A stretch of 64,000 nt of DNA from Thermovirgaceae bacterium. GTDB taxonomy: Bacteria > Synergistota > Synergistia > Synergistales > Thermovirgaceae. Made by a program: the position numbers and the translations under genes. The DNA lies in assembly GCA_035448245.1 (NCBI GenBank), contig DAOTIQ010000001.1, positions 40,568 to 104,567 of the forward strand, written 5' to 3'. Shown here piece after piece: positions 1-64,000 of this stretch (within the stretch, counting starts at the first letter, position 1; each line of letters starts with the position of its first letter). The notes beneath the pieces are model-generated. The model saw nothing but the letters and a program-made list of their open reading frames with translations. It did not search any database and was not told the origin of the DNA.

Positions 1-58
1 TTCCGCCCTTGAAAAAGGACTTGAGATCGCTTCAGAACTAAGATCTTCGGGGGATATC

Positions 59-1216
59 GTGGTGGAGATCCCCAATCCCTCCGCTGGCGCTAAGGAGATG
101 GTGCTCAACGGATCCGATGCGGTTTCCCTCGGGGCTATTGCCGGAGGGTGCGATTTTATCGCTTCCTACCCCATGTCCCCCGCTACGGGTGTTCTGACAT
201 TTATGGCCAGGCATGCCAGAAAATTTGGCGTTGCCGTGGAGCAGGCCGAGGACGAGATCGCGGCGATAAACATGGCCACAGGTGCTTCATACGGGGGAGC
301 CAGGTCAATGGTGAGTACTTCCGGCGGTGGGCTTTCCCTGATGTCAGAGGGAGTAAGCCTGGCGGGAATAACCGAGATCCCGGTGGTGCTCCATATAGGT
401 CAGCGTCCCGGCCCGGCTACGGGTATGGCCACAAGGACCGAACAGGGAGACCTTAACCTTGCCGTTTTTTGCGGCCACGGGGATATCCCCAGAATAGTTT
501 TTGCGCCGGGGACCCTGGAGCAGGCATTCAGATACACGAGAGAAGCTTTCAACCTGGCGGCAGAGTTCCAGATCCCTGTATTTGTTCTGACAGACCAGTA
601 TTTCCTGAACTCTTTCTACAACATCCCTCCATTTGACCTTCAAGACTTCAGAGTTGAAAGGCATCTTGTCGAGGCCGTCCCGGGCTACAGAAGATATGAA
701 AACACTCCTGATGGAGTCTCCCCGAGGAGCGTTCCTGGTTTTGGAATGGAACTGGTCGGGACAGACAGCCACGAACACGATGCATGGGGTCATGCTCAGG
801 AGGATTTTGAACTGAGAAAAAGTATGGTGGAGAAACGGCTTCGGAAAATGAAGGGTATCTTGGGAAAAGCCGAGAAACCGACCCTGGAGGGGCCTGAAGA
901 TTTCAGGGATCTTGTGGTTTCCTGGGGATCCACCTGTCACATAGTTAGGGAAGCCCTTGAAAAGACAAATAGTGGAAAGGTCGCTCATCTCCATTTTGGA
1001 CAGGTTTTCCCTCTCCACAGAGATACGGTGGACATTCTGGCGAGTGCCGAAAGGGTCGTGGCTGTGGAGGGTAACGCGACGGGACAATTTGCCGGGCTCA
1101 TCAGAAAGGAAACAGGGTTTTTGATCGAAGAAAAGGTGCTCTGGTACAGCGGGCTCCAGATGTCTGTCGAGACGGTAGCTCAAGGCCTGAAAGAACGCTT
1201 GGGACAGGGAGGTTAG
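59..1216 (+). CDS. 2-oxoacid:ferredoxin oxidoreductase, alpha subunit (Kor/Por/Vor family; substrate not assignable)
   Basis: The N-terminal block [29 protein letters not shown]...[18 protein letters not shown] is the POR_N signature. A TPP-binding beta subunit follows 3 nt downstream. GTG59 has GGGGGA 4 nt upstream, but the frame stays open to nt 2. The true start could therefore be off-window (fused gamma-alpha form). Confidence 0.85.
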
Positions 1217-1218
1217 AG

Positions 1219-2079
1219 ATGGATCACAGAATATATGATCTGGAAGGGATCGACAACCAGTGGTGTCCTGGATGCGGAGACTTTCAGATAATGGAGGCTT
1301 TGAAAAAAGCCCTTTCCGAGCTTGATATTCCCCCCGAGAAGGTGGTCCTGTTCTCTGGCATAGGACAGGCGGCCAAGATGCCTCATTTTATGAGAGGGCA
1401 CTTCTTTAATGGCCTGCATGGACGGTCTATCTCCAACGCGACTGGAATGAAGGCCGCGAACCGTGACCTTACGGTCCTTGCGATCGGAGGGGACGGGGAT
1501 ATGTATGGCGAGGGTGGAAACCACTTTACCCATACGATCCGTCGAAATCCGGATATCACGAACCTCGTCCACAACAACAGGGTTTATGGTCTGACCAAGG
1601 GACAGGCTTCCCCCACAAGCCCCAGGGGTTTTGTAACTCCTGTACAGGTGGACGGAGTTTTTCCGGAGCCCTTCAATCCCGTCGCGATCGCTGTTGCCCA
1701 GGGCGCGTCCTTTGTGGCCAGGGCTTTTTCGGGGAATGTGGAGCAGACAGTGAGTATTATCAAACAGGCGATACTTCACAGAGGGTATTCTCTGGTGGAT
1801 ATTTTCCAGCCCTGCGTATCCTTCAACCGCGTAAACACCTTTGCCTGGTACAGGGAGAACACTTACGAGATCCCGGCGGGACACGATCCGGGTGACAGGA
1901 AGGCAGCCCTCGACAGGGCCATGGAGGAGGCGCCCTATCCTCTCGGGGTAATTTTCCGGGACGGGGACCGAAAGACTTTCGAAGATTCTCTGGCGGTGTA
2001 CGAGGAGGACGACAGGCCGCTTTTCATGAGGGAATACGGCCCCGAAAGGATAAAAGATTATATGGCCTCATTGATCTGA
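1219..2079 (+). CDS. 2-oxoacid:ferredoxin oxidoreductase, beta (TPP-binding) subunit
   Basis: Carries the CPGCGD motif near the N-terminus and the TPP motif LAIGGDGDMYGEGGNH. It is tightly linked to the alpha subunit. Confidence 0.88.
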   Translation: MDHRIYDLEGIDNQWCPGCGDFQIMEALKKALSELDIPPEKVVLFSGIGQAAKMPHFMRGHFFNGLHGRSISNATGMKAANRDLTVLAIGGDGDMYGEGGNHFTHTIRRNPDITNLVHNNRVYGLTKGQASPTSPRGFVTPVQVDGVFPEPFNPVAIAVAQGASFVARAFSGNVEQTVSIIKQAILHRGYSLVDIFQPCVSFNRVNTFAWYRENTYEIPAGHDPGDRKAALDRAMEEAPYPLGVIFRDGDRKTFEDSLAVYEEDDRPLFMREYGPERIKDYMASLI

Positions 2080-2125
2080 CATGATCGGATCGGAAGGCGA
2101 AAAAACAGCAAGGGAGGAAAGGATA

Positions 2126-2470
2126 ATGGAGTTTAAAAAGACCGCAGCGGCAATAGGGATCCTTCTGTTGCTCGCGACGACAGCTGTCGGACACCCCCCT
2201 TCATCTATGGAGATCGAATATTCGAAGGATGACGGAGTTCTTTCGATAGGTATCGTTCACCCTGTCGGCGATGTGTCGACACACTTTATCGAGAGCGTAA
2301 CCGTTTCGGTCGATGGCAACACCGTGGCGGATCTGGTCTATCTGGAGCAATGGGATAAAGGCGGGGAGAAGATAGTTGTTACGATCGGCAGGTTCGGCCC
2401 GGGGTCGAAGATATCCGTAAAAGCGGTATGCAACAAGATCGGTACCCTCGAAAAAACATTGGATCTGTAG
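2126..2470 (+). CDS. small exported protein with superoxide-reductase (desulfoferrodoxin Fe-domain)-like motif pattern; function unknown
   Basis: ATG2126 is preceded by AGGGAGGAAAGG. The Sec-type signal is MEFKKTAAAIGILLLLATTAVG|HPP. The mature part shows H-P..IEY...VHPx7HFIExV...VCNKIG, reminiscent of neelaredoxin/SOR ligand blocks. The ORF-track start at 2081 has no RBS. Confidence 0.6.
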   Translation: MEFKKTAAAIGILLLLATTAVGHPPSSMEIEYSKDDGVLSIGIVHPVGDVSTHFIESVTVSVDGNTVADLVYLEQWDKGGEKIVVTIGRFGPGSKISVKAVCNKIGTLEKTLDL

Positions 2471-2490
2471 GTTTATCGGGGGAAAAAACT

Positions 2491-2511
2491 GGCGGGGCAA
2501 AAAGCCCCGCC
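2491..2511. terminator. bidirectional intrinsic terminator between convergent genes
   Basis: Stem ggcggggc / gccccgcc with an aaaaa loop. An A-run lies upstream and a T-containing tract downstream, so it can serve both strands. Confidence 0.7.
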
Positions 2512-2530
2512 TCAAATTATTTGGCGTCGC

Positions 2531-3280
2531 TCACTTCCAGTCGAGGTTGAGAATTCTCTTCCATGTGAAGTTCTGGATGACCTCCGTTGAGGGCTTTCCT
2601 CCCCTTGACAGCGATTCGTAATCCGAAAGCAGGAGGGAATAGGCCTCCTTGCGTTCGGGGATCTGCTCCGCGTCCCTTACCATTGCGGTGATCTTGTGTA
2701 ATTGTCTATAGACCTCCGGGATCACCTGGAAGTTGGGGCCTTCACCTGTGAGAGCTATTGTGTAGACAAAAGTCAGAGTCCTGCTTCCCCCGAACTGTGG
2801 AAGATCCTTGTATGCGGGGAGGTTCGGAGAGACGAAAAGCCCTATCCCCCTTGGCGCGTATACCTTGACGGGTATGGAATCCCAATAGGTCTGTCCCAGA
2901 GGGCTGATTATTACCCAGGCTCTCGGGGTGTTTGTGGTCACGCCGATCCAGAGGTATATTCCTCTGGATCGATCTCCGGGTCTTGTCAGTGTTATGGACC
3001 ACAAAAGATCTTTTCTAAAGTCACCATCGGCGTATGGTTCGACGACGTTTTCGCCTGAATAGACGTATCCCTCGATCGGAAGGATCTTCTGTATACCTGC
3101 GGGTGATCTTAAAAGGGCCGATGTTATGACTCCCTCGCTTACCTCCAGAACCAGGTTGACAGGATGGCCCGGTACCGAGAGTATCTTGAGATATTGCGCA
3201 TGGGAAGAAGCCGGGAAAAAGACCGCGATCGCAAACATGACGGATAGAAGGGACGCGGTTTTTTTCATTCGAGAGATCAA
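2531..3280 (-). CDS. hypothetical exported protein
   Basis: Signal peptide ...MKKTASLLSVMFAIAVFFPASSHA|Q; no family recognised. The start is uncertain. TTG3280 lies 8 nt after AAGGAG, GTG3289 overlaps the RBS, and ATG3268 is also possible. Confidence 0.55.
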   Translation of the reverse strand: MISRMKKTASLLSVMFAIAVFFPASSHAQYLKILSVPGHPVNLVLEVSEGVITSALLRSPAGIQKILPIEGYVYSGENVVEPYADGDFRKDLLWSITLTRPGDRSRGIYLWIGVTTNTPRAWVIISPLGQTYWDSIPVKVYAPRGIGLFVSPNLPAYKDLPQFGGSRTLTFVYTIALTGEGPNFQVIPEVYRQLHKITAMVRDAEQIPERKEAYSLLLSDYESLSRGGKPSTEVIQNFTWKRILNLDWK

Positions 3281-3308
3281 TGCTATCACTCCTTAAGAGA
3301 TGGGTATA

Positions 3309-3791
3309 TCAAAGACTGGTTATCTTCTCAATATTTTTATGTTCGACCTGTTCGGCCAGTTCCTTCACGCTTTTGCCGAGAAGGGGGTGGACCCAGTCCG
3401 GTGCTATCTGCATAAGGGGGACCAGGACAAAGGCCCTCCGGTGCATCTCCTGGTGAGGAATAACGAGGTCCTTTTCGTTTACCGCGATGTCGTCCATGAA
3501 CAGAATGTCCAGATCTATCTCCCGGGGTCCCCACCGGAACCTGTCGATCCTCCCCATTTCGTCTTCTATGGATTTGAGTTTTTCCAACATTTCCCCGGGT
3601 TCATCATCGGACTCGACAAGGATGCACGCGTTGAGAAAAGCCGGCTGGTCGACCACTCCCCATGGGGGTGTTTCGTAGACATCGCTCAAGGCCAGTATCC
3701 TGAGCCCTTTTTCCCGAAGGAGGTTCAAGGCCTGGCGCAAACAGGAAAGCCTGTCTCCGAGGTTGCTGCCGAGAGATAATCCCGCTCGCAT
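3309..3791 (-). CDS. folK: 2-amino-4-hydroxy-6-hydroxymethyldihydropteridine diphosphokinase (HPPK)
   Basis: LSLGSNLGDR...YETPPWG...DQPAFLN...GPREIDLDIL are HPPK signature blocks. Confidence 0.9.
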   Translation of the reverse strand: MRAGLSLGSNLGDRLSCLRQALNLLREKGLRILALSDVYETPPWGVVDQPAFLNACILVESDDEPGEMLEKLKSIEDEMGRIDRFRWGPREIDLDILFMDDIAVNEKDLVIPHQEMHRRAFVLVPLMQIAPDWVHPLLGKSVKELAEQVEHKNIEKITSL

Positions 3792-5005
3792 CAGGCCTTT
3801 CCCCCTTTCAGTGCCTCTATCATTTTTACGGCTCGCAGATTCTGTCCCACATCATGCACCCTCACAAGGGGGACTTCCTTCATGGCGCAGAAGGCCGAAA
3901 TGGCAAGGGTTCCCTCAAGGCGCTCGGAAGGTTTGTCCAGTTCCAGTACCCTTCCGATAGAACTCTTCCTTGAGTGTCCGACGAGAATCGGTCTTCCGAG
4001 GGTGGAAAAGGAATCGATCTGTGCAATTACCTCAAGGCTCTGGCTGGAATTCTTGGAAAAACCGATCCCCGGGTCCAGGATCACGCTCTGTGGCGAGATC
4101 CCCGCTTCTGCGGCGGACCTTATACGGTCGAAGAAAAAAGCCGTTATTTCCCCGATCAGATCCCTGTAGGCATATTTTTTGTGCATCCCGTCAGGGACTT
4201 CCATGGCATGCATAATAACGACAGGATTCCCGGTCCTGGCCAGGAGAGGGAACATCAGTGGGTCGAAAATGCCACCGGAAATGTCGTTAATAATGTCTGC
4301 TCCCGCCTCGATAGCCTCGGAAGCCGTGTCTGCCCGGTAAGTGTCGGCGGAGATCAACGCCTCCGGAACCCTTTCCCGCACAGCTTTTATTGCCGGTATC
4401 AGCCTGTCTCGTTCTTCGGGACCCGATAGAGGTGTGGATCCGGGTCTTGTCGATTCGGCCCCCAGGTCTATAATGTCCGCTCCTTCCATGTCCATTTTCT
4501 CGGCCATGTCCGCGCATGCCTCCGTGGTGGATGCCCTGCTTCCGCTGTAGAAGGAGCTGTCGTTGACGTTAATTATTCCCATTATGGCCGTTCTGCCGCC
4601 CAGATCAAGGGGAGGTCGTCCCGGAAGCGGGATCTCCCACTTCCTGATATTGGCAGCTCCGGTGGCGGCTTCAAGTTCTTCTCTGACGACATCCAGGCCC
4701 CAGTAGGGCATGGCTCCAAGTTTTTCGAGAAGGCTACTGAAGACTTTGCGGGTTCCCATCAATATTACATCGCACCTGGCTACAGATCCGTCGATCGCCC
4801 CCCGGTGGACTATGGCGTCACCGTCTCTGGAAAGCATTTCCTGCTTAAGGGCGTTGGCGGCACGGAAATCGATATCTGCAAGGTGAAAGGCCAGTATCTC
4901 TCTTTTCTGATCGAAATAGGGCATACTGCGGACATCGGCCCCTGTAAGGGAGAGGGCCTTGCGCAGGTCATGGTCGTTCTGGAGATGGAAGCGGTATACG
5001 GTCAT
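3791..5005 (-). CDS. folP: dihydropteroate synthase with an extra N-terminal domain of about 140 aa
   Basis: The C-terminal 260 aa (IMGIINVNDSSFYSG...GADIIDLGAESTRPG...ISADTY...INDISG...ILDPGIGF.K) is a pterin-binding DHPS. ATG5005 (MTVYRF) is preceded by AGGAGAG. The longer ORF to 5374 overlaps the upstream gene and was trimmed. Confidence 0.88.
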   Translation of the reverse strand: MTVYRFHLQNDHDLRKALSLTGADVRSMPYFDQKREILAFHLADIDFRAANALKQEMLSRDGDAIVHRGAIDGSVARCDVILMGTRKVFSSLLEKLGAMPYWGLDVVREELEAATGAANIRKWEIPLPGRPPLDLGGRTAIMGIINVNDSSFYSGSRASTTEACADMAEKMDMEGADIIDLGAESTRPGSTPLSGPEERDRLIPAIKAVRERVPEALISADTYRADTASEAIEAGADIINDISGGIFDPLMFPLLARTGNPVVIMHAMEVPDGMHKKYAYRDLIGEITAFFFDRIRSAAEAGISPQSVILDPGIGFSKNSSQSLEVIAQIDSFSTLGRPILVGHSRKSSIGRVLELDKPSERLEGTLAISAFCAMKEVPLVRVHDVGQNLRAVKMIEALKGGKA

Positions 5006-5052
5006 TATTTTCCTGCTCTCCTGTTTGAAGGATGAGATCTGGCCGCTGGGGC

Positions 5053-5700
5053 TCAGACCCACTCGCTGATAATGTGTTCGAGATGAGATGTCTGGTTGAG
5101 CGAAACAAGACAGTACCCTCTTTCTTTTTCGAAGGTCATTACCGAGAAGGAAGCGGTATCGATATGGATCCTCCAGAAATATGGATCCCTGATGTTGATT
5201 GCAGCTGCCAGAAGGGGCTTCAGGACAGCCCTGTGGGAAACGATTGTGAAGGTTTCTCCCTCGTGGATGTTTACCAGGTTGTCCAGGTTTGCGAAAGCAC
5301 GGCGCTGGACATCCGAGAGGGTCTCTGCACCCGAAATGTGCAGTCTCTCCGGGTGAGAAAGCCACAGCCTCCACTCCTCGGGGTATTCCTGCTCAATTTC
5401 TTTCTTTTTTCGGTTTTCCCATTTGCCGAGGGCCATGTTGTTAAATCCCTGACGGATCTCAACCGGTACCCCGCCTTCTTCGCCGATTGCGCGGGCCGTC
5501 TCGATGCTCCTCGCAAGGGGGCTCGAATACACTACGGAAATATCCTGTGACGAAAGAACCTTTGCCAGAGCTCTCGCCTGTTCCAACCCCGATCCGTTCA
5601 GAGGGAAATCGGTTCTACCCCTGAAAAGACCCTCCCTGTTACCTTCGCACTCTCCGTGTCTTACAAGTACTATTGTGGTCCTTCTTTTTCCGTTGGACAA
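5053..5700 (-). CDS. histidine phosphatase family protein (phosphoglycerate mutase/cobC-like)
   Basis: Carries the LVRHGE..GN catalytic RHG motif. TTG start with GGAGGG 10 nt upstream. It lies upstream of folP-folK on the same strand. Confidence 0.8.
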   Translation of the reverse strand: MSNGKRRTTIVLVRHGECEGNREGLFRGRTDFPLNGSGLEQARALAKVLSSQDISVVYSSPLARSIETARAIGEEGGVPVEIRQGFNNMALGKWENRKKKEIEQEYPEEWRLWLSHPERLHISGAETLSDVQRRAFANLDNLVNIHEGETFTIVSHRAVLKPLLAAAINIRDPYFWRIHIDTASFSVMTFEKERGYCLVSLNQTSHLEHIISEWV

Positions 5701-5794
5701 AACGAGGTCCCTCCAAAGTAGCAGAATACTGAAAACCGGGGACTATTTTAGGCTAAAGAGGGGACGATTTGGGGAGGTTTTCATCTGACCAGTG

Positions 5795-5823
5795 TTGACA
5801 ATAGGCGATGCGATTGCTAATCT
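5795..5823 (+). promoter_or_regulatory. sigma-70-type promoter of the hrcA-dnaK operon (TTGACA-17 nt-TAATCT)
   Basis: TTGACA at 5795-5800, a 17-nt spacer, and TAATCT at 5818-5823. It lies about 20 nt upstream of CIRCE. Confidence 0.6.
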
Positions 5824-5843
5824 ACCTTTCGGGTCCAAAGCTG

Positions 5844-5870
5844 TTAGCACTCCAGTATTGAGAGTGCTAA
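5844..5870 (+). promoter_or_regulatory. CIRCE operator (HrcA binding site), perfect TTAGCACTC-N9-GAGTGCTAA
   Basis: Exact match to the consensus 9-9-9 inverted repeat, read directly from the sequence. It sits between the promoter and hrcA. Confidence 0.93.
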
Positions 5871-5893
5871 TGACATCCAGGGAGATGTTTACG

Positions 5894-6913
5894 GTGCTGA
5901 GTGAAAGACATCTTGAGGTTGTTCTTGCTGTTGTGTACGAATATATCAAGACAGGAGAACCCATAGGATCCCGGACCATATCCAGGAAGTACCTGAGGGA
6001 CCGAAGCGCGGCCACTATCAGGAATGAAATGGCAGATCTGGAAGAGATGGAATATCTCTACCAGCCACATACTTCCGCGGGTCGAATACCGACACCCAGG
6101 GCCTACAGGGTTTATGTTGACGCTATCCTCAGACGACAGCGCTCCTTTCCCCTGGAAGATGACCTTTGGGTCCGGGAACTGAGGGCCCGAAGAAAGGATG
6201 CCGAGGAGGCTTTGGTCTATGCCACCAGGCTCCTTGGAAAGATAACCAGTTATATCGGTGTGGCTGCCCTTGGCCCTGTAAGCGAAACAGTGCTTCAGAG
6301 GGTCGAATTCGTTCGGATGGGGCACCGGACCTTGCTGATCCTTCTTGTGCTCAAGGGTGGTCTGATCCACCACAAGACCGTAACTCTGCCATGTGATATG
6401 ACACAGGAAGCCCTTGACGAACTCTCCAGAAGGGTTTCGGTAGTTGCCGTAGGTCGTTCCTGGAAGGACGTAAGGGGTGTTCTCCAGTCCTATGTTGAGG
6501 ATGCCCTCGAGAAGTACGCCGAGAACTGCAGGTCTGCCATTTCTGAAATGGACGGAATAATGATGGACCAGACCTTCCAGTTTTTTACTGGAGGGACCCA
6601 CAATGTCCTTGGTATGCCCGATTTCAGCGATCTGGGTCGCCTCCAGGCAATAATGGCCCTCCTGGAGGAGGGCGAGTCTATGAGCAAACTGGTCAACGAC
6701 TGCTCGGCCGAGCAGGGATTGTGCATAACCATAGGTGATGAAAATCCCGTGTTTCAGATGCGGGACTGCTCAATAGTAATGGCCTCGGCCAAAACCGGGG
6801 GAAGAAAGGCTGTCGTGGGGCTGATCGGCCCCGTGCGCATGGATTACGAGAGATCCATATCGGTTCTGGAGGGAATACTGGATACTCTTTCCGCGGACGT
6901 AGAAGTCGAATAG
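5894..6913 (+). CDS. hrcA: heat-inducible transcription repressor HrcA
   Basis: GTG5894 lies 9 nt after AGGGAG and gives an N-terminus (M)LSERHLEVVLAVVYEYIKTGEPIGSRTISRKY, typical of HrcA, at a length of about 339 aa. The upstream part of the ORF (5792-5893) covers the promoter and CIRCE. Confidence 0.9.
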   Translation: MLSERHLEVVLAVVYEYIKTGEPIGSRTISRKYLRDRSAATIRNEMADLEEMEYLYQPHTSAGRIPTPRAYRVYVDAILRRQRSFPLEDDLWVRELRARRKDAEEALVYATRLLGKITSYIGVAALGPVSETVLQRVEFVRMGHRTLLILLVLKGGLIHHKTVTLPCDMTQEALDELSRRVSVVAVGRSWKDVRGVLQSYVEDALEKYAENCRSAISEMDGIMMDQTFQFFTGGTHNVLGMPDFSDLGRLQAIMALLEEGESMSKLVNDCSAEQGLCITIGDENPVFQMRDCSIVMASAKTGGRKAVVGLIGPVRMDYERSISVLEGILDTLSADVEVE

Positions 6914-6925
6914 GGAGGCATTTCA

Positions 6926-7534
6926 ATGAAAATGGCAGAAGATGGCAAGTTTTCCGAAAAAGAACAGGAGGAGGCCCTGGGGCCTACGGGCGATGAAATA
7001 GAGGAAGTTGTCGGGCACGACCTTCAGGATGGGGAAGAGAATGTAGATGAGCTCAGAGCCTCCAGGGAGTTGGCAGAGAAGCTCATGGAAGAGAACGAAA
7101 AGCTCAAGGATGCCGCTGCCAGGACGAGGGCGGATTTCTTCAATTACCGCCAGCGGGTGGAACGGGACAGGGAACGTCTCGCCAGATCTGCCTCTGAAGA
7201 TGCCGCCGAAGCGCTGATACCGGTTCTTGACAACCTTGAGAGAGCTCTTTCGTCTCCATCGGGGGATTTCGACTCTCTTTTCAAAGGCGTGGAGATGGTG
7301 AGGAACCAGTTCTTTTCGGTTCTGGAAGGCCTGGGCCTTTCCAGGATAGAGACGGGGGGACAACCTTTTGACCCTGCCTTTCATGAGGCTGTAGCGATAG
7401 AGGAGATCGAAGACGAATCCCTCGATGGGGTTATAACAGAGGAATTACAGCCCGGTTATACCATCGCCGGGAAAGTTTTAAGGGCTGCAAGGGTAAGGGT
7501 TGCCAGAGCAATTCAGCGTGGTACAGAACAATAA
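6926..7534 (+). CDS. grpE: nucleotide exchange factor GrpE
   Basis: Acidic N-terminus with a coiled coil, and C-terminal F.P..HEAV......G.V.....GY. Position in the hrcA-grpE-dnaK order fits. Confidence 0.93.
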   Translation: MKMAEDGKFSEKEQEEALGPTGDEIEEVVGHDLQDGEENVDELRASRELAEKLMEENEKLKDAAARTRADFFNYRQRVERDRERLARSASEDAAEALIPVLDNLERALSSPSGDFDSLFKGVEMVRNQFFSVLEGLGLSRIETGGQPFDPAFHEAVAIEEIEDESLDGVITEELQPGYTIAGKVLRAARVRVARAIQRGTEQ

Positions 7535-7557
7535 ACGACATACGGGGTGATGTTTGA

Positions 7558-9384
7558 ATGAGTAAGGTTATCGGGATCGATCTTGGAACAACGAACAGCT
7601 GTGTCGCTGTAAAGGAAGGCGACCATGTTACGGTGATAACTAACGCCGAAGGTGCAAGGACAACCCCTTCGGTAGTTGCTTTCACTAAAGAGAAGGAGAG
7701 ACTTGTCGGTCAACTGGCCAAACGTCAGGCCATAGTAAACCCTGAGAGGACCATATCATCGATCAAGCGCCACATGGGTTCCGATCACAAGGTTGAAGTT
7801 GACAATACAGCCCATAACCCGCAGCAGATATCGGCGATGATCCTCCAGAAACTCAAAAGGGACGCGGAGGAATACCTCGGCGAAAAGGTCGGGCAGGCGG
7901 TCATTACTGTTCCGGCCTACTTTACCGATGCCCAGAGGCAGGCCACCAAGGACGCAGGGCGCATTGCCGGTCTGGAGGTTCTTCGCATAATCAACGAGCC
8001 TACTGCTGCAGCCCTGGCCTACGGTACTGATAAAGGCGGGGATAACAAGATCCTTGTTTTTGACCTTGGAGGCGGAACTTTCGATGTTTCTGTTCTGGAT
8101 GTCGGGATCGAGGACGGGGTTATCGAGGTTCTCGCGACCTCCGGCGATAATCTGCTTGGAGGTGATGACTGGGATCAGAAGATCATGGATCTCATGGTTT
8201 CGGAGTTCAAAAAGAGTGAGGGGATAGACCTTTCGAAGGACAAGATGGCCCTGCAGAGGCTTCGCGAAGCTGCCGAGAAGGCCAAGGTAGAACTTTCGAC
8301 AATGTCGGAGACATCCATATCCCTTCCTTTCATCACTGCCGATGCCAGTGGACCAAAGCATTTCGAGATGACCCTTACGCGGGCCCGTTTCGAAGAGATA
8401 ACCAGGTCCCTTCTGGACAGGGTTGTTCAGCCGACCAAAAGGGCGCTGAACGATTCGGGCCTGACCCGCGAGGAGATAAGCAAGGTCCTTCTTGTCGGGG
8501 GTGCCACCAGAATGCCCATGGTCCAGAAAAAGATAGTGGAACTACTCGGCAAGGAACCTACGAAGGGGATCAACCCCGATGAGTGTGTCGCCGTTGGCGC
8601 CGCGATCCAGGGAGCCATACTTACAGGTGAGCACAAGGATATTATCCTGGTGGATGTCACGCCCCTTTCGCTCGGGATCGAGACCCTGGGAGGCGTTTTT
8701 ACAAAGATAATTGACAGAAACACAGCCATACCGGTCTCAAAGAGCCAGGTATTCTCGACGGCCTCCGACAATCAGCCCCAGGTAGAGATCCACGTTCTTC
8801 AGGGAGAACGATCCATGGCGGGAGACAATGTAACCCTGGGCAAGTTCTTCCTTGACGGTATCCCGCCTGCACCGAGGGGGATCCCCCAGATAGAGGTTAC
8901 CTTTGACATCGATGTAAACGGCATTCTCAATGTCAGCGCAAAGGACAAGGGAACATCGAGGGAACAGCATGTCACGATCCAGTCCTCGAGACTTGCCGAG
9001 GACGAGATCGAGAAGATGACGAGAGAAGCCGAGGAGAACCAGGAGTCGGACAAGAAGAAAAAGGAACTTGTCGATGCGCGCAACGAGGCGGACTCTCTTA
9101 TCTACAGCACGGAGAAGATGATCTCCGATCTAGGGGAAAAAGTGACCGAAGAAGAGAAAACCAGGATCAGCGGAGAGATAGAAGATGTCAAAAAGGCCCT
9201 CGGGGAAGAGAACCCGGAGGGTATCCGCCAGGTGGCGGAGAAATTGACGAAGAGCCTTCATGAGATGTCTTCACGGCTTTACGCCCAGGCCGGCTCTGAG
9301 GATGCCTCCGATGGTACCGAACCAGAAGGCAGCGACGGCGAAGAGACCGTCGACGCAGAGTTCGAAGACAACGGAAAGGTCTGA
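7558..9384 (+). CDS. dnaK: molecular chaperone DnaK (Hsp70)
   Basis: Carries [17 protein letters not shown] and [11 protein letters not shown] motifs at full length. Confidence 0.98.
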
Positions 9385-9397
9385 GGAGTGAAACGGT

Positions 9398-10516
9398 TTG
9401 CCCGCAGGAGATGAAAGGGATCTTTACGCGATCCTGGGTGTATCAAGGAACGCGACACAGGAGGAACTCAAGAAGGCTTACAGGAAACTTGTCCGAAAGC
9501 ATCATCCTGATGCCAACCCGGGTGATCCCGAGGCGGAATCGAAGTTCAAATCAATAAACCTTGCTTATGAGATCCTTGGAGATCCCCAGAAAAGGGCCGC
9601 CTACGATCAGTATGGGACCATAGGGGATACGCCGGGAGGATCCCCTTTTGGTGGAGGATTCGAGCCCTTTGGGGATATTTTCGGGGATCTTTTCGGGAGT
9701 TTTTTTGGAGGCGGACGAAGAGGACCAGCTGGCCCTTCAAGGGGCGATGATCTTGAAATGAGTATAAAAATATCCCTCGAGGACGCTTTCAGAGGCCTGG
9801 GCAGGGAAGTTGTCATACCCCGAATGGATACCTGCGGACGTTGCGGAGGATCCGGGGCGGAGCCGGGTACCTCCGTAAAAACCTGTTCCCATTGTGGAGG
9901 TTCCGGGCAGGTGGAAAAACAGCAGAGAACTCCCTTTGGTACCTTCGTCAGCGTTGGACAGTGCCCGCATTGCGGAGGTTCTGGCAAGAGGATAGAAAGC
10001 AGATGCAAGAACTGTGGGGGAAGCGGTAAGGTAAGGTCCGATCACCGCGTCGAAGTGAAGATCCCTCCCGGAGTTGATACGGGAACCAGGCTCCGCATCG
10101 CCGGGGAGGGGAGGGAGGGCTCCTCCGGCGGCCCACCAGGAGATCTTTTCATATCGATCAAGGTTGAGCCGCACCCGCTTTTTGAACGCGACCGGGACGA
10201 TCTCCATACAAGAGTCAACCTGAAGTACCCCCAGATGGTACTGGGATGCTCTGTGGAAATTCCGGGTATCGAGGGTGGAGAAAAACTCGAAGTTTCCCCT
10301 GGAACCCCCGTGGGGAAGGCTGTCAGGATAAAGAACAAAGGCATGCCGAGGCTGAGAGGTTCTGGGAGAGGGGATCTTTTCGCCCATGTTTACGTTGACA
10401 TTCCAACCGAACTATCCGAAAAGGAGCGCCTTCTGACCGAAGCCCTGGCACAGGAGATGGATGTTGGAGTAGAGCCTGCGGGCTTTATGGAAAAAATCCG
10501 GAATCTTTTCGGCTGA
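9398..10516 (+). CDS. dnaJ: molecular chaperone DnaJ
   Basis: J-domain with HPD, a G/F-rich linker and four CxxCxGxG zinc-finger repeats. TTG start. Confidence 0.96.
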
Positions 10517-10554
10517 TGCCGCAAATGCTTTTTCCGTGGTAGACTTTCCATTAG

Positions 10555-10578
10555 ACGGGAGGCGTCATAGCCTCCCGT
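10555..10578 (+). terminator. hairpin after dnaJ (possible partial terminator or processing site)
   Basis: 9-bp stem acgggaggc / gcctcccgt with a 6-nt loop. The downstream U-tract is weak (tatttcat). Confidence 0.4.
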
Positions 10579-10617
10579 ATTTCATCTGCAAGTCAAACTT
10601 GCCGGGGGTAGGCGTCT

Positions 10618-11487
10618 ATGTCGTCCAATGAAGGTTTCTGGTGGTACATAACTATTGAAGGGGATTCAGAGAGCGAGGAAGATCTTGTATCCCTTGGCGA
10701 ACTTTCGGGAAGTATAGGCTCGGAGATGCAGGAATTGCCGGGTAAGGTCGCCCTCAAGGCCTATTACAGGAACACCAGGGATCTGGGATCCTGGATGGAG
10801 AGAGTGCAGGAAGTAATATCCCCGTGGCCCGGGGTCCGGATAGCCGACATGGGGCGTATAGAGAACAGGCAGTGGCATACGGCATGGAAAGAGGCCTTTC
10901 CCCCTCTTCCTGTAGGGGATAATTTCATTGTGATGGCTCCGTGGCACCGGGGAAATGAACCCGAAGGAAAGATCCCTGTATATATATATCCCGGAAGCGC
11001 TTTTGGTACCGGATACCACGAAAGCACGCAGATCGCGCTGGAACTGCTGGAAAAGACCGTAAAGCCCGGTCTTTCCGTAGCAGATATCGGAACCGGATCA
11101 GGGATCCTGTCCATCGCTTCCGCCCTTCTGGGGGCGGGCCAGGTTCTGGCCAGGGACAACGACCCGGCCATAATCAACGAAGTAAGGGAGAATCTTCGAC
11201 TGAACGATATTTCGCCCGAAAAGGTCCTTGTACAGACGGGAGATCTGCTTGCCGGTGTCTCGGGCAAGTACGGTATTATCTGTGCCAACATTGTTTTTGA
11301 CCCCCTGGCTTCCATGCTTCCATCTGTCCCTTCCCTGCTGGAAGAGGGTGGAGTGGCGGTCTTTTCGGGTCTTACGCTTAAGGAAAGGGATCCTTTCCTG
11401 GTGGAGGTTTCCTCAGCCGGGTTGTCACCGGTTACCGAGTTGACAAAGGGAGACTGGTGGGGTGTCGCTGCCTCGCGTACGCCTTGA
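10618..11487 (+). CDS. prmA: ribosomal protein L11 methyltransferase
   Basis: Carries GSAFGTGYHESTQ and DIGTGSGILSIA SAM-MTase motifs. Conserved position after dnaJ. Confidence 0.9.
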   Translation: MSSNEGFWWYITIEGDSESEEDLVSLGELSGSIGSEMQELPGKVALKAYYRNTRDLGSWMERVQEVISPWPGVRIADMGRIENRQWHTAWKEAFPPLPVGDNFIVMAPWHRGNEPEGKIPVYIYPGSAFGTGYHESTQIALELLEKTVKPGLSVADIGTGSGILSIASALLGAGQVLARDNDPAIINEVRENLRLNDISPEKVLVQTGDLLAGVSGKYGIICANIVFDPLASMLPSVPSLLEEGGVAVFSGLTLKERDPFLVEVSSAGLSPVTELTKGDWWGVAASRTP

Positions 11488-12184
11488 GCATTCTGTTCAG
11501 GAAAGTGATTCCGTCTGGGTCCTGGACGGGGAACAGGGAAGGCATCTGCTGACAGTAAGGCGCTGCAGGGATGGCGAGTTTTTCGAGGGTCTTTTGCCGG
11601 GCAGAAGAATACTGTTGCGCCTGGAGACATGTGGGACATTGGCCAGAGGTGTCAAGGTCAGGGAAACGCCCGAGGAACCGATGCCGGAAATCTGGCTTCT
11701 GGCGGGTCTGCTCAAGGGAGATTCCTTCGATCGTCTTCTTTCCCAGTCTGTCGAGGTCGGTGCTTCGGTTATCGTTCCCCTTGTCTGCACACGATCGGTA
11801 CCGATCCTGGAACCTTCAAAGATAGCCCGAAAAATGGAACGCTGGAAAAAAATAACCCTCGAGGCCTCGAAGCAATGCTGCGCGCCGACACCGACGCGGA
11901 TCCTGGATCCTGTCGGTATATCTTCCCTCGGTTCTCTCCCTGTTCCATCCGCGAGATTCGTCGCCGTTGCGGGGGCAAGTTCAAAAATTTCGGAATTCAG
12001 CCCGCCGGGAACTGCCGCCGTCGCCACCGGACCTGAGGGAGACTGGACAGAAGAGGAGATACATATTCTGCAGCAACATGACTTTATCCCGGTGAACCTG
12101 GGTCTTCGGGTCATGAGGGCTCACACGGCCGCTGTGGTTGCAGTCGCTTTTCTTGCCTTGCTCTCTGGAGGTCAGAAGTTGTGA
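11462..12184 (+). CDS. rsmE: 16S rRNA (uracil1498-N3)-methyltransferase
   Basis: The C-terminal GPEGDWTEEE...LG.RVMRAHTA knot motif is typical of RsmE. Overlaps the prmA end. Confidence 0.88.
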   Translation: MSLPRVRLEHSVQESDSVWVLDGEQGRHLLTVRRCRDGEFFEGLLPGRRILLRLETCGTLARGVKVRETPEEPMPEIWLLAGLLKGDSFDRLLSQSVEVGASVIVPLVCTRSVPILEPSKIARKMERWKKITLEASKQCCAPTPTRILDPVGISSLGSLPVPSARFVAVAGASSKISEFSPPGTAAVATGPEGDWTEEEIHILQQHDFIPVNLGLRVMRAHTAAVVAVAFLALLSGGQKL

Positions 12185-13494
12185 AGGATCCGCTAAGGGG
12201 AGTTAAATTCAGGGTTATTCCCATGGGCTGCAGGACGAACCTTTTTGAGTGCGAGGCGCTTTGCTGTTCCTTCGTTGAGTCTGGTGCGGCAAGATCCGAA
12301 ACAAAAGATTTTGACGTTGCCGTTCTCGTAGGATGTTCCGTTACCTCCGAGGCCGACAGAAAATGCAGGCAGATATTGAGGCGTCTCAGAAGAGAGAAAA
12401 AAGACGCGCTCATCATTGCTGCTGGGTGCTGGGCACAGAAAGCAACGATCGAGGAGGCGGCCGGTCTGGGTGTTGACTGCCTTGTAGGAAACAGGCTCAA
12501 GCACAGGATCCCCGCCATTGTCAGGGAGATGCTTCTCTCCGGCAGAAGAACGGAACAGCCCAGGATCGAGATGGTGGATGTTTCAAATTTCTCCGGGTGG
12601 GAGGATCTTCGCCTTCTGAGGCCACAGACCAGGACACGGGCTTTCGTCAAGATACAGGATGGTTGTGATCATGGCTGTTCCTACTGCATAATTCCCGCTC
12701 TCAGGGGGAAAGGGGTCGAAAGAGATCCCCTTGATGTACTCCAGGAAGTGGAAAGGATAGCCCTGTCGGGGTGCAGGGAAGTAGTTTTTACCGGGATAAA
12801 TCTGGGAGTCTACGGCAGGAACTCCGGAATGCCCCTGGGAGAACTTGTCAAAAGAAGTGGGGATATCGAAGGCATAGCCAGGATACGTTTTGGTTCTCTG
12901 GAGCCCTTTGCCGTCACCGAAACTCTTCTCGGGGATCTTTCCGCAACGGCACAGTTCTGTCCCCACTTTCACCTTCCTCTGCAGAGCGGTGACCCGGATA
13001 TACTCAGGCTTATGCGCAGAGGCTACACGCCCGAAGATTTCCTGGCCCATGTTGAAATGGCCCGCTCCTTTTTCGGTGAGGACCTTCACATCAGTACGGA
13101 TATAATTGTCGGGTTCCCGGGCGAAAGTGAAGATGCCTTTGACAGGACCCTGTCCCTGCTCGTGTCTGCCGGGACAGGGAGGCTTCACGTGTTTCCTTTC
13201 TCTTCCAGGGATGGCACCGTCGCTGCTTCTATACCGGGTAGGCTGAAGGGTCCGGAAATCAGGTCCAGGGTGGAAAGGTCCATAGCCCTGGGAAAAGATC
13301 TTCTCGATTCATATTCTGGAAAATGGATCGGGAAAAGGGTAGATCTGCTTGTGGAAGGAAGAACCGGGGGCATGATGGAGGGTTTTTCCTCCCACTATGT
13401 CCGTGTGGAATGCCCCGGAGACTCTGAACCGGGAATGATCAGGAGCGTTTTTGTCACGGATTCTCTGGATGGGGTTCTCAGGGCCGTCGTGTGA
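12181..13494 (+). CDS. mtaB: radical SAM methylthiotransferase, MtaB (YqeV)-type
   Basis: UPF0004 N-domain, CDHGCSYCIIP radical-SAM cluster motif and a TRAM-like C-terminus. GTGA overlap with rsmE; its position in the dnaK superoperon favours MtaB over MiaB. Confidence 0.82.
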   Translation: MKDPLRGVKFRVIPMGCRTNLFECEALCCSFVESGAARSETKDFDVAVLVGCSVTSEADRKCRQILRRLRREKKDALIIAAGCWAQKATIEEAAGLGVDCLVGNRLKHRIPAIVREMLLSGRRTEQPRIEMVDVSNFSGWEDLRLLRPQTRTRAFVKIQDGCDHGCSYCIIPALRGKGVERDPLDVLQEVERIALSGCREVVFTGINLGVYGRNSGMPLGELVKRSGDIEGIARIRFGSLEPFAVTETLLGDLSATAQFCPHFHLPLQSGDPDILRLMRRGYTPEDFLAHVEMARSFFGEDLHISTDIIVGFPGESEDAFDRTLSLLVSAGTGRLHVFPFSSRDGTVAASIPGRLKGPEIRSRVERSIALGKDLLDSYSGKWIGKRVDLLVEGRTGGMMEGFSSHYVRVECPGDSEPGMIRSVFVTDSLDGVLRAVV

Positions 13495-13569
13495 TATAAT
13501 TCCCTACCAGGAATTGCGGATTGCGTTCATACAGGAAACCGGCCGATATATTCAGGGCGAGGTGCGGTC

Positions 13570-13920
13570 ATGGGGAACGGGAGCGAAAGGTGTATTTTTT
13601 GCCGTATCGCCAGGGGCCTTGAGAAGGCGGATGTCGTATACAGCGACGAAGATGTTATAGTTATACGTGACATTCACCCGATAGCCCCGGTGCACCTTCT
13701 TGTCATACCGAGGATTCATGTCGAATCCGCCGACAAGGTGGCCGATCCATCGGTCTGGTCTTCGGTGATGGGGGCGGCGGTGAGAGTGGCCCGTGATATG
13801 GGTCTGGGCCCTGACGGGTATCGTCTCGTGGTCAACTGTGGAGCTGGGGCCGGGCAAACGGTGTCTCATCTTCATGTGCATCTGCTTGCCGGACGCTCTT
13901 TCGGTTGGCCTCCAGGTTAA
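13570..13920 (+). CDS. HIT (histidine triad) family protein
   Basis: C.FC.I and the HLHVHLL histidine triad. Confidence 0.88.
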
Positions 13921-13952
13921 CCCTGAGTGAGAAGAGAAGGGGGGGAACGCAA

Positions 13953-14129
13953 TTGACACAGGTCGTTCGACGCGATAACGAGTCCCTCGAAGATGCCCTC
14001 AAGCGCTTCAAGCGCGAAGTATCCAAAGGAGGCGTGTTGCGCGAGGCCCGCAGACGTTCGCATTACGAGAAACCGAGCGAGGCAAAGAAGAGGAAGAGGG
14101 AAGATGCTTCCAGAAAGCGCAGGAAGTAG
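13953..14129 (+). CDS. rpsU: 30S ribosomal protein S21
   Basis: (M)[41 protein letters not shown]13953 lies 8-9 nt after AAGGGGG. The ORF-track start at 13905 overlaps the HIT gene. Confidence 0.9.
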
Positions 14130-14139
14130 GTAAGGTTCG

Positions 14140-14598
14140 ATGACCGAACTGGAGGCGAGGATACATCAGGAGATAGTTTCCGCCATGAAGAGGCGGGACC
14201 AGTCCTCTCTCGTGCCTTTAAGGATGCTCAAGGCGGCCGTCGAAAATGCAAGGATAGAAAAAGGCCGTGGAGAGCCTTTTTCTGAGGAAGATGTCTTCGC
14301 CGTAATAAGAAAACTGGTAAAACAGCGTAAGGAATCTGCCGGTCAGTTCGAGGCCGGAGGAGCTCTTGAAAGGGCCGGAGAGGAACTGATGGAAGCGGAA
14401 TTGCTCTCATCTTTCCTGCCTCCCTCCATGAGCGACGAAGATATTATCCATGAAGCAGGAAAGACCATAGCCGCAGTTGGCGCAAAAGGCCCGTCGGATC
14501 TGGGGCTTGTCATGGGTCCCTGTATGGCTGCCCTGAAGGGCAGGGCGGAAGGCGCCAGGGTGAGAAAGATCGTAGAGAATATTCTTCGCTCTCTTTAG
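14140..14598 (+). CDS. GatB/YqeY domain-containing protein
   Basis: About 150 aa, with ...MKRRD...L..LRMLKAA..N..IEK... typical of YqeY. Follows rpsU as in Bacillus. Confidence 0.85.
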   Translation: MTELEARIHQEIVSAMKRRDQSSLVPLRMLKAAVENARIEKGRGEPFSEEDVFAVIRKLVKQRKESAGQFEAGGALERAGEELMEAELLSSFLPPSMSDEDIIHEAGKTIAAVGAKGPSDLGLVMGPCMAALKGRAEGARVRKIVENILRSL

Positions 14599-14622
14599 GC
14601 AAATGACATCGCCTCTTTTTTC

Positions 14623-14652
14623 AGACCCCGTTTACAGCGGGGTCTTTTTTTT
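14623..14652 (+). terminator. intrinsic terminator of the dnaK-yqeY gene string
   Basis: 8-bp stem agaccccg / cggggtct with a 7-nt loop, followed by T8. Confidence 0.85.
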
Positions 14653-14671
14653 GTCTTGAACAGGGGTACAT

Positions 14672-14693
14672 ACACAAAATATAGTGGTATAAT
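14672..14693 (+). promoter_or_regulatory. NrdR box abutting an extended -10 promoter element (TGgTATAAT)
   Basis: ACACAAAATATAGTGG (14672-14687) matches the remembered NrdR-box consensus acaCwAtATaTwGtgt at 13 of 16 positions. TGgTATAAT spans 14685-14693, about 35 nt upstream of nrdR. Confidence 0.5.
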
Positions 14694-14726
14694 CCAGGCA
14701 ATGAACTAAATGTGGGGAGTGGGGCC

Positions 14727-15197
14727 ATGCGTTGTCCAAAATGCGGATACATGGAGACCCGTGTTCTCGAGACGAGGACGGCAAGCGAAGGCAAGGTCAT
14801 AAGGAGGCGTCGTGAGTGTCCCGAGTGCTTCAACAGGTTCACCACTTACGAGCGTCTGGATGAAAGGCCCGTTCTCTGGATAATCAAGAAGGGTGGCCAG
14901 AGGGAGGGTTTTGACAGGGCAAAGCTTCTCAAGGGGCTAGCCAAGGCCTGCGAAAAGCTGCCAGTTCCGCTGGAGCAGATCGAGGAAGCGGCCTCCAGGA
15001 TAGAAGAGACGCTGCGTGAGATGGGTCAGGGTGAAATTTCCAGTCTCCAGGTCGGATCACTGGCTATGAATGAACTGAGAAACATTCACAAGGTCGCCTA
15101 CGTGAGGTTTGCTTCTGTATACAGAGAGTTTACGGATATCTCCAGTTTTGTCGAAGAAATTTCCCGACTTCACGACGAAAGGAATGGTCATTCATGA
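14727..15197 (+). CDS. nrdR: transcriptional repressor NrdR
   Basis: MRCPKCG...ETR...RRRRECPEC zinc ribbon plus an ATP-cone. ATG14727 was chosen over the upstream GTG. Confidence 0.93.
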   Translation: MRCPKCGYMETRVLETRTASEGKVIRRRRECPECFNRFTTYERLDERPVLWIIKKGGQREGFDRAKLLKGLAKACEKLPVPLEQIEEAASRIEETLREMGQGEISSLQVGSLAMNELRNIHKVAYVRFASVYREFTDISSFVEEISRLHDERNGHS

Positions 15198-17341
15198 AAG
15201 ACTCCGACTCCCGGATCATGATGGAAGAAAAGTTGTCCCCCGGGGATTTTCCAGGCGGAAGACAGATGCTTATTTTTTCGGGGAAAGAAGAATCCACCGA
15301 TCTGGCTCTCATGGTGGAGGCTTTTGGACAGGAGGACCGTTCAGCCTGGGATGTCGTGCGGATCCGTGATGCCCTTGTAGTGGAGGCGGGAGTTGATCCT
15401 TCGGTGGCTGGAGAGATCGCCGCAGAGGTTGAGAGCGATATTATGATACATGGAAGGGAAAGGGTCACCACCGCGATCATCAGGGAGATGGTCAACGTAA
15501 AGCTCTTTTTCCGGGGTCTCGATGCCAAACTTGCCGATCATTCCAGGCTGGGTCTCCCGGTGTTCGACCTCGAGTCGATGATGCTGCATCCCAACAGGGA
15601 GAACAGTAATACCTCCCACAACCCCGAATCCATAAATCTCTCGGTAGCCGAGATGATACTCAAGGAATATGCCCTAGGGAAGATTTTTTCGCGTGAGGTG
15701 GCCGAGGCGCATCTCGGGGGAGACATCCACCTTCATGACCTCGGGATGGTAAACCGCCCCTACTGTTCCGGGCAGAGTATGGCTTACGTCATAAAATACG
15801 GTATCGATATCCCTTCGATAACGAGTGTTTCCTCGCCCGCCCGCCACCCGGACGTTCTTCTTGCCCATATTCTCAAGATGACCTCGGTACTTCAGAACAA
15901 CTTCGCCGGGGCAATAGGCTGGGACGCTGTGAATGTCTTTTTTGCCCCTTTCCTTGAAGGTCTTCCATACGAGAAAGTGAAGCAGCTCGCCCAGATGCTC
16001 ATATTCGAGTTCAACCAGCTGGCGGGAGGCAGGGGAGGACAGGTGGCGTTTACGGACATCAATCTCTACTACGAGATCCCCGACCATTTCAGGGATGTGC
16101 CAGCCCTGGGTCCCGGGGGAGTTCCGACGGGCAGGACCTACTACGATTACAGGAAGGAATCAAAAGATTTCCTCCGCGCCCTTTTCGAGGTCTACCTCGA
16201 GGGGGACAGCCGGGGACAGCCCTTCTTTTTTCCCAAACCGCTCCTTCACATCACCGACAGGTTTTTCGAGGAGCCTGGCTGGGAGAAGTTTCTTGAACTT
16301 GCCTGTCTTGTCGCGTCGGAAAAGGGGAGTACTTATTTCGTATTCGACAGGGGCGGGGTTGCCAAGTTGAGCGAGTGCTGCAGGCTGAGTTTCGAACTTT
16401 CCGAGGAGGACCTGGCGGAAGCGAAAACGCCGTGGAAGATGCGCTACTGTGCTCTCCAGAACGTTACCATAAATCTCCCGAGGATAGCCTACAGGTCGGG
16501 CAGAGACAGGGAGACCCTTTTTGAACTCCTCGACAGGGCCATGGAGACGGCGGCGGAGGCACATGTCCAGAAGAGAAGATTTCTTCAGGAGATACTGGCA
16601 CTGGGTTCAAAGGGGCCCCTGTCCGTTCTTTGTGTCGACCACGATGGAGAGTCATACCTCAGAATGAGCAAGAGCAGTCACCTCATAGGCATACTGGGGC
16701 TTGATGAAATGATCCACTCCTTTACGGGTACGAGGATGCACATGAGCGACGAGGCCATGGACCTGGGTCTTGCTGTGACCAGATATATGGATCTAAAATG
16801 CCGCCAACTTTCCGATAGGCTTGGACTGAAAATAGTTCTTGAGCAGACCCCTGCCGAAAGTACCGCCTACAGGCTGGCCAGGCTCGACCTGAAATTTTTC
16901 CCCGATGATGCGCGCCATTTTGTCAAGGGAGATATTTCAAGTGGTGAGATCTATTACACCAACAGCACTCACTTTGCCTATGACGCCGATCTTGATCCGG
17001 TATCCCGGGTGATAATGGAGGGCCGTTTTCACCCTATGATCAATGCGGGAGCGATATCTCATGTCTGGATGGGAGAACACAGGCCAGACCCGGGAGCGCT
17101 CGCGTCTTTTGTGAGAAAGGCCTACGAAAGTTCGGAGAATGCCCAGATCGCTTTCAGCCCGGAGTTTACGATATGCAACAAATGCGGAAAGATGGAAAGG
17201 GGACTGCTGGATTCATGTCCCGCGTGCGGAAGCATGGATGTGGACGGGATTACCCGGATCACCGGATATTTTACGAGGACGTCGTCCTGGAACGCGGGCA
17301 AAAGGGCCGAACTGAGGGATCGTTCAAGGACGGCAGTCTGA
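15194..17341 (+). CDS. nrdD: anaerobic ribonucleoside-triphosphate reductase (class III)
   Basis: C-terminal CxxCG...C..CG zinc site followed by the glycyl-radical loop TRITGYFT. ATGA overlap with nrdR. Confidence 0.92.
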   Translation: MKDSDSRIMMEEKLSPGDFPGGRQMLIFSGKEESTDLALMVEAFGQEDRSAWDVVRIRDALVVEAGVDPSVAGEIAAEVESDIMIHGRERVTTAIIREMVNVKLFFRGLDAKLADHSRLGLPVFDLESMMLHPNRENSNTSHNPESINLSVAEMILKEYALGKIFSREVAEAHLGGDIHLHDLGMVNRPYCSGQSMAYVIKYGIDIPSITSVSSPARHPDVLLAHILKMTSVLQNNFAGAIGWDAVNVFFAPFLEGLPYEKVKQLAQMLIFEFNQLAGGRGGQVAFTDINLYYEIPDHFRDVPALGPGGVPTGRTYYDYRKESKDFLRALFEVYLEGDSRGQPFFFPKPLLHITDRFFEEPGWEKFLELACLVASEKGSTYFVFDRGGVAKLSECCRLSFELSEEDLAEAKTPWKMRYCALQNVTINLPRIAYRSGRDRETLFELLDRAMETAAEAHVQKRRFLQEILALGSKGPLSVLCVDHDGESYLRMSKSSHLIGILGLDEMIHSFTGTRMHMSDEAMDLGLAVTRYMDLKCRQLSDRLGLKIVLEQTPAESTAYRLARLDLKFFPDDARHFVKGDISSGEIYYTNSTHFAYDADLDPVSRVIMEGRFHPMINAGAISHVWMGEHRPDPGALASFVRKAYESSENAQIAFSPEFTICNKCGKMERGLLDSCPACGSMDVDGITRITGYFTRTSSWNAGKRAELRDRSRTAV

Positions 17342-17344
17342 AAA

Positions 17345-18016
17345 ATGAAGCCTGGAGTTCCCATCGGAGGGTTTTTGCCGGTATCATTTGTCGACTGGGC
17401 CGGACATGTCGCTTCGGTCCTTTTCCTTTGCGGGTGCAATTTCAGATGCCCCTACTGCCATAACGCGGATCTTGTTTTTGCGACGAAAGGATCCATCGAT
17501 GCCGATGATGTTGTCAAAAAAATCCTTTCAAGAAAAGATTTTCTCGATGGCATCGTGATCAGTGGAGGGGAGCCAACAATCCACTCAGGGCTTCCCCTTT
17601 TCCTTTCTTTCCTCAAAGGGGAAACTGGCCTGAAGATCAAGGTTGATACTAACGGGAGCAATCCCGGAATGCTTGAGACGATCATAGCCGAAGGTCTGGT
17701 CGAAGGTCTTTCGATGGACATCAAGGCCCCGTGGAATGACTACCCACGAATAACGGGCAGCGGTTCCGATGAGGTGGCAAAGTCCCTGGATCTTGTCCGC
17801 CGATCGGGTATTCCCCATGAGACCAGGACCACCTTCGTTCCGGACATCATGTCAATTGAAGATCTTAAAGAGATCAGGGACCAGGTGGGACGGGGTCCCG
17901 GGTGGGTGATACAGCTCTTCAGGCCTGGAGAGACCCTTGATCTGTCCCTGCGTGAAGGGACTGTTCCGGACAGGGGCCTTCTGGAGAGTAATTTCCCGGG
18001 AGTATTGGTGCGTTAA
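17345..18016 (+). CDS. nrdG: anaerobic ribonucleotide reductase activating protein (radical SAM)
   Basis: CGCNFRCPYCHN cluster motif, immediately after nrdD. Confidence 0.9.
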   Translation: MKPGVPIGGFLPVSFVDWAGHVASVLFLCGCNFRCPYCHNADLVFATKGSIDADDVVKKILSRKDFLDGIVISGGEPTIHSGLPLFLSFLKGETGLKIKVDTNGSNPGMLETIIAEGLVEGLSMDIKAPWNDYPRITGSGSDEVAKSLDLVRRSGIPHETRTTFVPDIMSIEDLKEIRDQVGRGPGWVIQLFRPGETLDLSLREGTVPDRGLLESNFPGVLVR

Positions 18017-18236
18017 AGGTCATGAGAGTATAATATTACCTGGAGTAAACCCTGAAATAACGGAGGAACGGAGAAGGCAATAGTGGCTGGTTTAACCTCT
18101 TCCGGCCGGGGCGTCCTTTCTCCAGGGAAAAGAGGTGAACGGGACCTTAAGTGCAGCTATAGTTACTGGTGCCTTTTGGCGGCGGTTTGGTGTAGAATCA
18201 TGGTTGCGGTGTACATCTATCTGGAGGTGAGCATAA

Positions 18237-19433
18237 GTGAAGAAAGGTCTATTGCTAGGGCTGATCGTTGTAATTGCGGTTTTTGGTTTCATGATGACCA
18301 GGGGAGAAAAAGCTCCCGAGGCTCCGGCTCCCGAACAGACTCAGGAAGCACAGGAACCGGTAGCCGAGGCCGATGTGATCCGCATCGGTGTCTATCTCCC
18401 TCTGACGGGACAGAACGCTTTTGGCGGACAGCTTGAGCTCGATGGAGTCAAGATGGCCCACGAGGAGAAACCCGAGGTTCTGGGCAGGAAGGTCGAACTC
18501 TTTGTTGTCGACAACAAGTCAGACAAGGTTGAGTCCGCAAACGCTGTCAAGCGGCTTATCGACAAAGAGAACGTTGTGGCTGTCATAGGGACCTACGGCT
18601 CCTCACTTGCCATGGCCGGTGGAGAGGTGGCGGAGAAAGCCGGAATTCCCATGGTTGGGACATCCTGCACCAATCCTCTCGTGACCCAGGGCAAGAAGTA
18701 CATCTTCCGCGTGTGTTTCATCGATCCTCTCCAGGGCGCGGGTGCGGCTACCTATGCCCACAAGGTGCTGGGGGCCAGGAAGGCTGCTCTTCTGACCGAT
18801 GTCGCCAACGACTATGCCGTCGGACTCGCGGGATTCTTCGAGAAGTCCTTTGTCAAGCTTGGTGGAGAGATCGTCTCGAAACTGAACTACAACTCGGGTG
18901 ACCAGGATTTCACTGCCCAGCTTACAGAGATCATCAGCAAGGGTCCGGACATTCTCTTCATTCCCGCCTACTTCGCCGAGGGTGCCATCATCATGAAGCA
19001 GGCACAGGAACTTGGTGTCGAGTTCCAGATCATGGGTGGAGACGCCATGGACAATCCGCAGATAGTAGAGATAGGCGGAGACGCGGTTGAGGGTTTCGTT
19101 CACACCACGTTCCCCTATGATCCCTCCATGCAGGACATGAACCCTGTAGCCCAGAAGTTCACCGATGACTGGAAGGCGAAACGGACCGACGATCCCAACG
19201 TCAATGCGGCCCTTGGATATGATTCCTACATGATCCTTATCGATGCCATCGAGCGCGCCGGAAGCGCCGATCCCGAGGCCATCACCGCTGCCCTTGCGGC
19301 AACCAAAGACTTTGAGGGTGTTACCGGTCTCACCACCATCAACGAGACCCATGACGCGGAGAAACCGATCGGGATAGTCCAGATCAAGGACGGAAAGAAA
19401 CAGTACATCGCGACAATAGCACCGGAACTCTAG
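18237..19433 (+). CDS. branched-chain amino acid ABC transporter substrate-binding protein (LivJ/K-like), N-terminal membrane anchor
   Basis: Peripla_BP_6-like blocks (IRIGVYLPLTG..A..G, VVAVIG...S). GTG start 8 nt after GGAGGTGA. It has a TM anchor plus an acidic/Pro linker rather than a lipobox. Confidence 0.88.
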   Translation: MKKGLLLGLIVVIAVFGFMMTRGEKAPEAPAPEQTQEAQEPVAEADVIRIGVYLPLTGQNAFGGQLELDGVKMAHEEKPEVLGRKVELFVVDNKSDKVESANAVKRLIDKENVVAVIGTYGSSLAMAGGEVAEKAGIPMVGTSCTNPLVTQGKKYIFRVCFIDPLQGAGAATYAHKVLGARKAALLTDVANDYAVGLAGFFEKSFVKLGGEIVSKLNYNSGDQDFTAQLTEIISKGPDILFIPAYFAEGAIIMKQAQELGVEFQIMGGDAMDNPQIVEIGGDAVEGFVHTTFPYDPSMQDMNPVAQKFTDDWKAKRTDDPNVNAALGYDSYMILIDAIERAGSADPEAITAALAATKDFEGVTGLTTINETHDAEKPIGIVQIKDGKKQYIATIAPEL

Positions 19434-19492
19434 CAGCAGGTTCAGTCATTACGGCGGGGTCTCCCAAGAGAGATTTTACCGGCCGGATTACT

Positions 19493-19524
19493 GCGGGGGA
19501 GGGGATCTTCCTCCCCCGCCTTTT
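19493..19524 (+). terminator. intra-operon hairpin/attenuator after the binding-protein gene
   Basis: 10-bp stem gcgggggagg / cctcccccgc with a 7-nt loop, then cTTTTa. This is the typical device for over-expressing the binding protein relative to the permeases. Confidence 0.6.
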
Positions 19525-19548
19525 ACGTGATAACAAGGGGGAGCTCAT

Positions 19549-20442
19549 ATGAGCTTGGCAATGTTTGTCCAGCATCTTTTCAATGCCCTCACCCTCGGAA
19601 GCCTTTATGCATTGATCGCCATCGGTTATACGATGGTTTACGGGATTTTGAGGCTGATCAATTTCGCTCACGGTGAGATCTTCATGCTGGGGGCGTATTT
19701 TGTGTTCTGGGGTGTTACGCTGTTTCACCTTCCCTGGATAGTTTCGGTCATAGGAGCCATAGCGGTTACTTCTTTCGCCGGGATACTTGTCGACAGGGTG
19801 GCCTATAAACCTCTCAGGGAGGCACCAAGGATCTCTGCGCTCATAAGCTCGATCGGCGTATCGTTTTTTCTTCAGAACTTTGCCATAGTCGTCTTCTCGG
19901 CAATTCCCCGTCAGGTCCAGAGACCGGACTGGCTGGTAAAGGTAATAATCGTTGGCAAGATAAGAATCCTTCCACTGACGCTCGTCGTTCCTGTCCTTTC
20001 GTTCGTCCTCATGCTCGGGCTGCTTTACATTGTATATAAAACAAAGCCCGGCCTTGGAATGAGGGCTATTTCCAAGGACATCGAGACAAGCCGGCTCATG
20101 GGAGTTCCTGTAAACAGGATCATAGCCATAACATTTGGTATAGGTTCCGCGCTGGCGGCGGCCTCGGGGATCATGTGGGCCCTGAGATACCCGCAGCTTC
20201 AGCCGGTAATGGGTGTCATCCCGGGTTTCAAGGCTTTCATCGCCGCGGTGTTTGGCGGGATCGGCTCTATTCAGGGCGCGATGATAGGAGGCCTGATACT
20301 TGGTTTCATCGAGATAATGGTTGTTGCCTTCCTCCCGGCTCTCGCCGGTTTCCGGGACGCCTTTGCTTTCATTTTGCTGATCATAATTCTTCTCATAATG
20401 CCTACGGGGCTTATGGGTGAGAAGCTGGAGGACAAGGTGTAA
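19549..20442 (+). CDS. livH: branched-chain amino acid ABC transporter permease
   Basis: Multi-TM protein; the N-terminal L.NAL.LGS.YALIA.GYTMVYG..RLINFAHG is a LivH hallmark. Confidence 0.9.
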   Translation: MSLAMFVQHLFNALTLGSLYALIAIGYTMVYGILRLINFAHGEIFMLGAYFVFWGVTLFHLPWIVSVIGAIAVTSFAGILVDRVAYKPLREAPRISALISSIGVSFFLQNFAIVVFSAIPRQVQRPDWLVKVIIVGKIRILPLTLVVPVLSFVLMLGLLYIVYKTKPGLGMRAISKDIETSRLMGVPVNRIIAITFGIGSALAAASGIMWALRYPQLQPVMGVIPGFKAFIAAVFGGIGSIQGAMIGGLILGFIEIMVVAFLPALAGFRDAFAFILLIIILLIMPTGLMGEKLEDKV

Positions 20443-21488
20443 TGGACGCCAGAATGAAGAGAAACTATACCCTTAACGGCGTTGCGGTGATGCTGCTGGG
20501 CATCTTCCTCTTTTGGGCAAGCGGCAGTCTCGACGGTTACAAGATACAGATCCTCAACCTCATTGCCGTCAACATTATCCTTGCCCTGAGTCTTAACCTT
20601 ATCTATGGATTCACCGGTCTGTTTTCGCTGGGCCACGCAGGTTTCATGGCTATAGGTGCCTATACGTGCTCACTACTTATCCTTCCCGCGGCCCACAAAC
20701 AGGCTATGTTCCTGCTTCAGTCACCGATGTGGCCATTCTCGGTAATGCATGCTCCCTTTATTGTTGCGATAGTCATCGCCGGACTGGTCGCGGCATTTTT
20801 TGGTGTCCTGATAGGTCTTCCGGTTCTGAGGCTGGGCGGGGACTATCTGGGGATAGCCACACTTGGTTTTGCCGAGATAATTCGTGTTCTTGCCAATAAC
20901 ATGCCCAGGGTTACCAACGGGGCACTGGGGCTCAAGGGAATCCCGTCCTATTCCAATCTCTGGTGGAACTACGGATGGTGCCTCATTACCCTTTTCGTGA
21001 TCATGAGGCTGGTGAGGAGCAACTTCGGGAATACATTGAAGGCAATAAGGGATGACGAGGTGGCCGCAAGGGCCATGGGTATAGACACATTCAGATACCG
21101 CCTTACATCCTTCACTATCGGGGCGTTCTTTGCCGGGGTCGGGGGGGCTCTTCTCGCGAGCCTTCTAACGACTATCGATCCCAAGATGTTCCTCTTCATA
21201 CTTACTTTCAATGTTCTGATGATTGTTGTTGCCGGAGGACTTGGATCGTTAACGGGAACAGTGCTGGCAGGCGTCGTCATTACGGTGCTTCTTGAATGGC
21301 TTCGGATCGTCGAGAACCCCTTTTCTGTTGGCTCAATAACGGTTCCAGCAATTCCGGGGATGCGAATGGTGGTCTTTTCGCTGGCTTTGCTCTTCATAAT
21401 CCTGTTCAGACAACAGGGCATCATGGGCAAGCGCGAGTTCAGCTGGGACTGGTTCTTTGGTCTTTTCGGCAAGAGGGGTGACGCCTGA
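20442..21488 (+). CDS. livM: branched-chain amino acid ABC transporter permease
   Basis: Multi-TM protein with GFTGLFSLGHAGFMAIGAY and IRDDEVAA motifs of LivM. Confidence 0.9.
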   Translation: MDARMKRNYTLNGVAVMLLGIFLFWASGSLDGYKIQILNLIAVNIILALSLNLIYGFTGLFSLGHAGFMAIGAYTCSLLILPAAHKQAMFLLQSPMWPFSVMHAPFIVAIVIAGLVAAFFGVLIGLPVLRLGGDYLGIATLGFAEIIRVLANNMPRVTNGALGLKGIPSYSNLWWNYGWCLITLFVIMRLVRSNFGNTLKAIRDDEVAARAMGIDTFRYRLTSFTIGAFFAGVGGALLASLLTTIDPKMFLFILTFNVLMIVVAGGLGSLTGTVLAGVVITVLLEWLRIVENPFSVGSITVPAIPGMRMVVFSLALLFIILFRQQGIMGKREFSWDWFFGLFGKRGDA

Positions 21489-22276
21489 TGAGTGAGCGCA
21501 GGATCGTTCTTGAAACAAAAAACCTCACCATGCGTTTCGGTGGCCTTACAGCGGTCAGGGAGTTTGACATACAGGTACAGAAAGGCAGGATAGTGGGGCT
21601 TATAGGTCCCAATGGAGCGGGTAAGACGACCTGCTTCAACATGATCACCGGTTTCTACAAGCCAACCGAGGGGCAGATATTCTTCGAAGGCACAGAGATT
21701 ACAGGCTGGCCGCCGCACAAGGTCTGCGGCGGAGGCATAGCGCGCACCTTCCAGAATATAAGGCTCTTTCATACTGCCTCGGTCCTCCAGAACGTCATGG
21801 TTGGCGCGAGGGTAAGGCAGAGGTCGACATGGTGGCATGCTCTCCTGAATCTCCCTTTGTACTGGAAAGAAGAAAGAGAAGTCAGGGATAAGGCCATGTT
21901 CCTTCTCGAGGCGGTTGGTCTTCAAAAACTGGCAGATGAACAGTCCGGCGCCCTTCCTTATGGAGCGCAGAGGAGGCTGGAGATAGCCAGAGCCCTGGCG
22001 ACCGATCCTTCCTTCCTGCTCCTTGATGAACCAGCCGCAGGCATGAACCCTCACGAGACGCAGGAGCTGATGGGATTCATCCGTGACATCCGCAAAAGGT
22101 TCGACCTCACGATACTGCTCATAGAACATGACATGAAGGTTGTGATGGGGATCTGCGAGCATATGTGGGTGCTTGACTACGGCGTCACCATTGCGGAGGG
22201 CCAGCCCGCGGAGATACAGTCCAACACCAGGGTCATCGAGGCCTACCTTGGAGAGGAGTTCGTCCGCGATGCTTAG
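21488..22276 (+). CDS. livG: branched-chain amino acid ABC transporter ATP-binding protein
   Basis: Walker A GPNGAGKTT, signature LPYGAQRRLEIARAL, Walker B LLLDEPAAGM, and the C-terminal BCA_ABC_TP_C-like tail. Confidence 0.92.
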   Translation: MSERRIVLETKNLTMRFGGLTAVREFDIQVQKGRIVGLIGPNGAGKTTCFNMITGFYKPTEGQIFFEGTEITGWPPHKVCGGGIARTFQNIRLFHTASVLQNVMVGARVRQRSTWWHALLNLPLYWKEEREVRDKAMFLLEAVGLQKLADEQSGALPYGAQRRLEIARALATDPSFLLLDEPAAGMNPHETQELMGFIRDIRKRFDLTILLIEHDMKVVMGICEHMWVLDYGVTIAEGQPAEIQSNTRVIEAYLGEEFVRDA

Positions 22277-22973
22277 GATCAGCGACCTTAACGTTCATTA
22301 CGGCGGCATTCATGCCGTCAAGGGAATATCACTGGAGGTTCCCAGGGGGAAGATCGTGACCCTTATTGGGGCAAACGGGGCCGGCAAAAGTTCTACGCTG
22401 AGGGCCATAGCGGGATTGATCAAAAAGAGCCGGGGTTCTGTCCTTTTCGGAGACATTGAGATCGGTGGATGGGTACCGGAGGAAATAGTCAAGGCCGGTA
22501 TAACGATGGCGCCTGAAGGGCGCAGGATCCTTCCAAATCTTACTGTTTACGAGAATCTGCAGCTCGGGGCTTTCAGCCGTTCGGACACAAAGGGGATATC
22601 CAGGGATCTGGACTGGGTGTTCCAGCTTTTTCCAAGACTCAAAGAAAGAACCTGGCAAAAAGGCGGGACCCTTTCGGGTGGCGAACAGCAGATGCTGGCA
22701 GTGGGGAGGGCCCTTATGGGTGCACCGCAGATGCTCATGCTTGACGAGCCTTCACTGGGGCTGGCTCCCCTTCTTGTGAAGGAAGTCTTTTCAATAATCG
22801 AGACCATAAACTCGGAAGGGAAGACAGTCCTTCTGGTCGAACAAAATGCTTACGCTGCACTGAAGGTGGCCTCCAGAGCATATGTCCTGGAGGTCGGATC
22901 CATCGTCCTGTCCGGAACCGGAGATGAATTGCTGAACAATCCCAGTGTCAGGGATGCCTACCTTGGAGGATGA
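22269..22973 (+). CDS. livF: branched-chain amino acid ABC transporter ATP-binding protein
   Basis: MLRISDLNVHYGG..., Walker A GANGAGKSS, LSGGEQQMLA, MLDEPS. ATG22269 overlaps the livG stop; the upstream part of the ORF lies inside livG. Confidence 0.92.
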   Translation: MLRISDLNVHYGGIHAVKGISLEVPRGKIVTLIGANGAGKSSTLRAIAGLIKKSRGSVLFGDIEIGGWVPEEIVKAGITMAPEGRRILPNLTVYENLQLGAFSRSDTKGISRDLDWVFQLFPRLKERTWQKGGTLSGGEQQMLAVGRALMGAPQMLMLDEPSLGLAPLLVKEVFSIIETINSEGKTVLLVEQNAYAALKVASRAYVLEVGSIVLSGTGDELLNNPSVRDAYLGG

Positions 22974-22985
22974 AATTAACCTGAT

Positions 22986-23018
22986 TGCCCGGAGTTTCGG
23001 CTCCGGGCAGTTGTTTTA
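22986..23018 (+). terminator. intrinsic terminator of the liv operon
   Basis: 9-bp stem tgcccggag / ctccgggca with a 6-nt loop, then gTTgTTTT. Confidence 0.75.
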
Positions 23019-23063
23019 TGGTATCTTCAGGGTCGCGGCAGGAAGCCAGGGGGTGAACGGCGA

Positions 23064-23606
23064 TTGACTGTGTGGAACGTTCCGAACGTACTTAGTCTTT
23101 CCAGGGTTTTTCTGGCGCCTCTGGTCATGGTGTTTCTGACGTTGAGAGGGCAGTTCGGTAATATTTTCGGTTTGCCCTTCGGGGATATCCTTGCGGGGCT
23201 GGTTTTCACGATTGCGGCTCTTACGGATACCGTTGACGGATATATTGCCCGGAAACATGGCATGGTAACGAACCTGGGCAAACTTATCGATCCTCTTGCC
23301 GACAAGATCCTTGTTGTGGCGGCATTGATATCTCTTGTACAGTTGCAGCGCCTTCCCGCATGGATAGTCGTCGTTATCATTTCCAGAGAGTTCTTCGTTA
23401 CAGGTTTGAGGATGGTTGCCGTTTCGGAGGGAGTGGTTATCCCGGCATCCCGGGGAGGAAAAGCCAAGACTGTAACACAGATCATTGCCATCCTGATGGT
23501 TATTTTCAATGTCCCGGGAGGGTTGCTTGCGATGTGGGTCGCCATGATAGCGACTCTCTGGTCGGGAATGGACTACCTGCTGAAAGGCAGAAAAGTACTC
23601 TCCTGA
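23064..23606 (+). CDS. pgsA: CDP-diacylglycerol--glycerol-3-phosphate 3-phosphatidyltransferase
   Basis: CDP-alcohol phosphotransferase motif DGYIARKHGMVTNLGKLIDPLADK, about 180 aa, multi-TM. Confidence 0.9.
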   Translation: MTVWNVPNVLSLSRVFLAPLVMVFLTLRGQFGNIFGLPFGDILAGLVFTIAALTDTVDGYIARKHGMVTNLGKLIDPLADKILVVAALISLVQLQRLPAWIVVVIISREFFVTGLRMVAVSEGVVIPASRGGKAKTVTQIIAILMVIFNVPGGLLAMWVAMIATLWSGMDYLLKGRKVLS

Positions 23607-23648
23607 TTTTCCTGTTTTTCAAGGCCTCGGGTGTTCTCCCCGGGGCGG

Positions 23649-23657
23649 TGTTATAAT
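23649..23657 (+). promoter_or_regulatory. extended -10 promoter element (TGtTATAAT) upstream of the lyase gene
   Basis: Perfect TGnTATAAT about 80 nt upstream of ATG23737. No good -35 was seen. Confidence 0.5.
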
Positions 23658-23736
23658 TCCCCGAAAGAGCCAGAAGAGATGCTCCGTCGAGCAGCATTCA
23701 GCCGAGCTGAAGAACAGCCATAGGGAGGTTTTTTGT

Positions 23737-25131
23737 ATGGCAAGACCGATTCAGCCCGAACCCTTCAGGATCAAGATGGTGGAGCCCGTTACCGTACCGG
23801 ACTCGGGACAGCGAGAGGAAGCTCTGAAACGCGGACATTTCAACATGTTCGGATTGACATCCAGAGATATCTATATCGATCTCCTCACGGATTCCGGCAC
23901 CGGAGCAATGAGCAAGCAGCAATGGGCTGCCCTGATGAGGGGTGACGAGGCCTATGCGGGCGCCGACAGTTTCTTTGCCCTCAAGGATTCCGTCAGGGAA
24001 GTGCTTGGTTTCGATCATGTGATCCCCACTCACCAGGGGCGCGCGGCGGAGAATGTGGCATTTGGTACACTGGTCAAAAAAGGTGACATTATCCCCTTCA
24101 ATATGCCCTTCGATACCACAAGGGCCCACGTCTTCAACATGGGAGCCGAACCGGTAAACTGTGTGATCGACGAAGCCTTCGACCCCAGCTCCCTTCACCC
24201 CTTCAAGGGGGATGTGGACATTGCCAAACTCGAGGAAGTTATCAAAAAATACGGCAAGGACAGGATACCCCTAATCATGATTACGGTCACCAACAACTCC
24301 GGCGGTGGACAGCCCGTAAGCCTCTCCAGCCTCAGAGCTGTCTCGGAGGTCGCGAAACGGGAGGGAATCCCAGTATTCCTGGATGCCGCGCGCATGGCCG
24401 AGAATGCCTATTTCATCAAGGAACGAGAGAAGGGTTTCGCTGAGATGTCGGTTTCCCGGATCCTCCGGGAGATGATGGATACCGCTGATGCCATTACCGT
24501 GTCCTGCAAGAAGGATCCCCTGGTCAATATTGGCGGAATGATCTGCTGCAGGACGGAGGAGATGTACCAGAAACTCCTTCCCAGAGTGATCCTTTTCGAA
24601 GGTTTCGCGACCTACGGGGGGCTGGCCGGAAGGGATCTCGAAGCTCTTGCGGTTGGCCTCAGGGAGATGACCGATGAGCAGTATATGGCCCACAGGATAG
24701 CCCAGGTCAGATATCTCGGCGATATCCTGGACGACGGAGGAGTCCCGTTCGTAAAACCTGCCGGAGGACACGCCATATTCATCGACGCGGCGGCTTTCCT
24801 TCCCCATATTCCCCAGAAATGCTATCCCGCCGATGTTCTGGGTATTGAGATATACCGAGAGGCCGCAATAAGGGGGATCGGTCTGGGGGCCCTTGCTTTC
24901 GCGACTGAGGACGAGACCACCGGAGAGATAGTCTACCCCAGGCTGGAACTCTACAGACTGGCGATCAACAGGAGGACCTACACAAACAGCCACATGGAGT
25001 ATGTTGGAGAATCAATAGTAAACGTCTACAGGCGAAGGGATTCCATCCGTTACGGTCTTCGGGTTGCATACGCTCCTCCTGTGAAAGGGCTTCACCATTT
25101 CCTTGCTCATCTGGAACCTTTTTCGCTTTAA
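23737..25131 (+). CDS. tnaA: tryptophanase / tyrosine phenol-lyase family beta-eliminating lyase (PLP)
   Basis: Carries EPFRIKMVEP, DLLTDSGTGAMS and the PLP-lysine block SCKKDPLVNIGG, about 464 aa. Trp versus Tyr specificity cannot be decided by eye. Confidence 0.85.
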   Translation: MARPIQPEPFRIKMVEPVTVPDSGQREEALKRGHFNMFGLTSRDIYIDLLTDSGTGAMSKQQWAALMRGDEAYAGADSFFALKDSVREVLGFDHVIPTHQGRAAENVAFGTLVKKGDIIPFNMPFDTTRAHVFNMGAEPVNCVIDEAFDPSSLHPFKGDVDIAKLEEVIKKYGKDRIPLIMITVTNNSGGGQPVSLSSLRAVSEVAKREGIPVFLDAARMAENAYFIKEREKGFAEMSVSRILREMMDTADAITVSCKKDPLVNIGGMICCRTEEMYQKLLPRVILFEGFATYGGLAGRDLEALAVGLREMTDEQYMAHRIAQVRYLGDILDDGGVPFVKPAGGHAIFIDAAAFLPHIPQKCYPADVLGIEIYREAAIRGIGLGALAFATEDETTGEIVYPRLELYRLAINRRTYTNSHMEYVGESIVNVYRRRDSIRYGLRVAYAPPVKGLHHFLAHLEPFSL

Positions 25132-25143
25132 AATTTTTTCCCA

Positions 25144-25169
25144 GGGGGCGGCCTGGCCGCCCCCTTTTT
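25144..25169 (+). terminator. intrinsic terminator
   Basis: Stem gggggcggcc / ggccgccccc followed by T5. Confidence 0.85.
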
Positions 25170-25264
25170 GTTTCAGCATCCTTTTTTGACCTCCCCACTG
25201 GCGGGGAATATAATGTCAGTCTGGAAGGTTTCCCCGCTTTCCGAAGCCGATCGAGGTGAAATTA

Positions 25265-27931
25265 ATGCTTGAAGGATTGAAAAAGAAACTTGGCCTTGAC
25301 CACAACGAGAGGGCGCTGAAGCGTTACGCTTCAGTCGTGTCCCGCATCAATGGTCTTGAATCCTCAATGTCCGATCTTTCGGACGGAGAATTGTCCGCAC
25401 TGGGAAAAACTTTCCGGGAGAGGTGCGCCGCGGGAGAGTCTCTCGACGACATGTTGCCCGAGGTGTTTGCCGCCGTCAGGGAGGTTTCTCGAAGGACTCT
25501 GGGAATGAGACATTTCGACGTCCAACTTATGGGGGGAATGGCTCTCCATGAGGGGAAGATAGCGGAGATGAAGACAGGTGAGGGTAAAACCCTTGTGGCT
25601 TCTCTCGCTGTCGTGCTCAATGCCTTTACGGGCAGAGGCGTTCACCTGGTAACGGTGAACGATTACCTGGCCAAACGAGATGCCGAGTGGATGGGGCCTA
25701 TCTACAGGTTCCTTGGGCTTTCTGTGGGAGTCATATACTCTTTCATGGATCAGGCCGAGAGGATCAAGGCATACAGCGCGGATGTGACCTACGGCACTAA
25801 CAGCGAATTCGGTTTCGACTACCTGAGAGACAACATGGCGGTGCACTCGGCGCAACTGGTACAGCGAGAACATTCTTTCATTATTCTCGACGAGGTGGAC
25901 TCCATTCTTATAGATGAGGCGCGGACTCCCCTGATCATTTCAGGGCCATCGGAGGACAACGTAGAGGTTTACGTCAGGGCCGATGAAGTTGCCAGGCGTC
26001 TGCGCAAGGGTGAAGATTTTGAACTTGAAGAAAAGGAAAGGAACGTAGCCCTGACCGAGGCAGGTATATCCAGGTGCGAGAAGATCCTCGAGATACCGGA
26101 ACTTTTTACCGATTACAACAGGTCGGAACTAGGACACAGAATAATCCAGTCCCTGAAGGCACATCATCTTTTCCAGAAGGATATCCACTATGTCAACAAG
26201 GACGGGGAGATAGTGATCGTCGACGAGTTTACAGGCCGTCTCATGTTCGGGAGACGTTACTCCGACGGATTGCACCAGGCGATAGAGGCCAAGGAAAAGG
26301 TGCAGGTCGGACGAGAGAACCAGACCCTGGCCACAATAACCCTTCAGAACTATGTCAGGATGTACCGGAAGGTCGCGGGCATGACCGGGACTGCCGCCAC
26401 AGAATGGGAGGAATTCAAGGATATCTACGGTCTTGAGGTATTGGTAATACCTACCCACAAGCCCATGATACGTGAGGACCGGCCCGATGTTATCTTCAGG
26501 ACCCAGAACGAGAAATTTGCTGCCGCAGCGGACGAGATAGAGGAGACCTTCGGGACGGGACAGCCTGTGCTTGTCGGGACCACATCGATTGAAAGTTCCG
26601 AGAGGCTGGGCAAGATGCTCAAGGCCAGGAAGATAGACCACAGGATCCTCAACGCAAAATACCACGAGATGGAAGCCCAGATAGTCGCCCAGGCAGGCCG
26701 CCTGGGGGCTGTGACGGTGGCTACCAACATGGCCGGGCGAGGAACCGATATCGTTCTTGGCGGCAACCCTCTTTTTCTGGCAAGGGAAGAGGCGGCAAGG
26801 CAGGGTTTCGATGAAAACTCCCAGCCCGAAAAATTTTCCCGTGTTCTGGAGGAAAAACAGAAAGAGTGCGAAAAAGAGCACGCCAGGGTCGTAGAGCTCG
26901 GGGGACTCAAGATAATCGGGACCGAAAGGCATGAATCACGAAGGATAGACAACCAGCTGCGGGGCAGAAGCGGACGCCAGGGTGATCCGGGATGCAGCAC
27001 CTTCTATCTCTCCCTTGAGGATGATCTTCTCCGTCTTTTCGGGTCTGACAAGATCAGCGGTTTTATGGAAAAACTGGGTCTGGAGGAAGGAGAGTATATA
27101 GAACACGGCCTCCTGACCAGAGCCATCGAATCTGCCCAGAAGAGAGTTGAGGAGTTCCATTTTGACATGAGAAGGCAGCTGCTCATGTACGACAACGTCA
27201 TGAACCAGCAGAGAGAGGCGATCTACACCGAAAGAAGGCGGATCCTCTCCGAGCCGGATCTGACTTCACATGGCAGACAACTTATAGAGGATGCCCTCGA
27301 CAGCATACTCGAGAGTTTTTTTCCGGAAGAAGGGGAGCCTCAGCCCCAGGCAGTGGCCCTTCAGCTGAAGGGTGTTTTCTGGCCGGGGATCGAGAGGCAT
27401 ATTTCCGGTGTTGAAGAACCCGAAGACCTGGAGTCGGCCCGGGAAAATATCATGGGGGATCTCCATGAAAGGTTCGAAGAAAAATTCAGGGACCTGGGTG
27501 ATGAAAACTCTACGGGAATGATCCGTTTCCTCCTCCTCAGCGTTCTCGATTCCGCCTGGAAAGAACATCTCCTGTCGATGGATGAGCTGCGAAGGGGGAT
27601 AGGGCTCAGGGCGATAGGGCAAAAGGATCCGCTTCTTGAATACCAGTTTGAGTCATATAATCTCTTCCAGAGTATGATGGAGAGGGTCCGTATCTCCTTC
27701 GCCGACTATTTCTTCAAGGTCACCGTGATGACGGGAGAAACTTCCGGAAAGACTCCGGCAAGCCGGGGCAGGGAGTCGCGGGAAAATTTGCTCTCCCTCC
27801 CGGGAAGCGCGGTGCCGAATACCCAGACCGGAAAGCCTCCCGCAAGGAGCGTTAAGAAAACAGGCAGGAACGAGCCTTGTCCCTGCGGGAGCGGCAAAAA
27901 ATACAAGCATTGCTGCGGCAGAAACATTTGA
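25265..27931 (+). CDS. secA: preprotein translocase ATPase SecA
   Basis: Carries MKTGEGKTLVA, the DEAD-like LDEVDSILIDEARTPLIISG, and the C-terminal zinc finger CPCGSGKKYKHCCG. ATG25265 lies 6 nt after GGTGA; GTG25256 is the alternative. Confidence 0.97.
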   Translation: MLEGLKKKLGLDHNERALKRYASVVSRINGLESSMSDLSDGELSALGKTFRERCAAGESLDDMLPEVFAAVREVSRRTLGMRHFDVQLMGGMALHEGKIAEMKTGEGKTLVASLAVVLNAFTGRGVHLVTVNDYLAKRDAEWMGPIYRFLGLSVGVIYSFMDQAERIKAYSADVTYGTNSEFGFDYLRDNMAVHSAQLVQREHSFIILDEVDSILIDEARTPLIISGPSEDNVEVYVRADEVARRLRKGEDFELEEKERNVALTEAGISRCEKILEIPELFTDYNRSELGHRIIQSLKAHHLFQKDIHYVNKDGEIVIVDEFTGRLMFGRRYSDGLHQAIEAKEKVQVGRENQTLATITLQNYVRMYRKVAGMTGTAATEWEEFKDIYGLEVLVIPTHKPMIREDRPDVIFRTQNEKFAAAADEIEETFGTGQPVLVGTTSIESSERLGKMLKARKIDHRILNAKYHEMEAQIVAQAGRLGAVTVATNMAGRGTDIVLGGNPLFLAREEAARQGFDENSQPEKFSRVLEEKQKECEKEHARVVELGGLKIIGTERHESRRIDNQLRGRSGRQGDPGCSTFYLSLEDDLLRLFGSDKISGFMEKLGLEEGEYIEHGLLTRAIESAQKRVEEFHFDMRRQLLMYDNVMNQQREAIYTERRRILSEPDLTSHGRQLIEDALDSILESFFPEEGEPQPQAVALQLKGVFWPGIERHISGVEEPEDLESARENIMGDLHERFEEKFRDLGDENSTGMIRFLLLSVLDSAWKEHLLSMDELRRGIGLRAIGQKDPLLEYQFESYNLFQSMMERVRISFADYFFKVTVMTGETSGKTPASRGRESRENLLSLPGSAVPNTQTGKPPARSVKKTGRNEPCPCGSGKKYKHCCGRNI

Positions 27932-27965
27932 AAGAGATGATGGAGAGCAGCCTATTCCTGGAGAA

Positions 27966-29804
27966 ATGATGGGAGTGAGTTTTTTGAGACCCAGAACGAT
28001 TTTGGCCATGATGTTACTGGTTCTATTTATGGGCCTCTGTGGTGTTGCGAATGCCCGCGATATACCCGCAGAGCTGGCGAGATCGCTGAGGGAAGCACCT
28101 TCCCTGGAATCTCTCGGCTCTGGCCAGGGCCTTGTGCTCCTTCGCGATATCAGCTACAGACTGCTTGCGGACGGAAGAATGGAGAGAACCACCCTATGGT
28201 TCATCCATGAAGAGAAGGGGCTGCCCGACAGCTGGAGAAAATGGGAGGTCGTTGTCCCCGAAGGAGGTGAGGCCTCCGTCGCCGAAGCTGGTCTGTATGA
28301 CCCCGGATCAGGGAAGATACAGTATCCCCTTATACCCAGGGAAACATCCAGAGACGGGGCTTCCCTTATCGAGGTAAGGGTTCCCAACAGCCTGGACGGA
28401 AATATTTTTGTCCTGTCCTACAGGCAGGTCTTCCCCACAAGGATGAACATCGAGGACTCTGTCCTAGTGGATCTTGATATTCCCCAGTGGGAACAGAGGA
28501 TAACCCTGAAGGTTCCCTCTGGCACTCTTCCTGAGTGGAGCGGAGAAGGTATTCCGGACCCGCAGGTGGAAAAAGGGAGTTCGACCGACAGTTATTCCTG
28601 GTCGATAGTCAATACACTGGCAAGGGAAAACGGCACCCTTTCCGCCGAACCGGGAAGGGTCCTCGTCCTGAGCCTTCGGAAGGGGCTTCGTTACTCCCTG
28701 GCAGAGGCGATGTCCGTGGCTGATTCAATCGGGGTGTCACCTCCTTCGCAGGTGGTCTCCATGTTGTCTGACCAGAACAGGACCAGGGGGGGAGAACGGG
28801 TCATTGATTTCGTCAACGACCCTTCCCTGATCATCAGAGGCCTCCCCGAGATCCTGGCAAGGCCGGTTGAACTTATTCCGGCCGAAGGACCCTGGACAGA
28901 ATGGGAGGCAGCATTCCTGCTGGCGAACTGGCTTAAGAAAGCCGACTGGGGGGCTGATATACTCTGGGAGGCGCGAACGACCCTTAGGGACGATTCGCCC
29001 GCTACGATAACATCTTTGAGAAAGCCGGTTCTTGCACTTACTCCTCCGGGGGGAAAACAGTTCATGTTCGAGATCGGTCAGGGGGTTAAACCGGGACAGG
29101 TGCCGCCCCGTCTCTGGGGAAGGACTCTATATTCTCTTGACGGGAACACAGTACTGAGACGTCAGATACCGGCAGGAGGGCCCGCAGACCACAGGCTTTC
29201 CTTTAACTGGAAGCTGGGTCTCTCACCGGAAGGCTTTGCAGAGGGAGATCTGGTCATCAATGTCAGGGGAGCCTGGGTCGACACCATCTCCGCCGGGAAT
29301 CTTCCCGATGAGAAACAGGCCCTGGATATGCTCATGGCTTTTGGATGGCCATCCACGCCTGGAATGCCCGGAGGTGAAGCTGTTGTGGAACCTGCTGGAA
29401 GCGGGTTCAGGATCACTCTGCCGGTCAGGGCACAGATGGGAATACCCTCAGGTGAGGGTTTGCTGATGAGGATGCCTTCCGCTCTGATGCCATGGCAGAT
29501 GATCATTGCCGAGAAGGGGGTTTCAGGGGGGATAAGGTTCCCCTTTGTTTATGAACAATCGATAGAAATAGAACTTCCGGAAGGCTTTGAAGTCATGGTT
29601 CTTCCGGTCCTCAGGCCTGTGGAAGCAGGCTCTGTGAAAACAGGAGAGAGCCTCAGGGTCAAAAAAGGCAGGACTCTGGTCGGAGAGCAGAAGGTGGTTA
29701 TATCGTCGGCAAGAATGGATGATCAGACCAGGCAAGTTTTTGCCAACTCCATCCGGCAGGGTCTGGGCTGGTCGGGTATCACCGTTCCAATGAGGAAAAG
29801 GTAG
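27966..29804 (+). CDS. large hypothetical exported protein (about 610 aa)
   Basis: Signal peptide ...LLVLFMGLCGVANA|RD and no catalytic motif recognised. A vague DUF3857-like feel at the N-terminus is unverified. Confidence 0.55.
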   Translation: MMGVSFLRPRTILAMMLLVLFMGLCGVANARDIPAELARSLREAPSLESLGSGQGLVLLRDISYRLLADGRMERTTLWFIHEEKGLPDSWRKWEVVVPEGGEASVAEAGLYDPGSGKIQYPLIPRETSRDGASLIEVRVPNSLDGNIFVLSYRQVFPTRMNIEDSVLVDLDIPQWEQRITLKVPSGTLPEWSGEGIPDPQVEKGSSTDSYSWSIVNTLARENGTLSAEPGRVLVLSLRKGLRYSLAEAMSVADSIGVSPPSQVVSMLSDQNRTRGGERVIDFVNDPSLIIRGLPEILARPVELIPAEGPWTEWEAAFLLANWLKKADWGADILWEARTTLRDDSPATITSLRKPVLALTPPGGKQFMFEIGQGVKPGQVPPRLWGRTLYSLDGNTVLRRQIPAGGPADHRLSFNWKLGLSPEGFAEGDLVINVRGAWVDTISAGNLPDEKQALDMLMAFGWPSTPGMPGGEAVVEPAGSGFRITLPVRAQMGIPSGEGLLMRMPSALMPWQMIIAEKGVSGGIRFPFVYEQSIEIELPEGFEVMVLPVLRPVEAGSVKTGESLRVKKGRTLVGEQKVVISSARMDDQTRQVFANSIRQGLGWSGITVPMRKR

Positions 29805-29821
29805 CGAAACGGGGTGAGATC

Positions 29822-31501
29822 ATGAAAAGGGATATTACTGAAGTATTGAGGGAAATGCTCGAAAGATCCATAGGTAAAATGGCTTGCGAGAGGGGTATCG
29901 AGTTCAGGGAGGGGCCCGGAATAGAGATTGAGAGGACAAGGCGCGAGGGCCAGGGCGACTGGGCCACGAACGCTGCCATGCAGTGGGCGAGGATCTTCAG
30001 GGAAAAACCCCTGTCAATAGCGGAGAAGATCGTTTCGGGTCTGGAGGGTGATCCCCTTATCGAAAAGATCGAAATAGCGGGGCCTGGTTTTATCAATTTC
30101 TACCTTTCCGATTCCTGGATGTCGGGGATCCTCGGCCATATTCTGGAACATGGAGATGACTTCGGACGTGTGGACACGGGAGGCGGCAGGAAGGTGCAGG
30201 TTGAGTTCGTCAGCGCAAACCCGACAGGCCCCCTTCACGTCGGACACGGCAGAGGAGCAGCTGTAGGCGATATATGCGCCCGGATACTATCCTTCGCGGG
30301 ATGGGATGTTCAGAGGGAGTATTACATCAACGACGCAGGTCTTCAGATGGATCTTCTTGGCCGTTCAACCCAGGCAAGGTATTTCGAAATAGGGGGTTCC
30401 CCGGAGAAGGCCCCATTCCCGGAAGACGGTTACAAGGGAGACTATATCTATGATCTTGCCAGAGATGTGATGAATTCCGAGGGGGACAGGTTTCTCCTGG
30501 AGTCTCCGGATGATTCCTTTCCTTTTTTCAAGGATTTTGCTGGAAAAGTTATTCTTGATGGTATAAAGAAGGATCTTTCTGATTTTGGCGTCGAATTCGA
30601 TGTGTGGTTTTCCGAGAGATCCCTCTACGATGGAGTCAGGGTTCCCGCAATGCTCGAAACGCTGAAAAAGAACGGGTTTGCCTTCGATTCCGAGGGAGCG
30701 ACGTGGTTCAAGGCGACTGCTTTTTCCGATGACAAGGACAGGGTGCTGATAAGGAGCAACGGCGTCCCGACCTACTTCGCTTCCGATATCGCGTATCACA
30801 AGGACAAGTATGACAGAGGGTTCGATATGGTTATCGATGTCTGGGGCGCTGACCATCACGGCTATATCCCCAGGATGAAAGCAGCAGTCCAGGCCCTCGG
30901 AAGGAAAGAGTCCGATCTGCAAATACTCCTGATCCAGTTCGTTAATCTTCTGCGCGGGGGTCGCCAGGTTTCCATGTCGACCCGATCGGGAGAGTTTGTA
31001 ACTCTCAGGGAGGTCATTGACGAGGTTGGGGTAAGTGCCACGCGTTACTTTTTTGCGATGAGACGATCGGACAGTCATCTGGACTTTGATCTTGATCTGG
31101 CAAAGAGTTCTTCTAACGAAAATCCTGTATTTTATGTTCAGTATGCCCATGCGAGAATACACAGCATCTTAAGGGAAGCCGAGTCAAGGGAGACAATTGT
31201 GCCATCTTTCGATGAAGCCAATATTTCTCTTCTTGAAGAACCGGAAGAGATCGCTCTTATCAAGAGGCTTTCAGCGTTCCCCGAAGAAGTTGAAAAAGCC
31301 GCGGATGACCTGTCTCCTCACAGGATCGTTTACTACGCCTATGATCTCGCGGGAGATTTCCACACTTTCTACAACGCTCATCGTGTCCTGGGGGTTGAGC
31401 CAGACCTGGAGAAAGCCAGACTGCTTCTCTCCGAGGCCACGCGCATTGTTCTTTCCAACGCGCTCAATCTTCTGGGGATAAGTGCTCCGGAGCAGATGTA
31501 G
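29822..31501 (+). CDS. argS: arginine--tRNA ligase
   Basis: Carries SANPTGPLHVGHGRGAA (HIGH region), a class I ligase core, and the C-terminal DALR anticodon-binding domain. Confidence 0.96.
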   Translation: MKRDITEVLREMLERSIGKMACERGIEFREGPGIEIERTRREGQGDWATNAAMQWARIFREKPLSIAEKIVSGLEGDPLIEKIEIAGPGFINFYLSDSWMSGILGHILEHGDDFGRVDTGGGRKVQVEFVSANPTGPLHVGHGRGAAVGDICARILSFAGWDVQREYYINDAGLQMDLLGRSTQARYFEIGGSPEKAPFPEDGYKGDYIYDLARDVMNSEGDRFLLESPDDSFPFFKDFAGKVILDGIKKDLSDFGVEFDVWFSERSLYDGVRVPAMLETLKKNGFAFDSEGATWFKATAFSDDKDRVLIRSNGVPTYFASDIAYHKDKYDRGFDMVIDVWGADHHGYIPRMKAAVQALGRKESDLQILLIQFVNLLRGGRQVSMSTRSGEFVTLREVIDEVGVSATRYFFAMRRSDSHLDFDLDLAKSSSNENPVFYVQYAHARIHSILREAESRETIVPSFDEANISLLEEPEEIALIKRLSAFPEEVEKAADDLSPHRIVYYAYDLAGDFHTFYNAHRVLGVEPDLEKARLLLSEATRIVLSNALNLLGISAPEQM

Positions 31502-31503
31502 AG

Positions 31504-31809
31504 ATGATCCGGCTTCGCTGGGTCGCGCTTATCGCCGCGGGGTTGTGTTTCCTGGCAATAGTCGGAACTGCGTATGTGCTTGAGCTCAGAAAAATAAGCA
31601 GGCTGAGCGGTATCATCGACGAGCGAATGGACAGGCTTGTAACAATGACAAGAGATGTCCAGATACTTAAGGAAAAGATCATTTTCTACAGGACACCTGA
31701 AGGAGTGGCGAGGCTGGCCAGAGAGCAGTTCAACCTTACCTATCCCGATGAGTGGATATTTAGAATTGAGATAGTGTCCGAAGATGCCTTGCCGCAGGAA
31801 GGGCATTAG
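31504..31809 (+). CDS. septum formation initiator family protein (FtsB/DivIC-like)
   Basis: About 100 aa with a single N-terminal TM, a coiled coil, and the C-terminal GVARLAREQFNL..PDE motif. Confidence 0.8.
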   Translation: MIRLRWVALIAAGLCFLAIVGTAYVLELRKISRLSGIIDERMDRLVTMTRDVQILKEKIIFYRTPEGVARLAREQFNLTYPDEWIFRIEIVSEDALPQEGH

Positions 31810-31817
31810 CGTATAAT
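31789..31817 (+). promoter_or_regulatory. sigma-70-type promoter of the rpsF-ssb-rpsR operon (TTGCCG-17 nt-TATAAT)
   Basis: Read directly from the sequence: TTGCCG at 31789-31794 and TATAAT at 31812-31817. Confidence 0.55.
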
Positions 31818-31835
31818 ACCCTGCTGTATGTCCCT

Positions 31836-31857
31836 GTCTCTCCAGGTGAGGAGAGAC
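31836..31857 (+). promoter_or_regulatory. 5'-UTR hairpin of rpsF (candidate S6:S18 autoregulatory leader)
   Basis: 8-bp stem gtctctcc / ggagagac with loop aggtga, between the promoter and the RBS GAGGAGG. Confidence 0.35.
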
Positions 31858-31885
31858 CATAGGCCATGGGGAGGAGGTGAAATAC

Positions 31886-32170
31886 GTGCGACCTTACGAA
31901 ATGGTTACAATCTTCCAGGCTGACCTGGAGGATCACAAGACCGCTGTTGAGGATATCGAAGGGGTCGTGCGCAACCTGGGAGGAGAGATCGAAAAGAGCA
32001 GTTCCTGGGGGAAAAGGCGTTTTGCCTATCCCATCCAGAAACAGACCGAGGGTTTTTATGCGGTTCTCAATTTCAGTCTCGACCCCTCGCAGGTTCGCGA
32101 ACTTGAGCGTCTGCTGAAGCTCAAAACACAGGTTATACGGCACCTGGTTATCGCTCTTGAAGAAGCCTAG
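31886..32170 (+). CDS. rpsF: 30S ribosomal protein S6
   Basis: (M)RPYEMVTIFQ... is the typical S6 N-terminus. GTG31886 lies 8 nt after GAGGAGG; GTG31877 abuts the RBS. Confidence 0.92.
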   Translation: MRPYEMVTIFQADLEDHKTAVEDIEGVVRNLGGEIEKSSSWGKRRFAYPIQKQTEGFYAVLNFSLDPSQVRELERLLKLKTQVIRHLVIALEEA

Positions 32171-32182
32171 GGAGTGATTCTG

Positions 32183-32671
32183 ATGGCAAGAGGATTCAAC
32201 AAGACGATATTGATGGGGAACCTTGCCCGTGATCCTGAGGTCAGGTATACGACCTCAAAACAGGCTGTGGCAAAAATGACGGTGGCAGTCAATCGCCAGT
32301 GGAAAAACAAGGACGGCGAGGTCCAGGACCAGGCCGACTTTATTCCCGTAGTTGTCTGGGGATCCCAGGCGGAGAATTGCGAAAGATTCCTTCGAAAGGG
32401 GAGTCCTGTCCTTGTCGAGGGGAGGATACAGGTTCGCAGTTACGAAGCCGGATCGGGCGAGCGACGATGGGTTACCGAAGTTGTGGCCCAGGGGGTGACA
32501 TTTCTCGGAACCCGAAAAGATAGCGATGGTTATTCCCAGGAGACGGCCCAGGGATCCGGGAGCAGGTCAGGGAGCCTCAGGGAAAAAGGTTTCGGCGATG
32601 ATTTTGTTATGGACATATCCGAAGTCAATAATGATGGAGAAGAAGGGGAGGAAGCTGATATTCCCTTCTAG
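32183..32671 (+). CDS. ssb: single-stranded DNA-binding protein
   Basis: [21 protein letters not shown]-fold start, a Gly/Ser-rich tail and the acidic tip ending DIPF. Confidence 0.95.
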
Positions 32672-32706
32672 CAGGGGGCGGTTCACCGCCCGAAAGGAGG
32701 ATCGCG

Positions 32707-32958
32707 ATGGCCTTTACGCCTCGCAACAATTCTTCAAAGCGCACAAAGAGAAGAAAGCCCAAGGTGTGCCAGTTCTGTGTTGACAAGGTTGGTCACATTG
32801 ACTACAAAGAGGTTGATAAACTCAAGAAGTTTCTCAGTGAAAGAGGGAAAATTGTCCCGAGAAGGGTCACTGGAAACTGTGCCAAACACCAGAGGCAGCT
32901 CACGGAAGCGATAAAGCGGGTACGTTATCTGGCGCTCCTTCCCTATAGCGCCGAGTAG
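32707..32958 (+). CDS. rpsR: 30S ribosomal protein S18
   Basis: K.C.FC.......IDYK....L..F....GKI.PRR.TG.CAKHQR.L..AIKR.R.LALLPY. Confidence 0.95.
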
Positions 32959-32980
32959 TCTGACCGCTAAAGATTTTTTC

Positions 32981-33008
32981 GGGGGGAGAGGCCATGGCTT
33001 CTCCCCCC
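32981..33008 (+). other. stable GC hairpin between rpsR and yybS
   Basis: 9-bp stem ggggggaga / tctcccccc with a 10-nt loop and no downstream U-tract. The ORF-track ATG32994 sits in the loop. Confidence 0.4.
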
Positions 33009-33029
33009 TATTCGTTCAGGAGGTCTGCT

Positions 33030-33989
33030 ATGGACAGAACCAGGGAACTGGTAGAATCCTCTCTTCTTGTCGCTCTTGCAGCCGCTCTTTTCCTCGCTGG
33101 CAACTTTCTTCCCCTGGTAGGGATGGCCTTTTCGCTTGTTTGCCCGGCACCGCTGGTGATTCTGGGACTCAGACACAGCCTTGGCAGATCGATCCTGGGG
33201 GTGATCGTGGCCACGGTAATTGTGGCGGTATTTACCGGCGTCGTAGGAGCTCTCTTCTTCTGTCTTGGTTTCGGTTCCCTGGGTATCGCCCTCGGTTTTT
33301 TTGCAAGGCGCTACGACAGGGCTGTGGATATAATACTCTACGGAATTCTCGTATCCCTGGGGAGCAAGCTCATCCTGATGTTCCTGGTTGTGAAGGTGAC
33401 GGGAATAAACCCGTTTTCGCTGGATGAGGCAGAGTTGCTTTCAGTAATGGACAAGATCGGCTCCGTATATTCTTCGATGGGGTTGCCGGAAGACGCGGTG
33501 TCCTCGGTTTCCGAACAGATGCGATTGGCCCTGGGCCTTGTACCTGTTATTTTCCCGTCACTGCTTGTCATGGCCGCCACAGTGGACTGTTTCCTCAGTT
33601 ATTTGGTCAGTGGAGTCGTACTGAAAAAACTGGGAAAGGAGAGAGTCCCCGAGGTTCCGGGATTTTCGGAGTGGCGTTTCCCGAAAAGCATTTTCCTTGC
33701 CCTTCTCGCATCGATAGCGATGCATTTTGCGGGTTCCTGGTATCCCTCACTTTCCCTGTTTCAGAGGGCGGGACTCAATCTGCGTCTTCTCGTCACGGTT
33801 CTTTTCTTTATCCAGGGTCTTGCTGTAGTGTGGAGTTTCATGAGAGCCAGGGGGCTAGGCCGTTTCCTGAGAATAACATTTACCATGTTGATAATTCTTG
33901 TATCTTTTCTTGCGCAGATAGCCCTGATATTGGGTATCATTGACATGTGGTTTGATCTGCGCACAAGGTTCCGGGGGGGAAAAGCATGA
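33030..33989 (+). CDS. YybS family (DUF2232) integral membrane protein
   Basis: Polytopic membrane protein in the conserved rpsR-yybS-(gdpP)-rplI-dnaB slot. ATG33030 lies 6 nt after CAGGAGG. Confidence 0.75.
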   Translation: MDRTRELVESSLLVALAAALFLAGNFLPLVGMAFSLVCPAPLVILGLRHSLGRSILGVIVATVIVAVFTGVVGALFFCLGFGSLGIALGFFARRYDRAVDIILYGILVSLGSKLILMFLVVKVTGINPFSLDEAELLSVMDKIGSVYSSMGLPEDAVSSVSEQMRLALGLVPVIFPSLLVMAATVDCFLSYLVSGVVLKKLGKERVPEVPGFSEWRFPKSIFLALLASIAMHFAGSWYPSLSLFQRAGLNLRLLVTVLFFIQGLAVVWSFMRARGLGRFLRITFTMLIILVSFLAQIALILGIIDMWFDLRTRFRGGKA

Positions 33990-34441
33990 AGGTCATTCTT
34001 TTGAGCGATGTGGCAAAACTTGGCAGGAAGGGGGACCTCATAGAGGTCTCCGAGGGTTACGGCAGGAACTACCTCGTGCCCAGGAAGATGGCCGAAGAGG
34101 CCACCAGGGAGAAACTTGAGGAGTGGAAACAGCGCCAGAACGCTATGGAAAAAAAAGCCAGGAAGGAAGAAGAAGAGGCGCGAACCCACAGGAACTTGAT
34201 CCAGGGTAAGCAGGTTGTCCTCAGGGCGACTGCCGGAGACAAGGGCAAGCTCTTCGGCAGCGTGACCGCTGCCCAGATCGCCGACGGCATAAAGGAGAAA
34301 TTCGGGATAGATGTGGACCGCAAGGATATCCGTCTTCCTGGGCAGATCAAGGAGGTGGGCTCATATCCTCTGTCGATAAAGCTTTATTCAGGGGTTGAGG
34401 CCGAAATGACCGTTCTTGTGGAGGCCGAAAAAGTTGAGTGA
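33986..34441 (+). CDS. rplI: 50S ribosomal protein L9
   Basis: MKVILLSDVAKLGRKGDLIEVSEGYGRNYLVPRKMA; ATGA overlap with yybS. Confidence 0.96.
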   Translation: MKVILLSDVAKLGRKGDLIEVSEGYGRNYLVPRKMAEEATREKLEEWKQRQNAMEKKARKEEEEARTHRNLIQGKQVVLRATAGDKGKLFGSVTAAQIADGIKEKFGIDVDRKDIRLPGQIKEVGSYPLSIKLYSGVEAEMTVLVEAEKVE

Positions 34442-35783
34442 CCGCCTCTTTGAGAGGATTCCTCCCCATAGTATCGAAGCAGAAAGGGCTGTCCTGGGTG
34501 ATTGTCTGCTTGATCAGGACGCGCTGACCATTACCCTTGATTACCTTCTTCCCGATGATTTTTACGATGGGAGCCACAGGAAAGCCTTCAGCGTAATGAG
34601 AGAGATGGCAGAGAAGGGTAAGCCCGTGGATCCACTGACCTTTCTCGATGAACTTTCAAGGAGGGGTCTTGTCGAGTCTCTGGGGGGACAGGCCTTTATT
34701 GCCGGGTTTGTAGATTCGGTTCCAACGACGGCGAACGTGGAGTACCACGTCAGGATTGTAAGAGACAAATCTGTCCATCGCAGGCTTATACAGGTCGGGG
34801 CGGAGATAGCAAGGCTGGGATATTCCGAGGACAGGGAACTTGAGGAAGTCCTCGACGAGGCGGAGAGATCCGTTTTTGAAATATCACAGCGAGGAAGCCA
34901 GGTTCCATACCGGAGGGTTGGGGATGTTCTTGGTCCGGCATTCCATGAGATCGAGGAAAAATTTCATTCGCCCGACAGTTCTGTGACGGGAATACCAAGC
35001 GGATTCAGTGATTTTGAGAGGCTGACGGGGGGATTCCAGCCGGGGAGCCTGAATATCATTGCTGCCAGGCCTTCAATGGGTAAGACTGCCCTTGCTCTTG
35101 ATATTGCCATGAACGCATCCGTGGAAAGGGACATACCGGTCCTGATGTTCAGTCTTGAGATGGGTTCGGAACAACTCGTCCAGAGAATGCTGGGTTCCAG
35201 AGCGAAGGTCAATATTCATGATCTTCGGACTGGAATGTTCCACGAGAATGCCTGGGGTGACCTGGCCCAGGCCGCGGGGGATCTTTCCAGGGCTCCCTTT
35301 TACATCGACGACAGTTCCGTGCTATCCACCCTGGAGATGAGGGCGAGATGCAGACGGTTCAAATCGCAGGTGTTGAAAACGGGGGGAGGACTGATCGTTG
35401 TGGATTACCTCCAGTTGATGCAGTTCTCCCGCAGGATAGAGAGCAAACAGCAGGAAGTGGCGGAAATATCGAGATCCCTCAAGGCAATAGCCCGGGAACT
35501 GGATGTTCCTGTAATTGCGCTTTCCCAGCTTTCCAGGGCGGTGGAGTCCAGGAACGAGAAGCGGCCACAGTTGTCGGATCTGAGGGACAGCGGCGCGATC
35601 GAGCAGGATGCCGACCTCGTGGTGCTTCTTTACAGGTCGGGTTATTACGAATCTGCCCAGGAGGAGGATGACGCCACCGCCGAGGTGATCATTGCCAAGC
35701 ACAGGAACGGTCCGACGGGAACCGTAAGGCTGACCTTCTTCAAGGAGCACGCCAGGTTCGCAAACCAGGCGTGGAGTAACTGA
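34434..35783 (+). CDS. dnaB: replicative DNA helicase DnaB
   Basis: IPPHSIEAERAVLG N-terminus, Walker A ARPSMGKTA, and the RecA-like C-domain. TTG34434 lies 9 nt after GGAGG; TTG34416 is the alternative. No intein. Confidence 0.94.
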   Translation: MSDRLFERIPPHSIEAERAVLGDCLLDQDALTITLDYLLPDDFYDGSHRKAFSVMREMAEKGKPVDPLTFLDELSRRGLVESLGGQAFIAGFVDSVPTTANVEYHVRIVRDKSVHRRLIQVGAEIARLGYSEDRELEEVLDEAERSVFEISQRGSQVPYRRVGDVLGPAFHEIEEKFHSPDSSVTGIPSGFSDFERLTGGFQPGSLNIIAARPSMGKTALALDIAMNASVERDIPVLMFSLEMGSEQLVQRMLGSRAKVNIHDLRTGMFHENAWGDLAQAAGDLSRAPFYIDDSSVLSTLEMRARCRRFKSQVLKTGGGLIVVDYLQLMQFSRRIESKQQEVAEISRSLKAIARELDVPVIALSQLSRAVESRNEKRPQLSDLRDSGAIEQDADLVVLLYRSGYYESAQEEDDATAEVIIAKHRNGPTGTVRLTFFKEHARFANQAWSN

Positions 35784-35802
35784 GGAACGGGCGGGGTCTG
35801 TC

Positions 35803-36591
35803 ATGGAGCTCAACGGACTGCTCAAAGTCAGTCCCGAAATAATTGACAGGGATCCCGATCAGCCGCGGAGAATATTCGACGAGGCTGCTCTGAAAGGGCT
35901 GGCAAGGTCCATAACCGAAGTGGGCCTGCTTCAACCACTCCTGGTACGCGGTAAAGGTAACAGGTTCTGCCTGATAGCTGGAGAAAGGAGACTTATTGCC
36001 TCCAGGATGGCTGGACTGGATTCCGTTCCTGTGGTCGTGGTCGACCCCGATCCCGCTCTGCGCTCGGTCCTCGCACTGGTGGAAAACATTCATCGCAAGG
36101 ACCTTTCCTCACTCGAACAGGCAAAGGCCATTGGCGGGATAATAGAAAAAACGGGTTGGACCCAGTCGGAGACAGGCAGGAGGATCGGACTTTCGCAGCC
36201 CTCGATAGCGAACAAAATGCGCCTTCTCGATCTGGATGAAAGGGTTCAGGAAATGGTTCTTGATGGGACATTGGGAGAGCGTCATGCAAGGGCACTGATA
36301 CCACTTTCCCCTCAGATACAAAGGGAGATTGCCGAAAGATCCGTCCGGGAGGGTCTTACTGCAAGGGCCATCGAGAAGATCGCTGCCCGTGCCCGTAAAG
36401 GCACCGCTGATGACGACGTACAGAAAAAAGCATCCTTGCTCCAGAAGGAGATAATGTCCGAGATCTCCGAGGCTGTACGGAGAAGGCGGGAAAAGGGGCT
36501 CGATGTAAGGATGAAGATCAGAACCGTCGGGAGCCACAAACGCAGACTCGAGATCCTCGTTACAATTGAAAACGAAGAGGCTCTTCAGTGA
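35803..36591 (+). CDS. ParB/Spo0J/Noc family protein (no adjacent ParA)
   Basis: ParB N-domain with the LIAGERRLIAS arginine patch, and HTH QSETGRRIGLSQPSIANKMRLL...GERHARAL. Confidence 0.82.
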   Translation: MELNGLLKVSPEIIDRDPDQPRRIFDEAALKGLARSITEVGLLQPLLVRGKGNRFCLIAGERRLIASRMAGLDSVPVVVVDPDPALRSVLALVENIHRKDLSSLEQAKAIGGIIEKTGWTQSETGRRIGLSQPSIANKMRLLDLDERVQEMVLDGTLGERHARALIPLSPQIQREIAERSVREGLTARAIEKIAARARKGTADDDVQKKASLLQKEIMSEISEAVRRRREKGLDVRMKIRTVGSHKRRLEILVTIENEEALQ

Positions 36592-38417
36592 CCAGGGGCA
36601 AGGCAGAAGAACCGGTCACCGGGGATATGTTCTCCTTGAATAATGGAACCGTAGTTACCGGCCTCCTGGCTGTCGCTCTTGTGTTGCCGAACCTGCTTTT
36701 TTCCGGGACCTGGTGGTATGAATCGCTCCATATCATCAAATGGGCGGCGGTCTTTATCCCTGTTGGTCTTCTTGTTTTTGCGGCCGGATACCGTATCGCA
36801 TCAGGACGGGGGAGGGATCCGGTCCTCGACCCTTTCGGAGTCGTGTGGCTTTTCCTGGTTCTGCTCCTTCTCATGCAGCCCCTTTGGGCTCCTGTAAGAT
36901 CAATCCCTACCTTTGCCAGGGAGTGGTTTTTCTTCGCGGCCCTGTGGGGGGTCTATGTGGTGTCAAGGGGCGGTCTGAAGAAGGGCAGCCTCTCCCTGTT
37001 TCTATGGGGAGCCTCCTTCAATGGGGCGATAAACGTACTTTTCGCCGAAATCCAAATAAGGGGACTGCAGGGGATCTTCCCCTTCATATACCCTGTGTCT
37101 GGCCTGTACATCGGAAACACTGGCCAGCAGAACATGTTTGGACTCTGGTTGGCCATTGCCATGTTCGGCTCGGCGAGCCTGTTTTACAATACTGCCGATA
37201 AAGGCCAGGGCAAGAACTCGTTGCCTCTGGCGGTGATCCTGAATCTTCTTCTCTTCTCGATCTGTTCCTGGGGGCTGTGGAATACTACCAGCAGATCTGC
37301 CGTTCTGTCTTTCCTGGTGGGCCTTGTAGTTATGACATTCCTGGCAGTACGAAACAGCAACAGGAGGGCTATCCTCCTGAGGCTGGCCGCTCTTGCGGCG
37401 ATCATGGCCGTGACTTTCTCGGGAACGGCCTATTTGGGCCGAGGGAACGCCTTTATTATGAAGACCCGGGACATGATCGAAAATTTTCAGACAGTAGGGA
37501 AAAGGGATAGTATCTGGGCAGCTTCGGGGACGATGTTCCTTATGCATCCCGTAAGAGGGGTGGGTCTCGGGCATTTCAAGTGGAACTACCTTGAAGCCCA
37601 GAGAGAGATGCTCCTCAGACATCCGGGAATGAAGTGGCAGTATACATACTGGGCCCACAACGAGATACTGCAATGGTTCTGCGAGACGGGTATAGTGGGA
37701 GGACTCATCCTTCTGGCAATGGGAGTATGGTGGCTCAGTGCTTTCTTTTCTCACGTACGTAAAGGGAAACCCCTGTCCCGGGAGGCCATGTGGGCTTGCA
37801 GTTTTCTTTTCCTGATCTGGTTCAACGCTCTTTGGACCAGACCTTTTCACAGGATAGAGGATGCCGTATGGATGGCCCTGGCTTTTGCCCTTGCCAACAG
37901 AGAGATACTTCCATCAAGGGCCGAATGGACAGAGATAAGAAGGGGATGGGTCCTGAGGGGTCTTGGAGTTGCCATGGCAGCGGGGGCGCTTTCCGGTCTT
38001 TTCTTCCTTGGCAGCGGTATGGCCGGGGATCGCATTCTCAGGGTTGCCGCCTCCGAAAAATCCATGCCAGAACAGAGGCTGCTCCTCGAAAGGGCTTCCC
38101 GTCGACTGATGGTAAGTGACATTGCCGAGAGAAGACTGGCTCTTCACTACATCAGACTTGCCGAGGAAACTAAAATGGGGCAATACCTGGACGAAGGTCT
38201 GACCAGGCTTCACCTGTATTTTCTCCGGCAACCTCATGTTAGGGATATGATAAGGCTGATAGCGTGGTACTCGGATGTCGGCGAGGCTGGCCTCATGGAA
38301 AGTGTTGCCAGGTATTTGCGGCCGGGAAGTTATACGATAACAGGGGGGAAAATAAACCTGAGCTCCGAGGACGAGCGGAGATTTTTCGGCCAGTCAGACA
38401 ACCAGTACACAAGATAA
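36588..38417 (+). CDS. O-antigen ligase/Wzy_C family polytopic membrane protein with a soluble C-terminal extension
   Basis: More than 10 predicted TM segments. YWAHNEILQWFCETGIVGG is the Wzy_C/O-antigen-ligase signature. GTGA overlap with the ParB-like gene. Confidence 0.75.
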   Translation: MTRGKAEEPVTGDMFSLNNGTVVTGLLAVALVLPNLLFSGTWWYESLHIIKWAAVFIPVGLLVFAAGYRIASGRGRDPVLDPFGVVWLFLVLLLLMQPLWAPVRSIPTFAREWFFFAALWGVYVVSRGGLKKGSLSLFLWGASFNGAINVLFAEIQIRGLQGIFPFIYPVSGLYIGNTGQQNMFGLWLAIAMFGSASLFYNTADKGQGKNSLPLAVILNLLLFSICSWGLWNTTSRSAVLSFLVGLVVMTFLAVRNSNRRAILLRLAALAAIMAVTFSGTAYLGRGNAFIMKTRDMIENFQTVGKRDSIWAASGTMFLMHPVRGVGLGHFKWNYLEAQREMLLRHPGMKWQYTYWAHNEILQWFCETGIVGGLILLAMGVWWLSAFFSHVRKGKPLSREAMWACSFLFLIWFNALWTRPFHRIEDAVWMALAFALANREILPSRAEWTEIRRGWVLRGLGVAMAAGALSGLFFLGSGMAGDRILRVAASEKSMPEQRLLLERASRRLMVSDIAERRLALHYIRLAEETKMGQYLDEGLTRLHLYFLRQPHVRDMIRLIAWYSDVGEAGLMESVARYLRPGSYTITGGKINLSSEDERRFFGQSDNQYTR

Positions 38418-38418
38418 T

Positions 38419-38459
38419 CAGGGGCGGCCGCACAAAAAACGGCCGCCCTGAATTTTTTT
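38419..38459. terminator. bidirectional intrinsic terminator between convergent genes
   Basis: Stem caggggcggccg / cggccgccctg (one bulge) with an A-rich loop, followed by aaTTTTTTT. Confidence 0.8.
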
Positions 38460-38488
38460 CACATGAGAAAAACGGTTTTCACGATTTT

Positions 38489-40600
38489 CTACTTTCCCAT
38501 CAACATCTCGCAGTAGGTCGGGTATGGCCAGAACCCGGTCGAGACGATCACCTCTGATGCATCACACATCCCCCTGATGCCGTCCATGAGGGGGATTGCC
38601 TTTTCCGTCAGCACGGAGGCCCGCTGTTCCAGGTCCAGCGACGATAGACTGTTCCGTAGAGACGCCATTTTTGCAACTCCGTCAAGCAGCCTTTCCTTCA
38701 TCCTGTAGAGTTCCTCGATATGTTCCTGCCAGTGTGAGGAGGAACCCGCCCGCGCGCTTTCAGGGACATGGGCCAATGCTGTGCCTTCCGATGTGATATG
38801 ACTGGAAATTGCCGGAAGAATGCCGTTTCGGACCATACTCTCCATTACGTTCATTTCTATATCGAGGGTCTTGACATACTGCTCAAGGCGGGTTTCGTAG
38901 TACCCTTCGATCTCTCTTTCGGTAAAGATGCCGAGTTTTGAAAGAAGTTCCCTGTGTTCCGGCACGAGGAAAAGCGCAAGGGCTTCCGGCGTGCTGTGAG
39001 CTATCGGCAGTCCCCTTTTTTGTGCCTCATCGTGCCACTCGGGTGAATAGCAATTACCCTCGAAACGTATGTTCCTGCTTTCCATCGCGGCATAACGGAT
39101 CGCGTCGAGGGCGGCATCGGCAACATCGGTCTCCCCTATCCTGGATTCTATCATGTTGGCAAGTTCTTCCATTCCCCATGCCCACATTGAAAGAAGCATG
39201 GTCATAGGTCCGGCCGGAGACTGGGATGATCCTGGGGCCCTGAACTCGAATTTGTTACCCGTGAAGGCTATGGGAGCGGTTCGGTTCCTGTCGGTGTTAT
39301 CCTTGAGAACATCGGGAAGACGATTCAGGCCAAGGTCGATAAAGGCCTTGGAAGGCATGTTTTCCGGTATTCCTTCCTCGACCCTTTCGAATATTCCCGA
39401 AAGCACATCTCCGAGAAAGACACTCATGATGGAAGGCGGGGCCTCGTTCCCTCCGAGGCGCCTCATGTTTCCCGGCGTGGCGACCGAGGCCCTCAGAAGC
39501 CCTCCATACCTGGAAATACCCAGAAGAAGAGCTGAAACCAAAGTCAAAAACTGGATATTTTTTCTCTGGCTTGATGAGGTTTTGAGGAGGTTTCGACCCT
39601 CGCTATCCATTAGGGAAAAGTTGAGATGCTTGCCGCTTCCGTTGATCAGGGCAAAAGGTTTTTCGTGAAGCATGAGCCTGAAGCCATGGCTGGAAGCTAT
39701 CTGCCGCATCTGCTCCATGAGGATCTGGTTCTGGTCGACGGCAAGGTTGGCCTCGGTGAACTGGGGAGCGAACTCAAACTGGCACGGTGCTACCTCGTTA
39801 TGCCTTGTTTTCAGGACCATGCCCAGCGAGCACATACGTTTGTCGACATCTTGCATGAAAGCCAGTACCCTGGACGGAATCGAACCGAAGTAGTGGTCCT
39901 CCATCTGCTGACCCTTGGGGGTAGGGGCTCCCAGTAGAGTCCTGCCGCAGTACTGGATATCGGGTCTTTTTACCGCACAGGATTCGTCAATAAGAAAGAA
40001 CTCCTGCTCTGCTCCCATTGTAGCGCGGGTCCACTTGACACTCCTGTTTCCGAAAAGTTTCAGCACCCGCAATGATATGTTCTCTATCCGCGAAAGAGCT
40101 CTCAGCAGCGGAGTTTTCATATCCAGAGGCGTACCATCGTTGCTTATGAAGACAGAAGGAATGCACAGGGTTCCCCCATGTTCCGCCGGGACGACGAATG
40201 CCGGACTTGTGGGATCCCAGGCAGTATAGCCTCTTGCCTCAAATGTCGATCTCATACCCCCAGAGGGAAGTGATGATGCGTCTGGCTCGCTCTGGATAAG
40301 GTCGGCCCCCCCAAATGAATCCAGGGGTATCCCGTGTTCGTCGATGGTAAGAAAGGCCATATGTTTTTCCGCGGTCAGGTCCGTTCTCGGGTGGAACCAG
40401 TGAGTATAGTGGGTAGCACCACAGGAAACTGCCCACTCCTTGATGGCTGTCGCGACTATCTCCGCAACGTGGAAATCCATCTTTTCTCCGCCCGAGATAG
40501 CCTCCTGAAGTTTCTGGTAAACGTGTTTGGGGAGTCGTTCCCTCATGGCCCTGTCGTTGAAAACGTTGCTCCCGAATGTCTTTGCCGGAGATTCCCTCAT
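38489..40600 (-). CDS. glnN: glutamine synthetase type III
   Basis: About 703 aa. The N-terminal FGSNVFNDRAMRERLPKHVYQKL...THYTHWFHP matches GSIII, and a GS catalytic core is present. ATG40600 is preceded by AAGGGGTGA; the longer ORF to 40753 runs into the GntR gene. Confidence 0.9.
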   Translation of the reverse strand: MRESPAKTFGSNVFNDRAMRERLPKHVYQKLQEAISGGEKMDFHVAEIVATAIKEWAVSCGATHYTHWFHPRTDLTAEKHMAFLTIDEHGIPLDSFGGADLIQSEPDASSLPSGGMRSTFEARGYTAWDPTSPAFVVPAEHGGTLCIPSVFISNDGTPLDMKTPLLRALSRIENISLRVLKLFGNRSVKWTRATMGAEQEFFLIDESCAVKRPDIQYCGRTLLGAPTPKGQQMEDHYFGSIPSRVLAFMQDVDKRMCSLGMVLKTRHNEVAPCQFEFAPQFTEANLAVDQNQILMEQMRQIASSHGFRLMLHEKPFALINGSGKHLNFSLMDSEGRNLLKTSSSQRKNIQFLTLVSALLLGISRYGGLLRASVATPGNMRRLGGNEAPPSIMSVFLGDVLSGIFERVEEGIPENMPSKAFIDLGLNRLPDVLKDNTDRNRTAPIAFTGNKFEFRAPGSSQSPAGPMTMLLSMWAWGMEELANMIESRIGETDVADAALDAIRYAAMESRNIRFEGNCYSPEWHDEAQKRGLPIAHSTPEALALFLVPEHRELLSKLGIFTEREIEGYYETRLEQYVKTLDIEMNVMESMVRNGILPAISSHITSEGTALAHVPESARAGSSSHWQEHIEELYRMKERLLDGVAKMASLRNSLSSLDLEQRASVLTEKAIPLMDGIRGMCDASEVIVSTGFWPYPTYCEMLMGK

Positions 40601-40615
40601 TGATATCACCCCTTG

Positions 40616-40657
40616 TTGATGATAAGTGTATATATCATCAAAAGAGAAATTTTGCAA
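40616..40657 (-). promoter_or_regulatory. glnN promoter (TTGCAA-17 nt-TATATA) overlapped by a 9-bp perfect inverted repeat
   Basis: On the minus strand, TTGCAA lies at 40652-40657 and TATATA at 40629-40634. The inverted repeat TTGATGATA-N8-TATCATCAA spans 40616-40641, covering the -10 and the likely +1. Confidence 0.45.
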
Positions 40658-40718
40658 CCAAAAACAACTATTTGGTGCGTAATTTTTGTGTTGTTGTTGT
40701 TTTTGGAAGCAAAAAGGT

Positions 40719-40728
40719 GTGTATACAC
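40719..40728. promoter_or_regulatory. 10-bp palindrome GTGTATACAC (GTATAC core) between the GntR gene stop and the glnN promoter
   Basis: Read directly from the sequence. It shares the GTATAC core with the triple array at 41501-41524. Confidence 0.35.
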
Positions 40729-40749
40729 GCAAAAAACAGGTTTGGCTCA

Positions 40750-41406
40750 TCAAAAAGGTTTTCTGAGGGCTTTCATGGACAGGTGAATATGATCTCTCAT
40801 AAGCCGTTCGGAGAGTTTTTCGTCGTGCATGGCAAGTGATCTTACTATCTCGCGATGTTCGTCCAGGCTGGGGTTTGTATCAAAATCGAAGAATGATTCG
40901 AAAAACACCATGTAAACGTAGGTCCTTGACAGAATGTTGCCGACATAATCGGCAAGGATCCTGTTCTTTGAAGACCCCGCGATTATTCTGTGGAAGCGGA
41001 TATTAACCTCAAGATATTTTTCGAGATCTCGTGAGGAAAAGATAACCTCCTCCTCTTCTATCGCTTCGTTGAGCATGCATATCTGCAACGGGGTAATGAA
41101 ACGTGCGGCGCGTCTCACCGAGATGCTTTCAAGTTCCTCTCTGACCTCGTAACCTTCGGTCATCTCCTCCAGAGACGGATTTGCCAGCCTCGCTCCGCTG
41201 TTGGGTGTAATCGTGACAAGTCCTTCGGAGGCGAGCATTCTGAGGGCCTCCCTCACAGGGGTGCGACTTACGGAAAGACTTTTGGCCAGAGAGGCTTCGG
41301 GAAGCCTCTGTCCCGGAAGCAGTTCTCTGGCGAAAATCCTTTTTTTTAATTCCAGGTAGACCTGTTCAGAAGCTGTAGCGTTCTCTCCATTAGTAATACC
41401 TATCAT
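40750..41406 (-). CDS. GntR family transcriptional regulator (FadR/FCD subfamily)
   Basis: N-terminal wHTH ...LPEASLAKSLSVSRTPVREALRMLASEGLV plus an all-helical FCD-like C-domain. Confidence 0.88.
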   Translation of the reverse strand: MIGITNGENATASEQVYLELKKRIFARELLPGQRLPEASLAKSLSVSRTPVREALRMLASEGLVTITPNSGARLANPSLEEMTEGYEVREELESISVRRAARFITPLQICMLNEAIEEEEVIFSSRDLEKYLEVNIRFHRIIAGSSKNRILADYVGNILSRTYVYMVFFESFFDFDTNPSLDEHREIVRSLAMHDEKLSERLMRDHIHLSMKALRKPF

Positions 41407-41474
41407 CCTGGTTCCCCCGATGCAGTTTGCCTGATATTTTACCTTTAAAAAACCGGTGGGCGGTATTTCAGATG

Positions 41475-41525
41475 TTGACTGAAATGGATATGTGCGTTTA
41501 GTATACGTAGTATACCACGTATACT
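41475..41525 (+). promoter_or_regulatory. promoter (TTGACT-18 nt-TAGTAT) plus triple GTATAC operator-like array
   Basis: TTGACT at 41475-41480. AGTATACGT-N8-ACGTATACT spans 41500-41525 and contains GTATAC at 41501, 41510 and 41519 (9-nt phasing). It covers the -10 to leader region of the SDR operon and sits in the divergent region with the GntR gene. Confidence 0.5.
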
Positions 41526-41540
41526 AAAAGGAGGTATCCC

Positions 41541-42281
41541 ATGTATCCGGATCTTTCGGGAAAAAGGATTGTTATAACAGGAGGAGGGAGCGGGATAGGC
41601 CTTGCAACGGCCCGACGGTTCGCCAGAGAGGGGTCCAGGGTCTGTGTTATAGACAGGGACAGTTCTTCTCTGGATCGTGCAAGAGAAGAACTTGCCGGTG
41701 AGGGCCTTTTCTTGTGTGCCGATGTTTCTGACTCATCATCGGTCGATACGGCTTTTGGCCGGATCGACGAATCAATGGGAGGTCTTGACGTACTGGTTTC
41801 CAACGCGGGAATAAGCGTCAGGAAAACATTCAGGGAGATAACCTATGAGCAATGGTCCAAAGTTCTGGAAGTCAATCTCGGAGGAATGTTCCTCTGCGCC
41901 AGGGAAGCCGCGGCGAGGATGAAAGACGGTGGGGTGATCCTGATGACCGCGTCCACCAACGGAATGGAGGGGCATCCCTTTTACGCAGACTATAACTCCT
42001 CCAAGGCTGGCGTCATTCTTCTTGCCAAGACCCTGGCGCTGGAATTCGCCCCGCGCATTCGCGTTAACAGCGTCAGCCCCGGGTATGTCCTGACCCCGAT
42101 GCAGAGGGCCGAGTACACACCGGAAATGCTTGAAAAGGTCAACGAAAAGATCCCTTTCAGGCGCCACGCTGCACCAGCGGAGGTGGCGGCTCTATTCGCC
42201 TTCCTGGCCTCCAGTGAAGCATCATACATTACAGGAGCGAACATTCCGATAGATGGCGGAGAGACCGCCGGACTTCAATAG
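41541..42281 (+). CDS. SDR family oxidoreductase (classical, NAD(P)-dependent)
   Basis: TGGGSGIG, NAG and the YNSSK catalytic motif. AAGGAGG RBS. Confidence 0.88.
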   Translation: MYPDLSGKRIVITGGGSGIGLATARRFAREGSRVCVIDRDSSSLDRAREELAGEGLFLCADVSDSSSVDTAFGRIDESMGGLDVLVSNAGISVRKTFREITYEQWSKVLEVNLGGMFLCAREAAARMKDGGVILMTASTNGMEGHPFYADYNSSKAGVILLAKTLALEFAPRIRVNSVSPGYVLTPMQRAEYTPEMLEKVNEKIPFRRHAAPAEVAALFAFLASSEASYITGANIPIDGGETAGLQ

Positions 42282-42294
42282 GGGGTTTGTGAAT

Positions 42295-43062
42295 ATGGAG
42301 CACGAAGAATTATTCAGACTGGATGGAAGAACGGCTGTCATAACTGGAGGAGCATCGGGGATAGGTCTCGGGTGCTGCAAGTTTCTATCAATGATGGGTG
42401 CCTCGGTCGTCCTTGCCGATCTGGACGAAGGTAAAGGGCGCACGGCAGAGGGCGAGATCGGGGGAAGATCTCTTTTCGTCAAGTGCGACGTAACCAGTGA
42501 TGAAGACTGTCGCAACATGGCATCCGCTGCCGTAGCACGTTTCGGAAGGGTGGATTATCTCGTAAACTGCGCGGGTGTTATCAGGAGGAAGAACGTTGTG
42601 GACCTTACAGAGAAGGAGTGGGACCTGACCCTCGATGTGACCCTTAAGGGGGCTTTCCTTGCCTCGAAGTATCTCATCCCCTTTATGGCTCGAATCGGAG
42701 GGGGGAGTATTGTGAATATAGCTTCGGGATGGGGCGTAAAGGGAGGTCCCAGGGCAGTGTCGTACTGTGCGGCAAAAGGTGGGATTATCAACATGACCAG
42801 GGCGATGGCTATAGATCATGGTCATCAGAATATCAGGGTCAATTCCGTTTCCCCGGGGGATACCGATACTCCTCTTCTGAGAGATGAAGGAAGGCAGTTG
42901 GGTGTAGATGAGGATAAATGGCTGGCCGAAAGCGCGGAGCGCCCCCTGAGAAGGCTTGGCCGTCCAGATGATATTGCCATGGCTGTTTATTTTCTGGTAA
43001 GTGGCCTTTCCCCGTGGATAACGGGGGCAAACCTGGTCGTCGATGGCGGCGGGATCGCCTAG
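42295..43062 (+). CDS. SDR family oxidoreductase (classical)
   Basis: TGGASGIG, NCAG and YCAAK motifs. ATG42295 was chosen; the upstream part of the ORF overlaps the previous gene. Confidence 0.88.
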   Translation: MEHEELFRLDGRTAVITGGASGIGLGCCKFLSMMGASVVLADLDEGKGRTAEGEIGGRSLFVKCDVTSDEDCRNMASAAVARFGRVDYLVNCAGVIRRKNVVDLTEKEWDLTLDVTLKGAFLASKYLIPFMARIGGGSIVNIASGWGVKGGPRAVSYCAAKGGIINMTRAMAIDHGHQNIRVNSVSPGDTDTPLLRDEGRQLGVDEDKWLAESAERPLRRLGRPDDIAMAVYFLVSGLSPWITGANLVVDGGGIA

Positions 43063-43087
43063 AGATCGTGTACAGGAGGTTTTGAAG

Positions 43088-44479
43088 ATGGAAGAAAAAA
43101 AGAGAGTTTATCCATATATCCCCAACTCCGAACCCGGGGTCAGGGAGACCATGCTTCGGGAGATAGGGGTTGAAACAATCGATGATCTTCTTCCGGATGT
43201 CCCTGACTCGATCCGGATGAAGGGAAGGATGAACCTTCCTGATCCCCTGTGTTCCGAACCGGACCTCAGGCGTCATGTTGAAGGTCTCCTCTCAGAGAAC
43301 GTGACCTGCGGGGAGTGTCTCAGTTTTCTGGGCTCTGGCTGCTACGACCATCATGTTCCAGCCGTAGTCGACGAAATAATCGGACGGTCGGAATTTCTGA
43401 CAGCTTACGCTGGCGAACCCTACGAGGACCACGGGAGGTTTCAGGCGCTTTTCGAATACCAGAGCATGATGTCCGGACTCATGGATTTTGATGTGTGCAA
43501 CGTGCCTACCTACGACGGCTCCCAGGCCGCGGGTACCTCTCTGAGAATGGCGTCAAGGATCACCGGCAGGAAAAAGGTTCTCCTCGCGGGGAACATGAAC
43601 CCCGACAGGATGAGGATAGTGAAGACCTATATCGATGAGGCCCTTTCTCCAGAGTTGATCTCATGGTCGCCCGATACGGGCCTTGTCGACCTGCAGGATC
43701 TGGGGCGTAAACTTGGGCCCGACGTCGCGGCAGTATATATTGAGAATCCCTCATACCTGGGTGGTATAGAACACAGGGGAGCGGAAATAGGCGCCATGAC
43801 CCACGACGCGGGCGCGATCTTTATCGTCTCACCCGACCCCTCTTCGTTGGGAATTCTTCAGCCACCTTCGAGATACGGAGCCGATATTGCCTGCGGTGAT
43901 ATCCAGTCCCTCGGGATCCATATGAACTTCGGGGGAGGAGTGGGTGGATTTATATGCACCAGTTCCGACAGAAGGTTTGTTGAAGAATATCCCTCGCGGC
44001 TTTTCGGGATCGCGCCTACCAGCAAGGGGGAATGGGGCTTTGGAGACGTAGCCTGGGAGAGGACTTCCTTCGCGAACAGGGAGACTGCAAAGGAATTCGT
44101 TGGAACCCATGCCGCCCTCTGGGGAATTGCCGCCGCGGTATACCTTGCGTCTATGGGGCCTCAAGGAATGGCGGACCTGGGGAAGGTGATAACCAGGCGA
44201 TCACTTTATGCAAGGAAGGTGCTCGGAGATCTTCCAGGAGTGTCTACTGCCAGGCCTTCCGCTGTTTGTTTCAAGGAGTTTGTTGTCGATTTTGCTGGCA
44301 CCGGCAAGACTGTGGCCGAGATCAACGGGAAATTGCTTGAAAAAAGGATATTTGGGGGAAAGGATCTTTCTTCTGATTTTCCGGAGCTTGGCCCTTGTGC
44401 TCTGTACTGCGTGACCGAGAAGATAACCGTGGATGATATTGACAGGCTTGCATCTGCCCTGGCTGAGATAATTGCCTGA
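43088..44479 (+). CDS. glycine dehydrogenase (decarboxylating) subunit 1-like protein, diverged
   Basis: GcvPA-like length and blocks (YIPNSE...MLREIGV..IDDL, FLGSGCYDH.VPAVVD). The usual TAYTPYQPE(I/V)SQG block reads TAYAGEPYEDHGRFQ. AGGAGG lies 7 nt before ATG43088. Confidence 0.75.
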   Translation: MEEKKRVYPYIPNSEPGVRETMLREIGVETIDDLLPDVPDSIRMKGRMNLPDPLCSEPDLRRHVEGLLSENVTCGECLSFLGSGCYDHHVPAVVDEIIGRSEFLTAYAGEPYEDHGRFQALFEYQSMMSGLMDFDVCNVPTYDGSQAAGTSLRMASRITGRKKVLLAGNMNPDRMRIVKTYIDEALSPELISWSPDTGLVDLQDLGRKLGPDVAAVYIENPSYLGGIEHRGAEIGAMTHDAGAIFIVSPDPSSLGILQPPSRYGADIACGDIQSLGIHMNFGGGVGGFICTSSDRRFVEEYPSRLFGIAPTSKGEWGFGDVAWERTSFANRETAKEFVGTHAALWGIAAAVYLASMGPQGMADLGKVITRRSLYARKVLGDLPGVSTARPSAVCFKEFVVDFAGTGKTVAEINGKLLEKRIFGGKDLSSDFPELGPCALYCVTEKITVDDIDRLASALAEIIA

Positions 44480-44512
44480 CAGAAAATGCCTGCGAGAAAG
44501 GAATGACGGACA

Positions 44513-46078
44513 ATGACTGAGAATCTCAGGCCCTTTCACCATATGAGGTGGAATGAGCCCATAATCTACCAGTTGAGCGAGCCGGGACAGAGGGGGATCC
44601 TCGTTCCTGAGGCCGAGGAGAAGATCACCGCGATGGCTGGTGACGGGATGTCCCTGATACCCTCCGCAATAAGGCGAAGCGATCTTCCGGATCTTCCGGA
44701 AATGGCACAACCCCAGGTGGTAAGACATTTCAACCGCCTTTCCCAGGAGAACCTGGGTGCCGACTCTAATATCGATATTGGCCAGGGAACCTGCACAATG
44801 AAGCACAGCCCGAAGATCAACGAAACTTTTGCCCGATCCCCAAAGATAACGGACCTTCACCCTTATCAGGATGTGTCTACAGTGCAGGGGATTCTCGAGA
44901 TTTTCTACCGGATGGAGGAGATCTTCAGGGAGATCTCCGGGCTTGATTTCTGCAGTGTCCAGCCGGGGGGTGGCGCTCATGGGGCCCTCGCGCTGGCTTC
45001 GATAGTCAGGGCGTGGCATCGTGACAGGGGAGCGAACGAAACCAGGGACGAGGTTATCACGACTCTCTTCTCTCATCCGGCCGATGCTGCCGTGCCAAAG
45101 GTGAAGGGTTACAAGGTGATCGTCCTTCCCCCAGACGAGGAAGGCCTGCCTGACCTGGAGGCTTTCAGGAGCGTTGTCTCCAATAGAACTGCGGCGATCT
45201 TTTTCACCAACCCCGAGGATACGGGCATCTTCAACGCCAGGATCAGGGAGTTCACAGATCTGGCCCATCAACACGGAGCCCTTTGCTGCTATGACCAGGC
45301 AAATGCGAACGGCCTCCTTGGGATAGCGAGGGCAAGGGAAGCCGGTTTTGACATGTCTTTTTTCAACCTTCACAAGACTTTCTCCTCTCCTCATGGGTGC
45401 GGTGGCCCCGCAACGGGCCTGATAATGGTAGACGAAAAACTTGCTTGCCATCTGCCTGTGCCGGTGGTCAAAAAAGACGAGAACAGGGGGCTCTTTTACC
45501 TGGACTGGAATCTTCCGAAAAGTTGCGGGAAAATTAAGGATTTCTTCGGAGTAGCTCCCGTTGTTGTCAGGGCCTATGCCTGGATAATGAGTCTGGGTGC
45601 AGAAGGTCTTGAAGAAGCCTCGAGGACCGCTGTGCTGAACAATAATTACTTCATGAAAAAAATGCTCGACATAAGAGGATGTTCCCTGAGTTACCCGAAT
45701 CATCCTTCAAGGGTGGAACAGGCTCGCTACAGCTGGGGAAAAATGAAGGAGGAGACGGGTTTCGGAACCAACGATGTGCAGAGGCGGATCGCTGATTTCG
45801 GTACTCACTACTGGGGGAGTCACGAGCCCTGGATAGTTCCGGAGCCTTTCACCATCGAGCCAAGCGAATCCTACTCGAAGAGCGATATGGATGAATACCT
45901 GGAGATAATGGCCAGGATTTCCAGGGAGTGCTACGAAGAGCCCGAGGTAATTGCTCATGCTCCCCATAACAGTACCATCCACCATATAGACCACGATTAT
46001 CTTGATGACCCTGACAAGTGGGCTCTGACGTGGAGGGAATACAACAAAAAGTACGAAGGTTATTTCAGGCGGAAATGA
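44513..46078 (+). CDS. glycine dehydrogenase (decarboxylating) subunit 2-like protein, diverged (PLP)
   Basis: GcvPB-like blocks are present: LPE(M)AQPQVVRHF.RLSQ.N, GTCTMKHSPK, and the PLP-lysine block NLHKTF. The SAHGTNPA and PHGGGGPG blocks are altered to FSHPADAA and PHGCGGPA. Confidence 0.75.
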   Translation: MTENLRPFHHMRWNEPIIYQLSEPGQRGILVPEAEEKITAMAGDGMSLIPSAIRRSDLPDLPEMAQPQVVRHFNRLSQENLGADSNIDIGQGTCTMKHSPKINETFARSPKITDLHPYQDVSTVQGILEIFYRMEEIFREISGLDFCSVQPGGGAHGALALASIVRAWHRDRGANETRDEVITTLFSHPADAAVPKVKGYKVIVLPPDEEGLPDLEAFRSVVSNRTAAIFFTNPEDTGIFNARIREFTDLAHQHGALCCYDQANANGLLGIARAREAGFDMSFFNLHKTFSSPHGCGGPATGLIMVDEKLACHLPVPVVKKDENRGLFYLDWNLPKSCGKIKDFFGVAPVVVRAYAWIMSLGAEGLEEASRTAVLNNNYFMKKMLDIRGCSLSYPNHPSRVEQARYSWGKMKEETGFGTNDVQRRIADFGTHYWGSHEPWIVPEPFTIEPSESYSKSDMDEYLEIMARISRECYEEPEVIAHAPHNSTIHHIDHDYLDDPDKWALTWREYNKKYEGYFRRK

Positions 46079-47217
46079 GTGAGGCCGTGGCAGAAAATAT
46101 CAGACGCCTTGGCCTGATAGTCAATCCCGTTGCAGGGATGGGGGGATCCGTCGGGCTGAAGGGGACCGATGGATTGGATATTCTCGAAAGAGCCATTGCG
46201 CTAGGGGCCAAACCCGGGGCGAACCGGAGAGCCATGGAAGCTCTTGAAAGGCTTTGTGATTACCGGAAGCAATTGGAGATAGTGACATTTCCGGGCGAGA
46301 TGGGGGCCACCGTATCAAATAGGGCGGGTTTCAGGCATTCAGTTTTGAGGGGGACAAGCCGCCTTGAAAGGACGTCATCAGAAGACACAGTCAAGGCGGC
46401 AGGGCTTTTGATGTCCGGCGGTGTTGATATTATTCTGTTCGCCGGGGGTGACGGGACGGCGCGGGATATAGTATCGGCAGTAGGAACAGGTATACCGGTG
46501 ATAGGAATACCGGCCGGTGTCAAGATACACTCCCCTGTTTTTGCAAGGAATCCTTCAGCAGCCGGAGAACTGGCCAGGCTTTTCCTGTTTGGTCCCCCGA
46601 CAGGGCTTAGGGAACTGGAGGTTATGGATATCGACGAAGAATCCTTCAGGCAGGGTCGTGTCAGTACGTCCCTGTTTGGATATCTCATGGTTCCCTACGA
46701 GAAGAGCCATCTGCAGGGGGGGAAATCTGGAAGCCCAAGGAGCGAGGCGGTGGAAGTTGACGGCGCGGCAAGGGAGGCAGTTTCGCGGATGCTTCCCGGG
46801 GTTCTGTACCTGGTAGGTCCCGGATCGACCACTGCCTCCCTTATGGGGATCATGGGCTGTCCATTCTCCCTCCTTGGCGTTGATGCTGTCAGGGATGGAA
46901 AGATTCTGGGGAAGGATCTTTCAGAAAGCGAGATCCTGGAAATGATCGAGCCCGGCAATACACGTATCATCATCACAGTAATAGGTGGACAGGGTTTTAT
47001 CTTCGGGAGAGGGAATCAGCAGATCGGCCCGGGGGTAATAAGGATGGTTGGCAAGAAAAACATTACAGTTGTTGCGGCTCCTTCCAAGCTCCGTTCCCTT
47101 CCGGGAAGGTCCATTTTCGTTGATACGGGCGATACCCAGCTTGACGAGGATCTTTGCGGCTACATGAGGGTCATTACCGGTCCCTCAGAGGAGACCCTTG
47201 TGAGCGTCAGAAGATAA
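46075..47217 (+). CDS. ATP-NAD kinase family protein, AcoX/COG3199-like
   Basis: LGLIVNPVAGMGGSVGLKGTDG and GGDGTARD motifs. ATGA overlap with the preceding gene. Confidence 0.75.
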   Translation: MSEAVAENIRRLGLIVNPVAGMGGSVGLKGTDGLDILERAIALGAKPGANRRAMEALERLCDYRKQLEIVTFPGEMGATVSNRAGFRHSVLRGTSRLERTSSEDTVKAAGLLMSGGVDIILFAGGDGTARDIVSAVGTGIPVIGIPAGVKIHSPVFARNPSAAGELARLFLFGPPTGLRELEVMDIDEESFRQGRVSTSLFGYLMVPYEKSHLQGGKSGSPRSEAVEVDGAAREAVSRMLPGVLYLVGPGSTTASLMGIMGCPFSLLGVDAVRDGKILGKDLSESEILEMIEPGNTRIIITVIGGQGFIFGRGNQQIGPGVIRMVGKKNITVVAAPSKLRSLPGRSIFVDTGDTQLDEDLCGYMRVITGPSEETLVSVRR

Positions 47218-47227
47218 CAAAAAAGTC

Positions 47228-47254
47228 GCGGCGGGCATGAACCAGGCCCGCCGC
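47228..47254. terminator. bidirectional intrinsic terminator
   Basis: 9-bp stem gcggcgggc / gcccgccgc with a 9-nt loop. An A6 tract lies upstream (a T-run for the minus-strand gene) and TTTC downstream. Confidence 0.75.
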
Positions 47255-47267
47255 TTTCAACCGGGAG

Positions 47268-47816
47268 CTAAAGAGCGCGGCCCCTTTCTTCGGCTTTTTT
47301 CACCCAGTCTCCTTTCAGGATATCGCCCTTCTCGTGGACCCCGCAGGCAAGCAGTGGTTCTGTCCGTTGAATGCCCAGAAGATCACATGAGGTTCTGAAG
47401 GAGAAAAGCAGGCCTTCGAAGGCATCGGTCCTGTCGTCGCCAGCCGTGGCTACGAGCAGCGCCTCTTTGCCCCTCAGGTCCCAGGCAGCGTTTTCATGAA
47501 GAAAGGGAAGGAATCGGTCCCAGACAGGTTTTATCTGGCTGCTCCACGTATACCAGTAAAGAGGAGTTGAGAAAACGATGACGTCTGCCTGCCTGATCCT
47601 GTCGTGAATACCGTTCATGTCGTCGACGATGATGCAGGGATTGCCCCTGGACCAGCATTTTCTGCAGTCGATGCATCCCCCGAGAGTCATTCCGTTAAGT
47701 CTGATCTCCGATATTTCGTTCCCCTTAGACCCGGCTCCACGAAGGACCGCTTGCGTGAGGGTCTCGCTGTTTCCTCCAGGCCTGGGGCTTCCCAAGAGTG
47801 CAAGAATGCGTTTCAT
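47268..47816 (-). CDS. iron-sulfur flavoprotein (Isf)-like / NADPH-dependent FMN reductase family protein
   Basis: Flavodoxin-like start MKRILALLGSPRPGGNSE plus the compact cysteine motif CIDCRKCWSRGNPC (CX2CX2CX6C). Confidence 0.75.
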   Translation of the reverse strand: MKRILALLGSPRPGGNSETLTQAVLRGAGSKGNEISEIRLNGMTLGGCIDCRKCWSRGNPCIIVDDMNGIHDRIRQADVIVFSTPLYWYTWSSQIKPVWDRFLPFLHENAAWDLRGKEALLVATAGDDRTDAFEGLLFSFRTSCDLLGIQRTEPLLACGVHEKGDILKGDWVKKAEERGRAL

Positions 47817-48715
47817 GCGTATTCCTCCTCATAAAATTGCCGAAATTTGTCGAATATCCCGGCTATTTCCCTTTTGGTAGTTTCATCCGCATCGAGAAGG
47901 GGCGGCCTTACCGGCCCGCCGTACAGCCCGGCGTGGTCCATTGCCGACTTGAGGCCCGGAACCCCGAATCTCGCCGTCACAGCCTGATTGATCCCGATCA
48001 TTGACAGTTGTATCCTTCTGGCCCTGTCGAGATTGCCCTTTTTGAAGGAAGCGAAAATATCCCTGCATGGGCCGGCGAAAAGATTGGCGACTCCCATGGT
48101 CCCGCCGGAACATCCTACTGCCAGGGATGGAAGAAAATAACTGCCCGAACCCGCAAAGACACCGAATCCTTCCGGCGCGTCCCTGCAGATGGTTGCTATC
48201 TGGACAATATCGGCGGAACTGTCCTTGATACCTATTATGTTACCGTGAGTCGCAATTTTTGCCACAAGTGAAGCTCCGAGGTTGACCCCGGTATTTGAAG
48301 GCATGTTGTAGAGGACAAGAGGAGCGGGTGAAGAATCCGCGATTTCAAAAAAGAATTTCTCGAGGCTTTCCGTAGAGTTCTGCCCCTTGTAATAATGTGG
48401 GGGAAGCAGGAGAAGGGCGTCTACTCCCGCACGGGAAGCCTCGATGGCAAGTTCCGCGGTTTCCCTGGTGGATGGGCAGTGGACACCTGCTATTACCTTG
48501 ATCTTCCCTTTGGCCAGTGCTGCGGAAGCACCGAAAAGATCGACTCTTTCGCGGAAAGAGAGAAGGGGGCATTCCCCATTGGATCCGCTCACCACAATCC
48601 CGTCAAGAGGAAGGTTCATCCATTTGCGAAAGTTAAACTCCAGGTTTTTATGGTCTACGTTGCCGGATCGGTCGAATGGTGTCGGAACAGGCGCGTAGAT
48701 GCCTTCCAGTTTCAT
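47813..48715 (-). CDS. dihydrodipicolinate synthase/N-acetylneuraminate lyase family class I aldolase
   Basis: DapA-family blocks GIVVSGSNGE, VIAGV, the YY.KG region and the Schiff-base region IIGIKDSS. ATGA overlap with the downstream flavoprotein gene. Substrate unknown. Confidence 0.8.
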   Translation of the reverse strand: MKLEGIYAPVPTPFDRSGNVDHKNLEFNFRKWMNLPLDGIVVSGSNGECPLLSFRERVDLFGASAALAKGKIKVIAGVHCPSTRETAELAIEASRAGVDALLLLPPHYYKGQNSTESLEKFFFEIADSSPAPLVLYNMPSNTGVNLGASLVAKIATHGNIIGIKDSSADIVQIATICRDAPEGFGVFAGSGSYFLPSLAVGCSGGTMGVANLFAGPCRDIFASFKKGNLDRARRIQLSMIGINQAVTARFGVPGLKSAMDHAGLYGGPVRPPLLDADETTKREIAGIFDKFRQFYEEEYA

Positions 48716-48826
48716 TCGGGCACACCCCTTCCAGAGTAAAATGATATATGGGGACTTCTTCTCCCTACATCATATTATAGATTAGAATCAGTATGGGATG
48801 TTTCTCGGGTCCCCGGAGGCTCTGGC

Positions 48827-49777
48827 ATGAAGGAATTCCGGATCGGCACATGCTCCTGGACAGACAGGTCTCTTCTTTCGAGCGGATGGTATCCTGACTC
48901 TGCAAGGGATGCCCAGTCAAGGCTGAGACACTACTCGGGATTTTTCGATACCGTGGAGGTCGACAGCACGTTTTATGCTATTCCCGACGAGAGCTCCTTT
49001 TATCATTGGGCCTCCAGGACGTCCCCGGGTTTCCTGTTCAATGTGAAAGCCTTCGGTCTTTTTACATTTCATACTCTTCCGGTTTCGTCCCTGCCAGCCC
49101 AGATCAGACCGAAGAATGCGTCACAGGGATCGAAGATCAGGATCGGCGATATTACCAGAGATCAAAGGGTCGGGCTTTGGAATGCCTTTGTTTCCAGGGT
49201 TCTGGTCCTTCACCGTATGGAACGTCTCGGGTATATTCTTTTCCAGTTCCCCCCATGGGTTACCTTTTCGGAAAAGAATCTCCGATGGTTCAGAAGAATA
49301 GGTGATCTTGCGGCTCCCATGCGCGTGGCACTGGAGGTCAGGCACAGGTCGTGGGTCGAAAATGAAAACAGGGAAAGGCTTCTTGAGGTCCTGAGGGAGG
49401 AGAACATGGCCCTGGCGGCCGTTGATGAACCGAAGCTTGACTGGACCGTCCCTTTCGATTGGTCTATCACGGCTACCTGGGGTACTGTCCTGAGATTTCA
49501 CGGAAGAAACGCTCCCGCCTGGAGCAAAAGGAATGCTTCCGTAGCGGAAAGGTTCAATTACCTTTACGATACCGGCGAGCTTGAGGCATTCCGGGAGGCT
49601 TCGGAGCGATTGCCTGACGATACGGGCAGGGTCTTCCTGATGTTCAACAACTGTTTTCGCGATAATGCCGTCAGAAATGCGCTCCAGATGAGAAAGATCA
49701 TGGGGTTCGGGGCGATTGTTCCCCCCGGACAGGAATCACTGGGACTGGGAGAAGTTGCACCGGACGAAAACGAATAA
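48827..49777 (+). CDS. DUF72 (YecE/UPF0759) family protein
   Basis: IGTCSW......WYP..........L..Y...F.TVEVDSTFY..P and F.VKA....TH blocks typical of DUF72. Confidence 0.8.
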   Translation: MKEFRIGTCSWTDRSLLSSGWYPDSARDAQSRLRHYSGFFDTVEVDSTFYAIPDESSFYHWASRTSPGFLFNVKAFGLFTFHTLPVSSLPAQIRPKNASQGSKIRIGDITRDQRVGLWNAFVSRVLVLHRMERLGYILFQFPPWVTFSEKNLRWFRRIGDLAAPMRVALEVRHRSWVENENRERLLEVLREENMALAAVDEPKLDWTVPFDWSITATWGTVLRFHGRNAPAWSKRNASVAERFNYLYDTGELEAFREASERLPDDTGRVFLMFNNCFRDNAVRNALQMRKIMGFGAIVPPGQESLGLGEVAPDENE

Positions 49778-49819
49778 GAGCTGGCTGACCATGTTTATTT
49801 TCGGGGAGGGATGATCTGG

Positions 49820-50788
49820 ATGAGAATAGTGTTTTCCCCCGTTACCTTCCAGAAACTTGAGTCCGTCATCGGCAGGATGTTTGCGGGGCACGAGGTGATA
49901 ATTTCCGACCTTGCAGATCTGCCGGAAAAGATCGCTGGCGCCGAGGTTCTTGTAACGGGGCCCCTTGTTGTGAGAGATGATCTTCTGGAGAGGTCTCCTT
50001 CGTTGCGCCTGGTGCACCAGTGGGGGGTGGGTGTCGAAAAAATAGACCTCGATGCATGTTCCGCAAGGGGGATCCGGGTATGCAATGTTCCCTCCATGGG
50101 CACCGGGAACGCGGAAGGGGTTGCCGAAATAGCCCTGATGCATATGCTGCTCCTTTCCAGACGGTTCGACCGATCACGGGAGAGCCTGGCGAATCGAAGG
50201 CTTTTCTCGCCCCAGGGAGTATCTCTTTGGAAAAAAAGAGCCTGTGTGGTCGGGCTGGGAGATGTCGGGAAAAGTATTGCCGGGCGGCTTTCCTGTATGG
50301 GTATGAAGATCACCGGAGTCAACAGGAGTCACAGGGAAGACCTGGAACGATGGGGGATCGACAGGCTTTACAAACCTGGTGAGGTGGCTTACGCCTTGCC
50401 GGGATGCCGTTTCGTGATACTGGCCATGGAACTCAGCGATGAAACGAGGGAGATAGTTGACGGAGGGTTTCTGAGAGCCATGGATAACGACGCATATCTG
50501 ATCAATGTCGCACGGGCTGAACTGGTCGCAAGGGAGGCTCTCGAAACCGCTCTTCGGAAGGGGGACATTGCCGGTGCGGGCCTGGATGTTTTCTGGAACG
50601 AGCCCGCAGATCCCGATGACCCTCTCCTTAATAACCCTCTTGTAACCATCACGCCCCACATTGGAGGAGTTACGGATGAGGCGATACCGGGAGTCGCCTC
50701 GTACGTGGCAGAGAACGTTACCCGGCTTCAAAGAGGGGTATCTCTGTTGAACTGCCTGAACTGCTCTGCCGGAGAAAAGGAAGGTTGA
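49820..50788 (+). CDS. D-isomer specific 2-hydroxyacid dehydrogenase family protein (NAD-binding)
   Basis: VVGLGDVGKSIAGRL Rossmann motif, LINVARAELV, and GAGLDVFWNEP...ITPHIGG. ATG49820 lies 9 nt after GGGGAGGG; ATG49811 abuts the RBS. Confidence 0.85.
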   Translation: MRIVFSPVTFQKLESVIGRMFAGHEVIISDLADLPEKIAGAEVLVTGPLVVRDDLLERSPSLRLVHQWGVGVEKIDLDACSARGIRVCNVPSMGTGNAEGVAEIALMHMLLLSRRFDRSRESLANRRLFSPQGVSLWKKRACVVGLGDVGKSIAGRLSCMGMKITGVNRSHREDLERWGIDRLYKPGEVAYALPGCRFVILAMELSDETREIVDGGFLRAMDNDAYLINVARAELVAREALETALRKGDIAGAGLDVFWNEPADPDDPLLNNPLVTITPHIGGVTDEAIPGVASYVAENVTRLQRGVSLLNCLNCSAGEKEG

Positions 50789-50793
50789 ACCCG

Positions 50794-51465
50794 ATGAAAA
50801 AAGCCGTTCTTTTTGATTTCGACATGACCCTTATCGACAGCAGCCACGGAGTTACTTTCTGTCTGAACATGGTAGCCGAGAGGTTCGGCCTTGAAAAGGT
50901 AGAAAGACCGGAGGTCCTGAAGACAATAGGGTACCCCATGGAAGAAGCCATGGAGATGCTCTGGGGCGCATTCGATCCTTCATGGACGAATCACTACAGG
51001 GATTACCTCGTGCCTTTCGAGTACGAGAGACTTGCTCCCTTTGCCGGAGTAAGAGAAACACTGGAAAAACTGCGAGCTAATGATGTCGTCATGGCGGTAG
51101 TTTCCAACCGCCGCAGGCTTTTGCCTGCACTGGCAGGAGCGGGGCTTGAGGATTTTTTCTCCATGGCTGTAGGCATGGAAGATGTAAGTGCCCCAAAACC
51201 TGACCCGGAGGCAATTAATCTGGTGCTGGATAGACTTGACGTGTCGCGAGAGCGCGCGTTTTTTGTAGGAGATTCAGAGATCGATGCTATCGCGGCTCGT
51301 AACGCCGGTGTCAGGTTTATCGGAATAACAACCGGAGGAAGGTCGGCATCAGTTCTTCTGGAAGAGGGGGCCTTCGCTGTACTGGAGGATATGTCCAAAA
51401 TACTCCGGGTCGTATGTCCGGGTTTTTGTGATGTGCCTCTTGCCCAAGACCGGGGAGTGTTATGA
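50794..51465 (+). CDS. HAD family hydrolase (phosphoglycolate phosphatase-like subfamily IA)
   Basis: DxDxT motif FDFDMTLIDS, S/T motif VVSN, and the ...K......GDS..D motif. ATG50794 lies 9 nt after GGAAGG. Confidence 0.82.
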   Translation: MKKAVLFDFDMTLIDSSHGVTFCLNMVAERFGLEKVERPEVLKTIGYPMEEAMEMLWGAFDPSWTNHYRDYLVPFEYERLAPFAGVRETLEKLRANDVVMAVVSNRRRLLPALAGAGLEDFFSMAVGMEDVSAPKPDPEAINLVLDRLDVSRERAFFVGDSEIDAIAARNAGVRFIGITTGGRSASVLLEEGAFAVLEDMSKILRVVCPGFCDVPLAQDRGVL

Positions 51466-51472
51466 TTCTGGT

Positions 51473-52396
51473 ATGAAGCAAACAAAGTTAGTCAGGACTT
51501 TTTACTATTTTTTTGCGGCATGCATAATTCTTGGTGCCCTGCTTGTCTACAAGGCATGGTGGGACAGGTATTTTCGCCTGAGGCCCGAACTGGCCACAGC
51601 CGAGCCCGCGGTTCTGTCTATTGATGTTCCTGTGGACGTTGCCCTTCTGTGGGAGGAATCGATAATAGTCTCCCCTTCCACGGGAAAGATATCCTTTCCC
51701 GTCGGGAGGGGGCCCTTGTATTGCCCGAAGGGGGAAACCATAGCGGTAATATCCGGTTCTTCCGGTAAAAAACAGATCAGAATGCCCGGGCCCGGTTATT
51801 TTATGGCGGCCCTTGACGGACAGGAGGGGAAATGGTCATACGGGGATCTGTGGCCGGGCAGCAACAGGATCCCTTCGATCCAGAAACCGGTTTTCATCGC
51901 CGAAGGTGTGGCGGTCCTTCAGGGAGAACCGATCGGCAAGTTTGTTCCCCAGCCTCGACAGTTGAGATGCGTCGCCTATATCGACAGCGCGACCGTGGCC
52001 GAAAACTTTTCGGCCATGGAATATCTGGAGATAAAAAGAGATCCCGCCGACTTGCCCTTCAGGGCAGAGATAAGGGCTGCAAGGGATCTTGGTCCGGCCC
52101 TCAAGGTTTACCTGACTTTGCCTTTTTTCCCCGGGGAGATACTTCTTTCCAGGACAATGTCATTTTTGCATCACACGGGCCAGAGCAGCGGTGTGATGAT
52201 CCCGGAGAGTTCCGTAACTCTAAGGGGTGGTCAAAAGGTTGTTTTCCTGGTTACGGGGGACAGGTCAAGAGCGGTAAAGGTCGAGGGAATACCGGTGTCG
52301 GGAAAGCGTTTTCTTGTTGAGTCAGGACTCTCGCCCGGCGATCTTGTTGTCGTGTCCGGCTCAGAGGCCGAGGAGGGAGAGATCAGAATATGGTGA
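51473..52396 (+). CDS. hypothetical membrane-anchored protein, HlyD-like C-terminal beta-barrel suspected
   Basis: N-terminal TM FYYFFAACIILGALLVY. The C-terminal VVFLV.G.....V.V.G....G..FLVESGLSPGDLVVVSG resembles membrane-fusion-protein ends. Start uncertain (GTG51428 is the alternative). Confidence 0.45.
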   Translation: MKQTKLVRTFYYFFAACIILGALLVYKAWWDRYFRLRPELATAEPAVLSIDVPVDVALLWEESIIVSPSTGKISFPVGRGPLYCPKGETIAVISGSSGKKQIRMPGPGYFMAALDGQEGKWSYGDLWPGSNRIPSIQKPVFIAEGVAVLQGEPIGKFVPQPRQLRCVAYIDSATVAENFSAMEYLEIKRDPADLPFRAEIRAARDLGPALKVYLTLPFFPGEILLSRTMSFLHHTGQSSGVMIPESSVTLRGGQKVVFLVTGDRSRAVKVEGIPVSGKRFLVESGLSPGDLVVVSGSEAEEGEIRIW

Positions 52397-53088
52397 GCGC
52401 TATCTCGTGCAATATCCAGAACATCCGCGAGAGGATCCTGAAGGCTGCATTGGCAGCAGGCCGAAACGGGGACGACGTCAGCCTGGTGGCTGTCACAAAA
52501 ACCCGTTCGGTCCGGGAGATGATCGAGGCGGCAAGTTGCGGGGTAGAGGCCCTTGCCGAGAACCGTGTCCAGGAGGCACTTTCAAAACATGAGGAATGGC
52601 CGCCCGAACTGGATATTTCGTGGCATCTGGTGGGTCATCTGCAGAAGAACAAGGCCAGGAAGGCTGCGGCTATCTTTGACTATATTCACAGCGTGGATTC
52701 AATCCAGTTGGCGAATACTCTGGAAGCCATTCTCCAACCTGAGGGCAATATTGTCCGGATCCTCGTCGAGGTTAATGTTGGTTTTGATCCAAACAAGAAC
52801 GGTGTGCTTCCCGGGGACCTTCCTTTCCTGGTCGAGGAAATCCTTTCTGATTGTCATTCCCTGAGCCTGTGTGGATTCATGACCGTACTGCCCCTGGGAA
52901 TTGATGAAAAAATGACCCGTACTCTCTTTGCCCGGCTCAGACAGCTGCGCGAAGAAATGGTATCCCGCTTCGGAATCCCCTTCCCGGAACTGTCCATGGG
53001 GATGAGCGGGGACTTCGAGTACGCTGTGATGGAAGGCAGTACCATGGTAAGGATAGGAAGCGCGATATTTGGAGAGAGGCAAAGGTAG
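52390..53088 (+). CDS. yggS: YggS family pyridoxal phosphate homeostasis protein
   Basis: Carries LVAVTKT, ENRVQEA, WHLVGHLQKNK and SMGMS.D. Confidence 0.92.
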   Translation: MVSAISCNIQNIRERILKAALAAGRNGDDVSLVAVTKTRSVREMIEAASCGVEALAENRVQEALSKHEEWPPELDISWHLVGHLQKNKARKAAAIFDYIHSVDSIQLANTLEAILQPEGNIVRILVEVNVGFDPNKNGVLPGDLPFLVEEILSDCHSLSLCGFMTVLPLGIDEKMTRTLFARLRQLREEMVSRFGIPFPELSMGMSGDFEYAVMEGSTMVRIGSAIFGERQR

Positions 53089-53123
53089 CGAAAAAGGCAT
53101 TTTTGAAAGGAGGATTTTTGACA

Positions 53124-53750
53124 GTGTCCGATCTTCTTACGGTTATCGATATCGAGAACATCAACTTCAGAAAGTCAATGAGGGGCTACGATCCGGACGA
53201 AGTCGAGGAGTTCCTGGAAAAGGTAGCGGGAAGCTTGCAGATTTATTCAGAGAAAATCAAGAACCTGGAAGTCCAGGTATCCCGTTTCGATGACCAGATG
53301 AAGGAGTATGTGGAACTTAAACGTTCCCTCCAGGACGCCCTTGTTCTCGCCCAGAAGAGCGCGGAAGAGCGGGTCAACAGCGCCGAAAGCCGGGCGGAAG
53401 TGATAATAGCCGAGGCCGAGGCGCAGGCCCACAAGATAGTGATAGGTGCCAAGGACAGGGTCGATGAGCACAAGAGGGAGATCGAGAGACTCAGACAGAT
53501 CCGTTACCAGTTCGTGGCTGAGTTCAAGGGACTTTTAGCCAAATTTGGATCTATGCTGAATGTCCTTGAGGCTCCTCCCGAGGATCGTGAACAGGAACGT
53601 GCCCCGGAAAGATCCAGGGAAAGAGAAAGATACGGCGAGCACTCCAGCAAAAGCGATTGTGAGGAAGGACAGGAAACAGTCGCCGAGCCCGGCGGTTCTG
53701 GTGATGTTTCCGGTCTGGAAACTGCCAGGTATGGAGAGGAGCGTTCATGA
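53124..53750 (+). CDS. divIVA: DivIVA domain-containing protein
   Basis: (V)SDLLTVIDIENINFRKSMRGYDPDEVEEFLEKV plus a coiled coil. GTG53124 lies 10 nt after AGGAGG; TTG53103 is the ORF-track start. Confidence 0.85.
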   Translation: MSDLLTVIDIENINFRKSMRGYDPDEVEEFLEKVAGSLQIYSEKIKNLEVQVSRFDDQMKEYVELKRSLQDALVLAQKSAEERVNSAESRAEVIIAEAEAQAHKIVIGAKDRVDEHKREIERLRQIRYQFVAEFKGLLAKFGSMLNVLEAPPEDREQERAPERSRERERYGEHSSKSDCEEGQETVAEPGGSGDVSGLETARYGEERS

Positions 53751-55828
53751 CGGAATCCCTCGCATGGGATTCTCATGTAAGGTTCCTTAAGGGTGTCGGA
53801 CCCGCCAGGGCTTCACGTCTGGGCAGGCTGGGGGTAGATACGGTTGAGGACCTTCTGTATTTTTTCCCCAGGCGTTACGAGGACAGGCGAAGCATCATCG
53901 ATCTTTCGCGCCTTGAGGTCGGATCCGTCTCCCACGCTATAGCGTCGGTGGTATCCATAGAGAGAAGGCCGACCAGAAAAAAGAACCTTTCCATAGTGAA
54001 TGCCCTGCTGAGCGACGGGAGCAGCATGGCCCAGGCGGTATGGTTCAACAGGAAGGGGCTTGAAAGGGTCCTGATCCCCGGAACGAGGGCCTCCTTTTAC
54101 GGGAGGGTGGAGTCCAGGGGCGGGGTGGTCCAGATCGTGAACCCCGAGTTCGAGATACTGGAAGATAAGGATGCAGATACTCCGGGCCTTTTTGCGGGAA
54201 TAGTACCTGTGTACCCCGGAACCGAGGGGCTTTTCCACAGATGGGTCAGATCGCTTGTTTTTAATGCAGTGGAGACCTTCGCCGCAAACCTCCCCGATCC
54301 TTTACCTCCTGAAATTCGCGAGAAGAACAGGCTTGTTTCCATCGAAGAAGCCGTCCGTTCGATGCACTTCCCCGAAGGAAGGGAGTCATGGTCCGCAGCC
54401 AGAAAGAGGCTGGCCTTCGACGAACTGTTCCTTCTCCAGACAGCTCTCGCGCTCAGGAAAAGAAGCTACGAGGAAGAGACTGGCGGGTATCCCCTGTCCT
54501 GGGACGGGCCGATACTCCAAAAATTCCGAAAAGAGATATTGCCCTTTGAACTTACGTCGGAGCAGGAAAAGGTCCTTGGAGAGATAACCCGCGACAGCAG
54601 GCGCAATGCGCCCATGAACAGGCTTCTTCAGGGGGATGTGGGATCCGGGAAAACCGTGGTTGCTCTTATGTTCCTTCTGGCCGCTGTCGACAGCGGCTTC
54701 CAGGGGGCGATAATGGCTCCTACCGAAGTACTTGCCAGACAGCATCACCGGAAGATATCAAATTGGCTTTCTGGTACCGGTGTCGAGGTTTTGTACCTTT
54801 CGGGTTCCATGACCAGCTCGCAAAAGACGGAAGCCCTTGCCCATGTGATGTCAGGCAGACCGGGCATAGCAGTTGGGACCCATGCCCTTATCCAGAAGGG
54901 AGTCCGTTTCGGAAGACTGGGAGCCGTTGTCGTAGATGAACAGCACCGGTTCGGTGTTCTGCAGAGGAGTGCCCTGGCGGAAAAGGGCCAGTGCCCGCAT
55001 GTACTGGTAATGACGGCGACTCCCATACCAAGAACCCTGACGTTGTCCGTATATGGAGATCTTTCATTTTCGACCATAGAGGAACTTCCTCCCGGAAGGA
55101 CCCCTCCGGTGACAAAGCAGATATCAAACGCCGGGGACCCTCGCCTGATCCGTTTCATGGAAGAGGAGATATCAGGGGGAGGAGCCATCTACTGGGTATG
55201 CCCGGTGATAGAGGAGAACGGTTCTCTGCCACTAACGCCGGTCATCGGGAGGCACAGGATCCTTTCGGAGATATTCGGTCAGGAGAGGGTGGGGATCCTG
55301 CATGGACAGGTACCTTCTGGTGAAAGAGAAAGGATCATGGATCTTTTTTCTACGGGGAAACTGTCCGTTCTGGTTTCAACTACCGTAGTAGAGGTTGGTC
55401 TTGATGTGCCCGAAGCTACGGTGATGATCATCGAAGACGCTCACCGGTTCGGTTTATCCCAGTTACACCAGCTGCGGGGGCGGGTAGGCCGTTCCTCCAG
55501 ACGCAGTTACTGCTTCCTGGTGGGCAACCCTAAAACACCGGAAGGGATAGCAAGGCTGAAGGCCATGTGTTCGACTGCAGATGGCTTCCGGATAGCAGAA
55601 GCGGATCTGTCTCTCAGAGGCCCGGGTGAACTTTGCGGCATCAGACAGCATGGAGTGACCGATTTCAAGGTTGCTGACCTCTCCAGGGACAGGGTCCTTC
55701 TGGATGTCTGCAGGGAGGATGCCATCAATCTGGTCTCCAAAGACCCCCTGCTTGATGGATACCCGGTACTCCGGAAGGAAGTCTTCAGAAAACTGGGTCG
55801 CAAGCTCAAACTGGTGGAAACGGCGTGA
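53747..55828 (+). CDS. recG: ATP-dependent DNA helicase RecG
   Basis: Wedge/OB N-domain, Walker A GDVGSGKT, DEQHRFGV, and helicase C motifs (QLRGRVGR). Confidence 0.95.
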   Translation: MTESLAWDSHVRFLKGVGPARASRLGRLGVDTVEDLLYFFPRRYEDRRSIIDLSRLEVGSVSHAIASVVSIERRPTRKKNLSIVNALLSDGSSMAQAVWFNRKGLERVLIPGTRASFYGRVESRGGVVQIVNPEFEILEDKDADTPGLFAGIVPVYPGTEGLFHRWVRSLVFNAVETFAANLPDPLPPEIREKNRLVSIEEAVRSMHFPEGRESWSAARKRLAFDELFLLQTALALRKRSYEEETGGYPLSWDGPILQKFRKEILPFELTSEQEKVLGEITRDSRRNAPMNRLLQGDVGSGKTVVALMFLLAAVDSGFQGAIMAPTEVLARQHHRKISNWLSGTGVEVLYLSGSMTSSQKTEALAHVMSGRPGIAVGTHALIQKGVRFGRLGAVVVDEQHRFGVLQRSALAEKGQCPHVLVMTATPIPRTLTLSVYGDLSFSTIEELPPGRTPPVTKQISNAGDPRLIRFMEEEISGGGAIYWVCPVIEENGSLPLTPVIGRHRILSEIFGQERVGILHGQVPSGERERIMDLFSTGKLSVLVSTTVVEVGLDVPEATVMIIEDAHRFGLSQLHQLRGRVGRSSRRSYCFLVGNPKTPEGIARLKAMCSTADGFRIAEADLSLRGPGELCGIRQHGVTDFKVADLSRDRVLLDVCREDAINLVSKDPLLDGYPVLRKEVFRKLGRKLKLVETA

Positions 55829-55834
55829 TCTCTC

Positions 55835-56275
55835 ATGGATATGGAAAAAGATGACAAACTGATGAGTTATGCCGTTAGGCTGACTTCCCGGTCGGAATAT
55901 ACGTGTGCCCAGGTAAGGAGGAAGCTGCTTGCCAGGGGAGCTCCAGAGTTACAGGCCAAAGAAATATGCTCCGAACTGGAAAGTTGCGGCCTTGTGAATG
56001 ATGTCCGTTATTGCGAGCTCTTCGTCTCCACTCATCCCGAATTTGGATTTTCAAGATTGAAGATGGAGCTGTCAAAAAGGGGAGTGGAGAGGGCTGTTAT
56101 TGAATCGACCATCTTAATGGACGAGGATGATGAGATCTCGCGGGCCGTTCTGCTTGCAAGGGAGTGGGCGGATTTCACCGAACCCAGAAAAATCGCGGCA
56201 CGACTTTCCAGAAGAGGTTTCTCCGCAAGGGTTATCACTTCAGCCATAGAACGGGCTTGTGATACTTCCTCCTAG
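55835..56275 (+). CDS. recX: regulatory protein RecX
   Basis: About 146 aa with three-helix repeats. Y..RLL..R..S..E...KL...G......I...L...G..ND..Y pattern. Confidence 0.8.
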
Positions 56276-56373
56276 TCTGTAGAATACTTTCGTATATCTT
56301 TTTCGAAAATAGCGACTGCCGAATAAATCGACAGGTCACGAAACTTGACAACGGAATAAGGAGTGGTGTTCAC

Positions 56374-57903
56374 ATGTTGCCCGTAATGCTAGCAGCAGCT
56401 TTTGCCGTCGGCATTCCGATCGGCTTCCTTGCCTACAAGTTTATGAGCGACAAGAAGCTCAAGGGAACGAGGGAGCAATCGGATCAACTTCTAAAGGATG
56501 CTTTTCAGGAGGCCGACAGGCGAAAAAGAGAGATGCTCACAGAAGCGCGTGAGGAAATTCATCGCCTCAGGCAGGACGCAGAACGTGAGATCAAGGATCG
56601 CCGCGCGGAACTTCAGCGCGCGGAGCGGAGACTCGAACAGAAAGAGGAAAACCTCGATGCCAAGATGGATGCCATAAGCCAGAGGGAGGAAGACTTCCGT
56701 AAACGCCAGGAGGATCTTTCCGCGAGGCTGGAGGAGATCCAATCCATCCGGCAGAAACAGGTCGAAAGGCTCGAGGAGATAGCGAGGATGTCCAGGGAAC
56801 AGGCAAAGGATGTCCTTCTGCAGGAAGTGGAACAGGAAGCGGCCCACACGATAGGTTTAAGGCTGAAAGAACTTGAGGAAAAGGCAAAAAGGGAATCGGA
56901 AAGAAAATCCAGGGAGATCGTGGTAAGCGCGATACAGAGATGTGCCGTAGACCATACTTCCGAAATGTCTGTAAGCGTGGTCTCGCTGCCCTCAGATGAA
57001 ATGAAGGGGCGCATAATCGGCAGGGAAGGCAGGAACATCAGGGCTTTCGAGACATTCACGGGAGTCGACCTGATCGTTGATGACACACCTGAGGCTGTAA
57101 CGCTGAGCAGTTTTGATCCGGTCCGCAGGGAAGTTGCACGCCTTTCACTTGAGCGCCTTGTTCTGGATGGAAGGATACACCCCGCAAGGATCGAGGAGAT
57201 CGTGGAAAAGGCTCAGAAAGATGTAGAGGAGAAGATACTGGAATCAGGCGAAGAAGCCCTTCTTGAGACGGGCATCAAGTCCATGCACCCGGAACTCGTG
57301 AAAATAATTGGGCAACTCCGTTACAGATCAAGTTATGGACAGAACGCTCTGTCCCATAGCCTTGAGGTTTCGCATCTTGCCGGGATAATGGCCGCTGAAC
57401 TTGGCCTGGACGAACAGATGGCCAGAAGAGCCGGTCTCCTTCACGACATAGGCAAGGCTGTGGATCACCAGGTAGAGGGTCCCCATGCACTTATTGGCAG
57501 GGACATTGCCAAACGTTTCGGGGAGATCCCGGAGGTCGTCAACTCGATCGCGGCTCACCATGAAGATGTGGAGATGACTTCTGTGTATGACGTTCTTGTC
57601 TCGTCTGCCGACGCTATCAGTGCTTCCAGGCCGGGGGCAAGGCGCGAGAGCCTCGAATCCTACATCAAGAGGCTGGAAAAACTTGAAAGTCTTGCCAAGA
57701 CCTTCAAGGGAGTGACCAAGGCCTATGCCATACAGGCAGGACGTGAGGTTCGGGTCATGGTTGCGCCAAACAGCCTGGATGATGGCGCTATCCATAAACT
57801 GGCCTACGATATGGCAAGGAAGATCGAGGGAGAGATGAAATATCCAGGTCAGATCAAGGTTATTGTGATCAGGGAAACACGATCAGTGGAATTTGCCAAA
57901 TAG
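56374..57903 (+). CDS. rny: ribonuclease Y
   Basis: N-terminal TM, a long charged coiled coil, KH domain ([15 protein letters not shown]) and HD domain (LLHDIGKA). Confidence 0.95.
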
Positions 57904-57914
57904 GAAAAAAGTTC

Positions 57915-58691
57915 ATGAGAATACTCTTTGTGGGTGATATTGTCGGGAAACCGGGAAGAAAGGTTTTTTCATCGGTTCTTCCCGGAGCCAGACAAAGCGA
58001 TGGCCCCTTCGATTTTGTGGTCGTCAATGCGGAAAACGCGGCCGGCGGGTTTGGACTTACAGCAAAGATAATGCAGGAACTTTTCGATATCGGGGCGGAC
58101 ATCCTTACAAGCGGGAACCATATCTGGGACAACAGGGATGCCCTGCCTCTCCTTGACGAGGAGAGCCGGCTTTTAAGACCCGCAAATTACCCTCCAGAGG
58201 CAAGGGGAAGGGGAATGGCCACGTTTGAGAAAAAAGGCCTGAAACTGGCAGTTCTCAACCTGCAGGGCCGTATCTTCATGCAGGCCCTGGATTGCCCTTT
58301 CAGGAGGGCCGACGAGGAACTGACGTCCCTTGAGGCCGGGATTCCCGTACTTGTTGATGTTCATGCAGAGGCCACGTCAGAAAAGAGAGCCCTGGCTCTC
58401 TATCTGGATGGGAGAGTCTCTGCGGTCGTGGGGACCCATACCCATGTGCAGACCGCCGATGAGGAAATACTGGAGGGCGGGACAGCGTTCATCTCGGATG
58501 TAGGGATGACCGGTGGTCACGGAGGAATAATCGGAATGGAGAGCGAATCCATCATTTCGAGGTTCCTGACCGGAATGCCATCGAAATTCGTAGTATGCGG
58601 GAAAGATTCAAGAATGGATGCAGTGGTCATAGATATCGACGAAAAAACCGGGAAAAGTATCTCTATCAAAAGGTTGTCACTGGATTCCTGA
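57915..58691 (+). CDS. ymdB: TIGR00282/YmdB family metallophosphoesterase
   Basis: MRILFVGDIVGKPGR...NAENAAGG...GNH.WD; follows rny as in Bacillus. Confidence 0.9.
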   Translation: MRILFVGDIVGKPGRKVFSSVLPGARQSDGPFDFVVVNAENAAGGFGLTAKIMQELFDIGADILTSGNHIWDNRDALPLLDEESRLLRPANYPPEARGRGMATFEKKGLKLAVLNLQGRIFMQALDCPFRRADEELTSLEAGIPVLVDVHAEATSEKRALALYLDGRVSAVVGTHTHVQTADEEILEGGTAFISDVGMTGGHGGIIGMESESIISRFLTGMPSKFVVCGKDSRMDAVVIDIDEKTGKSISIKRLSLDS

Positions 58692-58729
58692 AAAGAAACT
58701 TTTTGAACGGAACATCTCCCCCAAAAACG

Positions 58730-58764
58730 AGCGGCCCCCTTCAACGGGGTGCCGCTCTTTTTTT
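58730..58764. terminator. bidirectional intrinsic terminator between ymdB and hypE
   Basis: Stem agcggccccc / ggggtgccgct (one bulge). An A5 tract lies upstream and T8 downstream. Confidence 0.8.
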
Positions 58765-58800
58765 ATCCTGTCACCCGGAGAATCTCCCGAAAGGGTCCAT

Positions 58801-59787
58801 CTAACAGATCCGGGGCAGTTCCTCCCCCACAGGTTTATCCACCAGCCTGGTCCCGCCGGATAAAGTGTGGATCCCGACGTATCCTGGATGCGCTTCCGTG
58901 ACAGATCCAATCAGGGATGCTCTTTTCCCCAGCGGGTTATTTCTGGCAGCTGCCAGGACTTCTTCGGTTTTCTCCGCGGAGACGACCAGCGCTGCGCACC
59001 CCTCTCCAGCCATGTGCAGAGGGTCAAGACCCAGGAGATCGCACACCGACAGGGATGCCTCGTCCCAGGGAATGAGAGTCTCGTCTATTTCGATACCGAC
59101 CCCTGCGGATTCGGCCCATTCGCACATGACCGTCCCCAGGCCCCCGCGAGTACAGTCCCTCATGCACCTGATCCCCTCTATGGGGAGCATTTCCTCGATC
59201 ATTGGCCAAAGGGCGGCGCAGTCCGAGAACAGCCCATGGACGTTCAGGCCGTATCTTACGGCCGCGATGGTGGCTCCATGCATCCCAGGGGGGGAGGTAA
59301 TGATTATCGAATCCCCCGGAGATATGTTCGCCGTACCGAGTTTTGAAGAGGAACGAGTCTTCCCTACCGCACATGTGGTAAGGAACAGGCCGTCCGCCTG
59401 GCCTTTCGGAACGACCTTGGTGTCCCCTGTGACAAGTTCTATGCCGATCATTTCACAGATCTCCCCGGCGCTTTCCATGTAGCGGGAAAGGCTTGAAAGA
59501 GGGAAGCCCTCCTCGGCTATGACCGCGAGAGCAATATAAAGAGGTTTTGCCCCTCTTACGGCCAGATCGTTGGCGCTGCCGCATATGCAGAGACTTCCTA
59601 TGTTGCCGCCCGCAAAATCGGGAGGGGTTACTGTGTATCCGTCAATTGTCATCGCGAGGCCTCCGGGCAGAAGGGCGCAATCCTCTCTGTCGGCGACGGG
59701 TCGGCCTGGAAAATTCCCGAGAATGGTTGAAACCAGGTCTTCCGTCAGACGCCCTCCCGCACCGTGTCCTATGCTGATCGTTTCCAT
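58801..59787 (-). CDS. hypE: hydrogenase expression/formation protein HypE
   Basis: HGAGG N-terminal motif, AIR-synthase-like fold blocks, and the C-terminal PRIC. Confidence 0.92.
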   Translation of the reverse strand: METISIGHGAGGRLTEDLVSTILGNFPGRPVADREDCALLPGGLAMTIDGYTVTPPDFAGGNIGSLCICGSANDLAVRGAKPLYIALAVIAEEGFPLSSLSRYMESAGEICEMIGIELVTGDTKVVPKGQADGLFLTTCAVGKTRSSSKLGTANISPGDSIIITSPPGMHGATIAAVRYGLNVHGLFSDCAALWPMIEEMLPIEGIRCMRDCTRGGLGTVMCEWAESAGVGIEIDETLIPWDEASLSVCDLLGLDPLHMAGEGCAALVVSAEKTEEVLAAARNNPLGKRASLIGSVTEAHPGYVGIHTLSGGTRLVDKPVGEELPRIC

Positions 59788-60866
59788 GGGTCATCTCCTC
59801 CGGTAAAAAACCTGTAATGGGCTGAACAACTGCCCTCTCCCGAAACCATGCACGGTCCCACGGGATGCGAGGGAGTGCAGGTCCTTCCGAAAAGGGGGCA
59901 TTCATTCGGTCCAATCAGCCCCATCAGGACCTCCCCGCAGGAGCAGCCCTGCGGGGGTGGAGTCCTGGATATCTTCAATCCAAGCCGATTTAGCGCGTCA
60001 AGGCTGGAAAAATCTTCCCTGAAAGCGTAACCGGAAAGAGGTATTTCCCCCAGGCCTCTCCATGATGTGTCCCGGAGGCAGAAAACTTTCTCGAGGAGTT
60101 TCTGCGCAACAGGGTTTCCATAATTTCTTGCAGCCTGTCCGTACATTTGCGCCACACGAGGCCTGTCTTCTCTTACCTGCCTGGCTATCTCCACGAGTCC
60201 AAGCATGATATCCTCAGCCCCAAAACCCGCTACCGAGCAGGCTATACCGTATTTTGCGGGAAGGAACTGGTAAGGATGAAGACCAATTACCACGCTGACA
60301 TGCCCCGGCAGCAGCAGGGCCTCGAGCCTGATACGGCTGTCCGAGGCAAGTGCCTCGAGGACAGGGGGAACGGCCTTGTGAAGGTTGAGAACGGCGAAGT
60401 TCCGTATGTCATTTTTTTGGGCATCCAGCACCACCGAGGCCGTTGCAGGAGCAGTGGTCTCGAACCCGACCGCTACCAGAACCACCAGTTTCTCCGGGGT
60501 CATTCTGGCAATATCAAGCGCCTGGGCTGCCGAGGTTATGATCCTTACGTCTTTTCCTCGAGATCTTGCGTCGAGAAGGGATCCTCCGCTTCCTGGTACT
60601 CGCAGCATATCCCCGTAGGTGGCAGTTATGACTCCATCAAGTGAGGCGAGAGATATGGCTGCATCTATCTCTCCCTGGTCTGTGACGCAGACAGGGCACC
60701 CCGGTCCCGAGACCAGTTCAAGGTTGGGTGGGAAAAGAGATCTCAGCCCCTGCCGGAATATAGAGACAGTGTGGGTCCCGCAGACCTCCATTACCCTTAA
60801 GGGACGGTCGGCAAGAATATCCAGTGCCTTCGTTAGGAGTGAGACCTTATCCCTGGTTTCACTCAT
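59769..60866 (-). CDS. hypD: hydrogenase formation protein HypD
   Basis: Carries MEVCGTHT, GPGCPVCV, GFETT and the C-terminal PCMVSGEGSCSAHY. ATG60866 lies 1 nt after the hypC stop; the longer ORF overlaps hypC. Confidence 0.92.
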   Translation of the reverse strand: MSETRDKVSLLTKALDILADRPLRVMEVCGTHTVSIFRQGLRSLFPPNLELVSGPGCPVCVTDQGEIDAAISLASLDGVITATYGDMLRVPGSGGSLLDARSRGKDVRIITSAAQALDIARMTPEKLVVLVAVGFETTAPATASVVLDAQKNDIRNFAVLNLHKAVPPVLEALASDSRIRLEALLLPGHVSVVIGLHPYQFLPAKYGIACSVAGFGAEDIMLGLVEIARQVREDRPRVAQMYGQAARNYGNPVAQKLLEKVFCLRDTSWRGLGEIPLSGYAFREDFSSLDALNRLGLKISRTPPPQGCSCGEVLMGLIGPNECPLFGRTCTPSHPVGPCMVSGEGSCSAHYRFFTGGDDPWKRSA

Positions 60867-60867
60867 C

Positions 60868-61095
60868 TCATTCGTTGGCAAGGCGGCGCACTTCCTCCCA
60901 GAGTGCCTCCACTTCGCGGCCATTCTCCTCGAGGAGGTGTTCAATAGCAAAACCGGCATGGACCAGTACCACATCTCCTACCTCTACACCCGGGACGAAA
61001 TCTGTCCTTATCTCGGTCTCTACAGCCCCCGCCGATGCAAGGGCCCTGGTTTCATCGATCAGGCTCCTGATCCTGTGTGGTATAGCAAGACACAT
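60868..61095 (-). CDS. hypC: hydrogenase assembly chaperone HypC/HupF
   Basis: MCLAIP N-terminus, 75 aa. Confidence 0.92.
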   Translation of the reverse strand: MCLAIPHRIRSLIDETRALASAGAVETEIRTDFVPGVEVGDVVLVHAGFAIEHLLEENGREVEALWEEVRRLANE

Positions 61096-61230
61096 GGCTA
61101 CAACTCCCGAAAAACAGTATGGACAACGGCAATCATTTTATCTCCTACGTGTGTATGAGCAAGCCAGCAATTAAAAACTCCTTGCCCTGGCATCGGGTTG
61201 TGGCTAATCTTGTCATGGGGGTAATGGTCG

Positions 61231-62025
61231 ATGGATCGTATCAGGGTCGGAGTTCTCCAACTCAGTGTTGTAAGAGAAGATGCCGCAAAAAACAGCAGAT
61301 ATGTCGGGGGAGAGATACGGGATGCGGCGAGGGGCGGATGCGATGTGATAGTTCTGCCCGAACTCTGGAACGCGGCATTCCCTCTCCTTGGTCCGCATGT
61401 TCTGGTAGACGAAAAATCCGGTATTGTAGAGGAGATAGCGGGCGCGGCGTTCAGGACAGGAACATGGATAATTGCGGGAAGTATGGCCATGAGAACTCCC
61501 CTGGGGCCAAGGAACAGATGCCTGGTTTTTTCTCCTGAAGGTAATATCTTTTTCAGATACGACAAGATTCACCTTTATCCAGGCCTGAGGGAGCCTAACA
61601 TTCTCTCACCCGGATCAAAACTCGGGTTTTTTGATCTGGATGGGATCCCCTGCGGAGTAATGATCTGTTTTGATGCCGAGTTCCCGGAGGTGGCATCTGC
61701 ACTATCGCGAAAGGGTGCCAGGATACTTTTCGTCCCGGGAGCGTGGAAGAGTGAGTACATCAGGTTATGGAGGGCAATACTTCTTTCAAGGGCTATAGAG
61801 AACCAGGTATTTGTGGTTGGAGTGAACAGATGCGACAGGGGGAAGGAAAGCTCTTTCGGGGGTCATAGTATGGTCATAGATCCTTACGGGGATGTCCTTC
61901 TTCACCTTGATGATTCTCCAAGGTTCCAGATGGTCAACCTTGATCTCGGAAAGACAATTTCAGCCCGCCGGGAACACAAGGTGATCGATTCCAGAAGGCC
62001 CGGAGTATACAGGCGATGGAACTGA
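61231..62025 (+). CDS. carbon-nitrogen hydrolase (nitrilase superfamily) protein
   Basis: Glu block VIVLPELWN, a Lys block (RYDKIHL), and a Cys block (GVMICFDAEFPE). Confidence 0.85.
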   Translation: MDRIRVGVLQLSVVREDAAKNSRYVGGEIRDAARGGCDVIVLPELWNAAFPLLGPHVLVDEKSGIVEEIAGAAFRTGTWIIAGSMAMRTPLGPRNRCLVFSPEGNIFFRYDKIHLYPGLREPNILSPGSKLGFFDLDGIPCGVMICFDAEFPEVASALSRKGARILFVPGAWKSEYIRLWRAILLSRAIENQVFVVGVNRCDRGKESSFGGHSMVIDPYGDVLLHLDDSPRFQMVNLDLGKTISARREHKVIDSRRPGVYRRWN

Positions 62026-62074
62026 ATTTTTTGCCCCTTTAACAAAGTAGGGCTTTTCAGAATTGACTTGCCTG

Positions 62075-62102
62075 TTGACTCTTTCACGGCTTGTAATATA
62101 AT
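62075..62102 (+). promoter_or_regulatory. candidate promoter P1 (TTGACT-16 nt-TATAAT)
   Basis: Read directly from the sequence. A second TTGACT lies 12 nt upstream (62063). Confidence 0.4.
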
Positions 62103-62166
62103 GCCCAAAATTTGTATGCTGTTTCTGCTGGCAGTTATGAGCGCCTGACTTTTCCTGGTAGAACAA

Positions 62167-62195
62167 TTGCCAAAAAAAGGGGACGGCCTTATAAT
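62167..62195 (+). promoter_or_regulatory. candidate promoter P2 (TTGCCA-17 nt-TATAAT)
   Basis: Read directly from the sequence. It would leave a leader of about 110 nt before ATG62311. Confidence 0.45.
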
Positions 62196-62310
62196 GACAA
62201 GAAAATGATGAAGAACACAAGGGGGGTGATCCGGGGATTATTTTAGCCAGCAAAGAAACGGCAACAGTTTTCCTGTTCATTCTCAGACCCGTATCAAGAG
62301 GAGGGATATC

Positions 62311-63651
62311 ATGAGCAACGGAACAGAACGCGAACAGTGGGGTTCGAAACTCGGTTTTGTCCTCGCGGCCGCAGGGTCGGCCGTAGGGCTCGGTAACATC
62401 TGGCGTTTTCCTTACATTACTGGACAGAATGGCGGAGCGGCATTTGTGCTTCTTTACCTGGCGCTGGTCTTCGTGATCGGATTCTCCGTAATGCTTGCGG
62501 AGATAGCTATCGGTCGTAACGCCCAGCTCAACGCCGTAGGCTCCTTCAGGAAGATCAAGGGCGGGATTTGGCCACTGGTCGGATGGATGGGTGTCATCGC
62601 CGGCTTCATCATCCTGTCCTACTACGGCGTCATCGCCGGATGGACGATGGCATACATCCTCAAATCCTTCACGGGCCTTATGGGTGCCGCTGCTGAAGGT
62701 GCAGCCGGTGACGTTTTTGGAGGCTTCATCACCAACACCGCCCAGGCCGTAGCCTGGCAGGCCCTGTTCATGGTCATCACCATCTACATTGTCTACAAGG
62801 GCATCGGCGGAGGTATCGAGAAGTACTGCAAAGTCCTCATGCCTGCACTCTTCCTGCTGCTCCTTGTCCTGATCGTCCGTTCGGTCACGCTTCCGGGAGC
62901 TGGCGAGGGCGTCAGTTTCTACCTCAAGCCCGACTTCAGCAAACTGACAGCCGGAGCCATGGGCAGTGCCCTGGGCCAGGCCTTCTTCTCACTCTCCCTT
63001 GGCATGGGCTGCATGATCACCTATGGAAGTTACCTCGGCAAGAAGGAGATGCTTCCCGGCGCGGCGATCCAGGTCTGCTTCCTCGATTCCCTCGTGGCGT
63101 TCCTTGCCGGGCTTGTCATTTTCCCCGCGGTGTTTGCCTTTGGTCTTGATGCCGGAGCAGGCCCGGGCCTCACGTTCATCACTCTTCCCAACGTATTTGC
63201 CCAGATGCCTGGTGGAGCGGTCTGGTCAGCCATGTTCTTCCTTCTCCTTTTTGTTGCTGCTCTCACATCGGCAATATCCCTGCTTGAGGTTGTTGCCGCC
63301 TACTTTATCGACGAGATGAAGTGGACACGCTCCAAGGCCGCGTGGGTCATGGGCGGGGTCATCTTCCTTCTGGGTATTCCTTCGACGCTTGGTATCTCCG
63401 GAGTCATCCCCAAACTCGCCGGAAGGGATTTCCTTGATTCAGCGGACTTCCTCGCATCCAACGTGTTGCTTCCCCTCGGCGGATTCTTTATTGCCCTTTT
63501 CGTGGGCTGGATCTGGACCGATGGAGCCAAGCAGGAGGTCGAGAACGGCGGAGCCGCCCCGTTTGGACTTTACGTCCCATGGCTCTGGGTCTGCCGTGTC
63601 GTTGCGCCCCTTGCCATTGCCTACATCTTTATCACGGGCCTCAAGTGGTAG
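62311..63651 (+). CDS. sodium-dependent transporter, neurotransmitter:sodium symporter (SNF/NSS) family
   Basis: WGSKLGFVLAAAGSAVGLGNIWRFPY....NGG.AF hallmark; about 12 TM. Confidence 0.92.
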   Translation: MSNGTEREQWGSKLGFVLAAAGSAVGLGNIWRFPYITGQNGGAAFVLLYLALVFVIGFSVMLAEIAIGRNAQLNAVGSFRKIKGGIWPLVGWMGVIAGFIILSYYGVIAGWTMAYILKSFTGLMGAAAEGAAGDVFGGFITNTAQAVAWQALFMVITIYIVYKGIGGGIEKYCKVLMPALFLLLLVLIVRSVTLPGAGEGVSFYLKPDFSKLTAGAMGSALGQAFFSLSLGMGCMITYGSYLGKKEMLPGAAIQVCFLDSLVAFLAGLVIFPAVFAFGLDAGAGPGLTFITLPNVFAQMPGGAVWSAMFFLLLFVAALTSAISLLEVVAAYFIDEMKWTRSKAAWVMGGVIFLLGIPSTLGISGVIPKLAGRDFLDSADFLASNVLLPLGGFFIALFVGWIWTDGAKQEVENGGAAPFGLYVPWLWVCRVVAPLAIAYIFITGLKW

Positions 63652-63670
63652 GGTAAATACAGGACCAGAA

Positions 63671-63697
63671 GCGGGGGCCATGGCCCCCGCTTTTTTT
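63671..63697 (+). terminator. intrinsic terminator
   Basis: Perfect palindromic stem gcgggggcca / tggcccccgc followed by T7. Confidence 0.9.
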
Positions 63698-63756
63698 ATA
63701 AGCGTTGACCTTTGTTCGCTATCATGAGAAAATAACCAAAGAGTTACTGGATGAAG

Positions 63757-63957
63757 GCTGTGAGAGATGCTCCCCGCAGGTCTGTCCCAGGGCGGGGGGA
63801 GCCGAAGGGGCAAGCTCCTAAAGGGGCGAAACTCTCAGGCGAAAGGATCGCAGCTGGACAAGTCTCTGGACAGGCGCGTAGAGGCGCTGGAGGCTCCGGG
63901 CAAGTTCCCGGGTCTGCTGGACAGAGAACCCACCTATTTGCAAAATAGGGGGTTTTT
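63757..63957 (+). promoter_or_regulatory. glycine riboswitch: canonical aptamer 1, degenerate aptamer 2, terminator hairpin
   Basis: Aptamer 1 (63757-63854) has P1 GCUGUG/CGCAGC, GAGAG, GCCGAAGGGGCAA and ACUCUCAGGCGAAAGGAUCG. Aptamer-2-like unit (63863-63927) has UCUCUGGACAG...CUCCGGGCAAG...GGACAGAGA. The hairpin CCTATTT-gca-AAATAGG plus GGGTTTTT spans 63933-63957. The regulated gene lies beyond nt 64000. Confidence 0.8.
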
Positions 63958-64000
63958 CGGTGTTCCAGAAAATCGAGTGCCTTACAAATAACGCCGTACT

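Follow-up and report, generated by a model that had tools for sequence, protein, structure and literature searches.

Organization of the locus

The window, meaning the whole stretch of 64 kb that we analyzed, carries five co-directional genes between positions 41541 and 47217. They encode two short-chain dehydrogenases (SDR1 and SDR2), a GcvPA-like subunit (PA), a GcvPB-like subunit (PB) and a NAD-kinase-like protein, which we take to belong to COG3199. A GntR/FCD regulator gene is divergent from them. This arrangement agrees with the preliminary description, as does the spacing, with gaps of 13, 25 and 33 nt and, at the last junction, an ATGA overlap of stop and start. The features of the region are the following.

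40750 to 41406, minus strand: GntR-family regulator with FCD ligand-binding domain, divergent from the operon (Pfam GntR 71 bits, FCD 81.9 bits)
41475 to 41524, plus strand: promoter-like site and GTATAC array, candidate GntR operator (promoter scan and sequence)
41541 to 42281, plus strand: SDR1, classical short-chain dehydrogenase of NAD-preferring type (Pfam adh_short_C2 213 bits)
42295 to 43062, plus strand: SDR2, second classical short-chain dehydrogenase of NAD-preferring type (Pfam adh_short_C2 205 bits)
43088 to 44479, plus strand: PA-like subunit, homolog of the P-protein N-terminal half, without the PLP lysine (Pfam GDC-P 196.6 bits)
44513 to 46078, plus strand: PB-like subunit, PLP-binding, P-protein fold (NCBIfam GcvPB 532.7 bits)
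46075 to 47217, plus strand: kinase-like gene, NAD-kinase/DAG-kinase fold, ATP-NAD kinase family (Pfam NAD_kinase N-terminal domain 75.6 bits, C-terminal domain 49.4 bits)
47228 to 47254, unstranded: GC-rich hairpin separating the operon end from the convergent FMN-reductase-like gene (sequence and fold energy)
47268 to 47816, minus strand: flavodoxin-like FMN reductase, convergent with the operon (Pfam FMN_red)
47813 to 48715, minus strand: DHDPS/NAL-family protein, convergent with the operon (Pfam DHDPS)

Shine-Dalgarno-like sequences lie 5' of all four non-overlapping starts. The kinase-like gene is translationally coupled to PB through the ATGA overlap, here and in other loci. The promoter scan located a site at 41475-41504 (TTGACT-18-TAGTAT). 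Three GTATAC half-sites with 9-nt spacing overlap it (41501-41524). Five loci present the triple array at the same place, and four more have degenerate copies. From its sequence, the array is a candidate operator for the GntR regulator; such a conserved, operator-like element fits substrate-responsive repression. Neighborhood counts, here and below, come from 51 loci with enough flank. An ortholog of the regulator (53-77% identity) occupies the same divergent position in 10 of them, all from Synergistota or Atribacterota.

The operon had been described as ending at a strong bidirectional terminator. The hairpin exists: at 47228-47254 lies a perfect 9-bp GC stem, GCGGCGGGC-N9-GCCCGCCGC, for which the fold energy is -21.8 kcal/mol. 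However, its plus-strand tail reads GCTTTCAACC, and a good T-run is found on the minus strand only. The consensus terminator scan did not call this hairpin because its loop has 9 nt.

The FMN reductase and DHDPS/NAL genes are possibly associated with the operon, although the link is weak. Only five related Synergistota loci keep them adjacent, and in other phyla the DHDPS-family genes close to the module are non-orthologous (24-27% identity). With the dapA model, the DHDPS/NAL-family protein of the window scores 175 bits, below the cutoff of 206.

Lipoyl-system genes and the glycine riboswitch

The reported lack of gcvT, gcvH and lpd in the 64 kb holds. Pfam sweeps of the ORFs and precomputed Pfam tables contain no GCV_T, GCV_H, Pyr_redox_dim or lipoate-ligase family, and tblastn with an approximate E. 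coli GcvH query gave chance matches only. Likewise, the clustered neighbors of relatives include no GCV_T, GCV_H, Lpd or lipoate-ligase family, and gcvT or gcvH appears in none of about 100 module neighborhoods. In Dethiosulfovibrio, a Lpd-like gene lies 2 kb upstream of the module. The preliminary description had also considered gcvT/gcvH behind a riboswitch. The glycine riboswitch at 63751 is followed instead by grdX-trx-grdE-grdA-grdB-grdC-grdD, which is glycine reductase.

The PA and PB subunits

Both subunits lie above the NCBI curated equivalog cutoffs for GcvPA and GcvPB: PA reaches 470 bits (cutoff 364) and PB 532.7 bits (cutoff 441). The two-subunit P-protein of Thermus thermophilus (1WYT/1WYU) shares with them the two-gene alpha/beta architecture and the fold. 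Sequence searches matched PA to 1wyt_A (234.8 bits, E 1.7e-68) and PB to 1wyt_B (300.9 bits, E 1.5e-88). The best Foldseek matches of the PB AF2 model are P-protein beta subunits (TM 0.68-0.75, 34-35% identity), and S1P lyases are the next-best structural relatives. Since the cutoffs are passed and the nearest solved relatives are genuine P-proteins, glycine may still be the substrate of PA/PB.

Nevertheless, canonical and non-canonical proteins are well separated. The GcvPB model NF003346 gives 676-724 bits for the former and 492-575 for the latter, about 150 bits apart with the cutoff still passed. The values for TIGR00461 are 381-400 and 199-238 bits, respectively. A neighbor-joining tree of 50 sequences places the PA/PB clade of the window outside all canonical split and fused P-proteins with 100/100 bootstrap, the separate position that had been proposed for both subunits. 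All non-canonical clades together are set apart from the canonical split and fused proteins with the same value.

PB retains the PLP-lysine block NLHKTF, as first noticed. It also shares with the Thermus P-protein the aspartate pairing with the pyridine nitrogen and the stacking histidine. The rewriting of other blocks was correctly described. PB reads FFNLHKTFSSPHGCGGPA and TLFSHPADAA, and PA reads TAYAGEPYEDHGRFQ; Thermus and human P-proteins show TAYTPYQPEVSQG, SAHGSNPA/SAHGTNPA and PHGGGGPG at these positions. Compared with canonical proteins, PB of the module has replaced SAHGTNPA with FSHPxDAA, PLGSCTMK with GQGTCTMK, YDGANLNA with YDQANANG and PHGGGGPG with PHGCGGPA. In PA, TPYQPEVSQG is replaced with AGEPYEDHGRF. 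More broadly, the clade-specific PA motifs EFLTAYaGePYeDHGRF and GFGDV..RTSF..R...KE..GT stand in for TAYTPYQPEVSQG and GFILTLQAREQYIRRAKAKSNITT.

FSHP..AA-type and PHGCGGP-type motifs are present in all of the best 120 homologs. The comparison of PB sites gave 61 positions that both groups conserve, with Lys288, Asp261 and His188 among them. Another 18 are conserved but different, 20 are conserved in canonical proteins only (lost here) and 89 in the clade only. Most motifs that do not vary in true P-proteins are replaced, and beside the residues that contact PLP the replacements are conserved within the clade. Moreover, PB has about 520 aa, against about 475 in the canonical subunit, with a conserved C-terminal extension.

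From the motif replacement and the gene context, PA/PB may act on a compound different from glycine, or use a carrier different from the lipoyl-H protein. The enzyme might also be independent of lipoate. Very probably, PA/PB have a function distinct from that of the housekeeping glycine decarboxylase. To our knowledge, no P-protein-family enzyme with chemistry beyond glycine decarboxylation has been described.

Conservation of the module

We ran a clade-specific pattern on a one-genome-per-species collection (185,579 species genomes). At least 599 stretches matched and, among the matches listed, 593 encode a relative. PA adjoins PB in 51/51 loci. Of these loci, 49 have an SDR, 43 have the kinase-like gene and 31 have the full set of five. 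The SDR-SDR-PA-PB-kinase neighborhood is therefore conserved across phyla and in both domains, a point that the preliminary description had raised. In bacteria it occurs in Synergistota, Atribacterota, Bacillota, Thermotogae, Chloroflexota and Acidobacteriota; in archaea, in Korarchaeota, Bathyarchaeia and Heimdall-/Hodarchaeota (Asgard).

Sister clades keep the kinase-PA-PB core. Their carriers are plasmids of Rhodococcus, Sphingomonas, Gemmobacter, Paracoccus, Roseicitreum and Antarctobacter, with Rhodobacterales plasmids among them, and other metagenomic lineages. The dehydrogenases of these clades are variable (SDR, Zn-ADH, AKR), and so are the transporters (APC, NhaC, TTT, Pot-type ABC). 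On a P0127-type contig, a TRAP transporter and a class-III aminotransferase adjoin PA-PB; the contig ends about 250 bases past PB, so that any kinase-like gene would lie beyond it. PGAP labels the sister-clade genes gcvPA/gcvPB.

These names, the equivalog scores and the P-proteins as best fold and sequence matches favor a genuine, diverged glycine decarboxylase of a split system. Its H-, T- and L-proteins may be encoded elsewhere in the genome, and the SDRs and kinase-like gene would be neighbors by chance or for regulation only. The Lpd-like gene of Dethiosulfovibrio points the same way. However, the separate clade and its gap of about 150 bits argue against it, and so do the replaced motifs near the PLP contacts. 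The neighbors are no chance company but conserved across bacterial and archaeal phyla, and none of about 100 neighborhoods has gcvT/H. Hosts such as Rhodococcus and alphaproteobacteria would normally carry a chromosomal fused GcvP, yet sister copies lie on their plasmids. Finally, the glycine riboswitch of the window controls glycine reductase. A split glycine cleavage system is thus decidedly unlikely.

Unaccompanied by the other proteins of glycine cleavage, the unit recurs in hundreds of species of bacteria and archaea. So, the module is most likely an uncharacterized pathway, wrongly labelled as glycine cleavage by annotation pipelines. A description of the five-gene module did not turn up in the searchable literature.

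Bacterial loci include GntR, LysR, TetR or sigma-54 regulators and uptake transporters. With these substrate-responsive regulators and amino-acid- or amine-type transporters beside it, the bacterial module looks catabolic. Many archaeal loci lie amid housekeeping genes, without regulators or transporters.

The dehydrogenases

SDR1 carries TGGGSGIG, YxxxK and an aspartate at the end of beta-2 (VIDRD); SDR2 carries YCAAK and LADLD. An acidic residue at beta-2 is typical of NAD-dependent classical SDRs, and both enzymes are accordingly assigned to the NAD-preferring type. SDR1 orthologs (54-78% identity) are found in 34/51 loci and are missing from a third. SDR2-type matches occur in 49/51, with 52-84% identity in all but a few. 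The PDB relatives of SDR1 are generic, and both SDRs resemble many enzymes equally well.

The kinase-like protein

The kinase-like protein has four invariant motifs: NPxAGxGG, GGDGTARD, GIPxGVK and IGGQGxxxGRGNQQ. It shares with NAD kinases and DgkB diacylglycerol kinases the invariant GGDGT and both Pfam NAD_kinase domains. Its AF2 model (pLDDT 84.6) resembles DgkB-type kinases in the N-terminal domain alone, over about 190 residues, and the TM score is just 0.21-0.35. The first and the last of the four motifs are its own. Compared with a typical NAD kinase, it is about 90 residues longer.

A NAD(H) kinase adjusting local NADP(H) for the dehydrogenases, in a module without phosphorylated intermediate, would explain the two Pfam domains. 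For some copies of the sister clades the PGAP name is 'NAD(+)/NADH kinase', and homologs stand alone in other bacteria. But both SDRs have the NAD-type, not the NADP-type, beta-2 signature. No NCBIfam model, of NAD kinases or otherwise, and no relative in the PDB sequence search was found with this protein, and the fold search returned only the DgkB-like similarity of the N-terminal domain. Tight coupling to PB would also be unexpected for a cofactor-supply enzyme. We regard this reading as highly improbable.

The protein could instead be an obligate partner (acceptor, activator or scaffold) of a lipoate-independent decarboxylase, and no metabolite kinase. Its putative relative AcoX, encoded in acoXABC upstream of the acetoin dehydrogenase E1 genes and assigned to COG3199 in the NAD-kinase-like family, would play the same part for the TPP-dependent E1. 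In 2022 the function of AcoX was still given as unknown, with its gene adjoining the E1 genes acoA/acoB (PMC10107126). Both proteins are thus encoded directly beside a cofactor-dependent enzyme that cleaves C-C bonds, and they would be members of one family. However, the partner of AcoX is a TPP-dependent E1, and that of the module is a PLP enzyme of P-protein fold, with no E2 or lipoyl-domain gene nearby.

The ATGA coupling and the persistence of the kinase-PA-PB core next to variable dehydrogenases are in line with such a partner. Conversely, homolog alignment motifs include no conserved cysteine, and Pfam found no lipoyl/biotinyl domain, to carry an intermediate; the GGDGT motif, catalytic in real kinases, does not vary. 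The gene is missing within 8 kb in 8/51 loci, so the obligatory partnership first proposed is a frequent one only (43/51). Homologs with 44-48% identity stand alone in Aeromonas and Pseudoalteromonas, which suggests that the kinase may serve a general function beyond this pathway. A homolog from Peptoclostridium acidaminophilum shows translational coupling to a HisC/CobD-family protein, a different PLP fold. Characterized members of that family act on phosphorylated substrates. A protein-partner role is very unlikely. Action of this protein on a metabolite of the pathway has about even odds.

A proposed pathway

We favor a GntR-controlled operon encoding a self-contained pathway that is not glycine cleavage (probability about 0.55, core claim and mechanism weighted jointly). 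The pathway is probably catabolic, for a small hydroxylated amino compound. PA and PB would assemble into an alpha2beta2 PLP enzyme with the P-protein fold. This enzyme has kept the cofactor-binding scaffold, but around the glycine/lipoamide site it has replaced residues that do not vary in true P-proteins. As constant partners it would have the NAD-kinase/DAG-kinase superfamily protein and one or two NAD-type dehydrogenases.

First, the kinase-like protein, as a small-molecule kinase, would phosphorylate a hydroxyl of the compound or of a pathway intermediate. PA/PB would then form an external aldimine and cleave at C-alpha. This decarboxylation, possibly with loss (elimination) of the phosphate, would need no lipoyl-H-protein acceptor. 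The two SDRs would oxidize or reduce hydroxyl and carbonyl groups before or after this step. In its entirety, this scheme is doubtful.

The same genes could serve a biosynthetic, redox-neutral route to an amino-alcohol phosphate, either aminopropanol phosphate for cobamides or phosphoethanolamine. For example, one SDR would oxidize threonine or serine; after decarboxylation, the other SDR would reduce the product, and phosphorylation would follow. Such a route needs exactly two NAD-type SDRs, one decarboxylase and one kinase. The archaeal loci amid housekeeping genes and the CobD/HisC-family partner in Peptoclostridium are consistent with it. Nevertheless, the regulators and uptake transporters of bacterial loci are typical of catabolism, SDR1 is missing from a third of the loci, and neither cobamide genes nor a B12 riboswitch lie near the module. 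Besides, 2-amino-3-oxobutanoate decarboxylates spontaneously, so a large PLP enzyme would be superfluous. We judge this route highly improbable.

The catabolic reading has a parallel in pathways that combine a kinase with a PLP enzyme acting on a phospho-ester. Their gene content follows the same logic: a hydroxyl kinase and a fold-type-I PLP enzyme are accompanied by one or more dehydrogenases and, in many cases, by a permease of amino-acid type. Examples are the 1-amino-2-propanol dehydrogenase, kinase and phospho-lyase of the Mycobacterium RMM, PduX with CobD, sphingosine kinase with S1P lyase, and hydroxylysine kinase with its phospho-lyase. Sphingosine kinase shares the DAG-kinase catalytic fold. 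The likeness would be one of logic only. No protein is orthologous. Those pathways use kinases from the APH, GHMP or sphingosine-kinase families, and their PLP enzymes, of class-III aminotransferase, CobD or S1P-lyase type, differ from PB of the module. The RMM-type microcompartment is listed as utilizing 1-amino-2-propanol (PMC6787980).

Organization of the operon

The ORF map and the start-site check reproduced the gene layout given in the preliminary description, with its gaps of 13, 25 and 33 nt and a final ATGA overlap. Each of the four non-overlapping operon starts has a Shine-Dalgarno-like sequence upstream.

Genes of the operon and its divergent regulator, from the ORF map and the start-site check
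40750-41406, minus strand: GntR/FCD regulator
41541-42281, plus strand: SDR1
42295-43062, plus strand: SDR2
43088-44479, plus strand: PA-like subunit
44513-46078, plus strand: PB-like subunit
46075-47217, plus strand: NAD-kinase-like protein

The Pfam domains are GntR and FCD in the regulator, adh_short in both SDRs, GDC-P in PA, GDC-P, GcvP2_C and Aminotran_5 in PB, and N- and C-terminal NAD_kinase domains in the last product. The regulator consists of an N-terminal GntR winged helix-turn-helix (71 bits) and a C-terminal FCD domain (81.9 bits). It scored at or above the cutoff of no equivalog model. Both SDRs are classical, with the TGxxxGxG cofactor motif and the Ser...YxxxK catalytic motif (Pfam adh_short_C2, 213 bits for SDR1 and 205 bits for SDR2). 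They are of the NAD type, with an aspartate closing β2. Their matches in PDB and NCBIfam were generic only and gave no specificity.

A promoter scan of the GntR-SDR1 intergenic region found a sigma-70-like promoter (TTGACT-18-TAGTAT). Three GTATAC half-sites with 9-nt spacing (41501-41524) overlap its -10 region. The same array is present in the GntR-SDR1 spacers of five related loci from two phyla (L014, L016, L037, L041, and L029 from Atribacterota), and degenerate copies occur in further loci. The array is a likely candidate operator for the GntR/FCD protein. In the spacer of L014, from a related Thermovirgaceae MAG, about 40 nt (GGAGATCGCAGATCCGCCTACCGGCGGACA..., ~4830-4910) are duplicated in tandem, which is not the case in the window.

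A perfect 9-bp GC hairpin (47228-47254, -21.8 kcal/mol) closes the operon. A strong bidirectional terminator had been described here, but a good T-run exists for the minus strand only.

Directly downstream of the GntR gene, and in the same direction, lies a type III glutamine synthetase gene (38489-40600, minus strand). The related Synergistota loci L014, L016 and L037 have this arrangement too. Co-transcription of this gene and the regulator is conceivable and would tie the operon to nitrogen status. Elsewhere in the window there are a gene for a beta-eliminating lyase of the tryptophanase/tyrosine phenol-lyase type (23737-25131, plus strand) and a 612-aa ORF without a Pfam match (27966-29804, plus strand).

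PA and PB form a clade apart from canonical P-proteins

Both subunits pass the NCBIfam equivalog models (PA 470.4 bits, cutoff 364; PB 532.7 bits, cutoff 441), so annotation pipelines label them as GcvPA and GcvPB. With the GcvPB model NF003346, canonical proteins score 676-724 bits and the non-canonical ones 492-575 bits. The cutoff therefore fails to separate the clades. With TIGR00461 (fused GcvP) the ranges are 381-400 and 199-238 bits, respectively. When PB was searched against 1.84 billion cluster representatives, full-length relatives appeared at 654 and 602 bits, followed by a middle tier at 417-494 bits. The orthodox P-protein family first appeared at 318 bits and below.

We built a neighbour-joining tree (50 sequences, 481 columns, 100 bootstraps). 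The clade of the window proteins was recovered in 100/100 replicates and a plasmid-borne sister clade in 96/100. All non-canonical clades were jointly separated from split and fused canonical P-proteins in 100/100. The window clade thus lies outside all canonical P-proteins, as the separate clade that the preliminary description had suspected. The GcvPB superfamily contains several further non-canonical clades with their own variant motifs (those of proteins P0123, P0125, P0126, P0127 and P0133, and of loci L103 and L105). P0133 lacks the Schiff-base lysine.

Site conservation was compared between 40 clade members and 30 canonical proteins. In both groups 61 positions are conserved, including the Schiff-base Lys288 (in NLHKTF), Asp261 and His188. 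Another 18 are conserved but different (clade/canonical), among them G90/P, Q91/L, T93/S, G153/A, S187/A, P189/G, D236/T, Q262/G, G267/A, C296/G, W357/Y, N377/A and W434/P. Conservation is restricted to the canonical proteins at 20 positions and to the clade at 89. The motif quotations of the preliminary description were all found in the window subunits. The alpha motif TPYQPE(V/I)SQG, invariant from Thermus to human, is replaced in PA by a clade-conserved sequence. The same holds for the canonical PA block GFILTLQAREQYIRRAKAKSNITT. In PB, the equally invariant beta motifs PLGSCTMK, AAGA(H/Q)GE, SAHGTNPA, YDGANLNA and PHGGGGPG have all been replaced, again by clade-conserved sequences. Sequences specific to the clade include AGEPYEDHGRF in an alpha loop and FSHPxDAA, DQAN and HYWxSHxPW in beta, and a C-terminal extension is conserved as well.

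The fold itself is that of a P-protein, with the PLP lysine in the beta subunit. Lys288, Asp261 and His188, the Pfam domains GDC-P and GcvP2_C, and Foldseek agree on this. With the AF2 model of PB, the leading Foldseek hits were P-protein beta chains (TM 0.68-0.75); S1P lyases and cysteine desulfurases came next. This monomer model is modest (pLDDT 64.2), its N-terminal 118 residues are unreliable, and it served for fold assignment only. Overall, PA and PB are a distinct clade rather than orthodox GcvPA/PB, with the cofactor scaffold kept and the surroundings of the reaction centre rewritten.

The cysteine of PHGCGGP was considered as a catalytic feature common to all kinase-linked clades and rejected. 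It is confined to the window clade, and the sister clades read PK(S/A/G)G.GGPA at this position.

Conservation of the module across genomes

Exact-protein look-ups showed that an SDR, PA, PB and the kinase-like gene stand in this order in Dethiosulfovibrio peptidovorans DSM 11002 and in one MAG each of Korarchaeum and Bacillota. PA, PB and the kinase-like gene also occur on a contig from Hodarchaeota, which starts inside PA. We then scanned clade-specific peptide patterns over 185,579 species, one genome each. At least 599 stretches matched, and at least 593 of them encode a relative. PA adjoins PB in all of the best 80 loci among the matches listed. Among these 80, 51 loci had enough flank for counting genes within 8 kb of PB.

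Genes found within 8 kb of PB in the 51 loci
PA: 51/51
SDR2-type: 49/51
SDR1-type: 34/51
Kinase-like: 43/51
All five genes: 31/51
GntR: 10/51

The SDR-SDR-PA-PB-kinase neighbourhood is therefore no peculiarity of the window, as had been anticipated. Across both domains, identity to the window proteins is 56-86% for PB, 52-77% for PA, 54-78% for SDR1 and 45-67% for the kinase-like protein. No fusion of PB and kinase-like genes was seen among the long homologs. Other neighbours are lineage-specific: NhaC-type and MFS transporters, sigma-54 activators (in Bacillota), class-III aminotransferases and M20 peptidases.

Genes of the DHDPS/NAL family, in many cases accompanied by a flavin reductase or an FAD oxidoreductase, lie in the window (47268-48715, minus strand) and in loci L111 (12405-13340), L112 (13395-14312) and L096 (11095-12036). 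Their setting is the kinase-PA-PB module in Synergistota and on Rhodobacterales plasmids, and a lone kinase-like gene on a haloarchaeal plasmid. Their mutual identity is just 24-27%. They are thus not orthologs, and we discarded them as a shared module component.

Sister clades and contexts of the kinase-like gene

A tblastn search of the kinase-like protein against annotated plasmids gave 13 records. The gene stands directly 5' of genes named gcvPA/gcvPB by PGAP in Rhodococcus qingshengii, R. jostii RHA1 (pRHL1), Sphingomonas psychrotolerans and Gemmobacter fulvus. Paracoccus aminophilus, Roseicitreum antarcticum and Antarctobacter heliothermus have the same order. The PB proteins of these plasmid loci are 43-46% identical to that of the window. 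Their companions are APC, TTT or ABC transporters, LysR or TetR regulators, an SDR or Zn-ADH, and also acyl-CoA synthetase, ArgE/DapE deacylase or amine oxidase.

Likewise, kinase-like homologs of Paradesulfitobacterium, Fervidobacterium and SAR202 occur with PA-PB. The locus of the P0125-type clade contains Zn-ADH, SDR, PA, PB and kinase-like genes, followed in the list by a Pot-type (polyamine-type) ABC transporter and by GS-like and PuuD-like genes. At the P0127-type locus, PA and PB are accompanied by a TRAP transporter and a class-III aminotransferase; the contig stops some 250 bases beyond PB, hiding any kinase-like gene. The kinase-like gene with PA and PB is thus the constant core, and the oxidoreductase and the transporter vary among loci.

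Two other contexts were found. In Aeromonas and Pseudoalteromonas, homologs with a similar identity (44-48%) stand alone. On the Peptoclostridium acidaminophilum plasmid EAL2_808p (locus L094, 8992-11068), a homolog with 44% identity overlaps the start of, and is translationally coupled to, a gene for a HisC/CobD-family PLP protein of 328 aa. That PLP protein reaches neither equivalog cutoff. Kinase-like proteins and PLP enzymes are thus paired in a second way.

The kinase-like protein

The invariant motifs of this family are NPxAGxGG, GGDGTARD, GIPxGVKxHS, EVxDxDE and IGGQGxxxGRGNQQ. The GGDGT motif and the two domains of NAD kinases are present (Pfam NAD_kinase, 75.6 bits; NAD_kinase_C, 49.4 bits). 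The protein matched no NCBIfam family and had no relative among PDB sequences, and thus matched neither curated NAD-kinase models nor solved NAD kinases. Its AF2 model is good (pLDDT 84.6). Its best Foldseek hits are DgkB-type diacylglycerol kinases, to which only about 190 N-terminal residues align, weakly (E ~4e-4, TM 0.21-0.35). Together, the motifs and the weak DgkB likeness suggest a real phosphotransferase of the NAD-kinase/DAG-kinase superfamily, from a family in which no protein has been solved or characterised. A plain NAD kinase would suit the motif and the domains. Nevertheless, no NAD-kinase model matches and the SDRs of the operon are of the NAD type, which makes this the most improbable of the readings that we weighed.

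We tentatively assign this protein to COG3199, on the strength of source names like 'predicted polyphosphate/ATP-dependent NAD kinase' and 'ATP-NAD kinase family protein'. The acetoin dehydrogenase-linked protein AcoX belongs to the same COG. To our knowledge, AcoX has been without a function ever since the aco operons were sequenced. Its partner genes are acoA, acoB and acoC. By contrast, the kinase-like gene has no TPP-dependent E1 or E2 neighbours here or in related loci. In 2022, AcoX was still 'a protein of unknown function' (PMC10107126).

The kinase-like protein might instead be a protein partner of PA and PB in a lipoate-independent system. Such a role would explain AcoX too. However, the kinase motif is invariant, the protein has no carrier residue or domain, its homologs can stand alone and some loci lack the gene. 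We regard a protein-partner role as very unlikely. A redox-active dithiol of this protein replacing lipoamide was considered and rejected, because the family has no conserved cysteine.

Absence of glycine-cleavage partners

Pfam sweeps of the ORFs and precomputed Pfam tables of the same DNA contained no GCV_T, GCV_H, dihydrolipoamide dehydrogenase or lipoate ligase in the 64-kb window. This supports the earlier remark that gcvT, gcvH and lpd are missing from it. No gcvT or gcvH was present in about 100 related neighbourhoods. Clustering of the ORFs around the module gave no gcvT/H/lpd and no further widely shared family. About 2 kb upstream of its module, Dethiosulfovibrio peptidovorans has an Lpd-like gene (L007, 4320-5723; 467 aa, with Pyr_redox_2 and Pyr_redox_dim), and the remaining neighbourhoods contain nothing resembling it.

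The preliminary description had also considered that gcvT/gcvH might follow the glycine riboswitch of the window (63751-63860, plus strand, Rfam 56.9 bits). They do not. The order behind the riboswitch is grdX, thioredoxin, grdE, grdA, grdB, grdC and grdD (L010, 11457-18376), so the riboswitch governs glycine reductase and not gcvT/H. GrdA is called as two pieces (49 and 109 aa) and GrdB is called short, which fits in-frame UGA selenocysteine codons. The grd genes are followed by genes for a Na+/alanine symporter and an alanine racemase.

These results bear on a true split glycine cleavage system whose T, H and L proteins are encoded elsewhere. Such a system would fit the HMM cutoffs and the P-protein fold. 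Nonetheless, it fits poorly with the separation of the clade, the replaced motifs, the conserved non-gcv neighbours and the plasmid-borne extra copies. We consider it quite unlikely.

Proposed function

The module is a regulated operon. Its P-protein-fold PLP enzyme has a rewritten active-site environment and is tightly linked to a kinase-fold gene, NAD-type SDRs accompany it, and no lipoyl-system genes are nearby. We estimate a probability of about 0.8 that its function differs from housekeeping glycine decarboxylation.

We propose a tentative scheme as the most likely mechanism, although it is rather unlikely to hold as a whole. The kinase-like protein would phosphorylate a small hydroxylated amino compound, or an intermediate, on a hydroxyl group. 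PA2PB2 would take the amine as an aldimine and cleave at C-alpha, by decarboxylation with or without phosphate elimination, and without H-protein. The SDRs would interconvert hydroxyl and carbonyl groups, and the GntR/FCD repressor would sense the substrate or an intermediate. Several systems are known to combine a kinase with a PLP enzyme: aminopropanol dehydrogenase/kinase/phospho-lyase, PduX with CobD, sphingosine kinase with S1P lyase, and hydroxylysine kinase with its phospho-lyase. The logic of the scheme parallels theirs. The RMM type of the aminopropanol system is listed in PMC6787980. Two findings speak for the logic of the scheme: the coupling of a kinase-like homolog to a PLP family handling phosphorylated substrates in Peptoclostridium, and the regulators and amino-acid- or amine-type transporters that flank the bacterial modules. 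A redox-neutral biosynthetic route to an amino-alcohol phosphate would also fit the gene count. The regulators and transporters do not agree with it, and we find it highly improbable.

The kinase-fold protein and the P-protein-like PLP enzyme might together form a lipoate-independent two-component system, a reading that we consider rather unlikely. Its reaction would be new for the P-protein fold, for example a decarboxylative cleavage, primed by the kinase, of some abundant hydroxylated amino compound. The system would be widespread, from Asgard archaea to Actinobacteria, and would have been previously unrecognised.

Novelty and consequences for annotation

We found no description of this module in the full-text literature; subscription literature was largely outside the search, and an earlier description is possible. 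The conserved partner set of this P-protein-type PLP enzyme appears to be new, and the chemistry of the enzyme probably is as well. We know of only one reaction tied to the P-protein fold so far. The large size and strong conservation of the sister family, its rewritten active-site motifs and its constant kinase-fold partner point to a second chemistry. If the two-component reading is true, it would give the AcoX/COG3199 family its first function. This second, far more widespread and tightly coupled partnership is in any case an experimental handle on the family.

Whatever the mechanism, the 'gcvPA/gcvPB' label on these genes is unsafe ground for inferring glycine cleavage. Genes of the module and of its sister clades receive these names because they pass the NCBI model cutoff. 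The pattern scan, with one genome per species, gave at least 593 relatives. Metabolic reconstructions may therefore credit genomes with glycine cleavage or the reductive glycine pathway because of this paralog. If the two-component reading holds, many such calls for uncultured lineages are based on a paralog with the wrong annotation. The lineages possibly affected, in which the paralog occurs without T- and H-proteins nearby, include Asgard archaea, Bathyarchaeia, Korarchaeota, Synergistota and others. Tractable, cultured carriers of the module are Dethiosulfovibrio peptidovorans DSM 11002, Clostridium hydrogeniformans DSM 21757 and Bacillus gaemokensis KCTC 13318. Rhodococcus jostii RHA1 carries the sister clade.
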